This document shows positions 1 to 61,246 of a DNA stretch of 61,246 nucleotides, piece after piece. The stretch is taken from IMG/VR virus record IMGVR_UViG_3300044251_000017, positions 1-61,246 of that record. One strand, 5' to 3'. The translations under genes were made by a program, and so were the position numbers. This stretch comes from a virus (lineage: Duplodnaviria > Caudoviricetes). Each line of letters begins with the position of its first letter. Within the stretch, counting starts at the first letter, position 1. The notes below the pieces were generated by a model, which was not told the origin of the DNA, ran no database searches, and worked only from the letters and a program-made list of their open reading frames with translations.

Positions 1-619
1 TCTTGTCGCCGGCCCACTGCTTGTAGAGCTCGATGGCGAATTGGATCACCGACATGACCCCGCCGAGTGGGGGCGCGACACCGCGCGAGTAGGTGACCAC
101 GGTCGGCCCGCGGCTGCCGCACAGCGACCAGGTGCGGCCGTCGGTGCGCTCGATCCAGCCCGAGCGCGACAGGCGGTAAAGGTCGGGGTCCAGCGCCGAG
201 CTGCCCTCGGTCACCTCGGTGATGGCGGTCGCGCTGCCGTCCAGCTTGAGCGCGACGGGCGAGGGGTGCGTGCCCGAGTAGCCGACCAGGTAGCCCCATC
301 CGTACCAAGCTTCCCCCGCGAGGATGCCGTTGGACCAGCATCCACACGAGTAGTCGGACTCGAACGGCCACGTCCCGGTGCCGATGGCGGCCGGGCGGGA
401 GGCGAAGGTGGCGGTGGCCTCGCAGCCGATACCGAGCCACCGCGAGCCGGACAGCAGGTACAGCACTTCGGACGCGTACATGATCAGCACGCGCCACTGG
501 TTGTCCGAGAGCAAGGCCCGGTACGTCTCCGGGATGTCGGACGGCTGCGCCCACGGACCACACAGCATGGCCGTGGTGTTCGCCGGCGGGCCGTCCGGCA
601 CCGGGACGGGATTGGTCAT
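1..619 (-). CDS. Head-to-tail adaptor, 5' part (continues at 61246)
   Basis: ATG at 619 overlaps the tail gene stop (ATGA); reads MTNPVPVPDG...MLCGPWA...FAIELYKQWAGDK to the window edge. Confidence 0.75.
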   Translation of the reverse strand, partial: MTNPVPVPDGPPANTTAMLCGPWAQPSDIPETYRALLSDNQWRVLIMYASEVLYLLSGSRWLGIGCEATATFASRPAAIGTGTWPFESDYSCGCWSNGILAGEAWYGWGYLVGYSGTHPSPVALKLDGSATAITEVTEGSSALDPDLYRLSRSGWIERTDGRTWSLCGSRGPTVVTYSRGVAPPLGGVMSVIQFAIELYKQWAGDK

Positions 620-1284
620 GCCTGCGCGACCACCGCGGAGAATCCGGGCTCAAGGTCCGGCAAGGCGGACTCGCGGCAGTACTGCCACACGCGGTCCGCC
701 GGGTGATCGAAGTCGTCCGACGGGCCGGTGCCCCATCCGGCGTTCTGCAACGAGTAGCCGTCGAACTCGGGGATCATGGCTTCCTCGCCGCCGAGCACCC
801 ACGAGCCCGAGGGGATGAGGAACGCGCGCGGCAGGATCCAGTGGAAGTACGGCAGCGAGGCGGCCAGCGTCGAGCCGATGATGGCCCTCGTCCAGAACTC
901 CAGGGAGACGCCGTTGGGCACCTCCTCAACGCCCACGAGCGGCGCGCGGTACCCGATCTGGTTCGGCGTTGGCGTGGCGGTGTCGTTGATGACCTCGCCG
1001 CCGATGAGGAACTGCGTCAGGTTTGGATCGGGGGTGCAGATCTGCAAGCCCTTGATCGAACCGCGCTTGAGCGTGTAGGGCGCCTGGTAGTTGACGCAGG
1101 CGATCCCGGTGCCGTTGAGCTGCGTGACCTGCTTGGCGTCCTCGTATTCGAGGCCGATCTCGGTCTTGACCAGCGCATCGGACACGTAGGCGTTCGACGC
1201 GCCCACGAGCGGCACGCCGGCCTCGTCCAGCTTGGTCACGCGGATGCCGAGGGCAAACAGCGTGCCTGCTCCGTCGTAGGACAT
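616..1284 (-). CDS. Major tail protein
   Basis: 222 aa, GIRVTKLDEAG...LEFWTRA...YFHWILP, resembles actinophage major tail subunits; follows capsid genes. Confidence 0.8.
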   Translation of the reverse strand: MSYDGAGTLFALGIRVTKLDEAGVPLVGASNAYVSDALVKTEIGLEYEDAKQVTQLNGTGIACVNYQAPYTLKRGSIKGLQICTPDPNLTQFLIGGEVINDTATPTPNQIGYRAPLVGVEEVPNGVSLEFWTRAIIGSTLAASLPYFHWILPRAFLIPSGSWVLGGEEAMIPEFDGYSLQNAGWGTGPSDDFDHPADRVWQYCRESALPDLEPGFSAVVAQA

Positions 1285-1294
1285 ATCGGTTTCC

Positions 1295-2440
1295 TTACGT
1301 CGCTTCCGGGATCTGCATGGCGAATTGGCAACACGGGTCGAACGCCGCGGCGAACATCCGATCGGCCCACACCTGCCGCGAGTTGAGCCGCCGATCCACC
1401 GTGACCGCCATGTCCGCGGTGGTCACCACCGGCCCGAGCCGCGCCTCGACCGGGCCGGTGGCGTACATCCACAGTCCAGCGAGCGTGGCCCGCGCGACGC
1501 CTGGCGTGGCCGTGGTGACTCCTACGGCCGGTGCCGTGCCGCCGGTGAGGCCGGTCCCGGACGCGGTCATCTGCGCGACGTTGCCGGGTGCGAGGAACGT
1601 CACCGTGTACGGACCGCCGTTCGCGCCGGTCACCGCGATGTCCCCCGGCGCGATGTTCGAGAGAGCTTCGAGCGCAGCGCGGTAGACGGCCGCGGTCGCG
1701 TTGAACGCCACGCCTGCGGTGGTCTGCCCGCTGTAGGTCGTGGTGAAGGTGCCGCCCGTCGGCGCGCCGGTGATAGTGACGGTCTGGACTTCCTGCGTGC
1801 CGGCGTCCAGCGGGCCGGTGCTGGTGTAGCCCGCATCGGCGATCACGGTGGCATCCGTGTGCGTTTTGATCTCGTTGCCCACCCGGCGCAGCTGTGCGCC
1901 GACGCGGTTGACCACGCGAATCGGGACGTGAAGGAACACCTGCTGCCCGCGGGTCTGCTCGCGCGCGGTCTGTTCGAGCAAGCCGAGCGCGTCGAGCAGG
2001 TTCTCAGGCGTCTCGGTGATGATCTCGGCGTTGTCGTCCGCGAGATAGCCGTTGCGGGTCTGCCCGTTGCGGGCCGGAATGTCGTAGGGGTCGGCCTGCG
2101 TACCGGCGCCGGTCCACAGCTCGTTCGCGACAGCGTAGGAGGCGACCGCCTCGGCGAGCCGCGTCACGCGGTCCGGGTCGAACCCGCGTTCGAGCGTGCT
2201 GCACGTGTCCACCACGCGATAGCCCGCGGGACGGTAGTAGACCGGCTGCGAGAAATCGCCGTCCGGCAGGTCGGGTTCCGAGCACGGCCCGAACACCTGC
2301 AAGGACGGGCACAGCTCGCCGCGGAACGAGATGCCTTCCATCCATGCGGTATTGGTGGAGGCGGGCATGAGTGCGGACGCGAGGAGGTTGGCCGCCGTCG
2401 GCGCGGTGGCCTTGAAGGCTTGGACCTCGGTGTAGAGCAC
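1295..2440 (-). CDS. Minor capsid/decoration protein with inserted beta-rich domain
   Basis: Directly downstream of major capsid; EVQTVTITGAPTGGTFT insertion; AAFDPCC C-terminus. Confidence 0.65.
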   Translation of the reverse strand: MLYTEVQAFKATAPTAANLLASALMPASTNTAWMEGISFRGELCPSLQVFGPCSEPDLPDGDFSQPVYYRPAGYRVVDTCSTLERGFDPDRVTRLAEAVASYAVANELWTGAGTQADPYDIPARNGQTRNGYLADDNAEIITETPENLLDALGLLEQTAREQTRGQQVFLHVPIRVVNRVGAQLRRVGNEIKTHTDATVIADAGYTSTGPLDAGTQEVQTVTITGAPTGGTFTTTYSGQTTAGVAFNATAAVYRAALEALSNIAPGDIAVTGANGGPYTVTFLAPGNVAQMTASGTGLTGGTAPAVGVTTATPGVARATLAGLWMYATGPVEARLGPVVTTADMAVTVDRRLNSRQVWADRMFAAAFDPCCQFAMQIPEAT

Positions 2441-2508
2441 TGGCTAACTCCTCTCGATCGGGATGGGGCCGCACGCAGTCGGGGTGCACGCGGCCCCCTC
2501 GCCACCTC

Positions 2509-4248
2509 TTACGAGATGGTGTCCCAATCGGCCGGGGCCGTGGTGCCCGCGGACGACGCACGCGGTTCGAGCGGCATGACGAGCCGCAAGGACTCCTTGC
2601 CGTCGAACGCCACACCCTCGAACGTCTCGATGAACGTCTGATACCGGTTGCGCCGGTTGAGCTCGCTGTCCCGGACGAGACCGAGGTCCAGCGTGCCGCC
2701 GTCGAGGAACAGCCAGTCACCCTCGACGAACAGCACCGAGTCGACGGCGGTCGGCCAGTCCGGCACAACGCCACCCGCGGCGGTGTCGGCGTAGGTCTGC
2801 GTCGGGATCACGACACCGTTCACCGTGGAGCCGGCGAGGCCGTCCAGGTGCCAGGTGACGTTGACGTTCCGCGTGTTGAAGAACGATTCGATGGTGGCCT
2901 GCGCCATCGCGAACAGCTCGGCCGGCGAGCCCATGGTCATGCGGCGCGCGAGGTCGGTACGGAGCATGTCGATGACCCATTGCGGCATGATCGTCCGCAG
3001 GCTCACCGAGTCGTTCAGGCGGTGGCGGTAGCGGTAGTAGCTGATCACGCGGTCGTAGGTCGCGAGCAGGTCCGCGATGGCCGACAGCTTGCCGCCGAGG
3101 CCCTTGAGCACCTTGGAACCCGCGAAGATCCGCGAGAGTAACTGGTTCTCGGCGAACCGGGCCCACGCCACCATCGAGGCGCGCGTGGTCGCATCGACCC
3201 ACTCGGTATCGAACCGGGCGGTCATGTTCGGGAACTCCAGGCACATGTACGTGGAGTAGATCGAGGCTTCGAGCACCCCGGGGCAGTCGACGGTCAGGCA
3301 CGACTTGTAGACGTTCGTGTCCGGGTCAGCCGGCGGCTGGACGATGGCCTGATCGTTGGCTTGCGTCCACACGCCGAGGCCAGTCGACATCGAGAGCGCG
3401 TCGAACGGGGCGCGGTACTGGATGCCGCCGCGCTGCACGCCGAACCGGGTGAGTGCGTCGCGCACCGGCCGGTCGGTGACACCGAGCACCTTGATGTCGT
3501 AGCGGACCTCAAGCGGCAGGCAGAGCCCACCGGCGGCCACGATCGCCTCGGGCCCCTTGGCCTCGGCGATCCTCGCGGTGTTCTGTGTGGCGTCCGTGCC
3601 GAGGGTTCGGTTCTCGGGGTAGGCGAAATCGACGCGAGCCACGTCCATCCGGCCGCCACCGCCGGTGCTGTTGGCTCGCTCGGCGAACGCCTTGAAGAAT
3701 GTGGTGTCGTCCAGGGCCATGCCCATTTCCATGCCCGGCACGCCGCCGCGCACGCGGGTCGCCACTTGGACGGTCCCCGCGGTGTTCGGCTCGGCCGGCT
3801 GGTCACCGTTGAGTCCGCCGAGGCCGGCCGCGGTGCGGGACTTGGGGGCCGCCTTCTTGGCGGTCTTGCCCTCGTCTATCGGGTCCGCCTTGTCGGCAGC
3901 GCCCTGGCCGGGGATTTCGCCGGACGCACCGGGGTCCGGCACATCGGAGTTGTCCGGGTCCGGGTGCGGGATGTTGTCGCGCTCGGGGTCGTGCGTGCCG
4001 TCCAGCTCGGCGAGTGCCGCCTTCTGCTGGTCCGACAGGGAAGCCTCACCGGCACGGCGAGCCACCTCGGCAGTGAACGCCCGGCGCTGTTCGACCAGCG
4101 CGGTGAGCGCGGCCACGTTGTCGGCGTTGATTTCGGCGAGGGCGAGCTCACTACCCGCGGCCTTGATCGCCTCAAGTGCCGCCTTGAGATCGGCATCGGT
4201 CGCGTTCGCGAGGTCCGCGAGAATTGCCTTGATGCGTTCCGGGTCCAC
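2509..4248 (-). CDS. Major capsid protein with N-terminal scaffold-like region
   Basis: 579 aa; coiled-coil N-terminus, AAGGLCLP, FLDGGTLDLGLVRDSELNRRNRYQTFIETFEG. Confidence 0.9.
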   Translation of the reverse strand: MDPERIKAILADLANATDADLKAALEAIKAAGSELALAEINADNVAALTALVEQRRAFTAEVARRAGEASLSDQQKAALAELDGTHDPERDNIPHPDPDNSDVPDPGASGEIPGQGAADKADPIDEGKTAKKAAPKSRTAAGLGGLNGDQPAEPNTAGTVQVATRVRGGVPGMEMGMALDDTTFFKAFAERANSTGGGGRMDVARVDFAYPENRTLGTDATQNTARIAEAKGPEAIVAAGGLCLPLEVRYDIKVLGVTDRPVRDALTRFGVQRGGIQYRAPFDALSMSTGLGVWTQANDQAIVQPPADPDTNVYKSCLTVDCPGVLEASIYSTYMCLEFPNMTARFDTEWVDATTRASMVAWARFAENQLLSRIFAGSKVLKGLGGKLSAIADLLATYDRVISYYRYRHRLNDSVSLRTIMPQWVIDMLRTDLARRMTMGSPAELFAMAQATIESFFNTRNVNVTWHLDGLAGSTVNGVVIPTQTYADTAAGGVVPDWPTAVDSVLFVEGDWLFLDGGTLDLGLVRDSELNRRNRYQTFIETFEGVAFDGKESLRLVMPLEPRASSAGTTAPADWDTIS

Positions 4249-4412
4249 GGTCGGCCCCTTCCATCGCTAGTACGGGCGACGGGGGCCGGATGGTGCTTAG
4301 AGCGCCTGTCCGTAGGCCACTTGGAGCGGCAAACGCACGAGTGCCCCGTCTGGCTTGGAACGATGCCAGACGGGGCAGCTCGGGTGATCTGATTACGCGT
4401 TCGATACGCGGT

Positions 4413-4757
4413 TTAGTCGAGATCGTCATCCAGCGCGTGAGGCACCTGGTCGACGATCTCGGCGAGCCAGCCGGGCATCACGTTATGCCGATCCGGCACA
4501 GACCAGGCTTCGCCGCCGAGCATTTTCCCGAACGTGCCATCCTTCTTGATGTTCGGCCCACTCGCGTAGACCCACCGGTCACCGCTACGTGCGTTCGTGA
4601 AGCCCTGACTGCGGTACCGGTCCCACGGCCATCCGTTGATGGCGTCCGTGATCGTGACATAGCGGGCCTCGAATCGACGGCCTCGGGTCTGCTCGATCGT
4701 CGTCGGCGTGTCGAGCAGTAGCTCGGTGACGCGGGTAAGCGGGAGTGCGGAGTCCAT
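4413..4757 (-). CDS. Hypothetical protein
   Basis: AAGGA RBS, phage-like codon use. Confidence 0.7.
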   Translation of the reverse strand: MDSALPLTRVTELLLDTPTTIEQTRGRRFEARYVTITDAINGWPWDRYRSQGFTNARSGDRWVYASGPNIKKDGTFGKMLGGEAWSVPDRHNVMPGWLAEIVDQVPHALDDDLD

Positions 4758-4790
4758 GATCCTTCTTTCTTGGCAGGTCGGATGTTCGGG

Positions 4791-5033
4791 CTAGTCGTTC
4801 TCGGCCGCGCGCGGGTCCACGGTGATGCCCTCGCCCGGATCTTCGCAAGGCGGGTAGAGGCCGACGCGCGAGGTGTGGCAGACGGGGCAGACCTCGAACA
4901 CGGGCAACTCGCAGCGCAAGATCCATTCGGGGTCAGGTTCGGGCACGAGGCCGACAGGCTGCCAGCGGTGCGCCTCGGGCTCGGACGAGATCACGGCGGG
5001 GCACGCGCCGTCGCGCGCTACGGGGTCGGTCAC
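4791..5033 (-). CDS. Hypothetical Cys-rich protein
   Basis: GTG overlaps upstream stop; CPVC motif. Confidence 0.55.
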   Translation of the reverse strand: MTDPVARDGACPAVISSEPEAHRWQPVGLVPEPDPEWILRCELPVFEVCPVCHTSRVGLYPPCEDPGEGITVDPRAAEND

Positions 5034-5326
5034 GAGCGCGTGTCGCGAGTCAGCTCGACGACGTTGACCGGCACAGCGAGCACGCCGATGGTGCTCGCGT
5101 ATGCCTGCGCCATGGTCGCGTGTGCGGTCGCCTGCGCCCAACACCCCATGGCCTTCTTGCCGAGGTCGTCGCGCAACTCGGCAGCCTGGTGAGTGTCGGC
5201 ATCCGCGTAGTACTGGATCTTGTCTACTGCGCGGATGCCAGCGCGCATGGCGTCCTCGGCAAGACCCATGTGCTGCCAGAAGGCGACGACGAACGGTTCG
5301 GGGCCGATTTCTTCGATTTCGGTCAC
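5030..5326 (-). CDS. Hypothetical protein
   Basis: GTG start with AGGAGAGG RBS. Confidence 0.65.
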   Translation of the reverse strand: MTEIEEIGPEPFVVAFWQHMGLAEDAMRAGIRAVDKIQYYADADTHQAAELRDDLGKKAMGCWAQATAHATMAQAYASTIGVLAVPVNVVELTRDTRS

Positions 5327-5413
5327 GTCTTCCTCTCCTGAAATGGACGGGCCCCCGACGACTGGCCGTGTGTGCATCCGGCCGTCGGGGGCAACCCGCA
5401 TGGGGTGTTCGCT

Positions 5414-5656
5414 CTAGCCTTCGGTGATCATCTCGGCGTGCTCGGCAATCCACTCGGGCGTGAACTCGGTCCAATCGGTCACCGTGCCGACCACGAAATA
5501 CGGTTCGGTGTTGAGCGTGGCCCATACGGTCCGGCCGTCGTCACCAAGATTGGCCCATCCGTGAATGCCAGTCGCGGTCTCAAGGTGGTAGCCCCGCGAA
5601 CCCTCGGGGGCGTAGTCCGGGGCAGTGGCGATGATGGTGTTCGTCGTCTTGGTCAT
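5414..5656 (-). CDS. Hypothetical protein (leaderless)
   Basis: ATG 6 nt after TATGAT -10. Confidence 0.7.
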   Translation of the reverse strand: MTKTTNTIIATAPDYAPEGSRGYHLETATGIHGWANLGDDGRTVWATLNTEPYFVVGTVTDWTEFTPEWIAEHAEMITEG

Positions 5657-5662
5657 ACTCAT

Positions 5663-5691
5663 ATCATACCCCCCAATATAGGGGGATGCAA
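5663..5691 (-). promoter_or_regulatory. Promoter TTGCAT-17-TATGAT with C5-N6-G5 box as spacer
   Basis: TTGCAT ccccctatattgggggg TATGAT. Confidence 0.85.
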
Positions 5692-5694
5692 TAG

Positions 5695-6267
5695 CTACGG
5701 CGTACCCGATCCGAGCAGCTTGCTGATGTCGTTGACCAGCCCACCGGTGGCATCGAGACACTGCGACGCGGTACCCGAGCACGGCGCGGACGCGGGGGGT
5801 TGCGGGAAGTCCGGCCAGTCCGGCGTGCTCGAACAGGTGTTGTTGACCTGGCGCACGCCGTTCGAGCACCACACCTCGGCCGGAATCTGGTTCCGCGCGA
5901 TGTCCGGGTTCTGCGAGTCCGGGATCTTGGGCGCGGTGGCCGGGCGAGTCTTGGGCGCGCTCGCCGGCGCACGGGTGACCGGGGCCGCGGGGACGGTCGT
6001 GGTCTGAACCCGATTTGAAACCGTGTCGGGTTGGAAGGCGGGAGGCGTCACGACCACCGGCGGCACGACCTTGACCGCGGGGAACGAGTGCTCGGGGATC
6101 GGCAGCGGCGCCGGGGCTGGGATGGTGACCGCGGTGGACGGGGAGCTCGGCGCGTCCTTGTCGTCGGCAGCGTCGTTGATCAGCCAGCCGGCGCCAAAGA
6201 GGGCCACGAGCGTGGCGCCGCCGAGGAACACGCGGACCTGCGATGCGGGCTTGCGGTGATTGGGCAT
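5695..6267 (-). CDS. Pro-rich single-pass membrane protein
   Basis: AAGGAG RBS; TM segment VFLGGATLVALFGAGWLI; Cys-containing C-terminus. Confidence 0.7.
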   Translation of the reverse strand: MPNHRKPASQVRVFLGGATLVALFGAGWLINDAADDKDAPSSPSTAVTIPAPAPLPIPEHSFPAVKVVPPVVVTPPAFQPDTVSNRVQTTTVPAAPVTRAPASAPKTRPATAPKIPDSQNPDIARNQIPAEVWCSNGVRQVNNTCSSTPDWPDFPQPPASAPCSGTASQCLDATGGLVNDISKLLGSGTP

Positions 6268-6289
6268 GGTGCGGATCTCCTTTGTGCGG

Positions 6290-7069
6290 TTAACGAGCGA
6301 GTTGAGCTTGGAGTGCGAGGCCGAGGTGCCGCGCGTAAGCGGGAGGAATGGCCTCGTTGAGTTCCTCTTGCACGTCCGTGTGATAGAGCCCGAGCGCCAC
6401 CTGTGATTCGGCGACCGAGGGCTTGCCCCCCCCGTCGCCGTAGACGCCGTAGACCGTGCCGGAGTGCCGGACGCCATGCTTGGGGCAGGGGCGGCCGTCC
6501 TCGGCGGACGAGACGAGGCAGTTGTGGCGCCATCCGATGGTGCGATGGCCGGTGTGCAGCCCACGATGCGGCTTGGGTTCCGGCACAGCGAATCCGTCCA
6601 GCTCGAAGTACCGGTGCCGATAGGTAGCGAGACGGAAGTGCTGTCCGCAGAGCATGAGGTCCCGGCGCAACTCATCACTCACGCCGTTCTCGACCGAGGT
6701 AGCCACGCCGTACGCCGTACGCAGACGTTCGTTCATCGCACGCGTGTCCGGGATGAGGTTGACGTGGTCATCCGTCCAGCCCTCGCGAGTCCGGTTGGCA
6801 GCCGTGATGGCGATGTTGGCTTGGCACGGCGGCGAGTTGTGCACGAGCACCACCGAGCGACCCGCCGCTACCAGGCCAGCCACGAGCCGCGGAACAACTT
6901 CGAGCACGTCCCCTTGAGCGAACCGGTACGGGTAGTTCGGTTGCGGGTTGATGTCCACCCCGTACACCTCGAACCCCGCATCGGTCAGACCGCGCCCGGC
7001 GCCACCCGCGCAACAGAAGCCGTCAATGGCCACGTAGCGGGTGCCGTCGGGCGCGAACCGGTCAGTCAT
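6290..7069 (-). CDS. DNA cytosine-5 methyltransferase
   Basis: Motif I DGFCCAGG, catalytic SPPCQ, EN, RHRYFE, EAIPP. Confidence 0.85.
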   Translation of the reverse strand: MTDRFAPDGTRYVAIDGFCCAGGAGRGLTDAGFEVYGVDINPQPNYPYRFAQGDVLEVVPRLVAGLVAAGRSVVLVHNSPPCQANIAITAANRTREGWTDDHVNLIPDTRAMNERLRTAYGVATSVENGVSDELRRDLMLCGQHFRLATYRHRYFELDGFAVPEPKPHRGLHTGHRTIGWRHNCLVSSAEDGRPCPKHGVRHSGTVYGVYGDGGGKPSVAESQVALGLYHTDVQEELNEAIPPAYARHLGLALQAQLAR

Positions 7070-7482
7070 CGGACCGCGGTAACCGCGTAACGCGCGGCCT
7101 CGGCCTGGTCCACGCAGTTCGTGCCGTGCGCGGCGTAGACGAGGAAGTGCTTGCCACCGGGCTTCTCGGCGAGCTTCTGCGCCTTGGGGTCCGCAGTGAC
7201 GGCCGTGAGCGGCAACGGCAGATTGAGGTGCTCGGCGTTGGTCTTGCAGATCTTGCACTTGCAGGTGACGATCAGGCCGGTTGCGGCGCCGTCGGCGTCC
7301 TGCGTCTTGGACGCTGCGCGGACGACCTGCTCGGCCTGGTACTCCCGGATGGTCGCGAGGTGCGCCTTGGCCCGCGAGGGGCTGCCACCGGCGAGCATCT
7401 TGATGTAGTCCATCTGCTCGGCAATCAGGTCGGTCAAGTCGGCGTCGGTGTAGAGGTCCAGGATGTTCGTCGTCTCGTTCAT
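7066..7482 (-). CDS. Hypothetical protein (leaderless, CxCxxC)
   Basis: ATG 7 nt after TAACAT -10; ATGA overlap with the methyltransferase. Confidence 0.7.
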   Translation of the reverse strand: MNETTNILDLYTDADLTDLIAEQMDYIKMLAGGSPSRAKAHLATIREYQAEQVVRAASKTQDADGAATGLIVTCKCKICKTNAEHLNLPLPLTAVTADPKAQKLAEKPGGKHFLVYAAHGTNCVDQAEAARYAVTAVR

Positions 7483-7489
7483 GAGAAGA

Positions 7490-7518
7490 ATGTTACCCCC
7501 CATATTGGGGGGACGCAA
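7490..7518 (-). promoter_or_regulatory. Promoter TTGCGT-17-TAACAT with box
   Basis: TTGCGT ccccccaatatgggggg TAACAT. Confidence 0.85.
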
Positions 7519-7541
7519 TAGGCAATCTACTGCGTCCCCCG

Positions 7542-7775
7542 TCACACGGTCCGACGTAGCCGGACTGCCTTCCGCTCATCGGCGGTCATGCCACCGAACA
7601 CGCCCCACGGCTCGGCGAGGTGGGCGGCCAGGCACTCGTTCGCGACCGGGCACATTCGGCACACGTCCTTCGCCTCGGTCTCCTGGAACTCAAGCAGGGC
7701 GCCGCCCTTGGCCCACGGGAAGAACACCTCGGGGTCAACGTCGCGGCACAGTGCGTCTCGCATCCACTCGTCCAT
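7542..7775 (-). CDS. whiB: WhiB-family transcription factor
   Basis: C..DPEVFFP...CxxCPV..EC...GVFGGMT..ER. Confidence 0.92.
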   Translation of the reverse strand: MDEWMRDALCRDVDPEVFFPWAKGGALLEFQETEAKDVCRMCPVANECLAAHLAEPWGVFGGMTADERKAVRLRRTV

Positions 7776-7813
7776 CGCGCACCTCCTCGGATTGATGGGG
7801 CGCGATGGCGCCC

Positions 7814-8044
7814 CTAATAGCTTCGCGTGGTCCAGACCTCACGCTGCTTGCCGTCCACGATCGAAACGGGCTCCCACTCGCCCGCTTCATCTACCGAAGC
7901 GCCTCCACCGAACGCTCCGTGGACCAAGCCGCCGGGCATGTCAGGGCTGTCCACGAAGATCTCGGCGGCTTCCTCGGGAGAGTTGGCTTCAACGTCGATC
8001 GTGGTGCTGACGATCATCTGAATGTGCACGCCGTAGACGGGCAT
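7814..8044 (-). CDS. Hypothetical acidic protein
   Basis: AAGGAG RBS; DVEANSPEEA motif common in small phage proteins. Confidence 0.65.
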   Translation of the reverse strand: MPVYGVHIQMIVSTTIDVEANSPEEAAEIFVDSPDMPGGLVHGAFGGGASVDEAGEWEPVSIVDGKQREVWTTRSY

Positions 8045-8054
8045 CGTGGTCTCC

Positions 8055-8324
8055 TTAAGGCTTGATCGAGATCTGCTCGTGCTCGGGCAAGGGGTGCGCG
8101 AGCACGCGGTCTGCACGTTCGATCATCTCGGCGAGCTGCCGAACGGATCGCCCGCTTGCGATCGTGATCACCAGCTCGCTGCGTGCGGCGGCGATCCGGG
8201 CTTCCAGCTCCACGATCCGGCTGGTCAATTCGTCCACGTCGAGCGGGAGTTCCGCCTCGTAAAGCGCACGCTCACGTGGAGTCATCTCGGCCCACGTGAG
8301 GTAGCGCCAGTCTCTTTCGGTCAT
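8055..8324 (-). CDS. Hypothetical protein
   Basis: GAGGAG RBS. Confidence 0.6.
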   Translation of the reverse strand: MTERDWRYLTWAEMTPRERALYEAELPLDVDELTSRIVELEARIAAARSELVITIASGRSVRQLAEMIERADRVLAHPLPEHEQISIKP

Positions 8325-8335
8325 CGGTGATCTCC

Positions 8336-8572
8336 TCACGTGCGGTTGCGGTACGCCTCGGTGCGGCCACCGGTGCGCTGAATCGAGGTCCGGCGCACGG
8401 TGTGCAGCCGGACGGTCTGACCGTCACCCTCATCGAGCATCAACTCGTAGCTACCGTCGGCGTTGATGCCGACGACGGCGTACGTGTCGTGCTGGTCCAC
8501 GAGCGACCCGAAGTAGCTCACGTAGTCGTGAACTGCGGGGTCCTGCTCGTGGGTGGGGCGCGTGTTGGTCAT
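8336..8572 (-). CDS. Hypothetical protein (leaderless)
   Basis: ATG 6 nt after TACGAT. Confidence 0.7.
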   Translation of the reverse strand: MTNTRPTHEQDPAVHDYVSYFGSLVDQHDTYAVVGINADGSYELMLDEGDGQTVRLHTVRRTSIQRTGGRTEAYRNRT

Positions 8573-8578
8573 GGCTCT

Positions 8579-8607
8579 ATCGTACCCCCCATTTTGGGGG
8601 GAGACAA
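8579..8607 (-). promoter_or_regulatory. Promoter TTGTCT-17-TACGAT with box
   Basis: TTGTCT ccccccaaaatgggggg TACGAT. Confidence 0.85.
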
Positions 8608-8611
8608 GAGT

Positions 8612-8641
8612 GGCCGGGCCCCGAGTTTCCGGAGCCCGGCC
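8612..8641. terminator. GC hairpin, probable terminator
   Basis: GGCCGGGC...GCCCGGCC just upstream of the promoter. Confidence 0.55.
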
Positions 8642-8654
8642 AGATCGGCTGCGA

Positions 8655-9077
8655 CTAGCTTGCCGCGCGCGCCGATAGCGTGCCCGCCTCGGCCAGGTCC
8701 AGCGCGAGCAATTCGACCTCGTCCCAATTCGCCAGGAGGAGGGTCGATGCCTCGCCGCGCGCCGTCGACTCGGACAGGTCGGCCTCGGCGCTGTAGAGGT
8801 TGAACATCGACAGGTCGTAGCTGCCGCCGTCCTCGGTATTGAAGTGGAGTTGCCGCTTGTCGGCCCAGATGCCGAGGCTCACCACGCCGGCGACCATGCC
8901 GATCAGCCAGCCGCGCAGCTGCTCGTCCGTGACGTAGTCGTCCTTGACCCGGCAGACACCGCCACCCCAGAACTTGTAGATGTCCGTCCGGCCGAGCGTG
9001 AGCCCGCCCTCGCGGAACCCGATGGCGTGGCCGATCTCGTGGACCGCGGTACGCAAGTCCTCCTCGTTGTAGCTCAT
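8655..9077 (-). CDS. HExxH metallopeptidase (M41/M50-like)
   Basis: TAVHEIGHA, GGSYD, NWDEVELLALDL. Confidence 0.7.
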   Translation of the reverse strand: MSYNEEDLRTAVHEIGHAIGFREGGLTLGRTDIYKFWGGGVCRVKDDYVTDEQLRGWLIGMVAGVVSLGIWADKRQLHFNTEDGGSYDLSMFNLYSAEADLSESTARGEASTLLLANWDEVELLALDLAEAGTLSARAAS

Positions 9078-9553
9078 GCGTTCCCCTTCTGGCGCTGCTT
9101 GACGATGAACTGGCCCTTGGGCCATAGGCTCACCTTGGTGCACGTCTTGACGTGCTTCTGGTACGTCTTCTTGCCCGAGGCGCGCCATCCGGCGGCCTGG
9201 TTGCGGGTGCGCATCTCGCCGTAGAGCGGGCGCCCGCCGTCCGGGTTCGGCGTGATGATCATGGTGGTGGTGTCGTCAGGCTCGGCGTCCATCGGGATGA
9301 GCTTCGATTCCTTGCCGCCCGGCGTGCGCGCGTTCGGGTTCGGGATGGTCTGCGTCCACACGATCGGCGCGTGGCAGAACTTGCACGGGGTCGTCGGGAA
9401 CTCGCCATGCGTCGGGTAGGTGCGAGGGAGGCGACCGCACCGGCACATCTGCGGGCCGCCGCACCTCGCCTTGGGTGGTGCCTGATCTTTGGGCTCGTGA
9501 CTCGGGTCGCCGATCCACCACCCGTGCTGATTCCAGCCCTCACGAGTCGACAT
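9074..9553 (-). CDS. Zn-binding hypothetical protein
   Basis: ARCGGPQMC, CKFCHAPIVW, HVKTC. Confidence 0.65.
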   Translation of the reverse strand: MSTREGWNQHGWWIGDPSHEPKDQAPPKARCGGPQMCRCGRLPRTYPTHGEFPTTPCKFCHAPIVWTQTIPNPNARTPGGKESKLIPMDAEPDDTTTMIITPNPDGGRPLYGEMRTRNQAAGWRASGKKTYQKHVKTCTKVSLWPKGQFIVKQRQKGNA

Positions 9554-9794
9554 CGCGCGCCACCTTGTCCCAACCGGACCACCGAGTGACCTGTCGAAAC
9601 AGCTGGACATCCGCAGGTACTTCGCCTGCGTCGATCATGTGCCGTACGCGTCGCCAGAGGCCCGCCTCGACATCAATCCGGGGCTCGCCGTCGAACGTCC
9701 AGCCCGCCGAGAGATAGTCACCATTGGCATCATGCAAGGCGTACGTCGACATGCTGTCGATGGCGGCGATTCCCGATTCATCGCGCGTGTTCAT
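9540..9794 (-). CDS. Hypothetical protein
   Basis: Overlaps neighbouring genes in operon. Confidence 0.6.
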   Translation of the reverse strand: MNTRDESGIAAIDSMSTYALHDANGDYLSAGWTFDGEPRIDVEAGLWRRVRHMIDAGEVPADVQLFRQVTRWSGWDKVARDVDS

Positions 9795-10009
9795 CGGCGT
9801 GCGTCCTTGCCGTGCCGGACCATCACCGAGAAGGCGAGGCTACGGAACTCCTCGGGCGTCATGTCATCGATCATGTTCTCGATCGAGTGATACGACAGGG
9901 TCTCGCCCTGTCGACGGAGAATGTAGGTCGTGCCCAACGATCGAGCACGACGAAGACAACCGACACCAGCCACAGCGAGGATGGCGGCGGTAATCAGAGA
10001 TTCGATCAT
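9791..10009 (-). CDS. Hypothetical membrane protein
   Basis: N-terminal hydrophobic segment. Confidence 0.55.
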   Translation of the reverse strand: MIESLITAAILAVAGVGCLRRARSLGTTYILRRQGETLSYHSIENMIDDMTPEEFRSLAFSVMVRHGKDARR

Positions 10010-10012
10010 GGC

Positions 10013-10540
10013 CTAGCCTTCCTTGGCCGAGATCTCGATGAGGTCGGCCTCGGACTGCGAGAGCAGGCCCGTGAGCGCGGCGATGCCGATTCGGTCTACC
10101 TGCTTGGCTGCCGCCACCGCCTGCGCGCCCATGCGCGGGATGGCGGCGAACAGGTCCGGGCGGACCGACAGCTCGGCGGGCTGACCGTCACGCACGCGCC
10201 GAGGTGCGCCCTGGTCGTCCGGCAGGCTGTCGATGATCACAAGGCGACTGCCCTTGATCGGGAGCATCTCGGGCTGCCTGGTCAGGATCTCGCCGAGGAC
10301 ACCCTCGCCGTAGATGACGTGGCAGAACCAGGTGATGCCGTCGTCGTCCAGCGCGGCAATCTGCTCACCGAGCGGGGGGATACCGGCGGGTGTCTCGGCG
10401 AGACATTCCTCGGCGTCGGTGGTCAGCTTCCACAAGGCGTCCTCGTGGTTCGCGAAGTGCCAGACGCCTCGGCCGTCCGCGATGTCCTCGGCTACTGGCC
10501 TGGCGAGCTCGGTGAGGCCGATCGTGATAATGGGCAGCAA
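10013..10540 (-). CDS. Hypothetical protein
   Basis: TTG start with GAGGAG RBS downstream of a box promoter. Confidence 0.65.
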   Translation of the reverse strand: MLPIITIGLTELARPVAEDIADGRGVWHFANHEDALWKLTTDAEECLAETPAGIPPLGEQIAALDDDGITWFCHVIYGEGVLGEILTRQPEMLPIKGSRLVIIDSLPDDQGAPRRVRDGQPAELSVRPDLFAAIPRMGAQAVAAAKQVDRIGIAALTGLLSQSEADLIEISAKEG

Positions 10541-10577
10541 AGCGTCTCCTCGACAGGCGATCGGATAGAATCATCCC

Positions 10578-10606
10578 ATCTTACCCCCCGTTCCGGGGGG
10601 ACACAA
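10578..10606 (-). promoter_or_regulatory. Promoter TTGTGT-17-TAAGAT with box
   Basis: TTGTGT ccccccggaacgggggg TAAGAT. Confidence 0.8.
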
Positions 10607-10623
10607 GGGAGGGAACACTCGCG

Positions 10624-10923
10624 ATGAGCAAGCCCGGACAGCGATTCAGCACGGTCCGCGCCGAGGCAGGCAGCCCCCTGGCGCAGATCAAGGACAAGCT
10701 CACCGAGGTGGAAGCCCTCGTGCACGAGGTGCTCGATCCCAACGACCCTGCGGTGGGCTCGGCATTGCAGCACCTTGACCTCACGCTGCACGTTCTCGGC
10801 GGAATTCCGGCCGCGCACGAGGTGCCGCACGGCGAGTCCGTGGAGGTGCCCAAGCAGGCGAGTCGGGGGCGCAGGAAGGCGGACGGACCGAACGAGCCCG
10901 AGTCGGAACCCAAGGGCGAGTAG
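10624..10923 (+). CDS. Hypothetical protein
   Basis: GGGAGG RBS; followed by terminator. Confidence 0.65.
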   Translation: MSKPGQRFSTVRAEAGSPLAQIKDKLTEVEALVHEVLDPNDPAVGSALQHLDLTLHVLGGIPAAHEVPHGESVEVPKQASRGRRKADGPNEPESEPKGE

Positions 10924-10955
10924 TCTCGGCGTCCCCCGAGCAAGGCTCGCGCGAG

Positions 10956-10991
10956 GAAAGGCCCGTACCCCAGGGAGGTACGGGCCTTTCC
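10956..10991. terminator. Bidirectional intrinsic terminator
   Basis: GGAAAGGCCCGTACC...GGTACGGGCCTTTCC between convergent genes. Confidence 0.8.
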
Positions 10992-11003
10992 GTTGTCCGG
11001 GAT

Positions 11004-11096
11004 CTACTGCGTGTGGGACAGCGCGTAGAAGACGATGGCGGCGAAAGTGACGCCGGCGACGATCTGCAACCAGTACTCCCGAACGAGGTTCTTCAC
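11004..11096 (-). CDS. 30-aa single-TM peptide (not in ORF track)
   Basis: VKNLVREYWLQIVAGVTFAAIVFYALSHTQ; GGAAGG RBS; own promoter and terminator. Confidence 0.65.
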   Translation of the reverse strand: MKNLVREYWLQIVAGVTFAAIVFYALSHTQ

Positions 11097-11132
11097 GATG
11101 ATGCCTTCCGTTGGCGTGAGGTGATGAGGGAG

Positions 11133-11194
11133 AATCTATCCCCCCGATACGGGGGTGTCAACCACTTGCATCCCCCCAATTCGGGGGGTATGAT
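11133..11194. promoter_or_regulatory. Back-to-back divergent promoters, each with a box in the spacer
   Basis: Minus: TTGACA-17-TAGATT; plus: TTGCAT ccccccaattcgggggg TATGAT. Confidence 0.85.
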
Positions 11195-11200
11195 TCTGGT

Positions 11201-11422
11201 ATGACCAAGACGAGCGCCACCGCCACCCAGTCCCTCCGCAGCGAGGTCATCCGCGAGCTCGAAGGCCGCCTTCTCGATGGCCGCACGCTGGCCCGCCTCG
11301 AAGCGTCCACCAGCGGCACTCACCAGGAGATCAACGCCGTGCTCAACGACCTCGTAGAGGAAGGCCTCGTCTGCGTGGATGTTCACCGATTCGAGGGTGT
11401 CCGCTACTTCGCCACCCGCTGA
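11201..11422 (+). CDS. Small winged-helix-like DNA-binding protein (leaderless)
   Basis: RTLARLEAST...EINAVLNDLVEEGLV...VRYF pattern. Confidence 0.6.
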   Translation: MTKTSATATQSLRSEVIRELEGRLLDGRTLARLEASTSGTHQEINAVLNDLVEEGLVCVDVHRFEGVRYFATR

Positions 11423-11435
11423 CCTCCCGCACAGA

Positions 11436-11467
11436 GAAAGGCCCCTCGCGCCAACGAGGGGCCTTTC
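11436..11467. terminator. Bidirectional intrinsic terminator
   Basis: GAAAGGCCCCTCG...CGAGGGGCCTTTC. Confidence 0.8.
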
Positions 11468-11505
11468 CGTTTGTCCAACCAGCATTCAAACTTCGCCTGC
11501 GCAGC

Positions 11506-12309
11506 CTATCCCCCCGGGGTAGTCGGTGGCGCATCCGCCACACAGACCCGGATGTCCTGCGGAGGCGTGTCGCCGCTCTTGGCGTCCGTCACGTGGAAGC
11601 CCGGTTCGCAGGTCGGGCCCGGATCGCCCTTGTCGCCCTTCTGGCCTGCCTGCCCAGTGGCCCCCGTCTGGCCGGTGTCGCCCTTGAGGCCTCGGCACGG
11701 CTCGGACGGACCCGCGCAGTAGCCCGCGACCTGTTCGGCGATCTCGGACGCGCTAGCGCCATCGCCCTTAGGGCCCACGCATCGGTCGTTCGCGCAGACC
11801 GCGTTGACCGCGGCGAGGATCGAGTCCTGCGAGGGTGCCGCGCCCGGCTTGCCATCGGCCGGCCGATTCGCGTTGTAGACCTGCGTGATCAGCCCGAGCA
11901 CCTGGTCCGAGGTCACCACCTTGCCGGCGATCTGCGCTTGCACGATGGCCACCACGTCATCGCGCGCGAGCCCCTGCGCGACCGCGGGCACCGGCTGACC
12001 GTCGACTGCGTTCTTGGCCTTGTCGACCTTGTCACCGCACGCGCCGAGCGTCCGCAGGTCGTTGCCGATCTGGTCGGTGCGCTTGCACAGCACGTCGAGC
12101 GTGAGCACGGCCGGGGCGGTGTCCGAGACGACGGCGTTCTTCTGTGTCTCGCTGGCCTGGCCGGTCAGGGTGGCGGCGACGATGATCCCGGCGACCACGA
12201 TCATGGCGAGCACTACCATGACGATCAGGATGGACGTGCTCGGGCCGCGGTTCGCCGGCGGCCGGGGCGGCGTCTCGGTGGGTAGCGCGTCCACAGCGTG
12301 TGTGCTCAT
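11506..12309 (-). CDS. Membrane protein with collagen-like repeats (lysis-associated type)
   Basis: N-terminal TM; G-X-Y repeats; paired Cys. Confidence 0.7.
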   Translation of the reverse strand: MSTHAVDALPTETPPRPPANRGPSTSILIVMVVLAMIVVAGIIVAATLTGQASETQKNAVVSDTAPAVLTLDVLCKRTDQIGNDLRTLGACGDKVDKAKNAVDGQPVPAVAQGLARDDVVAIVQAQIAGKVVTSDQVLGLITQVYNANRPADGKPGAAPSQDSILAAVNAVCANDRCVGPKGDGASASEIAEQVAGYCAGPSEPCRGLKGDTGQTGATGQAGQKGDKGDPGPTCEPGFHVTDAKSGDTPPQDIRVCVADAPPTTPGG

Positions 12310-12638
12310 TTCGAATCGCCCTTGGTGAGCTTGGTGACGAGATCGAGGAGGCCCTCTAGCTCGCGGTTGTCGGATGCTTTCGCCTTACCGCGCAGGTACT
12401 CGGCGGTAGCTTCGAGCGGCAGTGGTGGCCAGTCCGGGTCCATGTCCCAGCCACGTTGCGCAGCGAGTGTGCTCACACGGTACCGCCACCGGAACAATGC
12501 GACGTTGGTGTCTTGCGCCTCACGTAGCTCGGTGACCTCACGGTCCTTGCGCTTGGCGCGCAGCGCGATGACTCCGATGATGAACCCTGCGACGGATAGC
12601 GCAAACCCGCCGAGGCCACCGAGTGCGACGATGTTCAC
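12306..12638 (-). CDS. Membrane protein (holin/antiholin-like)
   Basis: One TM plus coiled coil. Confidence 0.55.
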   Translation of the reverse strand: MNIVALGGLGGFALSVAGFIIGVIALRAKRKDREVTELREAQDTNVALFRWRYRVSTLAAQRGWDMDPDWPPLPLEATAEYLRGKAKASDNRELEGLLDLVTKLTKGDSK

Positions 12639-13039
12639 TCGGGCCCCTTTCTCCCTACGTCCTTGCTGTAGCTCGCAGCAAGAACCACGTGCAGCGCTGC
12701 GAGCGCGAGTGTGACAACCGGTAGTAGGTGTGTACCACCCGACGACCAGGCGCCCACCTCAAGCGCGAACGCGTAGGCGAGCCAAGAAGCCGCGCCGAGC
12801 ATGTGTGCAAGATGCACGCCGCGGTTGAGCCGGATCGTGACCGCGAGCGCCAGGCCTGCGACCCCGAACCAAGTGATCCAGACCGGCCCGAGCTGCGAAA
12901 GGGCGAGCACGACCTTGGTGGTCTGCGCCCTCTGCGGGTAGATCAATCTCGGGTTGATGTGGAGTAGGGCGACCGCCAGGTGGGTGATCGTGAGCACCAC
13001 GGACACCTGCGATCGCCAGGGAATCCGCGTATGGATCAT
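12635..13039 (-). CDS. 4-TM membrane protein (holin-like)
   Basis: Four hydrophobic segments; ATGA overlaps. Confidence 0.55.
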   Translation of the reverse strand: MIHTRIPWRSQVSVVLTITHLAVALLHINPRLIYPQRAQTTKVVLALSQLGPVWITWFGVAGLALAVTIRLNRGVHLAHMLGAASWLAYAFALEVGAWSSGGTHLLPVVTLALAALHVVLAASYSKDVGRKGPE

Positions 13040-13398
13040 GCTTTCGCCTTGGCCTTCTTGGTCTCCCAGTCGGCGACCGCCGCGCACGCCTCGGCCTTGC
13101 TCCCGGCGTTGACGTTCTGTTTTCCGGGGAAGTTCGTGTCTCCGGTGGCGCACATCTTCTTGACCACGTTGACCGCGGTAGCGATCGCCCGGGACTCGGT
13201 CATGCCCTTGGCCTCAAGGTGCTTCTTGATCCGCTTGATGAACTTGGGCAGCCCGCCAGCCTTGCTCACCCAGTTGAACTGTCCCTCGGGCAAGTCAGGC
13301 CAGCCGTCGGCGCGCGCTTCCTCTATGAAGGTGAGGACGAACGCGTCAACAGCCGCCGCGAGTGCGAGGTCTAGCGGCTGGTCGTCTCCGAGAAAGGG
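13036..13398 (-). CDS. Head-associated domain, probably expressed as a -1 frameshift extension of the protease
   Basis: NWVSKAGGLPKFIKRI...AIATAVN domain; no good own start; slippery C CCT TTC at 13398-13392. Confidence 0.6.
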   Translation of the reverse strand, partial: PFLGDDQPLDLALAAAVDAFVLTFIEEARADGWPDLPEGQFNWVSKAGGLPKFIKRIKKHLEAKGMTESRAIATAVNVVKKMCATGDTNFPGKQNVNAGSKAEACAAVADWETKKAKAKA

Positions 13399-15680
13399 GG
13401 CACCACCCCGAGCGCATCGAGCGCGTCCATGCGCCCCATCTCCAGCGCGAGCGAGCGATGGGCGGCGTCGAGCTGTGCGTCCGCCTCGTCCGCCGGCTTG
13501 CGCGCCCAATCGCCGAGCAGGTCCAAGACCAGGGCAGCCACTTTGCGGGCGAGCAGGTCCAAGTCCGTGCCGTCCGGCGAGAACGCCTCGGCGGGCCGTA
13601 CACCACCCGCAGCCACAAGCGCGGTCATCTCGCCCGAAGCGACGCGCGCACGCGTGACCGGGTAGCCCGGCGTGTTGACGGCGAGGCAGGCCACCATCTC
13701 AAGGCCGCCACGCATCGGGCGCCAGTCACCGGACGGCGTGCTCGCGAGCAGTGTCCGGATCTGTCCGTGGGACAGTTCGGGACGGACGAGGCCGTGCACC
13801 CAGATGCCGTGCGCATCCTCGCCGGCAGCCACGTCCGCGGCGGCGAGCGTGACGTTGTCGTAGTGCTTGACCGTCTCGGCGGCCGTGAGTGCGAGCGGCG
13901 CGTGGCCGAGCTCGTCCGCGGACCGACTCATCGTGATGTGGCCGACGGCGGCCGTGCGGACCTGGTCGCCGTCCATGACCCGCATGGCGCCAGTGTTGAA
14001 GTAGGCGTAGTCGCTGCCGGACCGCGGGGGCGGCGTGCACTTGTTGCCGATGCTGATGTGGCACGTCTTCCACGTGGCGATGTGCCCGAAGATCTCGCGG
14101 GTCTTCTCGTTGTAGGTCAGCGGGGTCGGCCCGGTCAGCGCCGGGTCCGTGAAGTACTCCAGTGGTGGTATGTCGGCCGGGCCCGAGGAAGTCACGGCCT
14201 TGGCCGGACCGTTACCTTTCTGCCACGCGGCCGGGATCTTGCTTTCCAGCTTGAGCTTCTTGGCCGCTGCGATGATCTTGGCCTTGGCCTTCTCGGCATC
14301 CGGCCCCTTGAGCGAGCTCGCCCCGGCGATCGCCTTGGCCAGGGTCTTGGCGTCCGTGATCGGCAGCCCGGCGGCCACGCCCTTGGTGAACGGCGGCGCC
14401 CCGGCGAACTCGGCGGCCTCGCACGGCAGGCAGTCATCCCCGAGCTCGGCGGCCCGGAAAGAACTCGCCGTCACGGCCTCGATGCCGCGGGCCTTGAGGA
14501 ACTTGACCAGGTTTTCGATGGTGCGCTCGGACTCGGGCACGATGGCGCCCATCTCGTCCACCATGACCGGCGTGTCGCCGTTGATCTCCACGTAGGCGTC
14601 CGGGAAGGCCGGGATGGCGCACAGCGTGGTGGCAGCGATGACGCCCTTGGTCACCGAGGTCTGGTGGTCCTCGCTGCCGTCCTCGTTGAACAGGATGTCA
14701 TCGGTGTAGTCCACCTCGGACAGGTCGATGCTGTTGCCCGAGAGGTAGCCCTTGAGCGCGAGCTTGCCGCCCTCGGACTCGGGGTCCGCCGTGCCGCGGC
14801 CCTGCCACACGAACGTGCCCTCTGGCATCGCCTCGCCGGTGACTTTCGAGATGAACTCGGGGCCGGGGATCTTCCAAGCCTCATCGAGCTTGCCCATGAC
14901 CTTGGCCTTGGCGTGGCCGCCGTCGCTGCCGGGGTTCTCGGTCTGCGCCAGGACGCTGATCGGCAAGGCGCGCGTGGTCAGCGAGCCGGGCTCGATGAAC
15001 CGGCCGTCTGCGGTCTTGAGGCCCTCGACGGCGAGGCAGGGGAAGAACAGCGACAGTTCGCCGTCCACCTCCTTGATCACCGGTTCGGTCTCGGTCGATG
15101 CGGTCATTTCCATCACTCCGTTCCCTGCGTATCGGCGGTCCGGTACGCCTGCGTCCTCGCCGCGCCACCCGGTCAGCGGAAAGTCGATGTTCTTGCCGCC
15201 GAGCGCCAGGCGGATCGTGGAGAACCGCACCGTGCCCTTGGCCTTGGGCAGCGTGGTTTCCGGCAGCGAGTAGCCGGCGCAGATGTGCGGCGCCCACGGC
15301 GAGAACTGGTCGGGGAACCGGCCCGAGCCGAGCACTTCGCGAGCCACGTCCATCGCGTAGTGGTGCACACCCACCATTGGGTCCGCGGGTGTGAGGGTCG
15401 TGTTGGTGCTCGGCTTGTGCGTGCCGTCCGGGCCGCCGTCGCGGTTCCAGATGGCCGGACCCATGATCTGCGCCTCGATGGGCCCGTTGTCCGCGGCGAT
15501 CTGCATCACGCGCTCGGTGAGCAGCTCCACGGTCGCCTCATCGAGATCCGTCACGTCCTTGCCGAGAAATACGAGGGTGCAGTGGATCTCACCGGCCGGG
15601 TCGCCGCCGGGCACGGTGAACATCCCGGGAGTGTCCGGGATGAGGGCGATCATGCCGCCCGTCTGTCCGTCGTCGGCCAT
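13371..15680 (-). CDS. Capsid maturation protease with N-terminal 2H phosphoesterase-like domain
   Basis: HCTL and PHIC 2H motifs; TADGR...GGH...GNSID...IPAF protease domain; GHIATW..CH, SGDWR, VNTPGYP C-terminal region. Confidence 0.8.
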   Translation of the reverse strand: MADDGQTGGMIALIPDTPGMFTVPGGDPAGEIHCTLVFLGKDVTDLDEATVELLTERVMQIAADNGPIEAQIMGPAIWNRDGGPDGTHKPSTNTTLTPADPMVGVHHYAMDVAREVLGSGRFPDQFSPWAPHICAGYSLPETTLPKAKGTVRFSTIRLALGGKNIDFPLTGWRGEDAGVPDRRYAGNGVMEMTASTETEPVIKEVDGELSLFFPCLAVEGLKTADGRFIEPGSLTTRALPISVLAQTENPGSDGGHAKAKVMGKLDEAWKIPGPEFISKVTGEAMPEGTFVWQGRGTADPESEGGKLALKGYLSGNSIDLSEVDYTDDILFNEDGSEDHQTSVTKGVIAATTLCAIPAFPDAYVEINGDTPVMVDEMGAIVPESERTIENLVKFLKARGIEAVTASSFRAAELGDDCLPCEAAEFAGAPPFTKGVAAGLPITDAKTLAKAIAGASSLKGPDAEKAKAKIIAAAKKLKLESKIPAAWQKGNGPAKAVTSSGPADIPPLEYFTDPALTGPTPLTYNEKTREIFGHIATWKTCHISIGNKCTPPPRSGSDYAYFNTGAMRVMDGDQVRTAAVGHITMSRSADELGHAPLALTAAETVKHYDNVTLAAADVAAGEDAHGIWVHGLVRPELSHGQIRTLLASTPSGDWRPMRGGLEMVACLAVNTPGYPVTRARVASGEMTALVAAGGVRPAEAFSPDGTDLDLLARKVAALVLDLLGDWARKPADEADAQLDAAHRSLALEMGRMDALDALGVVPPFSETTSR

Positions 15681-16003
15681 TAGGCGTCCTCCCACTTTCC
15701 GTTACGCACGAAGCCGTGCCGTCCACAGCTGCACAGGATCGAGGGCTCGACGTGCAACGGGTCAAGTGAGTGGACCTGCCAGCCGGGAGCACCGGGTCCG
15801 CCGGGGAGTGCCATGAAGGTCACGGTTCCCGCGCACGGCTCGCCCTCGGGGATGTGGTTGCCGCCGGATGCCGGGTGCACGTGGAAGAACCCCGCGGGAT
15901 CGACATCGCCGTGCTTGAACAGCCGAGCCCAGTGGCCGCCCCCGAGGTCGATGGCCCCGGCGTCCTTGTTGGCGAGATCGAGCAGGTAGTCAGTCTCGGC
16001 CAT
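15680..16003 (-). CDS. DUF6527-like Cys/His protein
   Basis: W....DPLHVEPSILCSCGRHGFVRNGKW. Confidence 0.6.
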   Translation of the reverse strand: MAETDYLLDLANKDAGAIDLGGGHWARLFKHGDVDPAGFFHVHPASGGNHIPEGEPCAGTVTFMALPGGPGAPGWQVHSLDPLHVEPSILCSCGRHGFVRNGKWEDA

Positions 16004-16235
16004 CGAGCGCCTCCGGGTTGACCTGCTGGTAGCGCGCGACGGACGCGTTGGCGTGCATCGCGGCGAGGTCCAGCGCGTCGAGGCTCTTGGTCTTGGCGTC
16101 ACCCTCGATGAGCAGGGCGTTGATCCACTTGGCGAGTTCGTGGACGTGCGTGCGGATCTGCTCGTGCGCGGCGACGATGTCCGCGCTGGACGGCGGGTGG
16201 TACGCGAATCGCTCGGCGAGTTCGGCGCTGTTCAT
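15990..16235 (-). CDS. Acb2/Tad1-like helical-hairpin protein
   Basis: RFAYHPP...HEQIR...KSLDALDLAAMHANASVAR. Confidence 0.6.
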   Translation of the reverse strand: MNSAELAERFAYHPPSSADIVAAHEQIRTHVHELAKWINALLIEGDAKTKSLDALDLAAMHANASVARYQQVNPEALDGRD

Positions 16236-18811
16236 GAGAGTCCCCTCTTGTGGATCCAGTTCTCTTGCACGGCCACCATGGCGTCACGCTGGTCCCGCGT
16301 GCGTTGAGCGGTCGTCCCCGTGCGCCCGGCGGCATCGTCGAGGTCTGCGAGCATCCGCTCGTTGCGCATCGACTCGGTCTCGGTGGCCACGTCCGCCGCG
16401 GCCACCTCGGTCGCCTCGTCCACCGCCCACGCCATGACGTAGTCACACATGCAGCCGTTGTGGTCGCCCGGCTGCATGAACAGGCCCACCCACTCGTAGC
16501 CGGGCGGGGGCTTGAGCTCGGGGTCCTCGAAGCCGGCGAACCGGCGGCCGGCGAGGTGGAGGTGCGGCTCGAACGCGCGGACCCGGTCGGTGATGCCGTA
16601 GCGCCAGGTGAACCCGAGCGGCTCGGCCTGGTGAGAGATCACCCGGACAATGTCGTCGCCGGTCGCCAGGCCACCGCCCATCGAGTCGCCCCCGCCGATC
16701 TCGGTCAGCGCCTCGCGCACGTCGCCCGGCAGCACGAGGGTGTCGGGCACCTCGCCGCGCAGTTCGTCGCCCTGGCGCCCGTACATCTTGTCCAGCGCGC
16801 GCTTCTTGAGCGAGCCCTCGAACCGCTTCCAGGCGCTCGGAATGCGCGAGGTGAGCGACTGCGCGAGCGTGGCTTGCGAGGTGAGCGAGATCGGAACGAG
16901 CTTGGCCGCGGCCTTGATGGCGGTCTTGATCGCTCCCGCTGTCCACTTCGCGAACTGAGTAGACAGGATGGCGAACGCCGCGGCGAGCAACGCGTCCTCG
17001 GCCAACCCGAGCTCGGCTATCCGCGCCTGCCCGAGCGTCTCCCCCACGGTCATCGCGTCGGCGCCCTTAACCAGTACGGCCATCGAGCTGTGGTTGGCGG
17101 CCTTGGCCTTGATGCGGTTACCGGCCTTCTCGACGGCGCGCAGCACGGCGTCATCCCCTGCCTGGCGCAGGCGCTCCCGTAGCGCCCGGTCGATCTCGGC
17201 GAGCACCTCGGCCGTGATGATGGCCGGCTCGGGCGCGGCACTGGCCACCTGCGGGACCGGCTGCCGCGGGGTCGTGCCGGGTGCGGCGCCGGGACCGATC
17301 TGCGCAGGCTGGTCGTCGCGGACGGCCTGCCCCTGGATGACCTGCGGGACCGGTGCGGGCTTGGGTTCCTTGAGCCCGAGCAGGATCGTGGCGAGCTGCG
17401 CGGCCACGTCCGGGGAAGACGAGGTCGACTTGATCATCTGGATCTGCCGGAGGTCGTCCTCGTCCGGCGCGTCCTCGTCCGAGAAGCCCTTGGCGTCGCG
17501 GTAGGCCTTGAACGAGATGGCGCCCTTGTCCATCGCCGAGTCCGCGTCCGCCGAGCGGTTCGCGTTCTCGGTGACGTTGCCCGCGTCGTACCAGATCTGG
17601 ACCGACAGGGCCTCGTCCTTGGTGAGGCCGTAACCGCCGTTCGCCTCGGGCAGGCGCAGCTTGCGGCGGAAGTAGCTCATAGTCAGCGAGTCGACGATCA
17701 TCCGCACGTCCGGCTCGATGTAGTTCTTGAACGTCGAGGCGTCGATCAGCCACCCCGTCCAGTGGTTCACCGAGCTCATCGAGCTGCCCGAGTCGCCGGT
17801 GCCCATCATCTCGCTCGGCAGGTTGATGCCGTCCGCGATGCGCATGAGGGCCGCCGTCTGCTTGTTGAGCAGCTCAGGTGAGGTCTCGCGCTCGAACGTG
17901 ACGTGCCGGAACTCCTTGAGATCCTCGGCGTCGCCGCGCAGCACCATCGGCACGATCGCCCCGGCGTCACCCTCGTTGTTGATGGGCGAGGTCATGCCCG
18001 CGGTGAAATCAGCCTGGAAGGTGTCCGTCTCGGGCTCGGCGGCGTCCGGCTCGGCGGTCTTGGAGAACGACAGTTCGTTGGGCACGAGCACGATGCCGTT
18101 GGCGGCGATGCGAGACCGGGCCGCGGCGCGCAGCTCGCGCCCGATGAGGATCACGTCCTCGCACACGTCCATCATCAGCCGCATCGGCGAGTCGGCCAGA
18201 CCGGACCACTGGGGGTGCGGCACCCACAGCCGGATGAGTGCCTCGGTCGTGACGTTGATCGGCCGGGCTGCCTTGCCGGGGATCTCGACGATGCCGAGCC
18301 CGCCGGTGGACGGGATGACCTCGCTCGTGGATCGGACCTTCCACTGCTCGTCCCCGTCGGCGTCCTCGAAGCCGTGCAACCAGCACTCGCCGGCGATATC
18401 GAAGCCCTGCGAGATCATGCCCTGAAAGCTGTAGCCCTCCTCGAACGGCAGCGAGGCCAGGCAGTCAATGGCGGCGTCGATGACGTGCTGATCGAGGACC
18501 GGCTTGTCGTCCTCGTCTACGTCCTCTGTCGGGTCGCCGGTGAGCTTGCGAGGTTCGTCGTCACCGGTCGACACCGCAGCGGCCACGAACTTGACCTTGG
18601 AGATGATGTTGGCTTTGAGGCGCAGCGCCGCGCCGAGCTCGCCGATGTTGTCCCGGTAGTTCCAGGCGATCGCCTGCCAGGCCATCTTGGTGGCCGACAG
18701 GGTGCTGACGACGTTGCGGTCTTGCAGGTCGATGACCATGCCCGAGGCGGTGAACCCGCGGGTGTTCTTGCTCGGCGTCGCCTTGCGCTGCCTGTTCCAG
18801 AACGAGGACAT
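16232..18811 (-). CDS. Portal protein with MuF-like C-terminal extension
   Basis: IAGECW, RLWVPHP..SGLADSP, SRIAANG, NHWTGW; C-terminal H..L.G...PGDHNGCMC. Confidence 0.85.
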   Translation of the reverse strand: MSSFWNRQRKATPSKNTRGFTASGMVIDLQDRNVVSTLSATKMAWQAIAWNYRDNIGELGAALRLKANIISKVKFVAAAVSTGDDEPRKLTGDPTEDVDEDDKPVLDQHVIDAAIDCLASLPFEEGYSFQGMISQGFDIAGECWLHGFEDADGDEQWKVRSTSEVIPSTGGLGIVEIPGKAARPINVTTEALIRLWVPHPQWSGLADSPMRLMMDVCEDVILIGRELRAAARSRIAANGIVLVPNELSFSKTAEPDAAEPETDTFQADFTAGMTSPINNEGDAGAIVPMVLRGDAEDLKEFRHVTFERETSPELLNKQTAALMRIADGINLPSEMMGTGDSGSSMSSVNHWTGWLIDASTFKNYIEPDVRMIVDSLTMSYFRRKLRLPEANGGYGLTKDEALSVQIWYDAGNVTENANRSADADSAMDKGAISFKAYRDAKGFSDEDAPDEDDLRQIQMIKSTSSSPDVAAQLATILLGLKEPKPAPVPQVIQGQAVRDDQPAQIGPGAAPGTTPRQPVPQVASAAPEPAIITAEVLAEIDRALRERLRQAGDDAVLRAVEKAGNRIKAKAANHSSMAVLVKGADAMTVGETLGQARIAELGLAEDALLAAAFAILSTQFAKWTAGAIKTAIKAAAKLVPISLTSQATLAQSLTSRIPSAWKRFEGSLKKRALDKMYGRQGDELRGEVPDTLVLPGDVREALTEIGGGDSMGGGLATGDDIVRVISHQAEPLGFTWRYGITDRVRAFEPHLHLAGRRFAGFEDPELKPPPGYEWVGLFMQPGDHNGCMCDYVMAWAVDEATEVAAADVATETESMRNERMLADLDDAAGRTGTTAQRTRDQRDAMVAVQENWIHKRGLS

Positions 18812-18832
18812 TAAGCGGTCACTCTCCCCGTG

Positions 18833-19258
18833 CTAGTCGGCATCCTCCATCTGATCGACGAGCTCGGTGATCAGACCGGTTACGGCTGAGAATGCCAGAG
18901 CCCGCGCAATGAGGCCCCACACACGCGGGTGCACGGACCGGGCGAGGACGACACCGGCGGCGACGTACGGGGAGAGGCACCAAGGGCAGTCGATCAGTGC
19001 GGCGCCCTTCTTGCCCGCGTAGCGCTTGAGCAACGCGTTGCGCGGCCGGATGGTGATGTTGTCGACCTGCAAGAGTCGGATGATCCGATAAGTCGCTATC
19101 GCGTCCACAGCCACGTCCACAGCGCGGGGCCCCACGAGGCGAGCATCCAGATGGCGAGCGTCGTTGAGGCTCCTACGACGAAGCCGCCCAAGCGCGCGCG
19201 CCGTAGCGCCACGTCGTCCGAGACGTTGTAGCCAATTCTGTGCTGTCCCACGGGTCAC
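18833..19258 (-). CDS. DUF1360-family membrane protein
   Basis: ATYRIIRL..D.I...LIDCPWCLSPYV; start uncertain. Confidence 0.7.
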   Translation of the reverse strand: MTRGTAQNWLQRLGRRGATARALGRLRRRSLNDARHLDARLVGPRAVDVAVDAIATYRIIRLLQVDNITIRPRNALLKRYAGKKGAALIDCPWCLSPYVAAGVVLARSVHPRVWGLIARALAFSAVTGLITELVDQMEDAD

Positions 19259-19599
19259 CGGGTCTCCTCGGAATGATCTTTGATGATGCGGGCACAGGCA
19301 TCTCGCGGTGGCTCCACGCCGACGATCATGGCTTGGCGGGCTACGGCGTCACGCGGCACGGGCGCGAGCAGCGGGTTGGGGATCAAGCCTCGCTCGAACT
19401 CGCGACGGCCTTCTTGCTCGCGGACCAACCGGCCCCACTCGCCGCCGGGCACCTCGTAGTTGATCGTCGCCATTTCCGCCTGCTCGCACCGGTCGCCGAT
19501 CGAGCCGGCCCGGACATGCCACGCCTGCTTGGTCAACTCGAAGCGCCCGCACGTCGGACACCAGTACCCCTCGATGCTGTCGGGCGGCAGCTCGGTCAT
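19255..19599 (-). CDS. Hypothetical protein
   Basis: CPTC; overlaps neighbours. Confidence 0.55.
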   Translation of the reverse strand: MTELPPDSIEGYWCPTCGRFELTKQAWHVRAGSIGDRCEQAEMATINYEVPGGEWGRLVREQEGRREFERGLIPNPLLAPVPRDAVARQAMIVGVEPPRDACARIIKDHSEETR

Positions 19600-19889
19600 G
19601 CGCTCCACGCTTTCTCGATGGCGGCAAGGGCGGCCTCGCCCTGCTTGGCCAGATTGCAGGTCGGGCAGGTGTCCTTGAAGTCGTGATCATGATCCGGGCA
19701 GGTCCACGAGATCTCCACGAGCGTGGCCTCGGCAGCGTGCAAAGCGGCTATGTCAAGCTCGGCCTGCTCGCGCAGCGCGGCGAGGTCTCGCATGGCCCGC
19801 CGGCGCACGCGGTCCGGGCGCAGCCAAAAGAACATGATCCAGTTCCCGATGATGGCGACCCACACTGCCCACTCAAGCGCCTGTTTCAC
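19596..19889 (-). CDS. Hypothetical membrane/Zn-binding protein
   Basis: GTGA overlap; TM; CPDH..CPTC. Confidence 0.55.
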   Translation of the reverse strand: MKQALEWAVWVAIIGNWIMFFWLRPDRVRRRAMRDLAALREQAELDIAALHAAEATLVEISWTCPDHDHDFKDTCPTCNLAKQGEAALAAIEKAWSA

Positions 19890-20080
19890 GCCGTGCACCC
19901 CATCTCGGCGAGCAGGCCGCGCCAGGCGGACCGGATGGCGGTGTGTTCGTCCGTGTCCTCGGCGGTCGCCGTCGCGCCGGTGGGGACGTGCACGAGTTCG
20001 ATCTTGATCGTCTTGGCCGTGATCAGCTGCCACGAGGTCGCCCGGCAGTCCTGCGGCTCGGGCCGGGTCACGGTGTCCAC
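19886..20080 (-). CDS. Hypothetical protein
   Basis: AAGGAGG RBS; LVHVPTG motif. Confidence 0.6.
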   Translation of the reverse strand: MDTVTRPEPQDCRATSWQLITAKTIKIELVHVPTGATATAEDTDEHTAIRSAWRGLLAEMGCTA

Positions 20081-20331
20081 TCCTCCTTGGGCTTGCCGTC
20101 GGCGTCCAGCCGGGTGACGCGCAGTCCGTACGCCTCGGCCCCCGGTGTCGGCTCACCGAAAGGGCGCACGGGCCGGGTGCCGCTCGGTGCCGTGATCCGG
20201 GTGTAGGTGGTGTACATGCCGTCCTCGTCCACGATCACGATGACCCATGGCATGTGTGGGTCGTCCGTGATTTTGAAGGCGAGCAGGCCGCCGTCCTCGG
20301 ACATGCGCACGTCGAGTGATCGATCGGTCAT
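20068..20331 (-). CDS. Hypothetical protein
   Basis: ATGA overlap. Confidence 0.55.
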   Translation of the reverse strand: MTDRSLDVRMSEDGGLLAFKITDDPHMPWVIVIVDEDGMYTTYTRITAPSGTRPVRPFGEPTPGAEAYGLRVTRLDADGKPKEEWTP

Positions 20332-20657
20332 GCCGGGACCGGCCAGGGCGAGGTGTTCGTGGCCCACGCGGGAATCCAGCGGGACATGCCACCGCACTTG
20401 CAGCCGCCGGTGGGGGTGACCACGGCGAGGCCCTCGATGGTCTCGAAGTCGATGCCGTTGTTGCGGACCTGCATGTCCGGTTGCGGGGTCTGCGTGAAGT
20501 CGATCTCGGCTTGCCACTGCGGGGTGACGCCGTCCTCGGGCTTGCGAGTGAAGACCTTGAGGCCCTCGTCCGTCGCATAGACACGGGCCCGGTGGATCAC
20601 GGACTTGTCCGGCAGCAACACGGTGGCCGGGAACCATTGCGCGTAGATCAAGGTCAT
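20328..20657 (-). CDS. Hypothetical protein (leaderless, GCKCG)
   Basis: ATG 6 nt after TAGGAT. Confidence 0.7.
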   Translation of the reverse strand: MTLIYAQWFPATVLLPDKSVIHRARVYATDEGLKVFTRKPEDGVTPQWQAEIDFTQTPQPDMQVRNNGIDFETIEGLAVVTPTGGCKCGGMSRWIPAWATNTSPWPVPA

Positions 20658-20663
20658 GGGGTC

Positions 20664-20691
20664 ATCCTAGTCTCTCCCCCTGCAATGGGGG
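20664..20691 (-). promoter_or_regulatory. Offset-box promoter (box 6 nt upstream of TAGGAT)
   Basis: cccccattgcaggggg-agagac-TAGGAT-6 nt-ATG. Confidence 0.65.
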
Positions 20692-20699
20692 TAGATGCA

Positions 20700-20746
20700 G
20701 GAAAGACCCCTGCCGATGCTCAATGAGCGCGGCCCGGGGCCTTTCC
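20700..20746. terminator. Intrinsic terminator
   Basis: GGAAAGACCCC...GGGGCCTTTCC. Confidence 0.7.
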
Positions 20747-20870
20747 TTAACTCGGTTGAGGGAGCGGCGCCAGGGCCCTCGCCTCCGGTATTGCGAGCAG
20801 TCATCTCGGGGGAGAGTCCTACTCGATCACGGACTTGCGGGCCGGGGAACCACTGTCGAACCTCGTAAAG
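20746..20870 (-). ncRNA. Candidate structured ncRNA 1
   Basis: Between box promoter (TAGCTT 20878-20873) and terminator; end-to-end stem plus inner hairpins; no credible ORF. Confidence 0.55.
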
Positions 20871-20872
20871 CC

Positions 20873-20899
20873 AAGCTATCACACCCCCCGTATTGGGGG
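20873..20899 (-). promoter_or_regulatory. Offset-box promoter
   Basis: cccccaatacgggggg-tgtga-TAGCTT. Confidence 0.6.
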
Positions 20900-20902
20900 C
20901 AA

Positions 20903-21370
20903 CTACTTCGCTCCGTCGAGCAGGCTCTTGACCGTCTCGGCGGCCTCGGTGGCGTCGAGGATCTTGTCATCGTCCTCGACACTGTCATCCAGCACGAGCA
21001 CCTTGTCCACAAGGTCGACCACCGCTACACGGAGTTCTTCCGCGGTAGCCGTCATTTCAGCGAACGTCGCGACGGTGGCCGGATTCGAGAACATCGCGAA
21101 CGCCGGCATGGCCGCCCCCGTCACGGTCAGGACAGCGCCGTGCATCTCGCGCAAGGTGTCGTGGTCGCCCCGGCGCTTGGCCTCCTCGGCAAGCTCGGAC
21201 TGCGCGCGGGCACGCCAGGGCCCGCGGCTGGTGGTCGACAGCTCGGACCAGACAGCACTAGTCATGCGATCGAGAGGAGGGACGTTGTAGAACTCGGCGT
21301 ACAGCTGCTCGGCGCGGCGCTCTACGTCCATGGCGGGCACAGTGGCCTCGGGTTCGTTAGGCATGATCAT
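20903..21370 (-). CDS. Hypothetical protein
   Basis: AAAGGA RBS. Confidence 0.65.
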   Translation of the reverse strand: MIMPNEPEATVPAMDVERRAEQLYAEFYNVPPLDRMTSAVWSELSTTSRGPWRARAQSELAEEAKRRGDHDTLREMHGAVLTVTGAAMPAFAMFSNPATVATFAEMTATAEELRVAVVDLVDKVLVLDDSVEDDDKILDATEAAETVKSLLDGAK

Positions 21371-21382
21371 TTCCTTTCGGGG

Positions 21383-21874
21383 TTAGCGGAACACACTCAT
21401 GATCGAACGCCAGATTCGGCGCCACATCGACTCGGGCCACTCGCGCCAGATGCCGACGGCGTCCCACACGGGCTGCTCGGACAGGTGTGCGCCGCGCAGG
21501 CGCCACGAGGTCATGGTGAGCGTCTGGCCGTCATCCTCGGCCTGGAGTAGGTCCACGTCCACGCCGACCCCGAGGTGCTCGTGGTCCAGCAAGTCGCGGT
21601 AAAACCTCGGGTGCGCGGCCTTGAGCATGTCGAGGTTGATCCAGCCGGACGCCTTGAGCACGCTGCCCGAGCCGCCAAGGAACACCTCCTCGATCACGCC
21701 GACGGGCAGCGGCGCACCGGGCGGGTCCGTCACGCTGTAGAGCACGAGCGGCATGCCCATGGTCTGGATGCCGTGCTCGGGCAAGGCGAGGATGCGGTTG
21801 TCCCGGGACATCAGCCCAAGGTGCGCGAGGTCGCCGTGCCACTGGACGATCCGGTAGCCGAGTGAGTGCCTCAC
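21383..21874 (-). CDS. Stand-alone paralog of the head protease domain, probably inactive
   Basis: SRDNR...MPL...VGVIE...GVGVD...QPVW aligns by eye with TADGR...LPI...MGKLD...GNSID...IPAF. Confidence 0.55.
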   Translation of the reverse strand: MRHSLGYRIVQWHGDLAHLGLMSRDNRILALPEHGIQTMGMPLVLYSVTDPPGAPLPVGVIEEVFLGGSGSVLKASGWINLDMLKAAHPRFYRDLLDHEHLGVGVDVDLLQAEDDGQTLTMTSWRLRGAHLSEQPVWDAVGIWREWPESMWRRIWRSIMSVFR

Positions 21875-22026
21875 GCGAGTTCCTTCCAATCTGCGGGCAC
21901 GCCGATCACGAGGCGCTCACCAAGATCGATCGAGTTCACCTCGAAGATTTCGGACTCGGGATCGCACTGGTAGCGGAGGGCCTGCCCATCGGGCGAGCGC
22001 CACACGCGAATGATGCCCTCGGCCAT
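21871..22026 (-). CDS. Hypothetical protein
   Basis: Start/stop overlaps on both sides. Confidence 0.55.
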   Translation of the reverse strand: MAEGIIRVWRSPDGQALRYQCDPESEIFEVNSIDLGERLVIGVPADWKELA

Positions 22027-22409
22027 CACGGCCTCGCAACGATGTCGTAGTGAGCGATCAGGGCGTTGAGCACCTGCGCGGGGGTGTAGGGCTCGGCGGA
22101 CGAGGCGAGCGGTGGGAGCGAGTCCGTGACCCAGTAGAGCGCCTCGGCGTGGCTGACCTTGCGCATCGTCGCACCCTGCGCGGGCTCGGCCGGAACCTCG
22201 GGCAGCACGAGGCCGTCCGGGCTGTCGGTTGGCGCGGCGGGTGTCATCGGAAACCAGATCTTCCGGCCGTCGTCCTCGGCGAGTTCCCACCGCTTACGGC
22301 AGCGTCCGCCGTCGAGCTTGGCCGTGCACTCCCACACCGTGCCGACCTTGAGCGGCCACTTGAGCGGCAAGATGCACTCGTGGGCCTTGGGCAGCTTAAT
22401 GACTCCCAT
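22026..22409 (-). CDS. Hypothetical protein
   Basis: HECILP...GTVWEC...CRKRW. Confidence 0.6.
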   Translation of the reverse strand: MGVIKLPKAHECILPLKWPLKVGTVWECTAKLDGGRCRKRWELAEDDGRKIWFPMTPAAPTDSPDGLVLPEVPAEPAQGATMRKVSHAEALYWVTDSLPPLASSAEPYTPAQVLNALIAHYDIVARP

Positions 22410-22692
22410 GATCAGGTTCCCTCTCCTTTGCACAGTTGCACAGCGGGTCGTCGCAGTCGCATTCCTCGTCCGCCTCGACGTGGTCACACTCGGGGCAGCG
22501 CAAGGCGTCCTCGATGTAGGCGGGCCATCCCTCGCGGCGGGTCTTGCTCGGCGGCGTGTCGGCGTACTCGTGGCACACGCAGTCGACGTGCTGACATCCG
22601 CAGTTCTCGATGAACGACTTGTGCCCGCAGTCGTGGCAGGTGGACAGCTTGTCGAGCTTGCCCTCGATCCAGGTGCCGAGTCCCATGATCAT
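22396..22692 (-). CDS. Cys-rich Zn-binding protein
   Basis: Two CxxCxH...C..C.C units. Confidence 0.6.
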   Translation of the reverse strand: MIMGLGTWIEGKLDKLSTCHDCGHKSFIENCGCQHVDCVCHEYADTPPSKTRREGWPAYIEDALRCPECDHVEADEECDCDDPLCNCAKEREPDHGSH

Positions 22693-22847
22693 TTGACCTT
22701 GTCGCGTCGGGCATCCCGGACGTTTCCGGGGGCGATGCCGCGCGCGGTCGCCATCCGGTCGGCGTCGGTGCGCTGCGCCTCGATGTTCTGGTGGTCAGCC
22801 TTGACCTCGCGCCGCTCGGCGGCCGTGAGGCGGATCCCCTTAGACAT
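22689..22847 (-). CDS. Small basic protein
   Basis: AAAGGAG RBS directly after ncRNA 2. Confidence 0.6.
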   Translation of the reverse strand: MSKGIRLTAAERREVKADHQNIEAQRTDADRMATARGIAPGNVRDARRDKVK

Positions 22848-22864
22848 GTACTGCTCTCCTTTGA

Positions 22865-23022
22865 AGTACCGGCCTTCACGGCGGGGTGGCGACGCGTCCG
22901 AGATTCGCCTACGGAGTGAGAAAGATTCGGCGCTTACCTGCGCCACGCTCCGCTCGGGACCCTGGAGTCTCACTTGGCTGGTGAGTTCGTCGGTGGCCCC
23001 GACCCCGCTGTGAAGTTGTACT
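22865..23022 (-). ncRNA. Candidate structured ncRNA or 5' leader 2
   Basis: Starts at box promoter; long closing helix AGTAC/GTACT, CTTCAC/GTGAAG, GCGGGGT/ACCCCGC, CGACG/CGTCG with four inner hairpins. Confidence 0.65.
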
Positions 23023-23025
23023 CAT

Positions 23026-23054
23026 ATCATACCCCCCATATTGGGGGGACGCAA
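23026..23054 (-). promoter_or_regulatory. Promoter TTGCGT-17-TATGAT with box
   Basis: TTGCGT ccccccaatatgggggg TATGAT. Confidence 0.85.
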
Positions 23055-23057
23055 GCC

Positions 23058-23396
23058 CTAGGCCACCCTGACGCCGGTGTTCGATCGGCCAGGCTGCGAA
23101 CGGTGATGGCGCATCGCCCGGCTCGGCTCGCGCGACAGGTCCGGCACAGCTGCGATCGCCGGCGGGGGCGCGCAGCCCTGGACCGGCTGCCTGGCGAGCC
23201 ACCGGCGCGTCTTGCCGGACGTGCCACCCCAGACGCCGTATCGCTCGTTGTTCGCCAAGGCAAAGAGCAGGCACTCCACCCGCAGGTCGCAGCCAAAGCA
23301 CAGCCGGACCGCGGTGTAGCTCGCGGCGCCCTGCTCGGGGAACCACGTCTCGGGATCGGTCTCCGAGCACAGCGCGGTAGACCGATCGAGGGTCAT
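23058..23396 (-). CDS. whiB: WhiB-family transcription factor (second copy)
   Basis: LCSETDPETWFP...CFGCDLRVECL...YGVWGG. Confidence 0.9.
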   Translation of the reverse strand: MTLDRSTALCSETDPETWFPEQGAASYTAVRLCFGCDLRVECLLFALANNERYGVWGGTSGKTRRWLARQPVQGCAPPPAIAAVPDLSREPSRAMRHHRSQPGRSNTGVRVA

Positions 23397-23650
23397 GGCG
23401 TCTCTCGCAGCGCCTCGGCGATCGCCTCGCCAAGACCTTCGAGCTGATCTCTGGCCATGATGAGAGCAATGCTGCCGCCGAGCGGCAGGTCCGCGCAGTG
23501 CCCGCGCAGGCGCACGAGGTGAAAGCATTCTTCGGACTGGTCCACTCCGGCAGTGTCGATAAAGACCGCACGGCCGCTCTCCACAGTCACCTCGTGCGGG
23601 CAGAGGGCGTGTGCGGGAACGTCGAGCATCTTGCGGTCGTCGGCAGGCAT
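23393..23650 (-). CDS. Hypothetical protein
   Basis: Operonic, ATGA overlap. Confidence 0.6.
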   Translation of the reverse strand: MPADDRKMLDVPAHALCPHEVTVESGRAVFIDTAGVDQSEECFHLVRLRGHCADLPLGGSIALIMARDQLEGLGEAIAEALRETP

Positions 23651-23662
23651 GATGATCTTCTT

Positions 23663-24076
23663 TCAGATGGGGTGCGGCAGCTTCGCGAGCGCCGGACCGT
23701 TGATGGCTTCGATGCTCCACAGCGCCAGCGTGGTGCCGTAGACGCCGTAGCGGTCCACGAGTTCGTCCCGGGCGACCTCGGCAAGGTCGCGGTTGTCGTC
23801 CGGCCAGACGAGGAACTCGATCAGCGTGCCCGAGAAGTCCGCACGGTAGGCCTCGCGGTCTTCCTCCTCGTAGCGCGTCCAGTCCGTGTACGTCCCGGAC
23901 ACCGGCTTGCCACCGAGCGCCTCGGGCGGCAGGTCGTAGGCCGCCTCGCTTTTGTGGTTGCGGACCGGCTTGGCCTTGGTCGCCTCGGTGATCTTGGCGG
24001 CGATGACGCGGCGGACCTGCCCCGACTTCCGGGGCTTGGGCCGCCGCGCCGTCTTCCGCCGTCGCTTGGTGGTCAT
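23663..24076 (-). CDS. Hypothetical protein with basic N-terminus
   Basis: ATGA overlap. Confidence 0.65.
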   Translation of the reverse strand: MTTKRRRKTARRPKPRKSGQVRRVIAAKITEATKAKPVRNHKSEAAYDLPPEALGGKPVSGTYTDWTRYEEEDREAYRADFSGTLIEFLVWPDDNRDLAEVARDELVDRYGVYGTTLALWSIEAINGPALAKLPHPI

Positions 24077-24348
24077 ACCAGCCGTGCTCGCTGCTCGTCC
24101 GGCAGGTAGTTGTTATGCACCCACCGGTCCACGCGCGCGCTCCACGTCTCGTTGGCGGCGTTGCCGTGGCCCAGGTAGATCCGGATGCCCAGCTCGACTA
24201 CGTCCACTTTGAGTTCGAGCAGCTCGCCGTCGACAACGTGACTGGCGTACGTCTGGCATTGCGCGAGTTCCGCGCATCCGATGCGCATCTCCTCAGTGGG
24301 CGTTGCGTCGGCATACTGCGCGAGGGTGTACTCGTCCCGGTAGGTCAC
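24073..24348 (-). CDS. Hypothetical protein
   Basis: GTGA overlap. Confidence 0.6.
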   Translation of the reverse strand: MTYRDEYTLAQYADATPTEEMRIGCAELAQCQTYASHVVDGELLELKVDVVELGIRIYLGHGNAANETWSARVDRWVHNNYLPDEQRARLV

Positions 24349-24674
24349 GCGAACACCCCCGACAACGCCTCGATGTCCTCGGGCAGGGCGCGAAACTCGT
24401 CCGGGTAGCGGTAGGCGTAGCGGTCGTAGCTCGCCATGGGCAGCACGTCGGACTCGGCCGTGAGCGCCCATAAGTCCGAGGCGTCCTTGACGAACACGAC
24501 CACGTAGGCACCTCGCCACGTCTGCCCGTTGAGGATGTCGTCCACGATGACCACGCGGGCCTCGTCCGCCTTGTCGTTACGTCCGGGGTCCGGCGTGCAG
24601 TCGACGCCGTCCTTGGTGTACTGCCACGCCCACGTCTGGCCCTCGGGTGCCTGGTCGATGATTCGATCTTGCAC
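24345..24674 (-). CDS. Hypothetical protein
   Basis: GAGGAGG RBS after box promoter. Confidence 0.7.
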   Translation of the reverse strand: MQDRIIDQAPEGQTWAWQYTKDGVDCTPDPGRNDKADEARVVIVDDILNGQTWRGAYVVVFVKDASDLWALTAESDVLPMASYDRYAYRYPDEFRALPEDIEALSGVFA

Positions 24675-24701
24675 TAGCCCTCCTCGTCTCGATGTCCTCG
24701 A

Positions 24702-24730
24702 ATCATACCCCCCGAATTGGGGGGACGCAA
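24702..24730 (-). promoter_or_regulatory. Promoter TTGCGT-17-TATGAT with box
   Basis: TTGCGT ccccccaattcgggggg TATGAT. Confidence 0.85.
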
Positions 24731-24733
24731 GAT

Positions 24734-25006
24734 CTACCAGCCGACCGGCAGCCGGAACGTCAGGTTGTGCGTCACCGAACCGTCCACGAGCACATCGCGC
24801 GCGTAGTCCGGCACGTTGGCGTAGAACCGGGCCATCGTCCCGCTGTAGAGCACCTCTCCCCCGGTGAACTCGGCGGGGAAGACCAGCACTCCGTCATCGA
24901 GGCACGTCACCTCGGCCTGGTGTCCGGGCAGCGCGTTCATCATTTCGTGCGACCAGAGCTGTCCCTCGCGAGCGGGCAATGTCCAGCTGATCGGCATCCA
25001 TTCCAT
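24734..25006 (-). CDS. Hypothetical protein
   Basis: GAGGGGG RBS. Confidence 0.55.
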   Translation of the reverse strand: MEWMPISWTLPAREGQLWSHEMMNALPGHQAEVTCLDDGVLVFPAEFTGGEVLYSGTMARFYANVPDYARDVLVDGSVTHNLTFRLPVGW

Positions 25007-25029
25007 GCAAGCCCCCTCGGGCAGTAAGG

Positions 25030-25064
25030 CGGGCCGGACACCCACGGGAGAGGTGTCCGGCCCG
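25030..25064. terminator. GC hairpin
   Basis: CGGGCCGGACACC...GGTGTCCGGCCCG. Confidence 0.6.
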
Positions 25065-25072
25065 AGCTGTGG

Positions 25073-25240
25073 TCAGGCCCGCTTGCGGCGGTTCTGCTCG
25101 CCCTGCGCGTAGGTGAGGACCTTGGTCCGGATGAGGGCGGCCTTGGGGCCGTCGGTCGCGAGTGAGGCTTGCGCGGCGGTGATGCCGGTCGCGAGGTTCT
25201 GGTCCGAGGTGCCAGCGAAGGTGTTCGTCTTTGTGGTCAT
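25073..25240 (-). CDS. Small protein (leaderless)
   Basis: ATG 6 nt after TATGAT. Confidence 0.65.
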   Translation of the reverse strand: MTTKTNTFAGTSDQNLATGITAAQASLATDGPKAALIRTKVLTYAQGEQNRRKRA

Positions 25241-25246
25241 ACCCAA

Positions 25247-25275
25247 ATCATACCCCCCAATACAGGGGGACACAA
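25247..25275 (-). promoter_or_regulatory. Promoter TTGTGT-17-TATGAT with box
   Basis: TTGTGT ccccctgtattgggggg TATGAT. Confidence 0.85.
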
Positions 25276-25321
25276 CCTGGCAGGCGAGTGAATCTCTCCC
25301 CTTTTCTCAGGTACGTCTTAT

Positions 25322-25348
25322 CCCCCAATACAGGGGGTCGGATACGCT
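25322..25348 (+). promoter_or_regulatory. Offset-box promoter of the transfer-like operon
   Basis: cccccaatacaggggg-tcgga-TACGCT-6 nt-ATG. Confidence 0.7.
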
Positions 25349-25354
25349 TAGGCG

Positions 25355-25591
25355 ATGAGGATACGAACCGTCATCGCGCTTGCCGCCGTCATCGCGGTCG
25401 GCGTCTCGATCACGACCGGGGACGCGGTACTCGCGGCCGGGGTCATCGTGCTGTACGTGGTCCAGCTGTTCATTCGCGACGCGGTCCAACGGCGGTCCCG
25501 CGAGGACGCCTGGAACGCGGTCCGCTACAACGTCATGTCGTCGGACATCGATCCAGCAGCCCGGTGGTCTCGTCGGGGCGGTGATGAGTGA
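25355..25591 (+). CDS. Small 2-TM membrane protein (leaderless)
   Basis: Two hydrophobic helices; first gene of plus-strand operon. Confidence 0.65.
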   Translation: MRIRTVIALAAVIAVGVSITTGDAVLAAGVIVLYVVQLFIRDAVQRRSREDAWNAVRYNVMSSDIDPAARWSRRGGDE

Positions 25592-26019
25592 TGCCGATCG
25601 CCAACTACACCTCCGAGGTGAGCGCGGTCCGGTCCGCCGACGAGATCCAAAAGATGCTCGTGCGGACCGGGGCACGCGGGGTGGTCCAGGAATACAACGA
25701 GACCGGTCGCATGGTCTCAATGTCCTTCACCATCGTGCGGTCCGGGACCACGATGGGCTTCACGCTGCCAGTGAGGTCCGAGGCGGTCCGCCAGGTGCTC
25801 ATCCGACAAAAGGTCCCGCGCAAGTTCCAGACGCTCGTACACGCAGACCGCGTCGCCTGGCGCATCCTGCGGGACTGGATTCGCGCGCAGATGGCGATCA
25901 TCGAGACGGAGATGGTCTCGATCGAGCAGGTCATGCTTCCGTACATGCGTACAGATGATGGCTCCACGGTGTTCGAGCGCTACGAGACCACGCGGGCGTT
26001 GCCTGCGGGGAAGGTCTGA
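25588..26019 (+). CDS. Conserved-looking phage hypothetical protein
   Basis: NYTSEV...EIQKML...RVAWRILRDWIRAQ...LPYM. Confidence 0.75.
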   Translation: MMPIANYTSEVSAVRSADEIQKMLVRTGARGVVQEYNETGRMVSMSFTIVRSGTTMGFTLPVRSEAVRQVLIRQKVPRKFQTLVHADRVAWRILRDWIRAQMAIIETEMVSIEQVMLPYMRTDDGSTVFERYETTRALPAGKV

Positions 26020-26021
26020 TC

Positions 26022-26843
26022 ATGGCCACGCCTGCCCGCGGCGCCCGGTTCGTCGCAACGTTCGGTTTCGCGTTCGGGTCTCTCGTCTCGATCGCCGCCA
26101 ACGTCCTGGCCGAGCGCATCCCGCCTGCTCCCACGCCTCTCGGCTGGACGCCGGCGCTCGATGCGCAGCTCGGCGCCCCCGTCTGGCCGATCGCCCTCCT
26201 GCTCGCCGTCGAGGCGCTCACCCGAATCCCCTGGCCCAAGGGTCTCGGCTGGCTGGCCGCGCGCTACCTCGGCGTGACCGGCGTCGCGGTGTTCGCCGGG
26301 GTGATCTCCTACTTCCACATCCACGATGTGCTCGTCTCGTGGCGGTACCAGCCGTTCGCCGCGAGCGTCGGACCGCTCGTCATTGACGGCCTCATGGTGG
26401 TCTCGGGTGTGGGCCTCATGGCACTCGCCAAGGTCCGCGAGGGCGAGTCGGACCTTGTGGTCCAGAACCACGGTCTCGTGTCGGACCGGCCAGTCGAGCG
26501 GTCCGCGGTCCGGGACTCGGTCAATGGTCCGGTCCCGGACCTCGACGATGGTCCGGCCGTCGACTGGACCCCGGTCCCGAGCGAGCGCGCCGAGCCGGTC
26601 CCGGACCGCAGTACCGAGCCGGTCCGCATCCAGCGGCGGTCCGCTGCCGCGAGCAAGACGAGGACCACCCGGACCGCGCGCCCGGTGACCGCGTCGGTAC
26701 CAACCGATGACGAGATCTCGGCGTTCATCCGAACCGCTGAGACCGCGCCCACCAAGCGGTCCGTCATGAGCAAGTACGGCGTCGGGTCCGGCAGGGCCCT
26801 GCGACTGATCAACGAGGCCAAGGAGGCCGAGACCAATGGGTAA
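26022..26843 (+). CDS. DUF2637/Spd-like membrane protein with C-terminal HTH-like domain
   Basis: SIAANV, ISYFHI, GPLVIDGL, 4 TM; Pro/Arg linker; PTKRSVMSKYGVGSGRALRL. Confidence 0.7.
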   Translation: MATPARGARFVATFGFAFGSLVSIAANVLAERIPPAPTPLGWTPALDAQLGAPVWPIALLLAVEALTRIPWPKGLGWLAARYLGVTGVAVFAGVISYFHIHDVLVSWRYQPFAASVGPLVIDGLMVVSGVGLMALAKVREGESDLVVQNHGLVSDRPVERSAVRDSVNGPVPDLDDGPAVDWTPVPSERAEPVPDRSTEPVRIQRRSAAASKTRTTRTARPVTASVPTDDEISAFIRTAETAPTKRSVMSKYGVGSGRALRLINEAKEAETNG

Positions 26844-28773
26844 GAAGTCTCAGGGAGGTGCGCTCGATGTCGCAGGCGGGGTGATCCTCGCCAAGCTCGG
26901 ATTGTGGCTCGCCGGCAAGCTCGGCAAGGGCGTGCGCCGACTCGCGTTCCGATGGCGCCGGGCGCTGTCGCCGGTGTTCTTCGGGTTTGTGGTCTGGCTG
27001 GTCTCGGTCATCGCCAGGGCGCTGGTCCCGCAGTGGTGGGCGGTCGCGCTGGTCCTGCCCGTGTTCGGCATCGCCGTCGCCTGGTTCGGGCCCAAGCTCG
27101 GGGACCGCTGGTCCGCGTTCGTCATGCGCCTGGTCCCCACGGGACTCGACTCGGGCGTGAGCGGCGTGATGGACCGGCCGATCGAGCGCATTTACTTCGG
27201 TTCGCTGGTCTCGCTCATCGGCGTCTACATGGCGGTCCGCATCGGCGCCGGACCGTCCGACTTCACCGGCTGGTTCTGGAAGATCGGCCTGCTGCTCTAC
27301 GGCGGGTCGTGGTGGTACCACCGACGAGTCCGGACCGCGGGCCGGGCGGACCGCTACGCGCGCAAGTTCGTCAAGTTCGCGGACCGGGACCGGTGCCCGG
27401 ACACGCTGCGCCCGTTCATCGGCTGCAAGGTGACCGCGGTCAAGGGCAAGGGCCGGGTCGCCATGCTGACTGTCCGGCTCGCCGAGGGCATGACGGTCGA
27501 TGTCGTCTCACGTCTCACCAAGCCCCTGGCCTCGGCCTTCTCGATGCGGCCGGCCTCGGTGTTCATCAAGGAGGACCCGACCAACGCCCGGTCCGTGGTG
27601 ATCACCTTCCTGCCGTCGGACCCGTGGAAGGGCAAGATCGATCACCCGATGCCCGAGCCCGGCACGATCTCGCTCAAGTCGGTGGCCAAGCGGTTCGCCA
27701 TGGGCCTCTACGCCGACGGCCGCGAGCTGCTCTACGACTTGCAGCACACCTTGGTGGTCGGCCAGACCGGCTCGGGCAAGTCGATCTGGCTGCATAGCCT
27801 CATGACCTGGCTGACCGCCTGCTCGGACACGATCATCGTGGCCATCGACATGGCCGGTGGGGCGACCCTCGGTGTGTGGCGGAAGTGCCTGGCGCTGCCG
27901 CTCGCGGACGATCTGGCCTCGGCCATCGTGATCCTCGAAGCCGTCTTCAACGTGATCAAGGATCGTGAGCGGGCGCTCGGCAAGGCGTCCGAGGAGGACG
28001 ACGACGCCGCGGACAGCTTCGAGCCGTCGGCCAAGACGCCGTGGCTCATCCTCGTGATCGACGAATTCCCGGACCTGCTCGCCGAAGCCAAGGCCACGAG
28101 CAGGGGCGATAACCAGGGAACCTACGAGAAGGTGATCAACAACCTGTTGATGCGCATCGGCAAGAAGGCGCGCAAGTGCGGGGTCCGTTTGATCTTCGCG
28201 TCGCAGAACGGCACCAAGCCGGACCTCGGCTCGAAGGAACTTCAGGCCCAGTTGCGCGCCGTCGTCGGCCTGGCCCTCGACGCACAGCAGTCCCGCAACC
28301 TCTGGCAGTCTCTCGAACGGCTCGGCTGGAACAGCACCCACCTGCGGGAAGGCCAGTTCCTCTTGCGGGACGACTACCACACCGTGCCCGACGCGGCGAA
28401 GGGGTTCTTCGTCTCCAACCAGGCGCGCCGTCGGCACGTCATGGCCGCCTACGAGCTGCACAAGACCCTCGAACCGTCGGCCTGGCAGGCCCTCTGCGGA
28501 CTGGATGCCACGCTCGTCATGCCCGTGGAGACCGTCGAGCCCGTGGAACCCGTCCTCGATCACCTGCGCGAGCAGGGGCCGGCCAAGGTGGACACGCTCG
28601 TGGACCGCATCGGCGAGATCAGCCGGGCGACCGTGTACCGGCGGCTCAAGGCGTACGCCGAGCAGGGTCTCGTGGTCAACCGCAACGGCACCTGGCGCCT
28701 GCGCAAGGACTCGGATGTGGACGAGTCCGCGCAGGTGGACGAGGGTCCGGACGCAAGCGCGGACGCCGCGTAA
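26836..28773 (+). CDS. traB: TraB-like FtsK/SpoIIIE DNA translocase
   Basis: N-terminal TMs, Walker A GQTGSGKS, Walker B LVIDE, ASQ, C-terminal wHTH ISRATVYRRL...GLV...GTW. Confidence 0.8.
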   Translation: MGKKSQGGALDVAGGVILAKLGLWLAGKLGKGVRRLAFRWRRALSPVFFGFVVWLVSVIARALVPQWWAVALVLPVFGIAVAWFGPKLGDRWSAFVMRLVPTGLDSGVSGVMDRPIERIYFGSLVSLIGVYMAVRIGAGPSDFTGWFWKIGLLLYGGSWWYHRRVRTAGRADRYARKFVKFADRDRCPDTLRPFIGCKVTAVKGKGRVAMLTVRLAEGMTVDVVSRLTKPLASAFSMRPASVFIKEDPTNARSVVITFLPSDPWKGKIDHPMPEPGTISLKSVAKRFAMGLYADGRELLYDLQHTLVVGQTGSGKSIWLHSLMTWLTACSDTIIVAIDMAGGATLGVWRKCLALPLADDLASAIVILEAVFNVIKDRERALGKASEEDDDAADSFEPSAKTPWLILVIDEFPDLLAEAKATSRGDNQGTYEKVINNLLMRIGKKARKCGVRLIFASQNGTKPDLGSKELQAQLRAVVGLALDAQQSRNLWQSLERLGWNSTHLREGQFLLRDDYHTVPDAAKGFFVSNQARRRHVMAAYELHKTLEPSAWQALCGLDATLVMPVETVEPVEPVLDHLREQGPAKVDTLVDRIGEISRATVYRRLKAYAEQGLVVNRNGTWRLRKDSDVDESAQVDEGPDASADAA

Positions 28774-28860
28774 GTGCGCTCGTCTCACGGTCGCAGGTAT
28801 CAGCGCCCGTACGTAACGTGCGCAGACGGGTGAGATCATCCGCGATTTGAGACGATCAAG

Positions 28861-28877
28861 CCCCCTGAATCAGGGGG
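28861..28877. promoter_or_regulatory. Box variant CCCCCTGAATCAGGGGG
   Basis: C5-N7-G5 palindrome downstream of traB. Confidence 0.6.
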
Positions 28878-28905
28878 ACAGAGTGTACTAGACGGTACAA
28901 ACAGA

Positions 28906-28948
28906 GGCCCCGAACCCGGACGAATCTCATCCGGGTTCGGGGCTTTCT
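28906..28948. terminator. Intrinsic terminator between convergent operons
   Basis: GCCCCGAACCCGGA...TCCGGGTTCGGGGC-TTTC. Confidence 0.8.
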
Positions 28949-28954
28949 CGTTGA

Positions 28955-29326
28955 TCACGCCTTGCGTCGTGACTTCCGTGGGCGCGCCTCGACACGAGAC
29001 CAGCGGTCCAGCGCCTCGCGGCCCCTGTCGTTGAGCAGGAGGGAGGTCGGCCGGTCCAGCGCGGCGTCATACTCCCCTGCCCGTTCGGCCGTGCTGGTCA
29101 AGTACCGGTGCAACGCCAGGTCACGCAGCGCGCCGGTCAAGTCCGGGTCCACCAATTCGAGGTCGCCAAGGCTCGGCTCGTAGGTGAAGGTGCCGCGGAT
29201 GTCCGGGATGCCCGGCACGAGCACGAGCTCGTGCTCGGCGACCAGGCGCAGCGCGGCCAGCCGGCGCCTGGTCTTGACCAGGGCGAGGTGGTCGTCCACG
29301 TACGGGCGCTTCTCGATGTCACTCAT
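28955..29326 (-). CDS. Hypothetical protein
   Basis: GAGGAGG RBS. Confidence 0.65.
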   Translation of the reverse strand: MSDIEKRPYVDDHLALVKTRRRLAALRLVAEHELVLVPGIPDIRGTFTYEPSLGDLELVDPDLTGALRDLALHRYLTSTAERAGEYDAALDRPTSLLLNDRGREALDRWSRVEARPRKSRRKA

Positions 29327-29799
29327 GCTGTCGTCCTCCTCGTGATTGCCGTGGTGATGGTCCGCTCGGCGGGCATCCGGTGCCCGGGGTGTAGCCGGTG
29401 CAACGCCTGGCCCACCGCCTCGGTCGCGATGACCCGGTGGCGCGGCTCAACCTCGCCGCCGTCGAACAGCGCGAGCACCTCGACGAACTCGGCCACGAGG
29501 TCCGCGATGGCCGAGAGCTGCATCGGGAGGCTCCTCACGCCGCGGCGCGCCCTGCCGAGTTGCCCGCCGGTTTCCATGTTGCAGGGGTTGCAGCACGGTC
29601 GGATGTTCGCTCGGCGGTACGTCCCACCGAGACAGCCCGGGAAGATCCGGTCGGCCGTGATGGTCTTCTCGTCCAGCGGGGTGGCGCAGCGGTAGCACGG
29701 CGCCGTAGTGCCGTCACCGAAGTGGGTGAGCAGCCAGGCCCGACGGATGCGTCGCTGCTTGGACCCGCCTCGGCGGTTCCGGTTGGTGGTGCTGGTCAT
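29323..29799 (-). CDS. HNH-like endonuclease
   Basis: CYRC...ADRIFPG.LGGTY...NIRPCCNPCN. Confidence 0.75.
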   Translation of the reverse strand: MTSTTNRNRRGGSKQRRIRRAWLLTHFGDGTTAPCYRCATPLDEKTITADRIFPGCLGGTYRRANIRPCCNPCNMETGGQLGRARRGVRSLPMQLSAIADLVAEFVEVLALFDGGEVEPRHRVIATEAVGQALHRLHPGHRMPAERTITTAITRRTTA

Positions 29800-30170
29800 G
29801 ATCGATCTCCTGTGGTTGCGGTGTAGATCTTGGTCGGAATGCCCGCCTGCCGGGCGAGGCTCGCGCAGTGCGTCGAGCCCGAGGACCCGTCGAGGATGAA
29901 CGCGAGGCAGAGATCTGCGCCGAGATCCACCATGACGGCGTTGCGGATCGGTCCGGCCCGTCGGCCATGAGCGGGCCAGTCGGCCGGGTGCCGTTCGATC
30001 TGGCCACCCCAGTGCGACCAGCACGATTCGCACAGCACATCCGCACCCTGCTTGCAGTGGCCGGACACGAGTACGCGCTCGGGGTCCCATACCGCAGCGA
30101 GCGCATCGCGGATGATTCGCCGGTCCGACCAGGTCCGCGAGCCGGTGACCAGGAGACGACTTGCGGTCAT
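29796..30170 (-). CDS. SLOG/DUF2493 (YspA-like) protein
   Basis: VTGSR, GAD, PADW..HG..AGPIRN, SSGS. Confidence 0.8.
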   Translation of the reverse strand: MTASRLLVTGSRTWSDRRIIRDALAAVWDPERVLVSGHCKQGADVLCESCWSHWGGQIERHPADWPAHGRRAGPIRNAVMVDLGADLCLAFILDGSSGSTHCASLARQAGIPTKIYTATTGDRS

Positions 30171-30469
30171 GGCTGACCTCCGCAGGCGCACTCGGGCCGC
30201 GGACGAGACTGGCTGGTGATGTGGTGGTGCCGTCTGGCCCGCGAGCACTTGTAGGCCCATATCCGGAACCCGGGGATCTCGCGGCGCAGCTGCTTGACAC
30301 AGGCCTCCGCCGCTGCGCAGTTCTTAAAGATCGCCTTGCGGTCGCCCCGAGTCCCGGTCAGTGCGTCCGGCTTGCCGCCGTTGTCGCAGAGTCGCGGCGC
30401 ACCGGCGGGCGTGGTCGTGGCGTGCTGTTGCATGATGCGGATGAACGTCTCGTACTCCTCGGCAGTCAC
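30167..30469 (-). CDS. Zn-binding hypothetical protein
   Basis: RKAIF...AYKC...HHHITSQ. Confidence 0.6.
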   Translation of the reverse strand: MTAEEYETFIRIMQQHATTTPAGAPRLCDNGGKPDALTGTRGDRKAIFKNCAAAEACVKQLRREIPGFRIWAYKCSRARRHHHITSQSRPRPECACGGQP

Positions 30470-31146
30470 AGGTCCAGTCCCGTCACGAGGCCGACGACGG
30501 TCCACCACGGGTGGCCGGACACCGCGAGGGTGGCCGCGCCGATGCCGAGGAACAGCACGAACAGGATCATGGTCGCGACCGGCTCGCCCACCTTGCCGCC
30601 GGCGCGAAAGCGCAGGGACCGGGGATAGCCGACGCTGCCCCACCGTTTGCCGTCTACGAGCACGAAAGGCCAAAGCGGGTGCGGGACGCCGGACAGCGTG
30701 CACGCGTCGCCGATGAACCAGATGTGCGCCATGCAGCCCACTGTGACGCCGGACCCGACGAACCAGGCCCACTCGCGCGCGGGGGTGGCGAGCAGGACCG
30801 CGGCGGCCCCGGCGCCGAGCACGAGCGCGAACGCGTTGGTGTGGGTGAGCGTGCGGTGGCAGCCCTCGGGCTTGTCCCGGTGCGTCCGGGTCGCCTCGTA
30901 GGCCGCGCGCGAGAGCATCATGAACAGGTGGCAGAGCAGCCAGGTGACCGGCCCGAGACTGCGCGAGATCGTGGACGGCCGGTGGTCGATGTCCGGGAAC
31001 AGCGCGAACACGGCGACCAGCCCGGCGTAGATCCCGGTGAGGCCGACGATGCCGAGGCCACCCATCGGCGCGACCGCGGGGAACGGCACGAGCGGCGCCA
31101 CGAGCAGGCCCGCGCAGCCACCTGAGATGGCGTGCCCCTTGGCCAT
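30466..31146 (-). CDS. Membrane metal-dependent hydrolase (YdjM-like)
   Basis: GH, PDIDH, HRTLTH, AHI..GD.CT.SGVP. Confidence 0.8.
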   Translation of the reverse strand: MAKGHAISGGCAGLLVAPLVPFPAVAPMGGLGIVGLTGIYAGLVAVFALFPDIDHRPSTISRSLGPVTWLLCHLFMMLSRAAYEATRTHRDKPEGCHRTLTHTNAFALVLGAGAAAVLLATPAREWAWFVGSGVTVGCMAHIWFIGDACTLSGVPHPLWPFVLVDGKRWGSVGYPRSLRFRAGGKVGEPVATMILFVLFLGIGAATLAVSGHPWWTVVGLVTGLDL

Positions 31147-31349
31147 CACCGGAACCACCCGGGGCGTTCTTCGTTGAGCAGGTCCCGCGCGGCGGCGTTG
31201 ACGCACTGGCCATCTTCGGTCTCGCCAGCGGACCAGTGGGCCTGGCAGGTACCTGAATGGTCGAAGGTGCACGGCCCGTTGTCGGTGCTGAGTTCGAGTA
31301 GATCGAGGACAGCGGCCAGCCTTTTGAGTGCCTGCTGATACCGGCTCAT
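31146..31349 (-). CDS. Hypothetical protein
   Basis: CTFDHSGTCQAH. Confidence 0.6.
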   Translation of the reverse strand: MSRYQQALKRLAAVLDLLELSTDNGPCTFDHSGTCQAHWSAGETEDGQCVNAAARDLLNEERPGWFR

Positions 31350-31609
31350 GGTGCGCACTCCGCGTGCGACCAGACCTCGTTGATCGGGCAAATGAGGTCG
31401 CCCTCCTCAAGCTCATCGCCGCACTCGCCGCAATGCCCCCCGGTAAAGGCGGCCGTGATGGTCGGACCTACCTGCGGATCCTCGGCGAACGGGCGTGGCG
31501 CACCGGGTGCGTTGCGGCGGCAGTGCTCGCAGCCGTACTGCGTGGTGCCGTCGTCCTGGACGTAGTTCACCTCATCGGTGAGGTTGCAGCGGACTTCTCG
31601 GGCAGTCAT
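31346..31609 (-). CDS. Zn-finger protein
   Basis: CEHC, CGECG, HAEC. Confidence 0.6.
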   Translation of the reverse strand: MTAREVRCNLTDEVNYVQDDGTTQYGCEHCRRNAPGAPRPFAEDPQVGPTITAAFTGGHCGECGDELEEGDLICPINEVWSHAECAP

Positions 31610-31830
31610 CGGTGATACCTCCACAGGTGCACGGCGACGGAATCGAGGCAGCGCTCGAACGGATGCTTGGTCTTGCGGTGGATGCGATCGGTGAAGCGGT
31701 TGAACCGGTGGCGCCCATAGACCTCGCAGCACGGGCAGTCCCACCGGTAGGCGCGCTGGTCGGACCGGCCCGCGAAGCTCCCGAGGTACTCGAACTTGAT
31801 CGAGATCTTGAGAGCTTGCGGCGAGGTCAT
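31606..31830 (-). CDS. Hypothetical protein
   Basis: ATGA overlap; WDCPCC. Confidence 0.55.
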   Translation of the reverse strand: MTSPQALKISIKFEYLGSFAGRSDQRAYRWDCPCCEVYGRHRFNRFTDRIHRKTKHPFERCLDSVAVHLWRYHR

Positions 31831-32018
31831 CGGCCGAACGAGATCGTCTGATCGAGCACCTGTTGCAAGTCGGTGTGAGCGTGCTCGGCGAGCAACTGCC
31901 GATCGGCGTGCTCGTTGGCGAGGCCGGTTTCCAGGGCGTAGACGACCTCTTGGATGGCGAGGATGAGATCCATCCGAGTACCCCCGGGTTCGCCGCTGGT
32001 GAACTGGACATTGCTCAT
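31827..32018 (-). CDS. Hypothetical protein
   Basis: ATGA overlap. Confidence 0.55.
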   Translation of the reverse strand: MSNVQFTSGEPGGTRMDLILAIQEVVYALETGLANEHADRQLLAEHAHTDLQQVLDQTISFGR

Positions 32019-32173
32019 GCCGTCTGCCTCGTCTCATCGAGCAGGTGGCCGAGACGCAGGCGACATTCGAAGATGACCGTTTCGCGCTCGGCGTCCTGCG
32101 TGTCCGTGGGGATCACGCTGGTCAGTTCCTCGATGAGGTCTTCCAGCGTGGTGACGAATTCTTCGAGCGTCAT
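32015..32173 (-). CDS. Hypothetical protein
   Basis: GAGG RBS; overlaps neighbours. Confidence 0.55.
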   Translation of the reverse strand: MTLEEFVTTLEDLIEELTSVIPTDTQDAERETVIFECRLRLGHLLDETRQTA

Positions 32174-32814
32174 CACGAGAGCACCTCGTGCAAGATGTGG
32201 TGCTCTCGCAACAGGGCATTGAACGACCACCAATCGATCTGCCACCAATCGATCCGAGCGTCATGATCGGCTCGCCACATCAACGCGTCCGGCACTTCTG
32301 ATTTGACCTCGGAAGTGAACCGCTCACCGGTGACGGGGTCTTTCAGCACGCCGCTGGTTGGCTCGGGCGGATTGGCGGGATCGCCATAACGCCACGTCAA
32401 GCAGGGCTCAAGAGGGGCCGTGCTCCGTTCGGTCATCACGGCGCCGATGCCCTCAGCCCGGATGCGGTCCACGAACACTGTGATTCGACGGCCAAGCACA
32501 GTGTCGGAATCGACAACGGGAGGCAGAACCGTCACGGCGGCATTGAGCAGATGGATGGCCTCGGACCGGTCGTGGAGCAGTTTCGAGATGGTCTTGAGGA
32601 ACTCCACGGCCGTGTGCGTGGCCATGTGCTTTTCGAGTTCACGCTCGGTGGTCTGCGCGCGAGCGGTCAGTGAGACGGCTCGCATAACGCCGTTGCCGAA
32701 CACCGAGGCGAGCGTGCTGTCTGGAAAGTCGATGGTCGGTTCGACGTAGTCCCAATCGCAGCCGAGCACCGTGCAGAAGATCACGTCGGAATTGGGCGGA
32801 TACGGGGCAGGCAT
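32173..32814 (-). CDS. Hypothetical protein
   Basis: AAAGGA RBS. Confidence 0.65.
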   Translation of the reverse strand: MPAPYPPNSDVIFCTVLGCDWDYVEPTIDFPDSTLASVFGNGVMRAVSLTARAQTTERELEKHMATHTAVEFLKTISKLLHDRSEAIHLLNAAVTVLPPVVDSDTVLGRRITVFVDRIRAEGIGAVMTERSTAPLEPCLTWRYGDPANPPEPTSGVLKDPVTGERFTSEVKSEVPDALMWRADHDARIDWWQIDWWSFNALLREHHILHEVLS

Positions 32815-32824
32815 CGCGGTCCTT

Positions 32825-33040
32825 TCAGGTGGCGAGTCCGAGGTCTTGGCGGTAGATCAGACCGTGTTCGTCCACGAGCTGGATACCGCAGATGCCGTGG
32901 TCCAGGTACGGCAGGGCGTAGAGCGTGAGATGCCCGTCGTAGGTGGTGAGGTGGACCTCGTGGCCATTCGCGTGAGCCGCCCACACGTGGGTGACTGCGT
33001 CGGCCATCTCGTGCTCTGCGGGTGCCAGTCGCGGTGTCAT
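32825..33040 (-). CDS. Hypothetical protein (leaderless)
   Basis: ATG 8 nt after TAGCAT. Confidence 0.65.
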   Translation of the reverse strand: MTPRLAPAEHEMADAVTHVWAAHANGHEVHLTTYDGHLTLYALPYLDHGICGIQLVDEHGLIYRQDLGLAT

Positions 33041-33048
33041 ACTCTGCG

Positions 33049-33077
33049 ATGCTACCCCCCATAACGGGGGGACGCAA
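33049..33077 (-). promoter_or_regulatory. Promoter TTGCGT-17-TAGCAT with box
   Basis: TTGCGT ccccccgttatgggggg TAGCAT. Confidence 0.85.
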
Positions 33078-33090
33078 TAGAACACGCGTG

Positions 33091-33582
33091 CTACGCGGTC
33101 TCCCCGAGCATCCGCCGTTTGCGGATCACCTTCTGTACCGTGCCGCAATCCTCGCGGTACATCCGGCCGCCCGGCGAGCGCCACCGGCCATCGGACATCC
33201 GGGTCCAGTCCGCCGGAGAATGCACGTCCGTGCGCTCGGTGCGGTTCGCCGGCGCCTGCCACTGCCGGGTGGTCGCGAGCGGATCCGAGTTGTCCACCTC
33301 GGTGAGCGCGTCGAGCTCGTAGTCCTCGCCCTTCCACCGGCTGTACGCGGCCACCTGCGCCTCGGTGAACGCCGACGACAGGCCATCGAGGATCTGCCGG
33401 GAACCCGAGGCGACCACCGCCCACCCGCGCGCCTGCGGTGTCGAGATGCGGACCTTGCCGTCCGGCATCACGTCGAGGCGCAGATCGAGCGAGCGGACCC
33501 GGTGGGGCGTGCTCAACGGCGGCCCCACGATCCCGTCGGGCCCGAGTCGATGCGTCTCACCTTGACGCCGGATCTCGGTCAT
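33091..33582 (-). CDS. Hypothetical protein downstream of terminase
   Basis: ATGA overlap; HSPADW...DGRWRSPGGR. Confidence 0.7.
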   Translation of the reverse strand: MTEIRRQGETHRLGPDGIVGPPLSTPHRVRSLDLRLDVMPDGKVRISTPQARGWAVVASGSRQILDGLSSAFTEAQVAAYSRWKGEDYELDALTEVDNSDPLATTRQWQAPANRTERTDVHSPADWTRMSDGRWRSPGGRMYREDCGTVQKVIRKRRMLGETA

Positions 33583-35372
33583 GTCCGTCTCAGGCTCGCG
33601 CCGAGTCGATCAATCTGCGGACTCCCGGCCTGCGACGGACGGGTGGACACCGTGCCCTGCGACCGGGAGAGAGACGTGTCTCCGGACCCGCGAGACATCT
33701 GATCGAGACCGTGCACGCAGGCGTCCATGCGGTCCGGGGAGTCCTGCGATTCCTGCCAGGCCACCATCTGGTGGACGAGTTCCATGTGATAGCCGACGTG
33801 GTGCACGCGGCCGGTCTCGTGCAGCGGTGCCACCATCTTGGCGCGGTACGTCTTGGAGCCCACCGCGCTGAATCCCCGGATCGGCAGGCCGGTGGCCGCA
33901 GGCAGCGCGAGCACGTTCGGCACGAGCGGCCAGAGCTCGCGGAGATCCCGCTCGATGCGGACGATCTCCTCGGCATCGGCGTCGTCACGGGCCACGAGCG
34001 CGACGGCCTGATCGAGCACGTCCGGCGGGGGCAGGGCCGGACGGCGGCCGAGCACGTTGCGGTAGGGGTCCAGGGTGTGCAGCGCCCGGGCTTCGCGCAG
34101 GATGTCCTTCCACGCGAGCTTGGCCGAGCGACGCAGGCCCGAGAGTGACTTCTCGTAGCGGACCGCGGTGGCCCCGACGCGCAGCGCCAGGAGGAGGGCG
34201 ACGCGGAACCAGCGCGCGACGGTCATGTGATCGGACTCGTCCGCCAGGACGTAGTAGTGCTGGTTGGCCGTCCGGCCCACCGCGACGATCCCGGCCTCAT
34301 CCCCGTCTCCCTCGTTGTCCGCGGGGTCCACGAACACCTCGATCTTTTGCAGCTCGGGCGCGGCCTTGACCCGGTTGTTGTTGATCCATTCGAGCTGGAA
34401 GACACCACCGGCCGGCGGCGACGGCTCGGCCTGGTAGAGCGCGGCCCAGAACCGTTCGCCCACGTCCTTGCGGATCTGTAGCCAGTCGGCCTCGGTCCGG
34501 CCGCGGGTGCTCACGAGGTACTCGCCCGGCTTGCGCCCGAGCGGGTCTTTCTTCTTGGCCTGCGCCGGGATGATGAGGTGACGGAACCGCGGCGTATCGG
34601 CGAGGTCGTCCTTGAGCATGAGCGAGCCGATGAGGTCGTCTTCGTGCCACCGTGTCCCGATGATGATCACGATCGCCGAGGGCGACAGCCGGGTAGTGAC
34701 GACGGATTCGTACCAGTCGCGAATGTGCTTGCGCTGTTGGGCGTTGTCGGCTTGCTTCGAGTTCTTGATCGAGTCGTCAATGATCATCACATCGGCCGAG
34801 CGGCCGGTGAGCGCGCCACCCACACCGACAGCGATCATGCCGCCGTTGCGCCGGCCGGGCCCGTCGATCAGGTTCCAGTTCGTCTGCTGCGCCCGGTCGG
34901 GGTCCAGCAACAGGCCGAGGTGGTCGTCCTGGTGGCGGCTCGCGCGGTCGCCCTTGTAGCCACCGCCGTAGGTCTCGATCTGCTGCCGGACGGCAAGCCC
35001 GGACCGCGCGGCCACGCCCTGCTCGTAGGACGCGACGATGATGCGGCGGGTCGGGTCACGCAGCAACAGCCACAGCGGGCCGGCCGTGCCCATCCGCTGC
35101 GTCTTGCCTTCCTGCGGTGGGGTGCTGATGATCCATCGCCGCTGGAACCCGGCGTCCGCCGAGATGATCACCTTGTCCAGCGCCACCATCATCTCGGTCT
35201 GCACCGTGTCCGGCTGCACGAACCGCGCGAGGTGGCCCGGCGAGGGGAACTCCTGTAGCGCCTTCTTGCGTCGCAGGATGCGATCTAGTCGCAGCTGCGC
35301 GAGACGGCGCTCGGCGGGGTTGAGCTCGTCCAGCTTCGCGCGGATCTGCGCGTCCAGCGGTGGGGCGGTCAC
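33579..35372 (-). CDS. terL: Terminase large subunit
   Basis: PPQEGKT, LTGRSAD..IIDD, GTRWHEDD, ALYQ, VDPA, SPDRMDA. Confidence 0.93.
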   Translation of the reverse strand: MTAPPLDAQIRAKLDELNPAERRLAQLRLDRILRRKKALQEFPSPGHLARFVQPDTVQTEMMVALDKVIISADAGFQRRWIISTPPQEGKTQRMGTAGPLWLLLRDPTRRIIVASYEQGVAARSGLAVRQQIETYGGGYKGDRASRHQDDHLGLLLDPDRAQQTNWNLIDGPGRRNGGMIAVGVGGALTGRSADVMIIDDSIKNSKQADNAQQRKHIRDWYESVVTTRLSPSAIVIIIGTRWHEDDLIGSLMLKDDLADTPRFRHLIIPAQAKKKDPLGRKPGEYLVSTRGRTEADWLQIRKDVGERFWAALYQAEPSPPAGGVFQLEWINNNRVKAAPELQKIEVFVDPADNEGDGDEAGIVAVGRTANQHYYVLADESDHMTVARWFRVALLLALRVGATAVRYEKSLSGLRRSAKLAWKDILREARALHTLDPYRNVLGRRPALPPPDVLDQAVALVARDDADAEEIVRIERDLRELWPLVPNVLALPAATGLPIRGFSAVGSKTYRAKMVAPLHETGRVHHVGYHMELVHQMVAWQESQDSPDRMDACVHGLDQMSRGSGDTSLSRSQGTVSTRPSQAGSPQIDRLGASLRRT

Positions 35373-35929
35373 CCGGCTTGCTCGGACTCGTCCGGGCGGG
35401 CATCGACGATGAACACGTCCGACTCAAGCAGCTTCGGGAGGTTGGCGTCCGTCGTCTCGATGAGCTTGACCACGTCGCCCACGGTGGTGTCGATCTTCTG
35501 GTTGCTGATCTGCACTTGGATAGCCTGCTTGAGGCCGAGGAGGTCCATCTCTCGGTCCACCACACCGAGCACGATGCGCGCGGACTTCTCGTCCCGGAGC
35601 ACGGTCGCGTCGTGCATGTGCGCCTTCTTGAGTTGTCGCAGCGTCTCAAGGGTGCTCATGACCAGCGTGTCGCGGACCGCGGTGTTCTCCTCGATCGAGC
35701 GCGCCATCTCGTCCGCGTAGAGCTTCGAGGCCTGCGGACGGGAGAGCTTGAGTTCGTCGGCCGCCTCGGCAATCGTGTAGCCAGCCGCCACTAACTTGAG
35801 GATGCTGTTTGCCAGAATGGCAAGCTGCGCGGCCGTGCGGCGGGGGGCCGTCTGGCGCTGCTTGCGCTTGGTCCCGGACGGCGGGAGCGAGGTCACGAGG
35901 TGCACCGGGGTGCGCTTTTTCGGGGGCAC
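35369..35929 (-). CDS. Terminase small subunit-like HTH protein
   Basis: GTG with AGGAGG RBS; GYTIAEAADELKLS HTH; directly upstream of terL. Confidence 0.65.
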   Translation of the reverse strand: MPPKKRTPVHLVTSLPPSGTKRKQRQTAPRRTAAQLAILANSILKLVAAGYTIAEAADELKLSRPQASKLYADEMARSIEENTAVRDTLVMSTLETLRQLKKAHMHDATVLRDEKSARIVLGVVDREMDLLGLKQAIQVQISNQKIDTTVGDVVKLIETTDANLPKLLESDVFIVDARPDESEQAG

Positions 35930-35963
35930 GAGCTTCCTCCTGTCGCGAGATGGCGTGCGATTC

Positions 35964-36572
35964 TCACGCGACCGGCAAGCGGTCCAGTCCGGTGATGCGG
36001 CGCAGCGTCTCCACCGCGACCTCGGGCCATTCGCCGAGGACGAACTCACAGTGCACGTCGGCGTCGGTGGTGACCATGACGTGCCTGGCCATGGCGTAGA
36101 AGTTCGCCGCGCGCGTGGCCTGGCCGCGGACCCACGTCTCGTTCTGGCCGCCACCTCGGGCTTTGCGGCGCAGCTCGGCGCCCGCGGGGTCATGGAAGTA
36201 GACGACCGTGAGCTTCACGCCACCGATCAGGCAAGCGCGGACGAACCGCCGGTTGGCCAGGCGGGCGCCCTCACCGAGCACGAGCGCGGTCTCGGTGGCA
36301 GCGGCGCCGGACACGAGCCAGGACTCGACGCCGACGATGGCGGACATGCTCATCGCGTCGGTGCCCGGGAATCCCTCGGGGTGCGGGCCGAACCGGCGGC
36401 CGAGTTCCACGCCGACGGTCTCGCCGTCTCGCGTGAGCGTCTCGCGCGCGGGTCCGCCCTTGAGCTTGTGCGACACGATCTCGCGGCCGTAGCCGTCGGT
36501 CAGATCGGACATGGCGGTGGACTTCCCCACGCCGGGCTCGCCAGCGAAGTACACGACGTGCGTCTTACTCAT
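35964..36572 (-). CDS. P-loop nucleotide kinase (leaderless)
   Basis: GEPGVGKST, FPGTDAMS, GEGARL. Confidence 0.75.
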   Translation of the reverse strand: MSKTHVVYFAGEPGVGKSTAMSDLTDGYGREIVSHKLKGGPARETLTRDGETVGVELGRRFGPHPEGFPGTDAMSMSAIVGVESWLVSGAAATETALVLGEGARLANRRFVRACLIGGVKLTVVYFHDPAGAELRRKARGGGQNETWVRGQATRAANFYAMARHVMVTTDADVHCEFVLGEWPEVAVETLRRITGLDRLPVA

Positions 36573-36578
36573 GAGGAA

Positions 36579-36600
36579 AGAGTACCCCCAAGAGTGGGGG
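36579..36600 (-). promoter_or_regulatory. Box abutting TACTCT -10 of the kinase-terminase operon
   Basis: cccccactcttggggg TACTCT-6 nt-ATG; poor -35. Confidence 0.7.
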
Positions 36601-36619
36601 TGTGATCAAAAAGTGATGG

Positions 36620-37048
36620 CTACACAGCGCCGAGGTAGGTGAACGAGATGTGGTTCTGATCGTCGGCTGCCTGCGTCATTGTGCCCGAGCCGGACAGGTC
36701 CCATCGCGTCATGATCTGACTGTTGACAGAGAACTCACGGGCGACCGTCACGTTGGGACTGTTGATCAATCCGGACATCGCCATCACCGTGCTCGTGCCG
36801 ATTCCGTTGAGACAGATGTTCAAGGTCGCCGTCACCGAGAACTTCGCGTTGGCTTCGATGATCCACCACCCTGGCGCCAAGAGCTGAAACGCCGTGACCT
36901 TCGGTGTCCCTGACTCGATCGGCAGCACGAGATCCGACCCTTTGCGGGTCGTGTTGTACCAGCCCTGGACGTTCCCCGAGGCGTAGTTGGCAGGGGTTGA
37001 GTTCTGCGTCCCGAGCTGGACATAGCGCGCGACAGCTTCCGCGGTCAT
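36620..37048 (-). CDS. Minor tail/fiber-associated protein
   Basis: Beta-rich; follows fiber genes. Confidence 0.55.
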   Translation of the reverse strand: MTAEAVARYVQLGTQNSTPANYASGNVQGWYNTTRKGSDLVLPIESGTPKVTAFQLLAPGWWIIEANAKFSVTATLNICLNGIGTSTVMAMSGLINSPNVTVAREFSVNSQIMTRWDLSGSGTMTQAADDQNHISFTYLGAV

Positions 37049-38352
37049 GCCATCACCAGCCCTCGCGTGAGCAGGTCGGCCATGGCGCGCGCCACCATGG
37101 ACTGCCCCGTGTTGGCCAGGTGGACCCCGGTCGGATCCACCCAATCGTCCGTGGTGTCGGCAGCCTGCGAGGTGGGGAACAGCGGCTGAAGATCGAGGTA
37201 GGCGCACCCCGTGTTGGCCGCGGCAACCGCGCGATGAGCGGCCTTGTACTCTGCCCACGTCGGCGACAGGCCCGGCGCGACATCCCACCGGTCGAAGTGC
37301 GAGCAGATCAGGAATGACATCGGCCGGGTCTGCGCGGCGCGGTACTTCGTAATGATCGCATTGAGGTTCGCCGTGAACGTCGAGATCGAGACGCTGTTGG
37401 CGTAGTCGTTGGCGCCCACGTAGAGCACGATCAAGTCGACGCCGCGGCCACCCTGGTAGCCGTCCAGCTTGGTGAGCGTGCTCGCGGCGGTGTTCGCCTC
37501 GGTGGTGTTGGCGGCGAAGTTGCTGGACAACGTCGCGCCGTACGCCATGTTGAACACCTTGACCCCGCGGCCGGCGTCGCCATCGACCACGTAGAGCTGT
37601 TCGAGCACCGGCGTGCCGCTGATCACCGAGAACTCGACGGTGTACCGGCCGCGCGTCGGGAGCTGCTGGCCGGTCAGGGACACCGAGTACTGCGCGATGC
37701 CGGTGTTCTGCGGGACGGCGGCGTTCTCGGCCCACTTCCCCGTCCGGTTCGGATCGTAGCCACCGGCGTAGATCGAGAACCCGAGCTGCCCGAGCTGCGA
37801 GGCGCCGTCTTCCGTCCACCACATAAACCCGGTGGCGGCGTCCGCGGTGTGCGCGATGCGAGCCCCGGCGTTCAGTTGGAGGATCTTCGCGCCCATCCCC
37901 CGCGTCAGCAGCGTGGTGGTCCCGGAGATCACCCGCCAGGGATCGGGGAACCCGCCACCCGCACCGCAGTACGCGGGCCGGACGTTGTAGCCGCCGATCT
38001 GAGCGGTGTTCATGTATTGGGTTTTGTCGCCAAGGGCGGTGTTCACCCAGTTCGGCCGGGCGAACGACTGCACCCCGTTGAGGAAGTCTTGCAGCTTGAG
38101 GCCCATGTAATCGAAGTAGTTCGTCAAGTCCGGCGACGTGCCGACACCGAGGCCCTGGCCGTACGGGATCGAGTCCCCGACCAGTGCGACGGTCACCTGT
38201 CGCGAGTCGCGTCGTGAGTACGCCTGCCACCACGCGGCGAGCGGGTCCGCGGTGGTGACCCGGCTCAAGTCGACGTACGCCTTGTTGGCCAGCCCCACGG
38301 GCAGCGCGGGCGCGTTGGGATCGGTGGCGCCCCCGACGAAACGGCGGGGCAC
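37045..38352 (-). CDS. SGNH/GDSL esterase-containing tail-associated protein
   Basis: ANKAYVD, GDSI, GANDY, DPTGVH. Confidence 0.8.
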   Translation of the reverse strand: MPRRFVGGATDPNAPALPVGLANKAYVDLSRVTTADPLAAWWQAYSRRDSRQVTVALVGDSIPYGQGLGVGTSPDLTNYFDYMGLKLQDFLNGVQSFARPNWVNTALGDKTQYMNTAQIGGYNVRPAYCGAGGGFPDPWRVISGTTTLLTRGMGAKILQLNAGARIAHTADAATGFMWWTEDGASQLGQLGFSIYAGGYDPNRTGKWAENAAVPQNTGIAQYSVSLTGQQLPTRGRYTVEFSVISGTPVLEQLYVVDGDAGRGVKVFNMAYGATLSSNFAANTTEANTAASTLTKLDGYQGGRGVDLIVLYVGANDYANSVSISTFTANLNAIITKYRAAQTRPMSFLICSHFDRWDVAPGLSPTWAEYKAAHRAVAAANTGCAYLDLQPLFPTSQAADTTDDWVDPTGVHLANTGQSMVARAMADLLTRGLVMA

Positions 38353-39491
38353 TATCCGATCACCTGAATGATGTAGGCGTTCGCGACGTACCCGTTGGGC
38401 AGGTTGATCGTGAGGTTGTTGAGGTCGGTGCCCGAGGTCGGCTTGTTGTCGACCTCGACTTGCTGGCCGGGGTCCGCACCGGCGCTGCCGAACCGGATGG
38501 TCAGCGTGGGACACAGGTTGTTGAGCGCGTGGTTGATGGTGACCGCGATGAACCCGGACCCGCCCGAGTCCGCCGCACCGACCGTGAAGATTCCGGTGGT
38601 GGCCGTCGGCACGGTGCCGCGGATCTTCCGGCCGACTACGGTCACGTCGATGTCCGCCGAGGCGCCGTCCGTGCCGACGGTCGCCATGCCGATGCCCGGC
38701 TTGAACCCGACCTTGTTGCCCACGACCGTGATGCCGTAGCCGGCTGCGATGGTCAGCGAGAACGGGGCGATCCAGGTCTGCACGTCGGTGTCCACCACGA
38801 TGGCGCCGTTGGTGCCGGTGCCGGTCGCGGTCTGCATGAACAGCGTGCGGGTGGTGCCGTTGAACGCCTCGACTACGGTGCCCGCGACGATCGCACCCGT
38901 GTTGCCGGTGGGCGAGTCGGCCGGGCGCGTCATCGGGACCGCGGCGCCGTTCCACTGCCAGAGGCCATCTTGGACGTGGTTCGTGTTGTTCGTGTTGAGC
39001 ACCCGGTCACCGGGCAGCATGGTCCGGCCGTTGAGCGCGGCGCCGGCCGCGGCGATCACGGCGTTGGCCACCGTGGCAATGTCGGCGTGCTCCTTGAAGT
39101 CCATGCCGACCTGGATGTTGGACAGTGCGGCCTGGAACTGCGCGTACTCGACAGCCTGCCCGCCGGTGGTGGCGGTGGCGAGGCCGCTGAATTGCTGCGA
39201 GTTCATGTTGACCGAGGCGTTCGGCGGGAGCATCGAGGCCCACCGGATGGCCTGGACGGCCGCCGTGAAGTCCGAGATGGTGACCGCGGTCTGCGTGCCG
39301 GTCATGCTGCCGCGGTCGCGCAGGTCGATCGTGGTGCCGCCGATGCGCACCTTGATCGTGGAGTTCGTGGTATCCAGCCAGATCCGACCGTCGACTGGCG
39401 TGCCGCCCGGGCTGCCAGCGATCGCCTCAAGGACGGCGTTCATCCACGGGTGGTTGAGGAAGTCGACGATCGCATCGAATTTGCGAGACAT
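38352..39491 (-). CDS. Tail fiber-like minor tail protein
   Basis: HTGTQ-like MTGTQ, GDRVL...QDGLW, TINHAL. Confidence 0.7.
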   Translation of the reverse strand: MSRKFDAIVDFLNHPWMNAVLEAIAGSPGGTPVDGRIWLDTTNSTIKVRIGGTTIDLRDRGSMTGTQTAVTISDFTAAVQAIRWASMLPPNASVNMNSQQFSGLATATTGGQAVEYAQFQAALSNIQVGMDFKEHADIATVANAVIAAAGAALNGRTMLPGDRVLNTNNTNHVQDGLWQWNGAAVPMTRPADSPTGNTGAIVAGTVVEAFNGTTRTLFMQTATGTGTNGAIVVDTDVQTWIAPFSLTIAAGYGITVVGNKVGFKPGIGMATVGTDGASADIDVTVVGRKIRGTVPTATTGIFTVGAADSGGSGFIAVTINHALNNLCPTLTIRFGSAGADPGQQVEVDNKPTSGTDLNNLTINLPNGYVANAYIIQVIG

Positions 39492-39504
39492 GATCAGGCC
39501 CCTT

Positions 39505-40074
39505 TCAAGAGCAGTAGGCCCGAGCCGGTCCGACCGGGGATAGCCACGTCAGGATGGTGGTGTTCGGGTCCGGGTCCCGGCGCTTGTGCCAGCCGATCCA
39601 GTCGGAATCAGCACCGGGATCGAGGCCCTCGTAAGCTTCGATTACCGGCGGGTAACCGAGGTTGTGCGGGATCGTCCAGTCCCTCGCCGCGGTGTTCTGT
39701 AGCCAGGTGAACCGGCCCGACGGCACGGTGGGCCCGGTGCCCGAGCTGCCGGGCGGCACGTAGACGAGCAGGTCGCGCAGCTGATAGTCCCCGCCGTCCG
39801 GCATCCGAATGGCCCACTTCTCGCCGTCGGGCGCGCACGTCTCGTCTACCAGGTAGTAGGTATCGGCCTGCTCGAACTCGCTGTTGGCGAGGAGGGTGGC
39901 CGTCCAGATCCCGTTGTGGTCGGTGTCGACGGCTTGGCGCTGGATGACCTCGCCTGCGCCGGTGAGCAGGAACGGGTTAAGCGGGGCGATCAGCGAGATC
40001 TTGACCGTGACGTTGTTGAGGCCGCGCCCGGCGCCGTCCATCAACGCGTTGCTCACCGTGCCGCTGATCGCCAC
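39505..40074 (-). CDS. Minor tail protein
   Basis: TDHNGIWTATL, WTIPHNLGYPP. Confidence 0.65.
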   Translation of the reverse strand: MAISGTVSNALMDGAGRGLNNVTVKISLIAPLNPFLLTGAGEVIQRQAVDTDHNGIWTATLLANSEFEQADTYYLVDETCAPDGEKWAIRMPDGGDYQLRDLLVYVPPGSSGTGPTVPSGRFTWLQNTAARDWTIPHNLGYPPVIEAYEGLDPGADSDWIGWHKRRDPDPNTTILTWLSPVGPARAYCS

Positions 40075-40474
40075 TCGCCACCTCCACGATTGTGAGGATC
40101 ACTCTAGGGCGGGGGTCGTTTGCGGGGTCCTCATCTCGCGGAACCACGAGCGAGGACGTGCGGCGGACATACCGCCAGTGATCATCTTTCCAGACACCCG
40201 CCTGGACGAGACCGTCTAACGTGGGTTTCAAGGTGTCACTTATGTTGTCAGCGTCTGCGATGCGCTGCGAGCCCGGATACCAGGCGAGTTCGACATCGGC
40301 GCGACCCACGTTGATCAAGTTCTCGGTGGTGGCCCAGTGCTTGGCGAGGTAGTAAAGATCTTGCTTGACCTGCTTGTAGATCTTGTGTGCCGGTGACCAG
40401 TGCTGCCGGGTATTGGCCGACAGCGGCGGCCGGACGTAGGGGAGGGGGAGTACCCAGGTCCGGCCGCCGGTCAT
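39977..40474 (-). CDS. rusA: RusA-like Holliday junction resolvase
   Basis: PLSAN, DADNI...KPTLDGL...DD. Confidence 0.8.
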   Translation of the reverse strand: MTGGRTWVLPLPYVRPPLSANTRQHWSPAHKIYKQVKQDLYYLAKHWATTENLINVGRADVELAWYPGSQRIADADNISDTLKPTLDGLVQAGVWKDDHWRYVRRTSSLVVPRDEDPANDPRPRVILTIVEVASGDQRHGEQRVDGRRRARPQQRHGQDLADRPA

Positions 40475-40848
40475 CAGGCAGCCCGCATGTTCGTCACGGT
40501 GCCACCGGCGGCGTTCACCGGTGCCGTGACCTGCGTCCGCACGAACGCCGCGAACGCGGCCGTCACGAGGACCATCACGAGGGACTGCTTGTCCGCGGAC
40601 CAGTGTGCACCGAACGCCAGACCGAGCGCCATGATGGCCTTGATGCCGCCCGAGATAGCGGGCAGCCAGGCGTCACCCTTGACGGCCGCCGCGGTCACGA
40701 GGCCGAGCACGGCGACGGCCACCGCGTTGAGCACGCCCTGCTGATCGGCCGTGAGGTGGAAGAAAAAGCCGCTCACGCCCTGGATGAGCGCGGCCACGAA
40801 CGCCAGGATGACGGCCGGCTCGCGGCCCCAGATCTTAACTACGGTCAT
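40474..40848 (-). CDS. Holin
   Basis: GREPA start, 4 TM, RTQVT end; next to endolysin. Confidence 0.8.
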   Translation of the reverse strand: MTVVKIWGREPAVILAFVAALIQGVSGFFFHLTADQQGVLNAVAVAVLGLVTAAAVKGDAWLPAISGGIKAIMALGLAFGAHWSADKQSLVMVLVTAAFAAFVRTQVTAPVNAAGGTVTNMRAA

Positions 40849-40893
40849 CGGTTTTCGTTCCCTTGCTGGTAGGTCGAACCGGATACGCGTGGT

Positions 40894-41832
40894 TTACGCG
40901 CACCACACTTGGAAGTCATGGTCAGCCTGGTAGCGCAGCTGGACCACGCGCGTGCCGGAACCGACGGCGATCGGGCCTGGCTGGTCCGGGTTGATATCGA
41001 CGGCATCCCCGATCCGCGTGTACTCGGGGGTGCCTTTGCCGTTGTTGTCCTTGATACCGACGGCGCTGATGACCTTGACCTTGCGGCCGAACCCGGTCGC
41101 GATGTACAGCGAGGTGAAGCCGTTGCACGGCACCGACACGTAGTTGTCGCCGGACAGTGCGATCGTCGGGACGCCGTTCGCGTCCAGCGGGCGCGGCGGG
41201 CAGGTTGCGGGAGCAAGCACGAAGTCGTCCTCTCGGAAGGCGGCCGGCTGGCCGCTCGGGGTGATGGCTGATCGGTCGTAAGGGATCTCGCCCTTGTTGA
41301 GGTCCACGTACGTGCCCGGGATGCCGGGGAGCTGCCCGGAACTGGAGTACTGCCACGTCCGGTAGGGGTTCTTGGGCACGGCGCCGTAGCGAGCGATCCA
41401 GGGCCACACCTCGGGCACGGCCGCACGGACCGCGGGCAGCGTGTAGCCCATCAACGAGTCGTTGGCGTAGAAGACCGGCAGCCGGCCGGCGTCGCGGATG
41501 CGGCGCAGGAAGCGGATGGCGAAGTCCGTCGCGGTCGCGCCCGGCACGAACGGCGCCTCAAGATCGAGCGCCCGACCGAGGTCGCCGAGGTTGAGCCGGT
41601 CCGCCTGCGTGAGCAAGAGGTTGGCCTGCGCGATGGGGTCGCCCGGCTGCCCATAGTGGTAAGCGCCCATGGCCACGCCGGCGAGCCGGCCCGCGGCGCC
41701 GTAGCCCTTGGTCTCGCGCATCGTCATGCCATCGGAGACCTTGACGAAACAGAAGTCCCGACCCGCACCCTTGACCCTGATGAAATCCACCGAAGTTTGG
41801 ATCTTGGTGTAAACGTCGATACCCTCGCTCAT
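40894..41832 (-). CDS. Endolysin, GH25 muramidase
   Basis: GIDV, KVSDG, GAYHY, LDLE, WIARY, WQYSSSG, VDLN. Confidence 0.9.
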   Translation of the reverse strand: MSEGIDVYTKIQTSVDFIRVKGAGRDFCFVKVSDGMTMRETKGYGAAGRLAGVAMGAYHYGQPGDPIAQANLLLTQADRLNLGDLGRALDLEAPFVPGATATDFAIRFLRRIRDAGRLPVFYANDSLMGYTLPAVRAAVPEVWPWIARYGAVPKNPYRTWQYSSSGQLPGIPGTYVDLNKGEIPYDRSAITPSGQPAAFREDDFVLAPATCPPRPLDANGVPTIALSGDNYVSVPCNGFTSLYIATGFGRKVKVISAVGIKDNNGKGTPEYTRIGDAVDINPDQPGPIAVGSGTRVVQLRYQADHDFQVWCA

Positions 41833-42641
41833 ACGATCACCGGCACCGAGACATCGCCGTGCAGCCCGAGCAGGGTCCGCATGTCGCCGAACCCGATCCA
41901 GGCGAAGCCCTGCTCTGCCCAGTTCTCGCCCCACGAGTTGCAGATCCGGATGGCCTGGCGCTCGAAGTCGATACCCTGGCCGACGATCTGGTGACCGCCG
42001 GCGAGTCCCGTCTCGGGCCGCACGTCCACGACGTAGTCCTCATCGACACGGAACATGCTCTCGAACCACGGCAGCCCGAGCGAGACCGGCGTCACCTGCA
42101 ACAGCCGGGCCAGCGTGTCGAACGAAAAGGCGTGCCGGTACTGCGTGATCAGCTTCCAGTCGCGCAGCGTTTTCATGCTCCACAGTCCGGTGGATCCAGT
42201 GTCCTCGGCCGGATAGCTGCCGGGGATCTGCCGATCGTCGAGCTCGGTCTCACGCCCGTAGAAGCGCAGCACGTCGTCCTCGCTGTAGAGCTTGCTCGTG
42301 CGGTTGAGGCCGGCCTGCCAGGAGAAGTACGGCTCGCTCATCATCAGGCCGAGCGCGGCGTGCGCCGTGCAGCTGCCGGTCTCGCCCTGGTCCCACGGCG
42401 GGATGACCCGCGGGTGGATCACGGTCGCCTGCCGTCGGACGATTCCGCGCACGAGCACGTCCGCGTCGAACGCGCGGGACCGGTCATCGTGGAGCACGTG
42501 CCGGCCGAGGCCGGGCGCCTGCTCGAATCGGTGAAACACCTGCCCCGGCACCGGGTCCACGCCGAGCGTGAAGTCCCTGCCAGGTGTTGCGGGAGGACGA
42601 TCGGCGAGTCCGTCGCCGTCGGCGTCCGTGTGCTGTCCCAT
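41829..42641 (-). CDS. Papain-like (C1) cysteine peptidase
   Basis: DQGETGSCTAH, GGH, NSWGENW..G. Confidence 0.85.
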   Translation of the reverse strand: MGQHTDADGDGLADRPPATPGRDFTLGVDPVPGQVFHRFEQAPGLGRHVLHDDRSRAFDADVLVRGIVRRQATVIHPRVIPPWDQGETGSCTAHAALGLMMSEPYFSWQAGLNRTSKLYSEDDVLRFYGRETELDDRQIPGSYPAEDTGSTGLWSMKTLRDWKLITQYRHAFSFDTLARLLQVTPVSLGLPWFESMFRVDEDYVVDVRPETGLAGGHQIVGQGIDFERQAIRICNSWGENWAEQGFAWIGFGDMRTLLGLHGDVSVPVIV

Positions 42642-42673
42642 TCCATCACCTCGGGCTTGACGATACCGTCTGT

Positions 42674-42689
42674 CCCCCCGCAACGGGGG
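42674..42689. promoter_or_regulatory. Box upstream of lysis operon
   Basis: cccccgttgcgggggg on minus strand, TATCGT 8 nt downstream. Confidence 0.6.
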
Positions 42690-43988
42690 TTAAGTCGCGG
42701 GGTTCCACTGCGACTCGGGGCGGTCGTAGTACTCGTCATTCGGGCGCCAGGGCAACAGGCCGTCGTGCCCCCGGACGAGACCACCCGGCCAGTCGCGTTC
42801 CTCGCGGTGGCCGCGCCAGGCGACCACGTCCGCGTTCTCGCCGTTGTTCTTGTTCCGGCGCAGGCCGACGCCGAACTCGGGCCACCCCATGAACACCGCC
42901 GAGCCGCGGGGGCGCATGAACCGATCGCCGTCCTGTGACTTGCCCTGACCGGCGTGCGCTTCGAGCATCATGGCGCAGTGGTGCCGGGTCCGGATGCCAT
43001 CGAGCACCGAGAGCAGGGCACTGGCCTGGCGTTCGTCGTTGAGGTCCGCGCCCTTGTGCAGCTTGTAGAGCGGCCCGACCATGAGCAAGTCCGGCGCGGT
43101 GTTGCCCACGAACCGTTCCAGCCAGGCGGCATCCGAGCCCTTGAGTAGGTCCAGGCCCTCGGGCCGGAAGTCGATGAACAGCCGCTTGTCCCACGTGATC
43201 GGCGGCAGGCCCATGGCGTCCCGCGTGCTGTTGACCACCCGCGTAATCCGGCGCCACCGGCGACGGGCCTGCGAGGTGCTGTTCTCGCAGTCGAGCACGG
43301 TGACCCGGAACTCCTCGTTGCCGTCTCCGATCGGCGAGGCGAGGAACGGGTGGATGCTCGCGGCGATGCACGCCGTGACCTGCGTGAGGAACTCGGTTTT
43401 CCCGAGCCCCTCCTCGCCGGTGATGATCAGCCGGTCCGTCCGTTCGAGCAGGCCCGGGACGAGCCAGTCCCACTCGTCCACCCCGTTGAGCAGGTCCGTG
43501 AGCGTCGGGGGCTGATAGTCGACGTTCAGCGTCGCGTACGTCACGAGCTCGTCCAGCGTCGAGCGCAGGCGCCCGATCACGTCCGCCATCGGCGTCGGGT
43601 CGCCGGTCTCCCACTCGGCATCGAGGTACTGCATCTGCCGTTCCATCTCCTCGGCGAGGCGACGGCGGCCGTAGAGCTCACAGACCCGTTCGGCGTACTG
43701 CTGCGCGTGGATCGCCGTGTGTAATCCGGAGTAGAGCACGTGCAGCCAGGTGCCATCGATGCGCGAGACGAGTCCGGCGTCCTCGATCTCGGCGAGCACG
43801 GTTACCGGGTCGATGGGAACTCGCTTGATCAGCATGTCCCGCATGATCGAGGCGAGCGCCTGCGCGCGCGGCTGCCAGTACGCCTCGGTGGGAACCGAGA
43901 GCAGGAACGGGGCGGTGGTGTCCGGGCTTGAGAGCATCGAGCCCAAGAGGGCGTTCTCGGTGATGATGTCGTAAGCGTGCTGCGCCAT
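42690..43988 (-). CDS. DnaB-like replicative helicase
   Basis: ENALLGSML/PIDPVTV N-domain; GEEGLGKT; DCEN; RGS. Confidence 0.85.
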   Translation of the reverse strand: MAQHAYDIITENALLGSMLSSPDTTAPFLLSVPTEAYWQPRAQALASIMRDMLIKRVPIDPVTVLAEIEDAGLVSRIDGTWLHVLYSGLHTAIHAQQYAERVCELYGRRRLAEEMERQMQYLDAEWETGDPTPMADVIGRLRSTLDELVTYATLNVDYQPPTLTDLLNGVDEWDWLVPGLLERTDRLIITGEEGLGKTEFLTQVTACIAASIHPFLASPIGDGNEEFRVTVLDCENSTSQARRRWRRITRVVNSTRDAMGLPPITWDKRLFIDFRPEGLDLLKGSDAAWLERFVGNTAPDLLMVGPLYKLHKGADLNDERQASALLSVLDGIRTRHHCAMMLEAHAGQGKSQDGDRFMRPRGSAVFMGWPEFGVGLRRNKNNGENADVVAWRGHREERDWPGGLVRGHDGLLPWRPNDEYYDRPESQWNPAT

Positions 43989-43991
43989 AGG

Positions 43992-44789
43992 TCAGCCCTC
44001 GATTTTCATGCCGTTGCGGGTGGTGGGCTGCGTCCGAGTCGGGTCGTCCGGGCGCCGCGAGGGAAGCTTGGGACCGCCGCGCAGCGTGTTCGCGAGGCGT
44101 TCCTCGGTGAGAGTCCAGCGGTTCTCGGCGATGTAGGCGAGCGCCTTGTCTACGTGGTCGTCCGGGTAGCCGTGTTCGAGCGCCTTGCGGACGATCTTCG
44201 CGAAGGCCGGGACGTTGCCCATTTTCCCAAGACGTTCGTACTGGTTGCCCGCGAGCCTGTTCGCGCGCTTGTTCATCTCGCGGATGCTCGGGTTCTCAGG
44301 CTCAACGACCTGCTTGGGAGGCTCGGGGATCAAGGCTTCTTGTTCGCCCGGCGCGGCAGCGTCGGAAGGTAGTTGTTCTTTCTCTAAAAGATGGTCTCTC
44401 TTTGTTGCGGATTTTCCGGCGTCCGGTTTTTCCGGCGTCCGGGAAATCGGGGTGACGGTCTCCGTCGTGCGGGTTTCCGGGGCGACGGGTATCCGGTGCA
44501 GCACGTAGTCCGAGCCGTCGGCGAGCCGCCCCTTGTCGTCGCGGGCCTGTTCCACCGAGAGATAGCCGAGCTCGCGCAGCTCGCGCAGGCCGGTCTCGAT
44601 GGACTCCTTGCCGTCCTTGGCCGCCTTGCCGAGGAACTCGCGCGTCATGCGGAACCCGGGCTCGTGCGAGGCGAGGTAGGTAACGAGACCCATGGCCTTG
44701 AAGGAAAGCCGGGTGTCACGCACGATGCCGCGAGGGACCATGACCCAACCGGGATCGGCCCAATCGTCGGACAGCCGGATGCCGCTCAT
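43992..44789 (-). CDS. Replication initiator (HTH)
   Basis: DTRLSFKAMGL..YL.S...LRELRELGYL; upstream of helicase; internal iterons. Confidence 0.75.
   Translation of the reverse strand: MSGIRLSDDWADPGWVMVPRGIVRDTRLSFKAMGLVTYLASHEPGFRMTREFLGKAAKDGKESIETGLRELRELGYLSVEQARDDKGRLADGSDYVLHRIPVAPETRTTETVTPISRTPEKPDAGKSATKRDHLLEKEQLPSDAAAPGEQEALIPEPPKQVVEPENPSIREMNKRANRLAGNQYERLGKMGNVPAFAKIVRKALEHGYPDDHVDKALAYIAENRWTLTEERLANTLRGGPKLPSRRPDDPTRTQPTTRNGMKIEG
44370..44500. repeat. Putative origin: iterons plus AT-rich tract
   Basis: TTTTCCGGCGTCCGG twice and related CGG..TCCG units at 14-16 bp spacing next to AT-rich 44374-44407. Confidence 0.6.
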
Positions 44790-44833
44790 CGGCCCGCCCG
44801 AGTGAAACTGTCTGGACTGATTGGTACACTCAT
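44786..44833 (-). CDS. 15-aa leader peptide coupled to initiator
   Basis: MSVPISPDSFTRAGR; its TGA overlaps the initiator ATG. Confidence 0.45.
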   Translation of the reverse strand: MSVPISPDSFTRAGR

Positions 44834-45152
44834 GCTCAAGTCTCGATCCTTAGTTGAGAGTTGGACCCCTCGACCTTTAGTCGAGGGGTGTTCGCGAGGT
44901 CTTAGCGGAACCGCGCGGACGGGTTGGACACAGTCGGGTCAAGTCGTATGAGCGACGCAAAGACCAACGAGCGGCGGGTACCTACGGGTATCCGCCGCTT
45001 CGTGTTAATCCGGGACCAGTAGCCTCATCGCGGCTAATCCTTCCTGAGTGTGCACAGGATGGGGGCGGCAAGTATCGGGGGGTCGTGACGATCGGCCCCC
45101 CGGTGCGCGCACGCATCCGAGAGGCCGATCATAGCCCCAAATCTCTCCCCCC

Positions 45153-45689
45153 TCAAAACAAGGTGGGTGACGGTTTCGGTGGCGGCGCGGACTGCTCGCC
45201 GTACAGCGCCGTCACCACCTCATATCCCAGATCGGTGATCGCCCACACCCGGAAGTCGGCGTCGCGGTGGCGCCGGGTCTGCTCGGTCGCCTGGACGTAG
45301 CCGGACCGGACGAGCTCGCCGCGCCGGGGCCGCTCGCTGTTCTGGTCGATGCCGAGTTCCACTTGCAGCTCGAAGTCCGTCCGGTCGCCCTTGGCGAGTT
45401 CCTTGAGGATCTCGCCTCGCTGCGAACCCGACTTGACGATGATGGCCGCCGCTGCCGCCCGGCTGGTCTCGTCTGCGTCCGAGCGCACCTGTCCGGACCG
45501 ATCACCCACAGCGGCCTCGGCGAGACCATCCAGGACATCTGAGAGCCTCTGGATCACGCAGTCCAGCTCATGCCGCACGCCGGCCGCCACCTGGCGCAGG
45601 TCGCCCGGACCGCGGACGTTGTCAAGATCCCTAGCCAAAGCGAGCCCACGCTCGGCGCAGCCCATCGCGGCGGTCAGTTCGGAGATCAT
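45153..45689 (-). CDS. Winged-helix DNA-binding protein
   Basis: TDFEL...RPRRGELVRSGYV...VWAIT..G. Confidence 0.7.
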   Translation of the reverse strand: MISELTAAMGCAERGLALARDLDNVRGPGDLRQVAAGVRHELDCVIQRLSDVLDGLAEAAVGDRSGQVRSDADETSRAAAAAIIVKSGSQRGEILKELAKGDRTDFELQVELGIDQNSERPRRGELVRSGYVQATEQTRRHRDADFRVWAITDLGYEVVTALYGEQSAPPPKPSPTLF

Positions 45690-45862
45690 GCAGTCACGTC
45701 CTCTACGGTGATGGCCAAGGCGCGGCCCTCGGGCGTGTAGATGATGAACTCGTTCGCCTCGGTACGGACGGTCTTCTCGGTCGGCCACGCGAGATGCGTC
45801 ATTCCGCATCCGACCACCTGCCAGACTTCCTCGCAGGCGTCCACGTCTCCCGCCGCGCTCAT
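45686..45862 (-). CDS. Small hypothetical protein
   Basis: ATGA overlaps; GRALAITVEDV. Confidence 0.55.
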   Translation of the reverse strand: MSAAGDVDACEEVWQVVGCGMTHLAWPTEKTVRTEANEFIIYTPEGRALAITVEDVTA

Positions 45863-46035
45863 CCGGACACATCCTCGATGGTGATTCCGATCATGCGGCC
45901 ATTCGAGACGTGCACGAGCATGGCGCCCGATGCGTCCGGCGGAAAGCCGTCGCCGTCGAACCATCCTTCGATGATGGCGACGGCGCTTCTGGCGTCCACC
46001 ACCTCGGCGTCGGTGAAGTCTTTCGGGGTCATCAT
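45859..46035 (-). CDS. Small hypothetical protein
   Basis: GGAGG RBS; GRMIGITIEDV. Confidence 0.6.
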   Translation of the reverse strand: MMTPKDFTDAEVVDARSAVAIIEGWFDGDGFPPDASGAMLVHVSNGRMIGITIEDVSG

Positions 46036-46106
46036 CGGTGGCACCTCCGGCAAATGCAGATCACGCGACGGCATGCGCCGCACACGATCGTGGCCATACG
46101 GATCAT
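46032..46106 (-). CDS. 24-aa Cys-rich peptide (not in ORF track)
   Basis: MIRMATIVCGACRRVICICRRCHR; ATGA overlaps both sides; AAGGAG RBS. Confidence 0.5.
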   Translation of the reverse strand: MIRMATIVCGACRRVICICRRCHR

Positions 46107-46432
46107 TTCTTTGGCTCCTTCGGGTGTATCGGTGCGCAGCCCTGGCGCCCGCACCGGCCTTTCCACTCGATCCCGCACTTCTCGCACTGCTTGATCACGC
46201 CCCACTTGACGGCGGTCTCGCGGCCGAGGCCCGTGAAGTGCTCGCCCACGATGAGCCCGTGGTGACCGAGCTCCTTGAACGCCCGGACGTAGCCGCCCGG
46301 GAAGGGACGGCCATCGAACCGGATCGGGTCACCGGCCCACGTGTAGATCTCGCCGCGCAGGACCATCCGGAGCATCGCCTTGCGCGCGTCGTTCGGCTCA
46401 AGGGCGGTGAGGTCGCGGTCCCCCTTGCTCAC
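46103..46432 (-). CDS. Hypothetical protein
   Basis: GTGA overlap; CEKC. Confidence 0.6.
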   Translation of the reverse strand: MSKGDRDLTALEPNDARKAMLRMVLRGEIYTWAGDPIRFDGRPFPGGYVRAFKELGHHGLIVGEHFTGLGRETAVKWGVIKQCEKCGIEWKGRCGRQGCAPIHPKEPKK

Positions 46433-46593
46433 TGGTCGATCTCGATCCCGTGTTCGCGACGCAGGTAAGCGGCGACTTCCTGCGCGGCCTCCTCGGATGC
46501 GGCGTCGTAGTCGTGCGGGCCGACCCTCATTGCCTCGGCGATGAGGTCGGCCACGTCGCGCAGCGTGCCTGCTGCCGGAACGATGGCGGTCAT
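46429..46593 (-). CDS. 54-aa hypothetical protein (not in ORF track)
   Basis: MTAIVPAAGTLRDVADLIAEAM...; overlaps both neighbours. Confidence 0.6.
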   Translation of the reverse strand: MTAIVPAAGTLRDVADLIAEAMRVGPHDYDAASEEAAQEVAAYLRREHGIEIDQ

Positions 46594-47273
46594 GCTTGCT
46601 CCCGATCGACCGAGATGCCCTTGAACTTGACGGTCTTCTTGATCGCACCGGTGACGGTCGCGGCGATCTTGTCGCCACCGGGCAGCCGCGCGAGCAGCTT
46701 GGCGGTCGCGCGGACCTTCGTGATCTGCGGTTTGAACGCGCCCTGCGCCGTAATGCTTTCCATCGCCTGGACGAGTACCTCGGCGAGGATGTGCCGGACG
46801 GTCTCGGGGTCGCCGTCGAACTCGGCGCGGAACATCTCGCCGAGACGGTCGGCCCGCTCAGTGATCAGGGCGAACGCGAGCGCGGACCGCAATGAGTCCT
46901 GGTCGATCTCGTAGTCGTTCTCGGTGTCGACGCTGATCTTGATGTTGGTGCCGTCGATGTCCGGCACCGTGATGCCCGAGGTCGGGACGCCGTCCTGCTC
47001 GCCTACCGCGTCGATGAGCAGCTCGGCAATGGCCGGTCGGACCGAGGACCGCTCGAACGTGGTGAACGCGCGGCCGTAGCTCTTGGCCGTCTCGGCGATC
47101 TCGGCAAGGCGACGCTGTCCGGCGTAGCTGTCCTCGGGGGTTTCGACTTTGGTCTTGATCTCCAAGAGCACGGAATCGAGACCCTGCTTGAGCAGCTTGA
47201 GCAGGGACGGCGTGCTCGGCAGGCGCTGCCCGTCGTGAAGGACGAGGCCCTGCTCGGCGTCTGGTGTGGTCAT
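46590..47273 (-). CDS. Hypothetical protein
   Basis: GGAGG RBS; 227 aa. Confidence 0.7.
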   Translation of the reverse strand: MTTPDAEQGLVLHDGQRLPSTPSLLKLLKQGLDSVLLEIKTKVETPEDSYAGQRRLAEIAETAKSYGRAFTTFERSSVRPAIAELLIDAVGEQDGVPTSGITVPDIDGTNIKISVDTENDYEIDQDSLRSALAFALITERADRLGEMFRAEFDGDPETVRHILAEVLVQAMESITAQGAFKPQITKVRATAKLLARLPGGDKIAATVTGAIKKTVKFKGISVDREQA

Positions 47274-47452
47274 GACCCCTCCAGAGCAGAAGAAATAGCG
47301 GGCGCGACGGTCTTGCGCCACGGGTGAAAGGCGGACGGCCGGTGCTCGGACACGAGGTGATGGCACCCGGCGCACACGCCCGGCTTCCCGTTGTCGAACA
47401 TGCCGACGCGTTGGCCTTCGATGCAGCAGTCACAGTTCGCGGGCTCGGTCAT
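47270..47452 (-). CDS. Small Cys/His protein
   Basis: GAGGAGG RBS. Confidence 0.55.
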   Translation of the reverse strand: MTEPANCDCCIEGQRVGMFDNGKPGVCAGCHHLVSEHRPSAFHPWRKTVAPAISSALEGS

Positions 47453-47471
47453 TCGGGCTTCGCCTCCTCGG

Positions 47472-47708
47472 TCATTTGATCATCCTTTCCAGGGCATCGG
47501 CGAAGCCCTGGGTGCGCGCGTAGTCCGGGTCACCGAGGCCGTTCTTGTTGTGACGGCTGTTCTTGTGGGTGAGCTGCCAGACGGCGAGCTTGAGGGCGTG
47601 CCTGCGGAACGGCGCGAGGACGCACTTGGCGGTCTTCTCGCCGTCCGCGTACTCGCTCGGGAAGTCAGCGGCGTACTCGACACCGGCGCGCTGGTAGTCG
47701 GTGATCAT
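47472..47708 (-). CDS. Hypothetical protein
   Basis: Overlaps upstream stop. Confidence 0.55.
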   Translation of the reverse strand: MITDYQRAGVEYAADFPSEYADGEKTAKCVLAPFRRHALKLAVWQLTHKNSRHNKNGLGDPDYARTQGFADALERMIK

Positions 47709-47989
47709 CAGTCCACCAAGGCGAACTCGGCGATGACCTCGTGATCGTTGTCCAGCAACGTGCACTGGTCCATGACGATCACGGCGACGCAAGGGACGCA
47801 GCAATTGAGCAACGCCCGCTCGTCCGCGTACGTGAGATACAGGTTGACTGTGACCTGCGCCTTTTCACCTTGGCAATGCAGGCAGTCGGCGCCGAGTGCG
47901 TCGACCTGGTCCGGGAAGACCTCGCGGAACTGAATGCGGAATGAGGGACACCCCACCTTGGCGGGCAGATCGATCGTGGTGTTCTGCAT
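47708..47989 (-). CDS. Hypothetical Cys-rich protein (leaderless)
   Basis: ATG 6 nt after TATGAT. Confidence 0.65.
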   Translation of the reverse strand: MQNTTIDLPAKVGCPSFRIQFREVFPDQVDALGADCLHCQGEKAQVTVNLYLTYADERALLNCCVPCVAVIVMDQCTLLDNDHEVIAEFALVD

Positions 47990-47995
47990 GATCCG

Positions 47996-48024
47996 ATCAT
48001 ACCCCCCATATTAGGGGGATGCAA
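47996..48024 (-). promoter_or_regulatory. Promoter TTGCAT-17-TATGAT with box
   Basis: TTGCAT ccccctaatatgggggg TATGAT. Confidence 0.85.
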
Positions 48025-48027
48025 TAG

Positions 48028-48065
48028 CGAGAAGCCCGGCCCCTGGGGGATGGCCGGGCTTCTCG
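48028..48065. terminator. Intrinsic terminator
   Basis: CGAGAAGCCCGGCC...GGCCGGGCTTCTCG. Confidence 0.75.
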
Positions 48066-48082
48066 GTTTCAGTATGCGCGTC

Positions 48083-48283
48083 CTACAGGTCGTCCGGTTC
48101 CAGAACTGGCAGTGAGCCATCCGGGTTGGTCGGCTTGCTGGTCACTTCGATCAGGTGGCCGCGTGCCCATTGCTCAACGGCGCCCGCGTACGCGAAGCTC
48201 CCGCGCCAATCGCAGCCGGAACACCATCCCGCCACGCCGACACCTTCCGTGCCCTTGATCGTCACACTGTGGGGTGCACCCAT
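48083..48283 (-). CDS. Small Zn-finger-like protein
   Basis: AAGGA RBS; CSGCDW...WARGH. Confidence 0.55.
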   Translation of the reverse strand: MGAPHSVTIKGTEGVGVAGWCSGCDWRGSFAYAGAVEQWARGHLIEVTSKPTNPDGSLPVLEPDDL

Positions 48284-48399
48284 GATCCTTCTCTTTTCGC
48301 TACCGTGTGTCATCTGAAAGATGAGAACTACAGCGTTTGTTACATCCAGCACGCAACAAACGCTGTAGTGCACTCGCCCCCATCAATCACTTTGCGTGA

Positions 48400-48954
48400 T
48401 CAAAAAGGAGGTTCCTCAGCCCATCCGCCGGCGCTGCCGGTCTGCGTGTTTGCCGGGGCACTGCCCCACGGGTCATCGTTCTGCGGAGCCTGGCGCCGCT
48501 GCTGTCCGCCACCGCCCTGGCCGCCGTACTGACCGCCACCACCCTGCTGCCTCTGCTGGCCGCCCTGGTCGTAGCCGCCCCCGCCCTGCGTGCGCTCGGC
48601 CTTCTGGACTCGCGCGGATGCCCACTGGAGATCGGGACCGACGGCGTCCGCCGTGATCTCCAGGCTGTAGCGCACGTCGCCCTCGGGGGTCGTGTACTTC
48701 CGGTTACTCAACCGGCCCTGGACGATGACGCGCATCCCCTTGCCGATGGACTCGGCGCAGTTCTCCGCGAGCGAGCGCCAGGCATTGACGCGGTACCAGG
48801 TGGCATCGCCGTCCACCCACTCACCGGCCTGGTTCTTGGTTCGCGGCGTGCAGCACACCGAGAAGTTCGCGACGGCCGCGCCGTTCGGGGTGAACCTGAG
48901 TTCGGCCTCGCTTCCGGTGTTGCCGACGATCGTGATTATCGGTTCGTTCGCCAT
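48400..48954 (-). CDS. ssb: Single-stranded DNA-binding protein
   Basis: ELRFTPNGAAVANF, LAEN, VIVQGRL, G/Q tail, EPPF. Confidence 0.95.
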   Translation of the reverse strand: MANEPIITIVGNTGSEAELRFTPNGAAVANFSVCCTPRTKNQAGEWVDGDATWYRVNAWRSLAENCAESIGKGMRVIVQGRLSNRKYTTPEGDVRYSLEITADAVGPDLQWASARVQKAERTQGGGGYDQGGQQRQQGGGGQYGGQGGGGQQRRQAPQNDDPWGSAPANTQTGSAGGWAEEPPF

Positions 48955-48989
48955 GGTGGTGCTCTCCTAGTTGATCGTTTGCGGCAGGT

Positions 48990-50774
48990 TTAGGGGCGGT
49001 AGGACGGGGCGTTCATCGAGACGCCGACCGAGCGCGCGACGGTCTGGAAACCGGCGAGCTGCGAGCGGAGGTTGTGCATCGTGTCGCGCAGCGCGCGGAC
49101 GAGCATGTCGGCCTCGGTCTGCTCGTAGATCTCGTTCTTGCAGGCGAGGATGGCCTCGGCCTTGCGCTGGTCCGCGGCACGTGCCTTGGACGTGGCGATC
49201 TTGAGGTTGTAGCGCATCGTGTACGCGTAGTCGGCCTGGTGAAGCCTGGAGATCTGCTCACGCAAGAACGCCTCGCCGTTGCCGAGTCGACGCAGGATCT
49301 CCACGATGGCGATCTCGATGTCCTGCGGGGTGTAGACCTGCGTCGGGTCGATCGGCGGCAGGTAGCTGCCGACGGGGTCCATCGAGTCCGCGCTCGTGGG
49401 CATGATCGGCGTGCCGCTGCCTGGCGTGAGGCCGGTCTCTTGCTCCACTTCGGACACTTCGGAACCCGGCGCCGGGCCGTCCGGTGTGGACTGCTCGGGC
49501 AGGAAGGATTCGTCGATAGTGGGGATTGCGGCGTCCACCGTGCCGTCCGGGTGGACATCACGGCCGTCCGACAGGTGGTGGTAGAGCACCGTGTGCAGCA
49601 CCTTGAAGACGCACGACTTGCCCTCGAAGCCGAACGGGCAGCGCGGACGCTCGAAGTCCGCATGCCAGTCGTCGCCGTCCACACGACCGTCGACGTAGAC
49701 GTTGCCACTCACGCCGGTGCCGGTCCATTCGACGTGGTCCGGGCAGAGCATGAGTTCGCCCATTTCGAACGGTGCTCGGCCAGGACACTGGTCCGCAGAC
49801 TCGTGTCCGTCCGGCACAAACGCGTCACACTGGGCAGTGCCAACGAACCAGTGATCACGGCAGAACCGTCCGGGAGTTTCCGTGACGGCCTCCTCGGGGC
49901 AGTCATCGAAGCCCTCGTAGTCGCCTGCGTCGCACAGTCCGAGATACGCGGTGGGTTCAGTGGTCAGGGCAGCTGCGAGCGCCTTGGTTTCCTCGCTCGG
50001 CTCGTAGTCGTCGTCCAGCTTGGGACCATCGGAGTCGGTGTCCGGGTCGCCGAACGACCACTCTTGCCCCGCAGGACTGGCCATGATCTCGGCGGCCTCC
50101 TCCTCGGTGATCGTGCTCGGCTCGGGCTTGGTGACGGCGACGGGGAACATCTCATCGGACACCTTGGTGAAGTCGACACCGCCCACAGTGACCGTGTCGC
50201 CCACCTCGTAGGTCTGCGCCTCGTCCGTCACGGGGCCGTCCGCCGCAAGACCGAGATCGGCGAGCACTTCGGGACTCGGACCGTGACCGGCGGCCACCTG
50301 CGCGGCCCGCCACTCCTCTGCCGTCTGGTCTCCCACCATGCCGTCGGCGTGCACGACCATCGAGATCTCGTCCACCACCTCGGCGTCGAGCGGTTCCTCG
50401 GGCGCGGCCACCGGCTCGGACGGGACGCCGGCGCCACCGACCTCGGGGTAGCTGCCGAACGCGCCCTGCCGGACCTTGGGCTCGGCGGCGTAGTCGTCGG
50501 TGCGCTTGGTCGCCTTGAGTCGGGCAGCGCGCAGCGGACCGGCGATCTTGTCGTAAGCGGCCTGCCCACGAGCGGACTCGGGGCGCGGCAGGGCGTACGG
50601 GTCCGGCTCGGGCTCGTCGTAACCTTCGGGCTCGTCTTCCACCGGCCAGCCGAGCAGCTCGCCGCATCCGCACAGGATGCCGGTCTGTCCATCGACCGAG
50701 TGCGGGCCGTACTTCTCGACGTGCTCGGCGTGGTCCGGCCAGTGCTGTTCGACCATCTCGTTGGCGTTCGGCAT
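48990..50774 (-). CDS. Large acidic protein with Zn modules and UvsY-like helical C-terminus
   Basis: Between ERF-like and ssb; repeated C..C..CxDH; C-terminal AADQRKAEA...LRSQL coiled region. Confidence 0.55.
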   Translation of the reverse strand: MPNANEMVEQHWPDHAEHVEKYGPHSVDGQTGILCGCGELLGWPVEDEPEGYDEPEPDPYALPRPESARGQAAYDKIAGPLRAARLKATKRTDDYAAEPKVRQGAFGSYPEVGGAGVPSEPVAAPEEPLDAEVVDEISMVVHADGMVGDQTAEEWRAAQVAAGHGPSPEVLADLGLAADGPVTDEAQTYEVGDTVTVGGVDFTKVSDEMFPVAVTKPEPSTITEEEAAEIMASPAGQEWSFGDPDTDSDGPKLDDDYEPSEETKALAAALTTEPTAYLGLCDAGDYEGFDDCPEEAVTETPGRFCRDHWFVGTAQCDAFVPDGHESADQCPGRAPFEMGELMLCPDHVEWTGTGVSGNVYVDGRVDGDDWHADFERPRCPFGFEGKSCVFKVLHTVLYHHLSDGRDVHPDGTVDAAIPTIDESFLPEQSTPDGPAPGSEVSEVEQETGLTPGSGTPIMPTSADSMDPVGSYLPPIDPTQVYTPQDIEIAIVEILRRLGNGEAFLREQISRLHQADYAYTMRYNLKIATSKARAADQRKAEAILACKNEIYEQTEADMLVRALRDTMHNLRSQLAGFQTVARSVGVSMNAPSYRP

Positions 50775-50776
50775 GA

Positions 50777-51646
50777 TCAGTAACCTCCGTGATCCGGCTC
50801 GGGCGGACCGTTGTAGGTCTGACCGTCGTAGCCCTCGGGACCGTCAGCCATACGGTTGGGTTGCGCGGAATCCGCGCTGGTGGACTCCGGGTGTTGCCCA
50901 AGCGTTGCCCCGACGGACGCGAACCGGACGGCGAGCTTGACCCCGTCCACCTCGACGCCACCGAGGCCGCGCTTTTTGGCGTTGCCGATCAGCGTGTTGA
51001 GCTGTTCGAGGTTGATGCCAGGCTGGTTCATCGCCTGGACGAACCAGCGCGCAGCTGCCATACGCCGATCGGCTTGCGGCATCTCGGGCTGCGCGGGTGG
51101 CTGATTCGGCGGCGCCTGGCGCTGGTTCTGCGGAGGGCGACCCTGGCCGACAGGCTGCGAGTAGTCGCCGCCATCATCACCGGGTCGCGAGGCATCCGGG
51201 TCGGGGTCGTCGGTCGGGATCATGAACGACTGCGTGAGGGCCGCTTTCATAGCGGTGGTCATCGCCTTGGCGGTCGCCTTATCCGAGTTGTCCTTGCCCT
51301 CGCCAAAAGCCTGCGCGGTCAATGTGCTGCCGTCTTCCAGGCTTGTGAAGGTGTAGGCCATCTCGACCCACACCGAGGTCCACATGACGTAACCGCTGCC
51401 CTCTTTGTACGGCTTCTTGTCCAGGTCGCGGAACGAGTTGATCGTCCTGGACTGGACAAAGATCTTGTGTTTACGGAACGCGAGCCCGAGCGCGGCAGCG
51501 GTGTCCTCGAACTTCCGGAAGGTGTAGCTGCCCGACCGGCCGCCGTCGTACTGGCCGCCCTTCGGGATGTAGGTGACTTCCTGCATGACCGCCTCGATGG
51601 CGGACAGGATGGCAGGGGGAGATGTGGGGGCAGACATGGTGCTCAC
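50777..51646 (-). CDS. ERF-family single-strand annealing protein
   Basis: YTFRKFED, GEGKDNSDKATAKAMT.A.K.AL...IPTDD.DPD. Confidence 0.85.
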   Translation of the reverse strand: MSTMSAPTSPPAILSAIEAVMQEVTYIPKGGQYDGGRSGSYTFRKFEDTAAALGLAFRKHKIFVQSRTINSFRDLDKKPYKEGSGYVMWTSVWVEMAYTFTSLEDGSTLTAQAFGEGKDNSDKATAKAMTTAMKAALTQSFMIPTDDPDPDASRPGDDGGDYSQPVGQGRPPQNQRQAPPNQPPAQPEMPQADRRMAAARWFVQAMNQPGINLEQLNTLIGNAKKRGLGGVEVDGVKLAVRFASVGATLGQHPESTSADSAQPNRMADGPEGYDGQTYNGPPEPDHGGY

Positions 51647-51648
51647 TT

Positions 51649-52176
51649 TCAGGCGTTGACGATGGTGCCGGTTTCGATGTAGAGGCGCAGGAAGCGTTCG
51701 ACTGCGGAAGGAACGCTCTCACCCGAGGACTCGATGCGCTTCCACACATCGGCCTTTTGCAGCTCGGGCACCTTGAACCGGATGCGCTTGCGGTCCTCGC
51801 CGTACTGGCGAGGCTTGATCTTCGGGACCTCGAAGCGGACGGCGAAGTCCGTCCAGTCGCCGTCGAGCGTGACCTCGCCGTACTCGAACTCGGCGGTCTC
51901 GCCGTAGATCTTGATCCCTGCCTGCTCGGCGGCGTCCTCGGTCGGATAGATCTCGCCGTCCCACTTCCCTTCGGGGCTCGCGAGCACGAAGCCGGTCGGT
52001 CGCTTGGCGGTCGCGGCAGCCGTGAACAACGCAGCACGGGTGACAGCGGCGAGCCGCTCACCTTGGCGCTGTGCCCGAGCAAGGGCGGCGTCGTGCACGG
52101 TGACATCGATCCACAGCTCAACCGTGACCGGCGGACTCTGTGCCGCGGGTGCGCTTTCTGTCGTCTGCGTGTTCAT
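51649..52176 (-). CDS. Protein with two ribbon-helix-helix-like domains (leaderless)
   Basis: VELWID...AALARAQRQG..LAAVTRAAL and RIRFKVP...ESSGESVPSAVERFLRLYI. Confidence 0.65.
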   Translation of the reverse strand: MNTQTTESAPAAQSPPVTVELWIDVTVHDAALARAQRQGERLAAVTRAALFTAAATAKRPTGFVLASPEGKWDGEIYPTEDAAEQAGIKIYGETAEFEYGEVTLDGDWTDFAVRFEVPKIKPRQYGEDRKRIRFKVPELQKADVWKRIESSGESVPSAVERFLRLYIETGTIVNA

Positions 52177-52183
52177 ACCTGGT

Positions 52184-52212
52184 ATCGTACCCCCTGTAAT
52201 GGGGGGACACAA
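52184..52212 (-). promoter_or_regulatory. Promoter TTGTGT-17-TACGAT with box
   Basis: TTGTGT ccccccattacaggggg TACGAT. Confidence 0.85.
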
Positions 52213-52225
52213 GAGAGGACACGCC

Positions 52226-52585
52226 GTGAAGCCTGCCAAGGTCAATTGGAAAAAAGTCCGAGAGTTCCTGCTCACACGGTCAGAGGGATACTGCGAGGTC
52301 AGCGGCCGAGTGCTGGACCCGGCCACGTTCGACGTGCACCACCGCCGGAACAAGGGCATGGGCGGCACCACGCGGCCCGACCGGGACGCGCTGTGGAACC
52401 TGCTCGCGCTCGATCCCGCCACTCACAACGCGGCCGTTCGCGGCGAGCGCAGCGTGCACGGCAGCACCACGTGGTCGAATCCGTGCGGCTACCTGCTCTG
52501 GCAGACCGAGGACCCCGCCGTCCGCGAGTTCCTCTTGCACGGCCGCGACTGGGTGAAGATCGGCCCCGACGGCCTCTACCTGTAG
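52226..52585 (+). CDS. HNH endonuclease-like protein
   Basis: RSEGYCE, HHRRNKGMGG, NLL.L...H. Confidence 0.75.
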   Translation: MKPAKVNWKKVREFLLTRSEGYCEVSGRVLDPATFDVHHRRNKGMGGTTRPDRDALWNLLALDPATHNAAVRGERSVHGSTTWSNPCGYLLWQTEDPAVREFLLHGRDWVKIGPDGLYL

Positions 52586-52590
52586 ACGCA

Positions 52591-52634
52591 GAAACGCCCG
52601 GTGACCCCTTCCGCAAAAGGTCACCGGGCGTTTC
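52591..52634. terminator. Bidirectional intrinsic terminator
   Basis: GAAACGCCCGGTGACC...GGTCACCGGGCGTTTC. Confidence 0.8.
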
Positions 52635-52694
52635 CGGGAGAACACCATGCCTGCCACACGGTCCCCACGAGGGGGTTGAGTGAAGTGTAACTCG

Positions 52695-55253
52695 CTACGC
52701 GGGGAACGTGCGGATGGTCAGGTCGTCGGTGATCTGCGCGCCGTCGCCGCCGGCCGAGATCGTCCGCTTGATGGCCACCACCGAGCCGTAGGCGACCGTC
52801 GCCGCGGTCATGCCGGGCGCACCGGGCTTGTCCGGGTCCACGATCCGGCACACGTCTTGCAGCTGCGTGCGGGGGTCGCCCACCGTGGTGATCTGCTGAA
52901 ACAGCGTGGTCGGTTGCTTCACGTCCGCGAGCAGGGATGCGCCAACCGAGCGAAGCCAGAGGATGTCTTGGTGCCAGTCATCGGCCGGCAGGTTGAAGAT
53001 CCTTTCCTTGTAGCGGGCAATGCTTGTGGCGTCCTGGATGGTCTCGCTCGCGCTCGGGCGCGGCTGCAAGACCGTGCCCGCGACGTTCAAGAACGGCGTC
53101 GAGTCGTCCACCGCGTATTCCATCGGGCCGCCCGAGGTGTTGACCACGAGGATGCGCATGTGCCGCGCGTTCTGGTCGACAATGTCGACGAACCCCGGCA
53201 CGCAGGCGCACGGCATTCCAGCACCGACCGGCGGTGGACCGTTGCTCGGTCGGCTGTTCGGCACATAGTTGGTGAATCCGTCCTGCCAGAAGTCCGGTTT
53301 GTAGTAGTCCATGTAGTTCTGGTAGTAGAGCGTCGGGGGCGACAGGCCCACGTCGTAGCCCTGCGCGAACGGCCGCCAGGTGACACCGCCGCACCTCATG
53401 GACTGCACATCCGCGAGGGTCACCGGGTAGGTCCGGGTGATGTTGCCCGCCTGGTAGAAACTGTCCGCCTTGGGCTCGCCGTAGATCTTCTGGTAGGGCA
53501 TGGCCACCATGACCGCGGCAGTGAACCCGATGACGTTGGCTACCGACAGGTAGGTGGTCTCGGGCGCGAGCTCGTGAAGGTTGTCGAGGGTCAAATCGAA
53601 CACCGCGGCGCCCGAGGTCTGCCGGGACTTGATCGTCGCGCGCGAGTCGAACGTGGTCACCCCGAGCTCGGTGACGTAGAACGCCCCGAGCTCGGCACCC
53701 ACGAGCGACTGCACCACGTCGCCGGCGGGTTGCTGATTGATGTCCGGCAGCCAGATGAGTCGCTGCCCGGCGAGGTCCACCGAGGCTTGGTGCTGCGGGT
53801 CCGCCGGCGGCGTCGATTCGGGCTGGACGTAGGTGCCGATCGCCTGATTGGGGCCCTGGATCCACTGGACATACTGGACGGGCATCTGACTGTCGATCCA
53901 CGCGGCGTTCGTCGTGCCTTGTTCCCACAGGTAGGTGAGCGAACCGACGCTGCCCGTCGAGCCGCCGGTGGTCAAGTTGATCTGCTGGACGGCGTCCACC
54001 CACAGGCTCGCCCGGACCTGGCCGGAATCGAACCGCGCAACCCAGGAGACGAAGTGCCACCCGGTGGCCATGGCCGTGCTAGACCAGTTCCAGGTGACCG
54101 GCGAGGCGCCCTCGGACCGGACGGTCAGGTTGGCCACGCCGGTATCGTGCCGGACGCCGGACGAGATGACCGCGGGGTACTGGTTGCTGCCGCTGAAATT
54201 GAGCTGCAAGTCCGAGAGGTAGTAGTTGGTGACGCTGGTCGGGGTGTTCGCCACGCCGGACCGGTCGATGTAGACCCACCACGATTGCCCGAGGAGGTTC
54301 GAGTTGAGGCCGCCGTACTGCGACACGTCGTAGCGGGTGACGGCCTGCGCCGAGCCGTGCAGCGTCTTGTAGCCGCGCGCCGCGCCGTGCCAGAGGCCGA
54401 GGCTGTTGATGCCCTTGAAGGCCGGGCCGTACTTGCCCTGCGCTTTGGACCACACGTCGCCCGGCGTGTCCATGGCCGGGCTGTCCACCGGCGTGTTATG
54501 GATCTTCAGGCCGAACGACCACGCGGCCTGATAGACCGTCGGCCGTTCCTGGTTGATGCTGCCGATCGAGGGCAGCGTGGACCCGCGCATCGTCCACGCG
54601 AGCATCGCGGCGTTATGCCAGGCCGGCCCCTCGTAGAAACCCGACTTGCGCAGGATGTCGTCAATGAGCCAGCAGGCGGCGATCGTGCCGGTTTCGGGCA
54701 GCTCCACGGACCCGAACGTGGTGGCGGCAAGCTCGCGCGCGTAGGCGTTCGCGCCCCACCGGTAGTACGTGATGTTGTTTTCCAGCTGCCCTACCGCGTC
54801 AAAGCAGATGATCGTCACGGTGGCGTTCGCCCGACTCGGCGCCGCGGTGTCGACCCACCCCGTGAACTGCCGGATGGTGCCCACCGAACCGTCCGCCTTG
54901 ACCACGCGGACGTTGAGGAACATCGGGGTGTTGACCGCGCCCCCGTCGGCGTAGGTGCCGTAGGAGGCGAACGGCGAGAACATCTTCCACAGCGGCGTGC
55001 CGTCCGGCAGGTTGCCGCCGAGGGTGACGGTCATCTTCGCGCCCGAGTAGCCCTCGGTCGCCTGCATCTGCTCGGGGATCACGCCGGACAGCTGCCGCTC
55101 GATCGTGGCTTCGAGGATGTACTCGGACATGTCCGCCAGGGGATCGCCGAATGTGTTGTTGCGTCCCCAGTCCACGGACATCGAGACCCCGAAGTAGCGC
55201 TTTTGGCCGACTGCCAATGCCGCGGCGAGCGCCGTGTCACCTGTGAACTGCAC
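52695..55253 (-). CDS. Large minor tail (tail tip/hub) protein
   Basis: Second gene after tape measure; DATSIARY, GDPRTQLQD. Confidence 0.8.
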   Translation of the reverse strand: MQFTGDTALAAALAVGQKRYFGVSMSVDWGRNNTFGDPLADMSEYILEATIERQLSGVIPEQMQATEGYSGAKMTVTLGGNLPDGTPLWKMFSPFASYGTYADGGAVNTPMFLNVRVVKADGSVGTIRQFTGWVDTAAPSRANATVTIICFDAVGQLENNITYYRWGANAYARELAATTFGSVELPETGTIAACWLIDDILRKSGFYEGPAWHNAAMLAWTMRGSTLPSIGSINQERPTVYQAAWSFGLKIHNTPVDSPAMDTPGDVWSKAQGKYGPAFKGINSLGLWHGAARGYKTLHGSAQAVTRYDVSQYGGLNSNLLGQSWWVYIDRSGVANTPTSVTNYYLSDLQLNFSGSNQYPAVISSGVRHDTGVANLTVRSEGASPVTWNWSSTAMATGWHFVSWVARFDSGQVRASLWVDAVQQINLTTGGSTGSVGSLTYLWEQGTTNAAWIDSQMPVQYVQWIQGPNQAIGTYVQPESTPPADPQHQASVDLAGQRLIWLPDINQQPAGDVVQSLVGAELGAFYVTELGVTTFDSRATIKSRQTSGAAVFDLTLDNLHELAPETTYLSVANVIGFTAAVMVAMPYQKIYGEPKADSFYQAGNITRTYPVTLADVQSMRCGGVTWRPFAQGYDVGLSPPTLYYQNYMDYYKPDFWQDGFTNYVPNSRPSNGPPPVGAGMPCACVPGFVDIVDQNARHMRILVVNTSGGPMEYAVDDSTPFLNVAGTVLQPRPSASETIQDATSIARYKERIFNLPADDWHQDILWLRSVGASLLADVKQPTTLFQQITTVGDPRTQLQDVCRIVDPDKPGAPGMTAATVAYGSVVAIKRTISAGGDGAQITDDLTIRTFPA

Positions 55254-55256
55254 TGA

Positions 55257-56111
55257 TCACACCTCTCGGATGGATACGGCGGACGAGGTGTAGTTGCCGA
55301 CGCGTTGCCGGCCCGAATCCATCGCCACGAGGATGACCCGCGGTACGCCGGTCCCAAGCGTCCAGTCCGCCGGCGTGCCCCCGGCGTTGAGCATCCACGC
55401 CAGGGTGGTGAAGGTGCCCGTGGCGGCTGCCCGAATCTGTACTTGGACCGCCACGATCGTGCCGTTGCTCGGCACGGTGTAGGTGACGTAGCGCCGCGGT
55501 GGCGTGCCCGCGATGACCGTGGTTCCGGTGATCGGCGTCTGCGGGGCGAGTGCGGCGTTGAGCGGGACGATTTCGAGGGTCGGCGCGCCCGCCTGCGCAT
55601 AGACCGAGAACGTGATCACCTCGCCCGGCACGACCGGGACCTGCGCGGTGTCGGTGAGCACGTTCGTGGCGGCCGGTACCCACTGCACGGCGCGGCTCGG
55701 GCCAGGTGAGAAGTGCGTGCCGTTGGGCAGCAGCACCGAGGTGGCCGTGATGTAAGTCAGCGGACCGGCGCCAGGGTTGTTCCAGTCGAGCGCGTTGGCG
55801 TTGCTCGACAGCGGCGCCGTGCCCGAGCTGGATATCCGGGCGCGCAGTCGGTTCGGCCGGCTCGTGTCGAGCAGGAAGAACGGACCGAGGATCGCATCGG
55901 TGTAGAGCATCTCGAACCAGGAGAGCGCGCGCGGTGTGAGCCCTTCGAGCGGGATCTCGAACTCGCGGCGCCGGTTGAACACGTCCTTGGTGCGGCGGCC
56001 GGACAGCGGCAGGTGCTCGGCGCCGGACTCGGTGAGCACGGCGGTGAAGCCGTCCGTGGGAATGTCGATCTTCATCAGCCGGCCCATCGGACCGAGGTAG
56101 ATGGATTCCAC
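55257..56111 (-). CDS. Distal tail-like minor tail protein
   Basis: IYLGPMG; directly after tape measure. Confidence 0.75.
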   Translation of the reverse strand: MESIYLGPMGRLMKIDIPTDGFTAVLTESGAEHLPLSGRRTKDVFNRRREFEIPLEGLTPRALSWFEMLYTDAILGPFFLLDTSRPNRLRARISSSGTAPLSSNANALDWNNPGAGPLTYITATSVLLPNGTHFSPGPSRAVQWVPAATNVLTDTAQVPVVPGEVITFSVYAQAGAPTLEIVPLNAALAPQTPITGTTVIAGTPPRRYVTYTVPSNGTIVAVQVQIRAAATGTFTTLAWMLNAGGTPADWTLGTGVPRVILVAMDSGRQRVGNYTSSAVSIREV

Positions 56112-56114
56112 GAT

Positions 56115-58889
56115 CTACCTCCTCCGCTTGTCGTCTTGCTGCACGCGCTTGATCCCGCTGTTCGCCTCGGTGGCCGAGACGACCACGGCCACGCCGGTCA
56201 TGGCATCGGCGATCGCCCCCGGCAGCCCGGCAGCGTGATCGGCCATCTGGCCCGCTGCGGTGGACGCCTGCTCGGCGGCGGCGCGCTGTGCCCGAGTCGC
56301 CTCACCGGTCGGGTCCGGCAGATCCGGCAGCCCACCGCCCTTGAGCGAGAGGCCATCGACCGAGGCGGCCAGGCTGACCGCGTCCGCGAACCCGGCGTTG
56401 AGCCCCTCGGCGATTCGCTGCCCGAGCGGCTTACCGATCCCGTCGGCGTCCATCCCGTTGACCGCGTCGGTGGCCAGGGTCGACAGCGCACCGTGCACGG
56501 CGTTGGCGTTGGCGAGGATGCCCTCACCGATGCCAGCCGGTATCCAGTGGCCGACCTCGTCCGCAAAGACCTTGGACGGCGAGCTGATGTGCAAAATGCT
56601 CTTGAACTTGTCGACGATCCCGCCGACGAAACCGGTAACCTTGTCCCACAGCCATTTCGCCATGCCCTGGATGCCGTTCCAGAGGCCCTCGATGAGGTTG
56701 CGGCCGGCCTCGATGAGCAGGCGGCCCATGTCCCCGAGCCGGTCCAGAATCCATCCCGGTATGGATTTCACCCAGTCGAGCATGTTGCCCGCGGTCGTCT
56801 TGACGCCGTCGAGGAACATCGTCCACGCGGTCTTGGCGAATGCGATGAGCTTGCTACCGAGCTCGGCCAGGCCTTCCAGGATGCGGCCCGGCAGCCCGCG
56901 CACCCAGATGATTATCTCGGCGGCCTTCTCGATGAATCCGTTCTTGAGTGCGATGAACGAGCCCACGGCCCAATCCCGGATCATGATCGCAAACTCGGCG
57001 ACCGCCAGGAGAATCCGGCCGGGCAGCTCGGTGAACCACTGGATCACGTTGGCGATGCCGGCGACGACGGCCACGCCGAGGTTGATGAACGCGTTGATGG
57101 CCCAGTCGTAGAGCATCGGGCCGAACTGGATGATGGCCATGATCGCCTTGACCGGCAGGGCGAGCAGTAGCGCAATGATCCATTCGATGCCTTGCACCAC
57201 CGCGTTGAGCATGAACTTGGCGGCGTTGAGCCAGGCGTTGAACAGCACGCTCGGCAGGGAGAGCAGGAAGGCGCCGACCTTGGCGGGCAGGCCCTTGATG
57301 AAGTTGATCGCCGCGGTGAAGCCGTTCACGATCCCGGCGCCGATGGTCTTGAAGAACGTGCCGATGGCGGCCACCGTGCCGGACAGCCAGGAGACGAATC
57401 CCTGCCACGCGCCCTTGACGAACTGCACCACCTTGGTGACCACGTCCGAGACGAACTTCCACACGTCATCCCACCGGGCGCGGAACCAGTCCAGGTTGGT
57501 GGCCACCACGATGATGACGGCCACGAGAGCGGCAATGGCGAGTACGACGATGCCGATGGGGTTCGCGTCCAGTGCGGCGTTCCAGGCCCACTGCGCCACC
57601 GTGACGGCGATCGTGAGCACCTCCCACGCTTTCAGCACCAAGAGCAGGCCCTTGACCACGAGCAGGATCTCGGCGAGCGCGATGGCGACCGGGCCGATCC
57701 ACTGCATGTTGGCCGCGAGGAACTCGGCCACCTTGCCGAACGCGACACCGAGTCCGTCGACTATCGCCACTACGGTGGGCGTGAGGATCGCCACGAGTTG
57801 CGAGAAGGCCGAGACGAGACTCGGGATGGCCGGGCCGATCGCCTTGAGCGCGGACATCAGTACGGTGGACACCGCGGTACCGATGGCGTTGATGGCCTGC
57901 GCCAGGGCCACGAGCGTGGCGTGTCCCTCGGTGGACTGGACGAACGCCTTGACCGTGCCCAGCACCGAGCCGAGCACGCCACCCATCGAGCCGCCGGCCT
58001 CCTGGATGGCGCCGAACACCGCACGGATGATGGCAATCACGTCGCCGAGCACCGAGCCGATGGCCTTGAAACCGTCCAGCGCGGAGTGAATCCAGGCGGT
58101 GAGCGCGCCGGTGTCGGCCATGCGCTGGATGAGCGCGTTGAATCGCTCGCCGGCGGCCCCGGCGCCCGCGGTCATCTGGATCAAGATCGGCATCGCCGTA
58201 CTGCCGATCTTGACGAACGCCTGAATCAGTGGGGTGACGAACCCGCCGAGGTTCTGCACGACGCGGGCCGTGCCGCCGAGCAAGGCCTGTAGCTGCTTGA
58301 TGGCGTCGTTCGACTTGAGCCATATCGAGACCTTGGTGGCCACACCCCCGACGGCCGTGGCGATCTGCTGTAGGCCGTTGGTCAGCGGCGGCAGGGCGAC
58401 CTTGAGGTTGTTGACCGCGGGCACAAGGGCGCTCTCGAACGACGCGCTGACCTTCTTTTTCATCACGTCGAGCGTCGGATTGAGCTGCGCGATGGCACGC
58501 TTCGCCCCGTCCGCGCCGAGCTTGACCGCGGCCATCACTCCGCCTAGCGCGATGCCCGCGGGTACCGCGAGGAACAGTGCGCCGGACAGGGTGAACAGAG
58601 CCGAGGCCGCGGCGGGCAGGAAGTTCATGGTGCCCGCGAGTGCCGAGAACGACAGGGCCCATTGCGCCACCCCGCGCGCGGACGCGAGCACGCCCTTGAG
58701 CAGACCGTCCACGGTCTTGTTCATCTTCTTGAGGTTGCCGTCTGCCTCTTTGGCCTTTTTCGCCACGTCGTCCAGTGGCTTGCTCGCCGGCTTGAGCGTG
58801 CCGAGCGCGTCGTTGAGATCCTGGCTGACCTGCTTTTTCAGGCCAACGGTATCGGCGTCGATGCGGATTGTCGCCTCGCCAATAAGCAT
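56115..58889 (-). CDS. Tape measure protein
   Basis: 924 aa Ala-rich helical; ANPIG, W-periodic repeats, ISSPSKV. Confidence 0.92.
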   Translation of the reverse strand: MLIGEATIRIDADTVGLKKQVSQDLNDALGTLKPASKPLDDVAKKAKEADGNLKKMNKTVDGLLKGVLASARGVAQWALSFSALAGTMNFLPAAASALFTLSGALFLAVPAGIALGGVMAAVKLGADGAKRAIAQLNPTLDVMKKKVSASFESALVPAVNNLKVALPPLTNGLQQIATAVGGVATKVSIWLKSNDAIKQLQALLGGTARVVQNLGGFVTPLIQAFVKIGSTAMPILIQMTAGAGAAGERFNALIQRMADTGALTAWIHSALDGFKAIGSVLGDVIAIIRAVFGAIQEAGGSMGGVLGSVLGTVKAFVQSTEGHATLVALAQAINAIGTAVSTVLMSALKAIGPAIPSLVSAFSQLVAILTPTVVAIVDGLGVAFGKVAEFLAANMQWIGPVAIALAEILLVVKGLLLVLKAWEVLTIAVTVAQWAWNAALDANPIGIVVLAIAALVAVIIVVATNLDWFRARWDDVWKFVSDVVTKVVQFVKGAWQGFVSWLSGTVAAIGTFFKTIGAGIVNGFTAAINFIKGLPAKVGAFLLSLPSVLFNAWLNAAKFMLNAVVQGIEWIIALLLALPVKAIMAIIQFGPMLYDWAINAFINLGVAVVAGIANVIQWFTELPGRILLAVAEFAIMIRDWAVGSFIALKNGFIEKAAEIIIWVRGLPGRILEGLAELGSKLIAFAKTAWTMFLDGVKTTAGNMLDWVKSIPGWILDRLGDMGRLLIEAGRNLIEGLWNGIQGMAKWLWDKVTGFVGGIVDKFKSILHISSPSKVFADEVGHWIPAGIGEGILANANAVHGALSTLATDAVNGMDADGIGKPLGQRIAEGLNAGFADAVSLAASVDGLSLKGGGLPDLPDPTGEATRAQRAAAEQASTAAGQMADHAAGLPGAIADAMTGVAVVVSATEANSGIKRVQQDDKRRR

Positions 58890-58904
58890 CGACGCCGACC
58901 CCCT

Positions 58905-59210
58905 CTACTGCCTCGGTACTGCCGTGTTCGCCAGGCTGCCGGTGAGCGCCTGGTGCTGCGGGGTCAAGCCCCACGTCTCGCGTGTCGCCACCGGATCGAT
59001 CATGGCGTCCCGAGCCGAGAGTGCCGATTCCAGTTTCTTGATCTCGTCCACCGGGGTCTCAAAGAGCATGGCATAGGCGGCGTCGAGCCAGACCTTGAGC
59101 GGCGACCGCATATTGATCCCGGCCATCGCCAACCGGCCGTCGATGAACGCCTTGTGCCAGGGGCCCTGCGCCGCACTCATGATCGAGAGGGCGCGGTGGT
59201 AGGGCGCCCG
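58905..59210 (-). CDS. Tail assembly chaperone, second (GT) part
   Basis: -1 frame reads PYHRALSIMSAAQ...WLDAAY; ATG at 59180 also possible. Confidence 0.65.
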   Translation of the reverse strand, partial: RAPYHRALSIMSAAQGPWHKAFIDGRLAMAGINMRSPLKVWLDAAYAMLFETPVDEIKKLESALSARDAMIDPVATRETWGLTPQHQALTGSLANTAVPRQ

Positions 59211-59689
59211 GACGCCTTACCCATCATGTCCTTGAGCATCTCGGAGAGGTCGTTGATGTCCACGGTCGCCTCGTCCTCGTAGAGCAGGTGCATGAGGCGA
59301 CGGCGGCTCGATCCCTTGTGCGGCTCGGTGAACTTGACCGCCTGGTCCATCGGGTAGATATTGCCGTCCGGGCCGCGGAACTTGGGCTCGTAGTCCTCGG
59401 GTAGCGGGTCCGGTGCGTTCAACTCGGTCGGCTGCCACTGCTCAGGGACGCCGTCCGAGTTGATGACCATCTTCTTGATCATCCTGACGACCACGTTCAT
59501 CTGCGCCAGGCCGTCATCCCCGGTGGCCGACAGGGCGGCCAGGTCGCCGGCATCGGACTGCGGACGCGCGGTGAACTCGTGCCACTCCTCTTGCGGCTCG
59601 CCGGCGCCGTTCTCGCGCATCGCCTGTAGCTCGAAGTCCACAAGCGGAATCGGCTCGGCTCGCAGTTTCCCGTAACGCTTTCCCGACAT
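59177..59689 (-). CDS. Tail assembly chaperone (G)
   Basis: AAGAAAGG RBS; ends GRPT; upstream of tape measure. Confidence 0.75.
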   Translation of the reverse strand: MSGKRYGKLRAEPIPLVDFELQAMRENGAGEPQEEWHEFTARPQSDAGDLAALSATGDDGLAQMNVVVRMIKKMVINSDGVPEQWQPTELNAPDPLPEDYEPKFRGPDGNIYPMDQAVKFTEPHKGSSRRRLMHLLYEDEATVDINDLSEMLKDMMGKASGRPTTAPSRS

Positions 59690-59784
59690 GGTCAACCTTT
59701 CTTTGATCTTGCAGAACACGATCTCGACGGCGTACGTGATCACGACGGCGTTCGCCATGAACGTGAGCAGGGACCACGCCCGGC

Positions 59785-60210
59785 TCACTTGAGCGCCTCG
59801 GGCAGCGACAGGCCGACGAACGGGTTGGCGTCCGTCCCGGGATGCCAGACCACCTGCGCGAACCGGACACTGCCGCCCTGGACGAACCGCAGGTGCGCGT
59901 TCGCCCGGTTGGGGATGGCCCGGATCTCGTGCGCCGGCGTTCCGAACAGGATGTAGCCGAGGTAGGGCGTGACGCCTTCCTTGCCGATGATCACATCGAC
60001 GTACGGCTTGAGCCCGCGGGCACGGCGACTCTTCCTGCTCGTGGCCGCGAGCGTGCCCGTCTTGCGGGGCACCTTGCGCAGCTGGAAGTTCTGCACGTTG
60101 GTCGCCCGGCGATCGAGGTCCCTCCGGATCGGACCGTTCGGCGCGCTCACGAATCGTCCGAACAAGGCAGAGTTGATACCGCCCTTGGCAAGTCTCGCGC
60201 GAATGGCCAC
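59785..60210 (-). CDS. HK97 gp10-like neck/tail completion protein
   Basis: PRKTGTL, GTPAHEI, VWHPGT.ANPF. Confidence 0.8.
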   Translation of the reverse strand: MAIRARLAKGGINSALFGRFVSAPNGPIRRDLDRRATNVQNFQLRKVPRKTGTLAATSRKSRRARGLKPYVDVIIGKEGVTPYLGYILFGTPAHEIRAIPNRANAHLRFVQGGSVRFAQVVWHPGTDANPFVGLSLPEALK

Positions 60211-60765
60211 TTATGCCTCCTCGTCCCCCACCATCACGTCGAACGCCGTGAGGATGAGGGACGCCTCGATGCCCGCGTAGCCGCCGGACGGCCCGATCGG
60301 CGCGACCGCGCCCGCGTCCACGTTCGAGGCGGTGCTCATCCAGCTCGGTGGGCTCGATGCGAGGTTGACCGTGGCCTGCGACAGCAAGCCCATGTCGATC
60401 AGCTGTTGCCGTCCGGCCTTGTTGATCTCGGCGGGATCGGGCAGCGTGTCGTCCTCGATCGACGGAACGCAGCGCACGAGCTGAATCCCGTAGACCACCT
60501 GCCGGATGGTGAGCACCGAGGCGACCGACCCCGCGCGCGGCGAGGCCGAGGCCGCACCCTGGCGCGCGCCACCGTTGGTGATGCCGACGCAGCCGACCAC
60601 GAGTTGCTCGCAGTCCCACGCATCCAGTGACGGCACGCCGGGGCAGATGTAGCGCCGAGTCGGCAGCGCGACGTTCGACGTGGCGAAGAACGCCTCGATG
60701 TAGTCGAGCACGTTCTCGGCCACCGGCAACAGCGCCAGGCCCGTGGCCGGCAGGTTCGGGCTCAC
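60211..60765 (-). CDS. Tail terminator-like protein
   Basis: AWDCEQL, QLVRCVP, GPSGG. Confidence 0.7.
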   Translation of the reverse strand: MSPNLPATGLALLPVAENVLDYIEAFFATSNVALPTRRYICPGVPSLDAWDCEQLVVGCVGITNGGARQGAASASPRAGSVASVLTIRQVVYGIQLVRCVPSIEDDTLPDPAEINKAGRQQLIDMGLLSQATVNLASSPPSWMSTASNVDAGAVAPIGPSGGYAGIEASLILTAFDVMVGDEEA

Positions 60766-61007
60766 TGCTTGACCGGCGCCGTCTTGGCGCGGCGAGGCCG
60801 ACGACCACGGGCAGTCGCGCGCGGCTTGACGGGGGGCTTCTCGTCCGGCGCCACCTCGGCCGGCGTCTCGACGGCGGGAGGTTCGACCACGGGCGTATTG
60901 GCGTACTCGGCAGGGAACAGCTCAACGGCCACCTCGGCCATGGCGTCACCGAAACGCACCGGCTCGCGGTGGCCCGAGAAGGGATCGTGTTCGCGAATCA
61001 AGGTCAT
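60762..61007 (-). CDS. Small hypothetical protein
   Basis: HDPFSG; basic C-terminus; ATG 7 nt after TACGCT. Confidence 0.6.
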   Translation of the reverse strand: MTLIREHDPFSGHREPVRFGDAMAEVAVELFPAEYANTPVVEPPAVETPAEVAPDEKPPVKPRATARGRRPRRAKTAPVKQ

Positions 61008-61031
61008 GCCGCACAGCGTAACCCGATCTCG

Positions 61032-61048
61032 CCCCCTAGATCAGGGGG
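61032..61048. promoter_or_regulatory. Box variant CCCCCTAGATCAGGGGG
   Basis: C5-N7-G5 palindrome 11 nt upstream of TACGCT on the minus strand. Confidence 0.6.
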
Positions 61049-61050
61049 TG

Positions 61051-61246
61051 CTATCCGCGAGTTCCAGTCGGGATGTCCGGCGACCACACAGAGCCGCCGC
61101 GCGTCCGCGCCTTGGGGTTGACCGCGGCAAGCCATCCGTCGATCGGCGGGATGCCGGTCCGGCGCTTGTCCAGCCAGGTCGTCGGGTCGATCGTGATGGT
61201 GATGCCCTGCCGGGTGACCTGCGTGGCCTTGATCGGAATGGCACAC
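61051..61246 (-). CDS. Head-to-tail adaptor, 3' part
   Basis: CAIPIKATQVTRQGITI...TGIPPIDGWLAAVNP...VWSPD. Confidence 0.75.
   Translation of the reverse strand, partial: CAIPIKATQVTRQGITITIDPTTWLDKRRTGIPPIDGWLAAVNPKARTRGGSVWSPDIPTGTRG

Follow-up and report, generated by a model that had tools for sequence, protein, structure and literature searches.

The intergenic stretch at positions 20658-20902, read on the minus strand, is predicted to encode a stand-alone, terminated and structured small RNA of about 175 nt, probably protein-binding, in a phage of an actinobacterium, a reading that is considered somewhat likelier to be right than wrong. The window, meaning the whole stretch of DNA analysed, is a complete virus record of 61,246 bp with 67% G+C (CheckV 100%). 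In the proposed course of events, the host RNA polymerase with its principal sigma factor would start at a box-type promoter (P1), transcribe a rod-shaped hairpin of 109 nt and stop at a GC-rich hairpin whose 3' side is rich in U, and the 109-aa gene downstream would be started afresh from a second box promoter (P2) as a leaderless mRNA. The RNA itself would act in trans, as a protein-binding scaffold or decoy rather than as an antisense RNA. An independent terminated small RNA is the simplest reading, because the 109-aa gene carries a start signal of its own and the hairpin keeps the two units apart. The initial annotation had proposed a stand-alone non-coding RNA gene at this place; its outline of a promoter, a structured RNA and a terminator, syntenic in two relatives and apparently non-coding, is retained as far as sequence evidence goes, while its internal topology is replaced by another one.

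Regarding the virus, a WhiB gene at about 23058-23390 and the hosts of the relatives of its portal protein lead us to regard it as an uncultivated actinobacterial phage. The portal protein matches 876 actinophage records, all below 60% identity (24-30% for the best among the matches listed), and the window DNA gave no match to GenBank phages in near and distant search modes. Nearly all genes of the window are carried by the minus strand; no tRNA-type call was made in it by ARAGORN, and no Rfam family was found at its gathering score. The upstream neighbour of the RNA unit in the ORF list is a 155-aa gene (20903-21370, minus strand; GC3 0.83), which matched no Pfam or PHROG family and whose stop codon TAG (20905-20903) abuts P1. 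Downstream of the RNA lies the 109-aa gene (20328-20657, minus strand; GC3 0.91), having a leaderless layout.

The portal protein led to seven IMG/VR loci, two of them close, L005 (70% identity, 60.5 kb) and L011 (60%, 61.3 kb). The same order is found in the window, L005 and L011: the 155-aa gene or its homologue upstream, P1, about 180-190 nt without a shared ORF, the hairpin, P2 and the 109-aa gene, whose homologues are 66% (L005) and 46% (L011) identical. Further scans gave 16 more distant loci, 13 of which possess a homologue of the 109-aa gene; in the upstream regions examined at distant loci, a protein gene is followed by a canonical terminator, a -10-like hexamer and the 109-aa homologue, with no rod. 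One of these scans, an alignment search of metagenome contigs with the portal protein, gave 13 more distant loci, and the RNA was seen in none of them. As distant relatives without the rod keep it, the terminator-promoter pair ahead of the 109-aa gene appears to be ancestral, and the unit formed by P1 and the rod is, among the loci compared, limited to the three closest phages, all uncultivated.

P1 covers positions 20873-20902 (minus strand) and comprises TTGCCC (20902-20897), the palindromic box CCCCCAATACGGGGGG (20899-20884), a TGn element (20881-20879) and the hexamer TAGCTT (20878-20873). Read as TTGCCC-18-TGa-TAGCTT, it fits a -10 of the form TAnnnT combined with a -35 spaced by 16-19 nt, an extended -10 TGn or both, and is predicted on this basis as a promoter of the principal-sigma (sigma-A/sigma-70) type. 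The box followed by a TAGCTT -10 had already been pointed out in the initial annotation, and both are present, the box motif being strongly enriched, with 21 both-strand matches in the window against 0.22 expected and none of 100 shuffles reaching 21. In a scripted table of 19 distinct box sites, 16 have a TAnnnT hexamer 0-7 nt from the G run of the box, always on one strand only, and at 11 of these 16 the hexamer is followed after 6-8 nt by an ATG opening an ORF that has a GC3 above 0.75 and a length of 40 aa or more. The usual form of these promoters is TTGCRT-box-TATGAT, and the hexamer stands 5-6 nt after the box at three sites: 25322(+), P2 and P1. The box-5 nt-TAnnnT geometry of P1 is shared with the leaderless-gene promoter at 25322(+), with ACG replacing ATG at P1. 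Leaderless mRNAs, where transcription begins at the A of the ATG, are established for actinobacteria. From the spacing of 6-8 nt between -10 and ATG at those 11 sites, the start of the RNA is predicted at A20866, the position that the A of ATG holds in leaderless genes, here within ACG.

Both relatives have a counterpart of P1, which reads TTGCCC-18-TGc-TAGGGT in L011 and TGa-TACGCT in L005, where the -35 is absent. A generic sigma-70 scan based on the E. coli consensus called no promoter anywhere in 19500-24500, P1 included, and a generic terminator scan, which demands at least five T in eight and a loop of 3-8, did not call the hairpin at 20747-20699. The promoter and terminator calls thus rest on the phage's own repeated pattern.

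The transcript would end at this terminator-like hairpin (20699-20747, minus strand), GC-rich and 49 nt long, with a free energy of -33.3 kcal/mol and with 3' arm and tail reading GGGGUCUUUCCUGCAUCU. Concerning the intrinsic terminator proposed in the initial annotation, the strong hairpin is there, but the U tract is imperfect and interrupted (UCUUUCCUGCAUCU), lying partly within the 3' arm, and escapes the generic scan. Hairpins of unlike sequence are found at the equivalent place in L005 (-40.8 kcal/mol) and L011 (-31.4 kcal/mol), U-rich on the 3' side as in the window and followed by UUCUCUGCGUGU or UUUCUGCGUGU.

P2 (20664-20691, minus strand) consists of the box CCCCCATTGCAGGGGG (20691-20676), AGAGAC and TAGGAT (20669-20664), followed by 6 nt and the ATG of the 109-aa gene at 20657. 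The -10 of this gene is placed exactly 6 nt before the ATG in all three phages (TAGGAT-gacgcg-ATG in L005 and TACGAT-gactag-ATG in L011), and a -10-like hexamer at the same distance occurs in L022 and L018 as well. Because the 109-aa gene has its own leaderless -10, P1 is left without an obvious product except this RNA. The locus would offer a natural set of parts, with a box-regulated promoter, a terminator and a leaderless promoter, all predicted, within 250 bp.

The arrangement of hairpin and P2 also bears on a reading of the stretch as a cis-acting 5' leader or attenuator, where P1 transcripts would be read into the 109-aa and portal-proximal genes through a conditional terminator or by a put-like or Q-like antitermination. 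Lambdoid late-promoter units have a promoter, a short non-coding RNA and a strong hairpin, then the late genes, and the same parts lead here to the block of portal and head genes; moreover, the window and L005 carry an AGGA 7 nt ahead of the ATG, which could act as a Shine-Dalgarno sequence if transcripts read through. However, the leaderless spacing of the -10 in three phages speaks against a leader, as does L011, where no Shine-Dalgarno sequence precedes the ATG of the 109-aa homologue. By inspection, no conserved antiterminator pairing was found between the 3' arm of the rod and the 5' arm of the hairpin, both being C-rich in L005, and the relatives without the RNA still retain the terminator-promoter pair. 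A leader or attenuator is consequently regarded as unlikely, although its chance is appreciable, and the independent small RNA is preferred.

The predicted RNA (20692-20866, minus strand; about 175 nt) extends from A20866 to the U-rich tail, both ends being predicted, and folds at a minimum free energy of -82.4 kcal/mol. For the stretch 20692-20872, the fold has z = -3.0, with none of 200 shuffles as good. Its main part is the rod (20754-20862, minus strand), a single imperfect hairpin, unbranched, with 36 bp in 109 nt, separated by a 6-nt linker from the terminator-like hairpin; by itself, the rod has z = -2.2, with 3 of 200 shuffles as good. The base of the rod, 5 nt from the predicted 5' end, is formed by the bulged helix GGUU(C)GA/UCAACC, where the C is bulged, and its biggest internal loop measures 5 x 5 nt.

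This fold differs in part from the one drawn in the initial annotation. Among the outer stems proposed there, GGTT/AACC, AGTGG/CCGCT and GGCCC/GGGCC belong to the minimum free energy fold, whereas CTTTAC/GTTAAG contains a U-U mismatch and its 5' arm probably precedes the predicted start A20866. The inner junction, built from AGTCC/GGACT and CTCC..CGAG/CTCG..GGAG, reaches -73.4 kcal/mol against -82.4 kcal/mol for the continuous rod, thus 9 kcal/mol worse, and has no counterpart in L005. Similarly, a parallel had been suggested with the RNA at 22865-23022, which has a three-armed fold (z = -2.8) and gives no match to the covariance model of the rod. That stretch is the 173-nt 5' leader of a 52-aa gene, found in this phage only of the three, with a terminator-like hairpin inside it at 22945-22928; the leader of the orthologous gene in L005 and L011 has just about 30-45 nt. 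A relation between the two RNAs is therefore not supported.

The rod and the hairpin are obtained in separate single-sequence folds of the window, L005 and L011 (z = -3.0, -5.1 and -3.1, respectively). With the segment bounded by a fixed rule, the predicted +1 at one end and the last base ahead of the hairpin at the other, one unbranched hairpin took up 95-98% of its length in all three phages, a span matched by 3 of 500 dinucleotide shuffles for the window, 2 of 500 for L005 and 6 of 500 for L011. The rods of the window and L005 are 52% identical, and on a sequence-only alignment the independent fold of L005 reproduces 34 of the 36 window pairs to within one column. In a permutation control, the differing residues of L005 were shuffled among the differing columns, keeping identity, conserved columns and composition; the controls averaged 2.8 recurring pairs, with 30 at most, and none of 1000 reached 34. 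In the reciprocal test, 35 of 40 pairs recur, with no control out of 1000 as high. Moreover, six pairs are changed on both sides in a model-fitted alignment, compared to 3.1 in shuffles (9/500) and 0-3 with slid partners. Homologue covariation, which the initial annotation had named as a check, is thus seen as compensating changes between the window and L005, and the base pairing of the rod is, as judged from two alignable sequences, under selection.

The consensus measures are less favourable. Owing to a one-column shift between the registers, the RNAalifold consensus does not reach significance on the raw MAFFT alignment of the window and L005 (z = -1.6, a value matched by 29 of 500 column shuffles), and the consensus fold of the three-way alignment has z = +0.2. 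The covariance model built from the window and L005 scores its own members at 122 and 108 bits and gave no match to the L011 locus at E <= 10, where the GUGAUC motif is located on the opposite arm of the rod. For these two reasons, L011 supports the architecture only and not homologous pairs.

The bases identical between the window and L005 are clustered at the basal bulged helix GGUU(C)GA/UCAACC, the adjoining CUCCC, GUGAUC with AAUACC, and CCGGC. The blocks of the rod conserved in sequence are GUGAUC, AAUACC and CUCCCUCAACC; GUGAUC faces AAUACC across a small internal loop, and the compensating changes sit in the helices between the identical blocks.

As for the strand, the fold itself gives no information, since in L005 and L011 the antisense strand folds with a free energy about as good or better, and the antisense consensus has z = -2.1. 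The assignment to the minus strand is made because the promoter, the hairpin tail and the genes all point that way. A fold about as good on the other strand would also be expected if the stretch acted as DNA, with both boxes as paired looping operators or with the inverted repeat as a cruciform or origin, and the distance from box to box is alike in the window, L005 and L011 (208, 218 and 223 bp). Looping, however, needs no pairing in the spacer, yet the pairing is kept by compensating changes, and the promoter, the hairpin tail and all neighbouring genes have one direction; for an origin of replication, a turn of the GC skew was sought near 20.8 kb and none was found. A DNA-level element is for these reasons held to be extremely improbable.

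It can also be asked whether the duplex would belong to the mRNA of the 155-aa gene and serve there in processing, as an RNase III-type site, or in stability, by protecting the 3' end, the box then being an operator or a small hairpin. RNase III sites between phage genes are well known, and a long imperfect 36-bp duplex with internal loops, intergenic and just past the stop codon, would suit such a role, as would the upstream ORF of L005, which extends into the box. Nevertheless, all three phages keep the -10 together with its TGn, two of them the -35 as well, and the association of 16 among the 19 boxes with a -10 hexamer, on one strand, also speaks against this reading; besides, the phage has no RNase III gene, though the host enzyme could act. 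Such an element is considered improbable relative to a small RNA transcribed from P1.

Regarding its coding potential, the RNA stretch is apparently non-coding, in agreement with the absence of a credible ORF stated in the initial annotation. The GC content by codon phase is flat in the RNA (0.64/0.66/0.64), and a 71-aa ORF overlapping it (20667-20882) has 0.61/0.61/0.65, compared to a GC3 of 0.83-0.91 in the neighbouring genes, with its start falling inside the promoter. When a conserved frame was sought in all three translated frames, the frames differed among the phages, with stops in L005 and L011.

The non-coding stretch could nonetheless descend from a gene, as a decaying and functionless relic of a duplicated leaderless gene: a copy of P2 and of roughly 120 nt from the start of the 109-aa gene, with the ATG now ACG. 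P1 and P2 do share the unusual box-5/6 nt-TAnnnT geometry, and a 13-nt exact direct repeat, CAAGTCCGTGATC, is present at 20837-20825 and 20607-20595. Aligned locally, the RNA and the 5' part of the 109-aa gene are collinear, with a score of 33.8 (z = 4.7, none of 300 shuffles as high), and the RNA of L011 matches the same region of the gene more weakly (z = 2.1, 15/300). However, the match is unremarkable against real genomic windows: it ranks 3 of 1097 in one scoring, and in a global scoring the ranks out of 24312 are 288 for the window, 691 for L011 and 17743 for L005. A profile HMM of the 109-aa family found nothing in the translated intergenic regions (<=0 bits), and the 5' part of the 109-aa gene does not itself fold into a rod. 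A neutral relic would also not retain 34 of 36 pairs at 52% identity. A functionless relic is given the same low standing as the processing element; an origin by duplication would be compatible with a present function.

The spread of the unit was followed by several searches besides those with the portal protein. Viral contigs scanned with each flanking protein singly gave nothing, an exact search for the box-plus-promoter pattern had no match, and the P2 pattern returned the two known relatives only; likewise, an alignment of the 109-aa protein found nothing in metagenome contigs or in genome contigs. The pattern TTCGAYAGTGNNTNNCCGGC was found at 26 viral loci and at least 120 genome loci, 80 of the latter being among the matches listed. 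The covariance model of the window and L005 was run on the 25 viral loci that were new and, among the 80 listed genome loci, on the 10 from actinobacteria; it gave just two matches, with E of 0.4 and 0.95, taken as chance. As no real match is found among them by the model, the matches to the pattern are attributed to chance. Against Rfam 15 at E <= 10, the three loci gave chance-level hits only, the best being STnc250 with 17.5 bits versus a cut-off of 42 (E = 0.35), and generic literature searches, which by their nature cannot show absence, returned no description of this element. The rod RNA thus represents, as predicted by comparison of genomes, a small-RNA family absent from Rfam, with members in three uncultivated actinophage genomes so far.

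Concerning its possible role, no conserved single-stranded seed was found between the window and L005. Within the phage, no extended or conserved complementarity to antisense targets was detected; the raw counts were one 13-mer, four 12-mers and 24 11-mers, and the one 13-mer is the direct repeat within the 109-aa gene, which is no target, about as expected from random sequence. The pattern most likely fits a scaffold or decoy recognised by a protein better than an antisense RNA, because the identical bases are clustered in the bulged helix and the internal-loop motif, the helices covary, and neither a conserved seed nor a phage target was seen. Among the phage proteins, no TROVE, RNase III or dsRBD was found; in particular, TROVE (PF05731) had no match in the phage at E <= 1, while control searches were positive. 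The partner would therefore come from the host, or else be a phage protein whose family is unknown.

Comparing with known systems, 6S RNA is a rod of about 180 nt formed from paired ends, whose large central bubble imitates an open promoter. The RNA of the window is similar in its rod-like form by end pairing, and differs in having no large central bubble and no match to the 6S families of Rfam, whether at E <= 10 or at the gathering score. Phages are known to have small-RNA genes equipped with a promoter and an intrinsic terminator of their own, such as OOP of lambda, sar of P22 and the prophage sRNAs, and these genes resemble the present unit as short non-coding units with promoter and terminator, placed between protein genes. 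Such RNAs are mostly antisense or seed-pairing and belong to phages of Hfq-bearing enterobacteria, whereas here the host is presumably an actinobacterium, no target complementarity was found and the RNA forms one long rod. To our knowledge, the small RNAs of phages infecting actinobacteria are almost unexplored, and actinobacterial hosts are not known to have Hfq; a conserved, independently transcribed structured RNA would for this reason point away from the enterobacterial seed-pairing model. Similar in the order of its parts is the PR'-6S-tR' region of lambda, with a promoter, a non-coding transcript of less than 200 nt and a strong terminator, then the genes of the virion module. Both lead to virion genes in this way; however, the downstream gene has its own promoter in the present phage, and there is no sequence relation.

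The promoters themselves recall those of Cluster O mycobacteriophages, for which predicted sigma-A-like promoters giving leaderless mRNAs have been described, together with a 17-bp dyad-symmetric repeat in more than 30 copies per genome (PMC4351075). Leaderless promoters and dyad repeats are thus common to both, but the repeat differs from the box of the window (TGTTCGGNNNCCGAACA against CCCCCC-N5-GGGGGG), and the passages on the repeat in that source neither place it between -35 and -10 nor describe a non-coding RNA unit (PMC4351075).

Y RNAs, as outlined by Chen et al. (2014, PMC4201824), have 80-130 nt and paired 5' and 3' ends forming a long stem. According to the same account, Ro60 contacts GGUCCGA, the 5' strand of a bulged helix, with a bacterial motif GNCGAAN0-1G, the Ro60/Rsr gene lies within 4 kb, and some mycobacteriophages encode Ro60 and YrlA (PMC4201824). 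The rod of the window differs from Y RNA and YrlA in several aspects, as it lacks both a large internal loop and tRNA-like arms (T and D), the phage has no TROVE gene, no Y RNA or YrlA family of Rfam was matched at E <= 10, and the motif drifts among relatives, to GUUUCGA in L005 and GGUUCAGA in L011. It resembles them in its 109-nt rod with an end-pairing stem and in the bulged-C GGUU(C)GA, which matches GGUCCGA at six of seven positions, a likeness that could be due to chance. On this resemblance, a minimal Y-RNA-like decoy can be imagined, whose basal helix GGUU(C)GA/UCAACC would capture the host Ro60/Rsr (with PNPase) or another dsRNA-binding host protein, the RNA perhaps stemming from a duplicated leaderless-gene promoter and 5' end; in this specific form, the proposal is a long shot. 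If such a decoy were at work, the decay of host RNA would be redirected, or an RNA-sensing defence blunted, during infection.

A recurrent promoter family, TTGCRT-CCCCCC(N5)GGGGGG-TATGAT, extends across the window (19 sites), in which the spacer between the -35 and -10 elements is filled by a GC palindrome, the box. A -10 is found on one strand at 16 of the 19 boxes and, in 11 of these 16, an ATG lies 6-8 nt further on, giving a leaderless layout. Examples are found at 5669-5685, 7496-7512, 8585-8601, 11172-11188, 23032-23048, 24708-24724, 25253-25269, 33055-33071, 48002-48018 and 52190-52206, and the family is also present in the related phage loci L005, L011, L016 and L020. In form, this palindrome resembles the operator of a putative dimeric regulator. 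Leaderless genes starting at 5654, 7482, 8572, 11201, 25238 and 52176 have near-identical first codons, ATGACCAAGACGAC, ATGAACGAGACGAC or ATGACCACAAAGACG (M-T/N-K/E-T-T), which may reflect either paralogy among the small proteins or conservation of an initial transcribed or translated signal.

The predicted non-coding RNA is flanked by two of these boxes, located at 20884-20899 and 20676-20691 in the window, at 5266-5281 and 5484-5499 in L005, and at 4673-4689 and 4896-4912 in L011, the last two being its closest relatives. Their centre-to-centre spacing is 208, 218 and 223 bp, respectively, corresponding to roughly 20-21 helical turns in the three phages, and from this spacing a box-binding protein could loop the DNA between them. 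Regarding its origin, the RNA (20837-20825) and the adjacent 109-aa gene (20607-20595), both on the minus strand, have an exact 13-nt direct repeat, CAAGTCCGTGATC, in common, and the first ~120 nt of this gene display a collinear, patchy similarity to the RNA. Together, these similarities, although statistically weak, hint that the RNA may have arisen by duplication of the promoter and 5' end of a leaderless gene.

The stretch at 22865-23022, which the initial annotation likened to this RNA, corresponds to a structured 5' leader of 173 nt (22847-23019, minus strand; z = -2.8), belonging to a 52-aa gene on the same strand (ATG at 22846, SD AAAGGAGAG). This leader contains a terminator-like hairpin with a T tract (22945-22928), and may act as an attenuator or represent another small RNA. 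It is absent in L005 and L011, where the orthologue of the 52-aa gene has a leader of ~30-45 nt.

As for the wider layout, the large terminase gene (33579-35372, minus strand) and the portal gene (16232-18811, minus strand) are ~15 kb apart. The interval holds a plus-strand island (25355-29695), where an FtsK/SpoIIIE-like protein of 645 aa carrying an HTH at its C-terminus is encoded, and a series of small genes served by box promoters of their own, among them a WhiB-like regulator (~23058-23390).

In the more distant loci L014, L016, L018, L020-L022, L025, L026 and L029, a strong terminator hairpin of canonical form invariably stands upstream of the homologue of the 109-aa gene, with a -10-like hexamer (TACGAT, TACCAT or TATGCT) within ~10 nt after the hairpin; this arrangement amounts to a compact terminator-promoter module. 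The L022 homologue is leaderless too (TACCAT-gcacgc-ATG).

Follow-up and report, generated by a model that had tools for sequence, protein, structure and literature searches.

The message of a small phage gene appears to begin with a long, folded 5' leader, and we suggest that this leader derives from an insertion and acts constitutively. We hold this reading with about as much confidence as doubt. The gene encodes a basic protein of 52 amino acids, and the folded stretch (minus strand, 23022–22865) lies directly ahead of it. The favoured course of events would be as follows. The message would start from one copy of a repeated, early-type promoter box which normally gives leaderless messages. 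In this lineage about 150 nt of DNA would have been inserted between the start site and the start codon, with a 13/14 inverted repeat near the ends of the insert and GTAC on either side of it. Once transcribed, the insert would fold into a closed domain which starts some 4 nt past the 5' end and in which a stem of 13 bp closes off three hairpins. The Shine–Dalgarno (SD) sequence and the AUG would stay single-stranded, so that translation of the 52-aa gene would be SD-led rather than leaderless. The consequence would be constitutive, either an altered message stability and translation rate or a neutral change, and no signal would be sensed.

The phage and the genes around the folded stretch

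The window, that is the whole stretch of DNA analysed here, is a complete IMG/VR virus record of 61,246 nt with a GC content of 65–69%. It encodes a terminase, a portal, a major head protein, a tape measure protein, a DnaB-like helicase and an FtsK-like protein. From these structural and replication genes together with two WhiB-like genes we conclude that the window is, judged by its gene content, a tailed phage of an actinobacterium. The two WhiB domains are encoded on the minus strand at 7566–7766 and 23199–23381 (67.7 and 64.5 bits, PF02467). The terminase is at best 32–36% identical to those of cultured phages (Rhodococcus, Gordonia and Mycobacterium phages), and thus the phage has no cultured relative. 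At the DNA level blastn found no match to the window in a collection of 50,697 phage records, with 20 kb of the window also used as query. We note in passing a 774-aa protein (13371–15695, minus strand) whose C-terminal part matches portal, head-protease and structural PHROGs and whose residues 8–175 match the 'RNA ligase' PHROG phrog_2659 (E 1.2e-17).

On the minus strand the folded stretch is situated between the stop codon of a WhiB-like gene (23058) and the ATG of the 52-aa gene (22847). The genes are:

23058–23450, minus strand: WhiB-like transcription factor gene, upstream (Pfam PF02467, E 1.4e-16; PHROG WhiB families; domain at 23199–23381)
22689–22847, minus strand: gene of the 52-aa basic helical protein (GC3 at least 0.9; homologs)
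22396–22692, minus strand: gene of a Cys-rich 98-aa protein, downstream; ATGA contains both its start and the stop of the 52-aa gene; counterparts by synteny exist in the related loci G001 and G004

Three helices are predicted for the 52-aa protein (pLDDT 72.7). It matched no Pfam or PHROG family, and its best score in a Protein Atlas search, 0.78, lies under the level often reached by shuffled proteins. Among 5.8 billion proteins it has three close homologs (P0002–P0004) of 81–88% identity, which are encoded on contigs of up to about 60 kb. Homologs of the protein are 50–53 aa long and carry no N-terminal extension. Searches for close relatives of the gene gave no match in the IMG/VR, metagenome and genome contig collections. 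On its composition and its homologs, the 52-aa gene is a real gene. Its 98-aa neighbour gave no match in IMG/VR contigs nor, with tblastn, in the phage records, and for the 153-aa neighbour G001 was the sole match in IMG/VR contigs.

The folded stretch itself is non-coding, since it lacks the GC3 periodicity of the flanking genes. Its GC3 is 0.67–0.77 (23060–22850) compared with at least 0.9 in the WhiB gene and the 52-aa gene. Two coding readings were rejected. A 38-aa frame from the ATG at 23025 has G or C at only 19 of its 38 third positions and begins upstream of the likely transcription start. An in-frame N-terminal extension from the GTG at 22973 has a GC3 of about 0.69, and the homologs of 50–53 aa are without it; a search with the extended 94-aa frame through the leader returned only the same four proteins as the 52-aa query.

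The promoter box and the start of the message

Directly behind the WhiB-like gene, whose stop codon is 3 nt before the -35 hexamer, lies the promoter box. The earlier note had seen here a strong box promoter followed by AAAGGAG and the gene of a 52-aa basic protein, and we find this arrangement as described, with AAAGGAG at 22862–22856 and the open reading frame at 22847–22689:

23026–23054, minus strand: promoter box with -35 TTGCGT, a C6-AATAT-G6 palindrome as spacer and -10 TATGAT (pattern and BLAST)
23019, minus strand: putative transcription start, an A 7 nt past the -10 box (by analogy with leaderless boxes, 8 of 12 in this phage and 21 of 29 in IMG/VR)
22848–23019, minus strand: predicted 172-nt 5' untranslated leader of the 52-aa gene (folds; no GC3 periodicity)

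With a loose pattern (TTGyrT, C5-6, 4–6 nt, G6, TAnnAT, the C/G palindrome filling the spacer) the box is found in 12 copies in the phage, five of them within 3 mismatches of the copy at 23026–23054. The copies are located at 5663–5691, 7490–7518, 8579–8607, 10578–10606, 11133–11161, 11166–11194, 23026–23054, 24702–24730, 25247–25275, 33049–33077, 47996–48024 and 52184–52212. A phage regulator might use the C/G palindrome as its operator. Eight of the 12 boxes are leaderless, in that an ATG 6–8 nt past the -10 box, with its A as nucleotide 7–9, opens an open reading frame of at least 57 codons with a GC3 of at least 0.8. Two other boxes have SD leaders of 27 and 37 nt, and one further copy is divergent. 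At the box considered here 178 nt separate the -10 box from the ATG. This is the sole long leader among the 12, and the spacer is six times any other leader behind the box promoters in the phage. The same box also occurs in 16 other IMG/VR phage records (24 loci), where 21 of 29 scorable boxes are leaderless.

By analogy with the leaderless boxes we infer that transcription starts near A23019. With such a start, the AGU of the outermost helix, AGUAC/GUACU, would fall outside the RNA. This helix is therefore probably in part upstream of the transcription start.

Predicted fold of the transcribed strand

The minimum free energy (MFE) of 23022–22865 is -72.5 kcal/mol (z -3.74), and none of 200 dinucleotide shuffles is as stable. 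For the 172-nt leader (23019–22848) the corresponding values are -70.8 kcal/mol and z -2.68, a stability which 2 of the 200 shuffles reach. The complementary words which the earlier note had named are all present on the minus strand, and some of them pair as it proposed. The MFE fold is a multi-branch domain in which the stems AGUAC/GUACU, CUUCAC/GUGAAG and GCGGGGU/ACCCCGC enclose three hairpin arms, and the hairpins CUCAC/GUGAG and GGCGC-AGGUAA-GCGCC are formed. The proposed helix CGACG/CGUCG and the hairpins CUCC/GGAG and UCCG/CGGA, however, are not used as described. Ensemble pairing probabilities are near 1 for the closing stem and for both main hairpins. Two elements within or next to this domain concern us further:

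22918–22945, minus strand: predicted terminator-like hairpin UGGCGC-AGGUAA-GCGCCG, -10.1 kcal/mol, with a weak U-rich tail AAUCUUUCUC
22856–22862, minus strand: Shine–Dalgarno sequence AAAGGAG, in the loop of a small GUACU/AGUAC hairpin in the predicted ensemble

Six of the seven positions of AAAGGAG are unpaired with a probability of 0.86–1.0 and the last one with 0.51. The first two bases of the AUG are unpaired with probabilities of 0.94 and 0.83 and the G with 0.25. The leader is thus predicted to consist of a closed multi-hairpin domain (23015–22874) followed by an open translation-initiation region. A conformational switch had been suggested from the alternative pairing AGUGAGA/UCUCACU. 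This helix exists, but enforcing it costs the fold 5.3 kcal/mol, and it has an ensemble probability of about 0. The SD is mostly unpaired and nothing is masked. As a competing fold and SD sequestration are both absent, nothing predicts a switch.

What does hold is the simpler suggestion of a leader. The stretch is non-coding, reaches from a consensus promoter to the ribosome-binding site and precedes a real gene on the same strand, as a structured, SD-led 5' untranslated region (UTR) does. The U-tract behind the terminator-like hairpin contains 5 U in 10. In the region of small early genes at 20000–26000 terminator-like hairpins are enriched, with 11 found and 2.3 expected from shuffles.

Comparison with the rest of the genome and with the opposite strand

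With a phage so rich in GC, shuffling is not a strict control, and therefore a comparison with the rest of the genome was added. When fixed windows of 158 nt were taken every 20 nt and regressed on GC (n = 3055), 22861–23018 ranked 326th on the minus strand and 50th on the plus strand. When local structures of 120–170 nt were collected with RNALfold, non-overlapping and with ends optimised everywhere (n = 978), the minus-strand structure 23023–22863 ranked 238th and its plus-strand counterpart 19th. The plus strand folds with -80.6 kcal/mol and 8 G.U pairs, the transcribed strand with -72.5 kcal/mol and 3 G.U pairs. The fold thus beats its own shuffles, but it is ordinary against the rest of the genome. 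In our view the fold is real but not outstanding, and ordinary on the transcribed strand. The symmetry of the strands, together with an A.C mismatch on the RNA strand (see below), argues for a DNA inverted repeat rather than for a fold shaped on the RNA. We note, however, that an RNA under selection would beat its own shuffles just as this one does (z -3.7 and -2.7), and this counts against the favoured reading.

Elsewhere in the genome some segments fold far better for their GC content (ranks 1–6 of 978). These are 8491–8650, 5147–5271 and 4327–4474 on the plus strand as well as 52565–52729 and 28819–28985, each of the latter two on both strands. The latter two resemble bidirectional or operon-end terminators, and the locus at 28.8–29.0 kb is between convergent genes.

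An inverted repeat within GTAC flanks

The stretch contains a single long complementarity, a 14-nt inverted repeat with 13 of 14 matches whose arms are 114 nt apart. The one position which does not match reads A.C in the transcribed strand, G.U in the opposite one. GTAC is found on both sides of the repeat, at 23021–23018 and 22869–22866, the arms starting 2 and 4 nt further in.

23002–23015, minus strand: 5' arm of the inverted repeat, CTTCACAGCGGGGT
22874–22887, minus strand: 3' arm, ACCCCGCCGTGAAG, 13/14 complementary to the 5' arm
22866–23017, minus strand: candidate inserted segment of about 152 nt between GTAC 23021–23018 and GTAC 22869–22866 (putative boundaries)

The GTAC-flanked segment looks like an insertion of the MITE type (miniature inverted-repeat transposable element) with a duplication of 4 bp, as far as its sequence goes. 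Excision of 23017–22866 in silico leaves TATGAT-atgaGTACttcaaaggagagcagtac-ATG. This corresponds to an SD leader of 26 nt, which resembles the leaders of 27, 31 and 37 nt at other box promoters. Repeats of 13/14 quality occur at 20 loci of the genome (22 when counted by start bins), 7 of them with loops of more than 50 nt. Ten shuffled genomes had 3–11 such repeats each, and the real genome is about threefold above them. On the scale of the genome, chance alone can give a 14-nt repeat of this kind, and it can likewise give the 4-nt GTAC flanks.

The homologous loci

Parts of the locus occur in four sequencing runs, none of them listed as an RNA run, which we compared over 22600–23200. Run X1 is identical to the window over the locus and is its probable source. 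Runs X2 and X3, which belong to one study, contain contigs of a sister phage (59,687 nt in X2 and 2,930 nt in X3). The flanks of the sister phage are about 95% identical to the window, with differences at 5 of 91 letters on one side and at 8 of 175 (X2) or 11 of 175 (X3) on the other. Between these flanks 335 nt of the window (22691–23025), that is the leader and the gene, are replaced by 163 other letters. The leader-plus-gene module is more than 20% different from the sister phage, against about 5% in the flanks.

The length of 163 nt can be split into approximately 6 + 156 + 1, which stand for a few leader bases, some 52 codons and the first base of the stop, so that a long leader would not fit. 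By this arithmetic the allele of the sister phage would be essentially leaderless. An excision between the two GTAC, on the other hand, predicts 183 nt, made up of a 26-nt leader and a gene of 52 codons. Since 163 nt do not agree with 183 nt, at least one of the two proposals, the leaderless sister or the GTAC excision, must be incomplete. The same mismatch together with the divergence of the module (above 20% compared with about 5% in the flanks) leads us to the view that, on the sequences compared, the locus owes its present form at least partly to a swap of leader and gene as one module at the conserved promoter box. Such a swap is an alternative to a simple insertion.

More distant loci, found through the promoter pattern, add to this picture. 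G001 (60,525 nt) is syntenic. It has a WhiB gene (44% identity), the box promoter, a leader of 31 nt and a 50-aa homolog (55%). Behind these come a small gene for a Cys-rich protein and then one of 148 aa, homologous to the 153-aa gene of the window (40%). Its leader, tccgaGGTACccgcgagagagtgagcaccac, carries a single GGTAC at the place equivalent to the GTAC of the window. In G004 the WhiB gene directly overlaps the Cys-rich gene, and there is neither a promoter nor a small gene in between. The unit of box promoter and 52-aa gene is hence seen as an accessory module (L041/G004 1417–2791 compared with 22026–23450 of the window and with L033 1063–2188). G001 and the window both carry this module with leaders of different length.

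The folded element is absent from all three homologous loci examined, the sister phage, G001 and G004. Therefore covariation cannot be shown from these loci. As both the outgroup and the sister are without the element, its gain in the lineage of the window, or in the donor of the module, is the simpler history. The window, the sister phage, G001 and G004 all differ from each other, and so the slot is highly variable, with the folded stretch in the window only. The contigs which encode P0002 and P0004 (81–88% identity) might carry the element.

Searches for further copies and for related RNAs

The earlier note had considered a new phage RNA family or a processed RNA. At gathering thresholds none of 4227 Rfam models matched anywhere in the window, and this includes the ribozyme models. 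In E-value mode the only match of 22780–23080 was a spurious one to a mammalian lncRNA model, by way of the promoter palindrome (11 bits, E 8.7). BLAST against the phage's own genome revealed no second copy, only the promoter part being repeated, and against the 16 related phage records it gave merely two 19-nt matches. A pattern of the paired arms was found 0 times in IMG/VR and 0 times in 185,579 species genomes. Its one match in JGI metagenome contigs (L008, 994–1138) was rejected as an assembly artefact, a fold-back contig end in an aminotransferase-like gene. The phage and plasmid collections contain no match to the element. In the four runs no other contig matched the arms, and parts of the interior had short matches of about 81–86%; in the likely source metagenome, one contig of 368 nt matches 35 interior letters (22942–22976) at about 86%.

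We also searched 324 kb of related loci with a single-sequence covariance model (R1). It recovered itself, its own reverse strand and one match of 15.6 bits in L029. This match has many broken pairs and overlaps a promoter palindrome on the opposite strand, and was discarded. No tRNA or tmRNA was found, and nothing supports the reading of the stretch as a CRISPR repeat, a retron or a tRNA-like structure. Since these searches revealed neither an Rfam match nor a second copy nor a structural homolog, the idea of a new RNA family finds no support. Taken together, the observation of a folded stretch is confirmed in part, and of its interpretations the structured leader is supported, whereas a new family, a processed RNA and a switch are not.

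Alternative explanations

It could be argued that the stretch is a dedicated cis-regulatory leader. Its ligand might be a metabolite or a protein of phage or host, such as the 52-aa product, or the leader might respond to temperature; in another variant the GGCGC hairpin and its U-rich tail would form an attenuator and control how much transcription continues into the 52-aa gene and those downstream of it. Such a leader would explain why only one of the 12 box promoters has a long leader, why the fold is more stable than its shuffles, and why it is multi-branched with a long closing stem. The terminator-like hairpin inside, in an early region where such sites are enriched (11 against 2.3 expected), would fit too. 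However, a leader missing from three homologous loci is not an old, conserved control of the 52-aa gene. The SD and the AUG are open, the alternative helix is 5.3 kcal/mol worse with a probability of about 0, the U-tract with 5 U in 10 is weak, Rfam gave no match, and the fold of the transcribed strand does not stand out in this genome. We thus regard a dedicated regulator as unlikely, if worth keeping in mind.

A second possibility is that a non-autonomous, MITE-like mobile DNA element was inserted at GTAC in a short leader and that the fold is a by-product of its terminal repeats. Presence in one and absence from the other of two phages about 95% identical is what a mobile element would give. 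The 13/14 inverted repeat 2 and 4 nt inside the GTAC flanks, a structure at least as good on the non-transcribed strand, and the 26-nt SD leader restored by excision, which compares well with the leaders of 27, 31 and 37 nt, all agree with it. But no second copy was found in the own genome, the 16 phage records, IMG/VR, 185,579 genomes, the JGI metagenomes or the phage and plasmid collections. Nor does the likely source metagenome contain another match to the arms, its one interior match being 35 letters at about 86%. Chance could by itself account for the inverted repeat, and likewise for the 4-nt flank, and no transposase partner is known. We consider this explanation rather unlikely.

The stretch may also be nothing special, an ordinary spacer brought in when a leader-plus-gene module was swapped at the promoter box, with such pairings as 65% GC gives. 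A genome-wide place of 238th among 978 for the transcribed strand and an inverted-repeat count only about threefold above shuffles are in line with this, and 335 nt differing throughout by more than 20% between flanks differing by about 5% are the signature of a module swap. Yet z values of -3.7 and -2.7 against shuffles and a length six times that of any other leader behind this box type in the phage speak against an ordinary spacer, and we deem it improbable.

Very improbable in our judgement is a free-standing small RNA of about 95 nt acting in trans on phage or host messages, from the consensus promoter directly upstream to the GGCGC hairpin (-10.1 kcal/mol, with its U-rich tail about 95 nt downstream), as this tail is poor as a terminator, the 13-bp closing stem requires sequence past the hairpin, relatives do not conserve the element and Rfam has no match to it.

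It would take good fortune for a more far-reaching reading to be right, namely that we see for the first time an orphan mobile or horizontally traded RNA module of about 150 nt of soil actinophages, or a new class of regulatory leader of an unsampled branch. As a mobile module it could land in GTAC at the starts of early messages, by which a gene with no leader or a short one would gain a capped, SD-led leader. As a new class of leader it could belong to a branch such as the phages bearing P0002 and P0004.

Relation to known systems

Bacterial MITEs, the miniature inverted-repeat transposable elements, are multi-copy by definition. The element resembles them in its size, in the inverted repeats near its ends, in a possible GTAC duplication, in folding strongly on both strands and in being co-transcribed with the neighbouring gene. 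Terminal inverted repeats and a presence/absence polymorphism at a conserved site are seen here as they are in MITEs. Unlike MITEs, however, the element is present in a single copy and has no known parent IS element.

In leaders of the riboswitch or attenuator type we find the same position between promoter and ribosome-binding site, a multi-branch fold and an internal terminator-like hairpin. The leader of the 52-aa gene differs from them in that it matches none of the 4227 Rfam models and has no competing fold, no SD sequestration and no conservation.

Structures at the 5' end can protect messages from 5'-end-dependent decay, and the leader of E. coli ompA is an example of a long structured 5' UTR with a stabilising stem–loop. 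The predicted leader has in common with such stabilisers a stable structure a few nucleotides from the 5' end which is followed by an accessible SD. It is different in being recent, not conserved and placed at a promoter that is otherwise leaderless. An insertion-derived, constitutive leader would act, if at all, on message stability or translation. In M. smegmatis, one study reports, the 5' UTR of a message influences its transcription as well as its half-life and translation (PMC7148126).

The nearest analogues described so far are the MPME elements of mycobacteriophages, which belong to the ultra-small mobile elements known from actinophages. According to the description of MPME1, it has 439 bp with an inverted repeat (IR-L) and is present in some and absent from other near-identical Cluster G phages (PMC3029335). 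As these elements are described there, our element is like MPME1 and MPME2 in being a small insertion with inverted repeats at its ends and in its presence or absence in close relatives. The MPME elements are found in or between genes at several sites, whereas the element of the window is about 150 nt rather than 439 bp long, has no open reading frame, is single-copy and is located in a 5' leader. Members of the MPME family are recognised by a size of about 439–440 bp and by sequence similarity; the element has about 150 nt and no blastn match in the 50,697 phage records.

Significance

The present evidence opens no new class of RNA. If the favoured reading of an insertion-derived, constitutive leader is true, the locus would be a natural experiment in which the same early gene is read from the same box with three forms of leader: essentially none in the sister phage, 31 nt in G001 and 172 folded nt in the window. 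Such a series would be of use for the study of leaderless versus SD-led translation and of message stability in Actinobacteria, and for the study of phage mosaicism at conserved promoter boxes. More generally useful than the leader may be the leaderless promoter box with its C6/G6 palindrome, which occurs in at least 16 other IMG/VR records.

Follow-up and report, generated by a model that had tools for sequence, protein, structure and literature searches.

A dense field of short palindromic words, written across four genes of a tailed soil phage, is probably the handle by which a membrane protein and a DNA pump grab the phage's own DNA. The window, that is, the whole stretch of DNA analysed, is a complete siphovirus record of 61 kb (61,246 nt), and the word GGWCC occurs 49 times in the array at 25459..27622, 21 of them as the 7-mer CGGWCCG. 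A more specific reading, drawn from sequence comparison, is that the array is a clt-like cis site that would be read by the C-terminal domain of the cassette's DUF2637-like protein and would load the TraB-type pump on phage DNA; the chances that this is right seem to us evenly balanced.

The array falls into three blocks: 13 sites at 25459-25816, in the 3' part of orfA and in orfB; 21 sites at 26370-26789, mostly in the linker of the DUF2637 gene; and 15 sites at 27024-27622, in the portion of traB coding for the N-terminal membrane region. It overlaps the first 790 nt of traB and the three genes upstream. The original prediction had counted by hand about 50 GGWCC and 20 CGGWCCG, with about 21 GGWCC in 26365-26790; computation returns 46, 21 and 21. 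For 25490-27620, the first two figures correspond to 21.6 GGWCC per kb vs 4.0 per kb elsewhere in the window, and to 9.9 CGGWCCG per kb vs 0.8. The linker-coding DNA at 26454-26693 holds 16 GGWCC in 240 nt. Sliding 500-nt windows contain a median of 2 GGWCC (95th percentile 5, maximum 19), and all those with at least 8 fall in 25251-27500. Over the whole window there are 68 CGGWCCG vs 38.8 ± 6.2 expected from dinucleotide-preserving shuffles, 0 of 100 of which reach 68; 21 of these copies lie within the 2.1-kb region and 47 outside it. De novo k-mer analysis extends the word to GCGGTCCG/CGGACCGC, observed 14 times vs 0.63 expected.

Is such a cluster just a by-product of amino-acid repeats or codon bias, with no function at all? 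V, R, P, D and S abound in the linker, a composition that favours such words, and the 8-mer repeats of Streptomyces plasmid DUF2637 genes are plain peptide repeats. When tested, however, this explanation was unsupported, and it is scarcely credible. Synonymous codons were shuffled 1000 times within each gene: the DUF2637 gene has 21 GGWCC vs 8.4 ± 2.1 (0/1000) and 9 CGGWCCG vs 2.5 (0/1000), the first 786 nt of traB have 14 GGWCC vs 5.9 (0/1000), and orfB has 9 vs 4.3 (6/1000). Resampling that keeps the protein unchanged and draws synonymous codons from the locus's own background usage gives the same picture, with 21 vs 5.5 ± 2.0 in the DUF2637 gene and 14 vs 4.8 ± 1.6 in the traB segment (0/500 each). 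The sites occupy all three codon phases, with irregular spacing, and on the plus strand the 46 sites divide into 28 GGTCC and 18 GGACC, so that the claims of an enrichment beyond protein composition, and of sites in both orientations extending into neighbouring genes, hold. The excess is real, and protein composition does not explain it. The same cannot be said of GTCTC/GAGAC, for which over-representation had also been proposed. As a count the claim stands (19 in the region, 8.9 per kb vs 2.2 per kb), but the excess is weak against synonymous shuffles (DUF2637 gene 8 vs 5.0, 27/1000; traB 9 vs 4.2, 6/1000; orfB 5 vs 4.0, 309/1000) and therefore reflects mostly protein and codon composition.

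Related cassettes, numbered here as loci, add further signs that the by-product explanation does not foresee: rare codons are recruited, sites are conserved above background, and the word switches between lineages. The rare alanine codon GCA is found in 19/59 cases inside the array of L021 vs 3/139 outside, and the rare valine codon GTA in 12/43 vs 7/126 in L026 and in 7/38 vs 8/133 in L022. The amino acids follow as well. One otherwise conserved TraB stretch reads R-T (CGG ACC G) or R-S (CGG TCC G) in 11 of the 13 class A loci vs R-V, R-I or R-R in most other classes, the exceptions being L026 with R-T (CGG ACC G), L040 with R-T (AGG ACC) and L024 with R-S (CGC AGC). Some amino-acid swaps keep a site, RAD and RSE each giving one. 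Site retention in relatives is 2 to 3.5 times the identity of other 5-mers in 9/9 directed comparisons; between the window and L007, for instance, 18/36 sites are kept vs 316/1624 other 5-mers. Built as they are by synonymous and even non-synonymous choices, and conserved above background, the words are probably maintained by selection on the DNA itself.

The position of the arrays is common to related cassettes and the word is lineage-specific, with at least six different words at the same position. GGWCC/CGGWCCG arrays lie between -1400 and +800 of the traB start in L007, L008, L012, L015, L016, L018, L019, L020, L023, L043 and L044; these 11 loci hold 41-64 GGWCC there, vs 2.9-5.7 per kb in the rest of L007, L008, L012, L015, L016, L018, L019 and L023. 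The word is GGTACC in L022 and L026, TGGCAC(C/T) in L021 and L040, CC(A/G)ACCA in L050, CTCCAG/CTGGAG in L046, and CACCAGG/CGCCAG in L027, L029 and L032. Classes A and B are palindromic and unskewed, and classes C, D and F are non-palindromic. Local concentration is also seen in whole records: 22/36 CGGTACC of the 60.5-kb L026 record fall in 1.5 kb at the cassette, as do 16/37 CGGTACC at the cassette of L022 and 14/35 CTGGCAC at that of L021. Under protein-preserving resampling of 18 loci, 10 give 0/500 in both segments, four do so in the traB segment only, two give 2-4/500, and two (L009, L024) have no excess. In the DNA analysed, little or no array accompanies the two proteins in L009 and L024, as judged by resampling, and in L010, as judged by k-mer counts only. 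Elsewhere the array accompanies the cassette: in L050, where the protein is permuted, and in L029 and L032, which are chromosomal and AICE-like. The motif classes track the cassette phylogeny, with a single origin for class A (SH-aLRT 96).

This distribution bears on two further explanations. One is that the words are recognised by a host protein, or by a restriction-modification or methylation system such as the DNA methyltransferase that the phage encodes at 6290-7258, and vary with the host. The words of classes A and B are short palindromes like Type II targets, CGGWCCG and GGTACC are known restriction sites, and the correlation of class with phylogeny also fits host switching. Still, this is very improbable: CGGWCCG is not depleted outside the region (47 copies there vs about 38.8 in the shuffle expectation for the whole window), classes C, D and F are non-palindromic, and the cluster is confined to one cassette, also in chromosomal elements, without known restriction-modification logic. 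The other is a packaging signal (pac/cos) or an iteron replication origin. Pac sites and origins typically hold repeated short sites, and the cassette is placed between the terminase/HNH genes and the portal gene. Yet the large terminase gene lies 6 kb away, and the replication initiator and DnaB lie 17 kb away; the array sits on the only oppositely transcribed module and follows the cassette into Amycolatopsis chromosomal loci with no phage genes within 3.5 kb, all of which leaves this explanation hardly to be believed.

The array sits in the sole plus-strand cassette of the window, which consists of four genes. The first, orfA (25355..25591, plus strand; GC3 gene call and hydropathy), codes for 78 aa, hydrophobic over residues 1-44, with no Pfam or PHROG family above threshold. 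The second, orfB (25588..26019, plus strand), codes for a soluble protein of 143 aa with no assigned function; it matches phrog_17260 (unknown function, E 3.9e-07), and the Pfam scan gave no family. The third is the DUF2637-like membrane protein (26022..26843, plus strand, 273 aa; PF10935, hydropathy and AlphaFold models), and the last the FtsK/SpoIIIE (TraB-type) translocase (26836..28773, plus strand, 645 aa; PF01580 at E 2.8e-09 and PHROG FtsK/SpoIIIE-like families). The translocase has a hydrophobic segment at residues 42-88, a P-loop motor and a C-terminal winged helix at about 572-622, where HVO_A0261_N and HTH_20 match residues 572-622. Both proteins expected by the original prediction are present: a membrane-anchored one with a C-terminal HTH-like domain, and a TraB with a C-terminal winged helix.

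Two elements may delimit the cassette. Just upstream of orfA, a 22-nt direct repeat occurs twice, 68 nt apart, each copy with a short hairpin (25248..25337; repeat and hairpin scans), and forms a candidate promoter/operator region. A hairpin with a 17-bp stem (28907..28943; terminator-like scan), placed after traB and before the convergent minus-strand gene, is a candidate terminator closing the cassette. Does a cassette protein coat its own operon and silence it, quieting a potentially lethal translocase as in kil-kor? The sites do lie over the operon. According to the introduction of PMC4447253, traB of Streptomyces plasmids is toxic when unregulated, and a repressor keeps it down; a GntR-type repressor (TraR/KorA) is seen in L029 and in two Streptomyces plasmids, and none occurs among the scanned neighbours of the window's cassette. 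Autoregulation is nevertheless quite improbable, considering that a repressor needs a few operators at a promoter and not about 49 sites over 2.2 kb, that the candidate operator upstream is a different sequence, and that a repressor tethered to the membrane would be unusual.

Another possibility is a centromere-like tether: the membrane protein would fix phage DNA at the membrane, so that the DNA is inherited in a carrier state or as a plasmid, or is captured in spores, and TraB would act as a pump without cell-to-cell spread. An anchor with a long tether and a DNA-binding domain suits such a task, and the virulent phage phi29 uses host Spo0J sites for trapping in spores. ParA, ParB and integrase are absent from the approximately 50 of 73 predicted proteins scanned, in agreement with the earlier proposal of a system without ParAB, although a scan of this extent may miss a lysogeny or partition gene. 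The genome otherwise has the look of a lytic siphovirus (endolysin, Erf, SSB, DnaB), and the computation gives nothing that separates a tether from transfer. Overall, the tether is unlikely.

We return to the preferred reading, in which the DUF2637-like protein reads the array. This protein has a helical membrane part (residues 1-144), a disordered linker (145-224) and a C-terminal three-helix domain (229-272). Its homologues, named DUF2637 by NCBI/UniRef, are 45-65% identical over the membrane half, and the closest named relatives of the membrane domain are from mycelial Pseudonocardiales. The PF10935 match (residues 80-144) is marginal, at 23.2 bits vs a gathering cut-off of 22.8. In three Streptomyces plasmids, DUF2637 genes lie 1-3 genes from traB, and it is on this adjacency and on the borderline match that the label "Spd-like" would rest. 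The C-terminal domain weakly resembles FtsK gamma, at a level below significance in every search. With hhalign, the comparison with FtsK gamma domains gives P 2.3e-4 and probability 45%, vs P 0.1 for the domain against the TraB winged helix and P 0.015 for the TraB winged helix against gamma (probabilities 0.6% and 3%). In the Foldseek list, FtsK gamma chains are at the top in probability (0.72), TM-score (0.56) and identity (28-29%), the match to 2ve8_C having E 1.9, probability 0.72 and TM 0.56; a PDB profile search gives 2j5p_A at E 0.45, and PF09397 (FtsK gamma) matches 0/27 members of the C-terminal domain set. The "G-x-G-x-x-R-A" stretch also aligns with ribosomal protein uS13, in a region like a helix-hairpin-helix, and such a match would point to DNA binding without specificity.

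Which of the two proteins, then, reads the words? The original prediction proposed to test whether homologues carry their own internal word that changes with the HTH; they do, in a descriptive sense. In the DUF2637 protein, the 9-mer of the recognition helix hardly varies across class A and differs from class to class, and among 261 pairs of different class, those with at most one helix difference number 0 for this protein vs 26 for TraB. With one or two phylogenetically independent contrasts, the covariation of helix and word carries no statistics, and as the motif classes follow the cassette phylogeny, it could be shared descent; for the same reason, both the reader of the array and what it does for the phage (spread, segregation or regulation) are inferred. 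The alternative is a classical clt, read by the C-terminal winged helix of TraB itself, in which the membrane protein would have only an accessory, Spd-like role as pore or anchor. A helix of this kind is present in the window's TraB, and one third of the sites are in traB. In published systems, the winged helix of TraB reads the repeats (discussion section of PMC3583192, citing Vogelmann 2011), and the clt of pWTY27 is described as extending 16 bp into the tra gene (PMC3583192, in excerpt). However, class A keeps a single word and yet has five variants of the TraB 9-mer, which is identical in seven locus pairs of different class, such as L014 and L036 vs L017 and L041, or L013 vs L040; no class-independent repeated word exists locally for a conserved TraB helix to read. 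A word specific to the cognate TraB helix fails on these seven pairs, a comparison of the 9-mer only with few independent contrasts, and the classical clt is somewhat unlikely.

If the DUF2637-like protein is indeed the reader, the array would be the cis partner of its own cassette, a dense field of short candidate protein-binding sites. The three-helix domain, hanging from a disordered tether of about 80 residues, would bind many sites at once and hold phage DNA at the membrane beside the hexameric TraB-type pump. The pump could then load on phage rather than host DNA and move dsDNA across a septum or between hyphal cells, as clt does for Streptomyces conjugative plasmids. The sites may lie mainly in tether-coding DNA because the tether can accept nearly any sequence.

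A broader and more doubtful proposal, which we hold only tentatively, is that a family of soil actinophages of about 60 kb passes its dsDNA genome, with no virion involved, from one hyphal compartment or cell to its neighbour. These phages would use a self-encoded conjugation-type pump, with recognition passed to another protein, a membrane protein bearing a gamma-like domain, and a 2-kb loading zone in the coding sequence of the machinery itself, re-written with rare codons and amino-acid changes as the specificity of the reader drifts. Should the reading hold, tailed phages of mycelial actinomycetes would possess a functional conjugation module along with the cis site it acts on, the boundary between infection and conjugation would blur, and a recodable handle for virion-independent spread of phage DNA would be at hand. 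That Spd homologues on actinophages aid the spread of phage DNA is suggested in passing in the discussion section of PMC4447253; the literature searched, partly in excerpt, yielded no follow-up. Apart from transfer, the arrays are a natural example of a coding region bent to a second, DNA-level code, in which each word visibly costs codon usage. They are a useful system for the co-evolution of a DNA-binding domain and its sites, and the local excess of a word is a simple signature for spotting such cassettes in metagenomes.

As for known systems, parS, a palindrome of 16 bp, occurs once or a few times, and parS sites can lie within parB/spo0J, the gene of their binding protein. Shared with the window are cis sites in the coding sequence of the putative binding protein's operon and, by prediction, multivalent binding; by contrast, the array is a 5-7-bp word in dozens of copies and not a 16-bp parS, and a ParABS-type ParB CTPase/HTH with its ParA partner is absent from the approximately 50 of 73 predicted proteins scanned. 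In FtsK gamma/KOPS and SpoIIIE/SRS, as proposed for the window, a short word directs the loading of a hexameric dsDNA pump. KOPS are polar 8-mers, chromosome-wide and strand-skewed, whereas the window's word is clustered in 2.2 kb and unskewed, with no excess outside; KOPS and TRS words are directional, those of classes A and B palindromic, and the gamma-like domain here would be on a separate protein and without a wing, its model showing helices only.

The closest comparison is with the Streptomyces plasmids and AICEs. SpdB2, as excerpts of PMC4447253 present it, sits in the membrane as an integral protein, forms oligomers, binds dsDNA and partners TraB, and the window's protein would be alike by description; SpdB2 binding of dsDNA and interaction with TraB recur in excerpts of PMC4447253, PMC3583192 and PMC5133688, and in PMC4447253 the binding is called non-specific. 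Streptomyces plasmids likewise have a DUF2637 gene beside traB, although the plasmid proteins have a coiled-coil spacer where the window's protein has a disordered linker. The 8-mer repeats of those plasmid genes keep to the same frame and strand with a 21-nt period. The same excerpts (PMC4447253, PMC3583192, PMC5133688) describe clt loci as holding short repeats bound by the cognate TraB. The clt systems of pSVH1, pIJ101, pJV1 and pWTY27 share with the window an FtsK-like membrane translocase with a C-terminal winged helix and, in these descriptions, an adjoining cluster of short words (5-9 bp) that vary by element. The clt loci so described measure about 50-175 bp; they lie largely in non-coding DNA, their 3-9 repeats are mostly direct, and TraB is their reader. 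The window's array, in contrast, has about 49 copies over 2.2 kb, nearly all coding, on the 5' side of traB and in the genes upstream, is 10 to 40 times longer and is carried by a tailed phage; arrays of classes A and B are palindromic and in both orientations, and the words do not track the TraB helix 9-mer.

The array formed by the short word GGWCC and its longer form CGGWCCG is real, and its abundance is not explained by composition. Between 25490 and 27620 of the window, 46 GGWCC and 21 CGGWCCG were counted, and the linker stretch at 26365-26790 holds 21 GGWCC, in line with the many sites, and the approximately 21 in the linker, of the original prediction. Elsewhere in the window, the density is 4.0 per kb for GGWCC and 0.8 per kb for CGGWCCG, and all 500-nt windows with at least 8 GGWCC lie between 25251 and 27500. 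A blind k-mer enrichment returned the same word, extended to GCGGTCCG/CGGACCGC (14 observed vs 0.63 expected). The original prediction had the sites in both orientations and reaching into three neighboring genes; they do occur in all four genes of the cassette, they take every one of the three codon phases, and the central base is found either way round. Of the 21 GGWCC of the DUF2637-like gene, 16 fall within the 240 nt coding for the linker, and a site-free gap of 558 nt lies over the DNA coding for the membrane-domain part. The site spacings show no clear period that would indicate helical phasing.

Does the encoded protein account for the word? Codon-preserving shuffling had been set beforehand as the control on which the array could fall, and the excess persists under it in the DUF2637 gene and in the 5' part of traB: the former has 21 GGWCC against 8.4 ± 2.1 in synonymous-codon shuffles (0/1000 reach 21), and the first 786 nt of the latter have 14 against 5.9 (0/1000 reach 14). 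With the proteins fixed and synonymous codons redrawn according to the locus's background codon usage, the means become 5.5 for the DUF2637 gene and 4.8 for the traB segment (0/500 each). The shuffled means lie above the genome average, so the protein sequence on its own already favors the word. The over-representation suspected for GTCTC/GAGAC fared differently: an excess was noted, but it mostly disappears under synonymous-codon shuffles.

The genome that carries the array is a complete, linear viral record of 61,246 bp (CheckV 100%). Family searches identified major tail, major head, portal, and tape measure proteins, a large terminase, an HNH endonuclease, and an endolysin, together with DnaB, a replication initiator, SSB, and Erf; the virus is a siphovirus. 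Gene calling by GC3 yields 73 genes. Nearly all long ones lie on the minus strand, except for those of one plus-strand cassette at 25355-28773, composed of orfA (78 aa, hydrophobic), orfB (143 aa, phrog_17260, a family without assigned function), the DUF2637-like protein (273 aa), and a translocase of FtsK/SpoIIIE type (645 aa) with a C-terminal winged helix, encoded by traB. Directly 5' of orfA, a 22-nt direct repeat occurs twice (25248-25269 and 25316-25337; 91% identical, 68 nt apart), each copy with a 5-7-bp G/C hairpin; this sequence, unrelated to the array word, is possibly an operator or promoter element. At the other end, a perfect hairpin with a 17-bp stem (28907-28943) lies where traB and the following minus-strand gene converge, and is likely a bidirectional terminator. 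Elsewhere on the minus strand, a DNA methyltransferase is encoded at 6290-7258 (phrog_363, E 2.6e-22; no Pfam match of its product at E <= 1), and two large portal-like or MuF-like proteins lie in tandem (13371-15695 and 16232-18811). The large terminase (33579-35372) is 15 kb from the portal with the oppositely oriented cassette in between, a layout unusual for a packaging module. Neither an integrase nor ParA/ParB was found among the roughly 50 of 73 predicted proteins scanned, the remaining ~23 being small genes. The original prediction had counted segregation without ParAB among the roles of the site; that the array is a segregation tether appears improbable.

The array is a family-wide feature, and its motif switches between lineages. 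About 80 homologues of the translocase share 35-88% identity, and many of their contigs measure 58-63 kb; the DNA was compared for 22 viral, 4 genome, and 27 metagenome loci, several of the latter duplicating viral ones. Wherever the flank of a compared locus is long enough, the plus-strand cassette stands isolated among minus-strand genes. Motif classes were assigned by comparing the interval from -1400 to +800 of the traB start with the remainder of each locus. Class A has a strong CGGWCCG/GGWCC signal (the window, L007, L008, L012, which equals L037, L015, L016, L018, L019, L020, L023, L043, and L044), and class Aw a weaker GGWCC with other flanks (L011, L013, L014, L033, and L036). Class B uses (C/T)GGTACC(G) or GTACC (L022, L026, L017, and weakly L041), class C (C)TGGCAC(C/T)G (L021 and L040), class D CACCAGG/CGCCAG (L027, L029, and L032), class F CC(A/G)ACCA (L050), and class G CTCCAG/CTGGAG (L046). 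Only a weak CTTCGG signal was found in L009 and L010, and none in L024, L030, and L031.

Of 18 loci put through protein-preserving resampling, 10 had 0/500 in each of the two segments; L011, L013, L017, and L022 had 0/500 for traB but not for the other segment, and L027 and L032 had 2-4/500; L009 and L024 were without excess. In three full records, the word proper to the lineage clusters only at the cassette (22/36, 16/37, and 14/35 matches there). A blind scan of TraB homologues at 23-30% identity (L048, L049, L051, L052, L054, L056, and L058), and of L030 and L031, found no comparable cluster. The array itself is confirmed and extended: homologous genes carry their own internal word, which differs by lineage, and the covariation of this word with the helix, proposed as a check in the original prediction, stands as a description, with 1-2 supported contrasts.

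Some loci depart from this scheme in their own way. L009 and L024 have the same two-gene cassette on viral contigs that are far larger (about 150-155 kb); with L010, they show little or no local word excess within the 8.8 kb examined, and their membrane-protein helix differs from that of all array-bearing classes. A class A subclade (L012, L015, L016, and L018) has a second enriched word in the compared interval, CGGTAC/GGTAC: CGGTAC occurs 16-20 times in L015, L016, and L018 against about 1.2 expected, and GGTAC 25 times in L012 against 3.4. GTA codons are in excess (7/46 vs 3/143 in L012). The reader of this subclade may accept both CGG-W-CCG and CGG-TA-CCG. In the L026 record, far from the cassette, three CGGTACC(G) palindromes with an exact 57-nt spacing (52040-52160) are probably a tandem repeat.

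The traces left in codons and in alignments argue that selection acts on the DNA of the array. Alanine codons of L021 are GCA in 19/59 cases inside the array and 3/139 outside; for valine, GTA accounts for 12/43 vs 7/126 in L026 and 7/38 vs 8/133 in L022. In an otherwise conserved stretch of TraB, 11/13 class A loci have Arg-Thr or Arg-Ser, from CGG ACC G or CGG TCC G, so that the choice between Thr and Ser corresponds to the W of the word. In most other classes this place is taken by Arg-Val, Arg-Ile, or Arg-Arg, with the exceptions of L026 (Arg-Thr, CGG ACC G), L040 (Arg-Thr, AGG ACC), and L024 (Arg-Ser, CGC AGC). A few codons further, Arg-Ala-Asp and Arg-Ser-Glu each yield a site. Over nine directed pairwise comparisons, 23-71% of the sites are retained as sites in the partner vs 8-45% identity for other 5-mers, a ratio of about 1.6 to 3.9, and roughly half of the sites are lineage-private at 65% DNA identity; retention and turnover are therefore both present. 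A sister strain found in two runs of another study (contigs of 59.7 and 8.1 kb) is about 96% identical over 25300-28800, with 146 substitutions and 24 gap letters in 3501 bases. Among the 40 of 186 differences listed, they concentrate in orfA, with indels at 25538-25575. Matching DNA was listed for six sequencing runs from four studies, none of them RNA, and all soil metagenomes where the organism is named.

Which protein reads the array? The two candidates are the C-terminal domain of the membrane protein and the winged helix of TraB. In an alignment of the C-terminal domain from 27 loci, G-S-G-R-A-L-R-L is present in 10/12 class A rows, with conservative variants in the other two; the helix becomes G-S-(T/N/D)-R-A-L-(R/K)-I in class Aw and G-T-x-R-A-(G/T)-x-I-A in class B, and classes C and E differ from these forms. 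The TraB helix, S-R-A-T-V-(Y/F)-R-(R/K)-L, recurs in classes A, Aw, B, and C. Of the 261 locus pairs that differ in class, none has a membrane-protein 9-mer with one difference or fewer, vs 26 for the TraB 9-mer, seven of which are identical; within classes, the mean differences are 1.3 vs 2.2. These comparisons favor the membrane protein as the reader. The covariation is a description and may follow the cassette tree, in which class A is one clade and which the motif classes track; independent-pairs tests have 1-2 supported contrasts (p 0.5-1), so that no statistics on helix and word are possible. That TraB reads the array is unlikely. A conserved TraB helix might have a class-independent word, and GACCGG/CCGGTC is at threshold in 14/15 loci, but mostly by overlap with GGWCC; once these overlaps are removed, the only enrichment left is in L008 (P 8e-05), with marginal ones in L007 and L040. 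No class-independent repeated word for this helix was found in the loci tested. L017 was considered as a natural domain swap and rejected: its TraB groups with other GGTACC-class loci (SH-aLRT 99), so that the identity of its helix to the Aw class is conservation and not recombination.

The AlphaFold model of the favored reader has long helices up to residue 150, pLDDT below 50 at residues 145-224, and a three-helix bundle at residues 229-272 (mean pLDDT 81 when modeled alone). By eye, an endonuclease-like segment lies in the DUF2637-like frame before the C-terminal domain in three relatives, of HNH type in L016 (2471-3499) and L020 (2419-3489) and of GIY-YIG type in L046 (1331-2761); homing endonucleases seem to insert into a tolerant linker. 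In L050 (1599-2540), the protein is circularly permuted, with the helix-turn-helix first, then a Q/P/T-rich linker, and the DUF2637 membrane domain last. Despite this permutation, the array still occupies the DNA coding for the linker together with the 5' portion of traB; a 245-nt gap ahead of traB also has sites.

The C-terminal domain belongs to no Pfam family, the Pfam scan giving no consistent one. A lead is that it is gamma-like. Its profile against PDB touches the FtsK gamma recognition helix (E 0.45), and Foldseek gave no significant match, with FtsK gamma chains on top in probability, TM-score, and identity. Against ten gamma domains of true FtsK proteins, hhalign gave P 2.3e-4 and a probability of 45% (controls 0.6% and 3%). 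A helix-hairpin-helix-like stretch of ribosomal uS13 matches equally well by sequence.

Another question concerns where the cassette operates. In its membrane half, the protein shares 45-65% identity with proteins of Amycolatopsis, Kutzneria, Saccharothrix, Kibdelosporangium, Pseudonocardia, and others, a likeness that points to mycelial Pseudonocardiales as likely hosts. Class D cassettes are located on Amycolatopsis chromosomes and have host genes as neighbors: L032 has ComEC, and L029 has SURF1 and a phosphatase, with a GntR/UTRA regulator nearby and traB split. In the window, the array is 6 kb from the packaging module and 17 kb from the replication module. Because it is kept in the chromosomal class D cassettes and in the permuted L050, the array belongs to the cassette and not to these modules. 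We regard autoregulation as a highly improbable function of the array. The most likely reading, to which we give an even chance, is a clt-like capture and loading field, at which the cassette's own DNA-binding protein, within this reading most probably the membrane protein, would capture the phage DNA.

How does this compare with known systems? A literature search, with few subscription journals and no supplements, returned no account of such arrays within the coding sequence of phage traB cassettes. Streptomyces TraB proteins bind clt regions, with short direct repeats that are plasmid-specific (PMC4447253; PMC3583192; PMC5133688); a repeat consensus is given for the pSVH1 clt (PMC5133688), and recognition is ascribed to helix 3 of the TraB winged helix (PMC3583192, citing Vogelmann 2011). 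SpdB2 is described as binding dsDNA non-specifically, forming pores, and interacting with TraB (PMC4447253). Streptomyces plasmid DUF2637 proteins of 519-601 aa (L060:2139-3698 in pFP4, L061:8087-9805 in pTFSG2, and L062:7639-9444) have a spacer that is an Ala/Glu/Arg coiled coil, with a 21-nt periodicity in its DNA, and a terminal tail that looks like the C-terminal domain of the phage protein. In pFP4 and pTFSG2, the DUF2637 genes are 1-3 genes from traB and have 8-mer repeats as well, which lie in the Ala/Glu/Arg coiled coil; nearly all share a single frame and strand, and many follow one another every 21 nt. They are in-frame peptide repeats, which rules them out as the same phenomenon: the plasmids show a peptide-repeat pattern, whereas the phage arrays do not.
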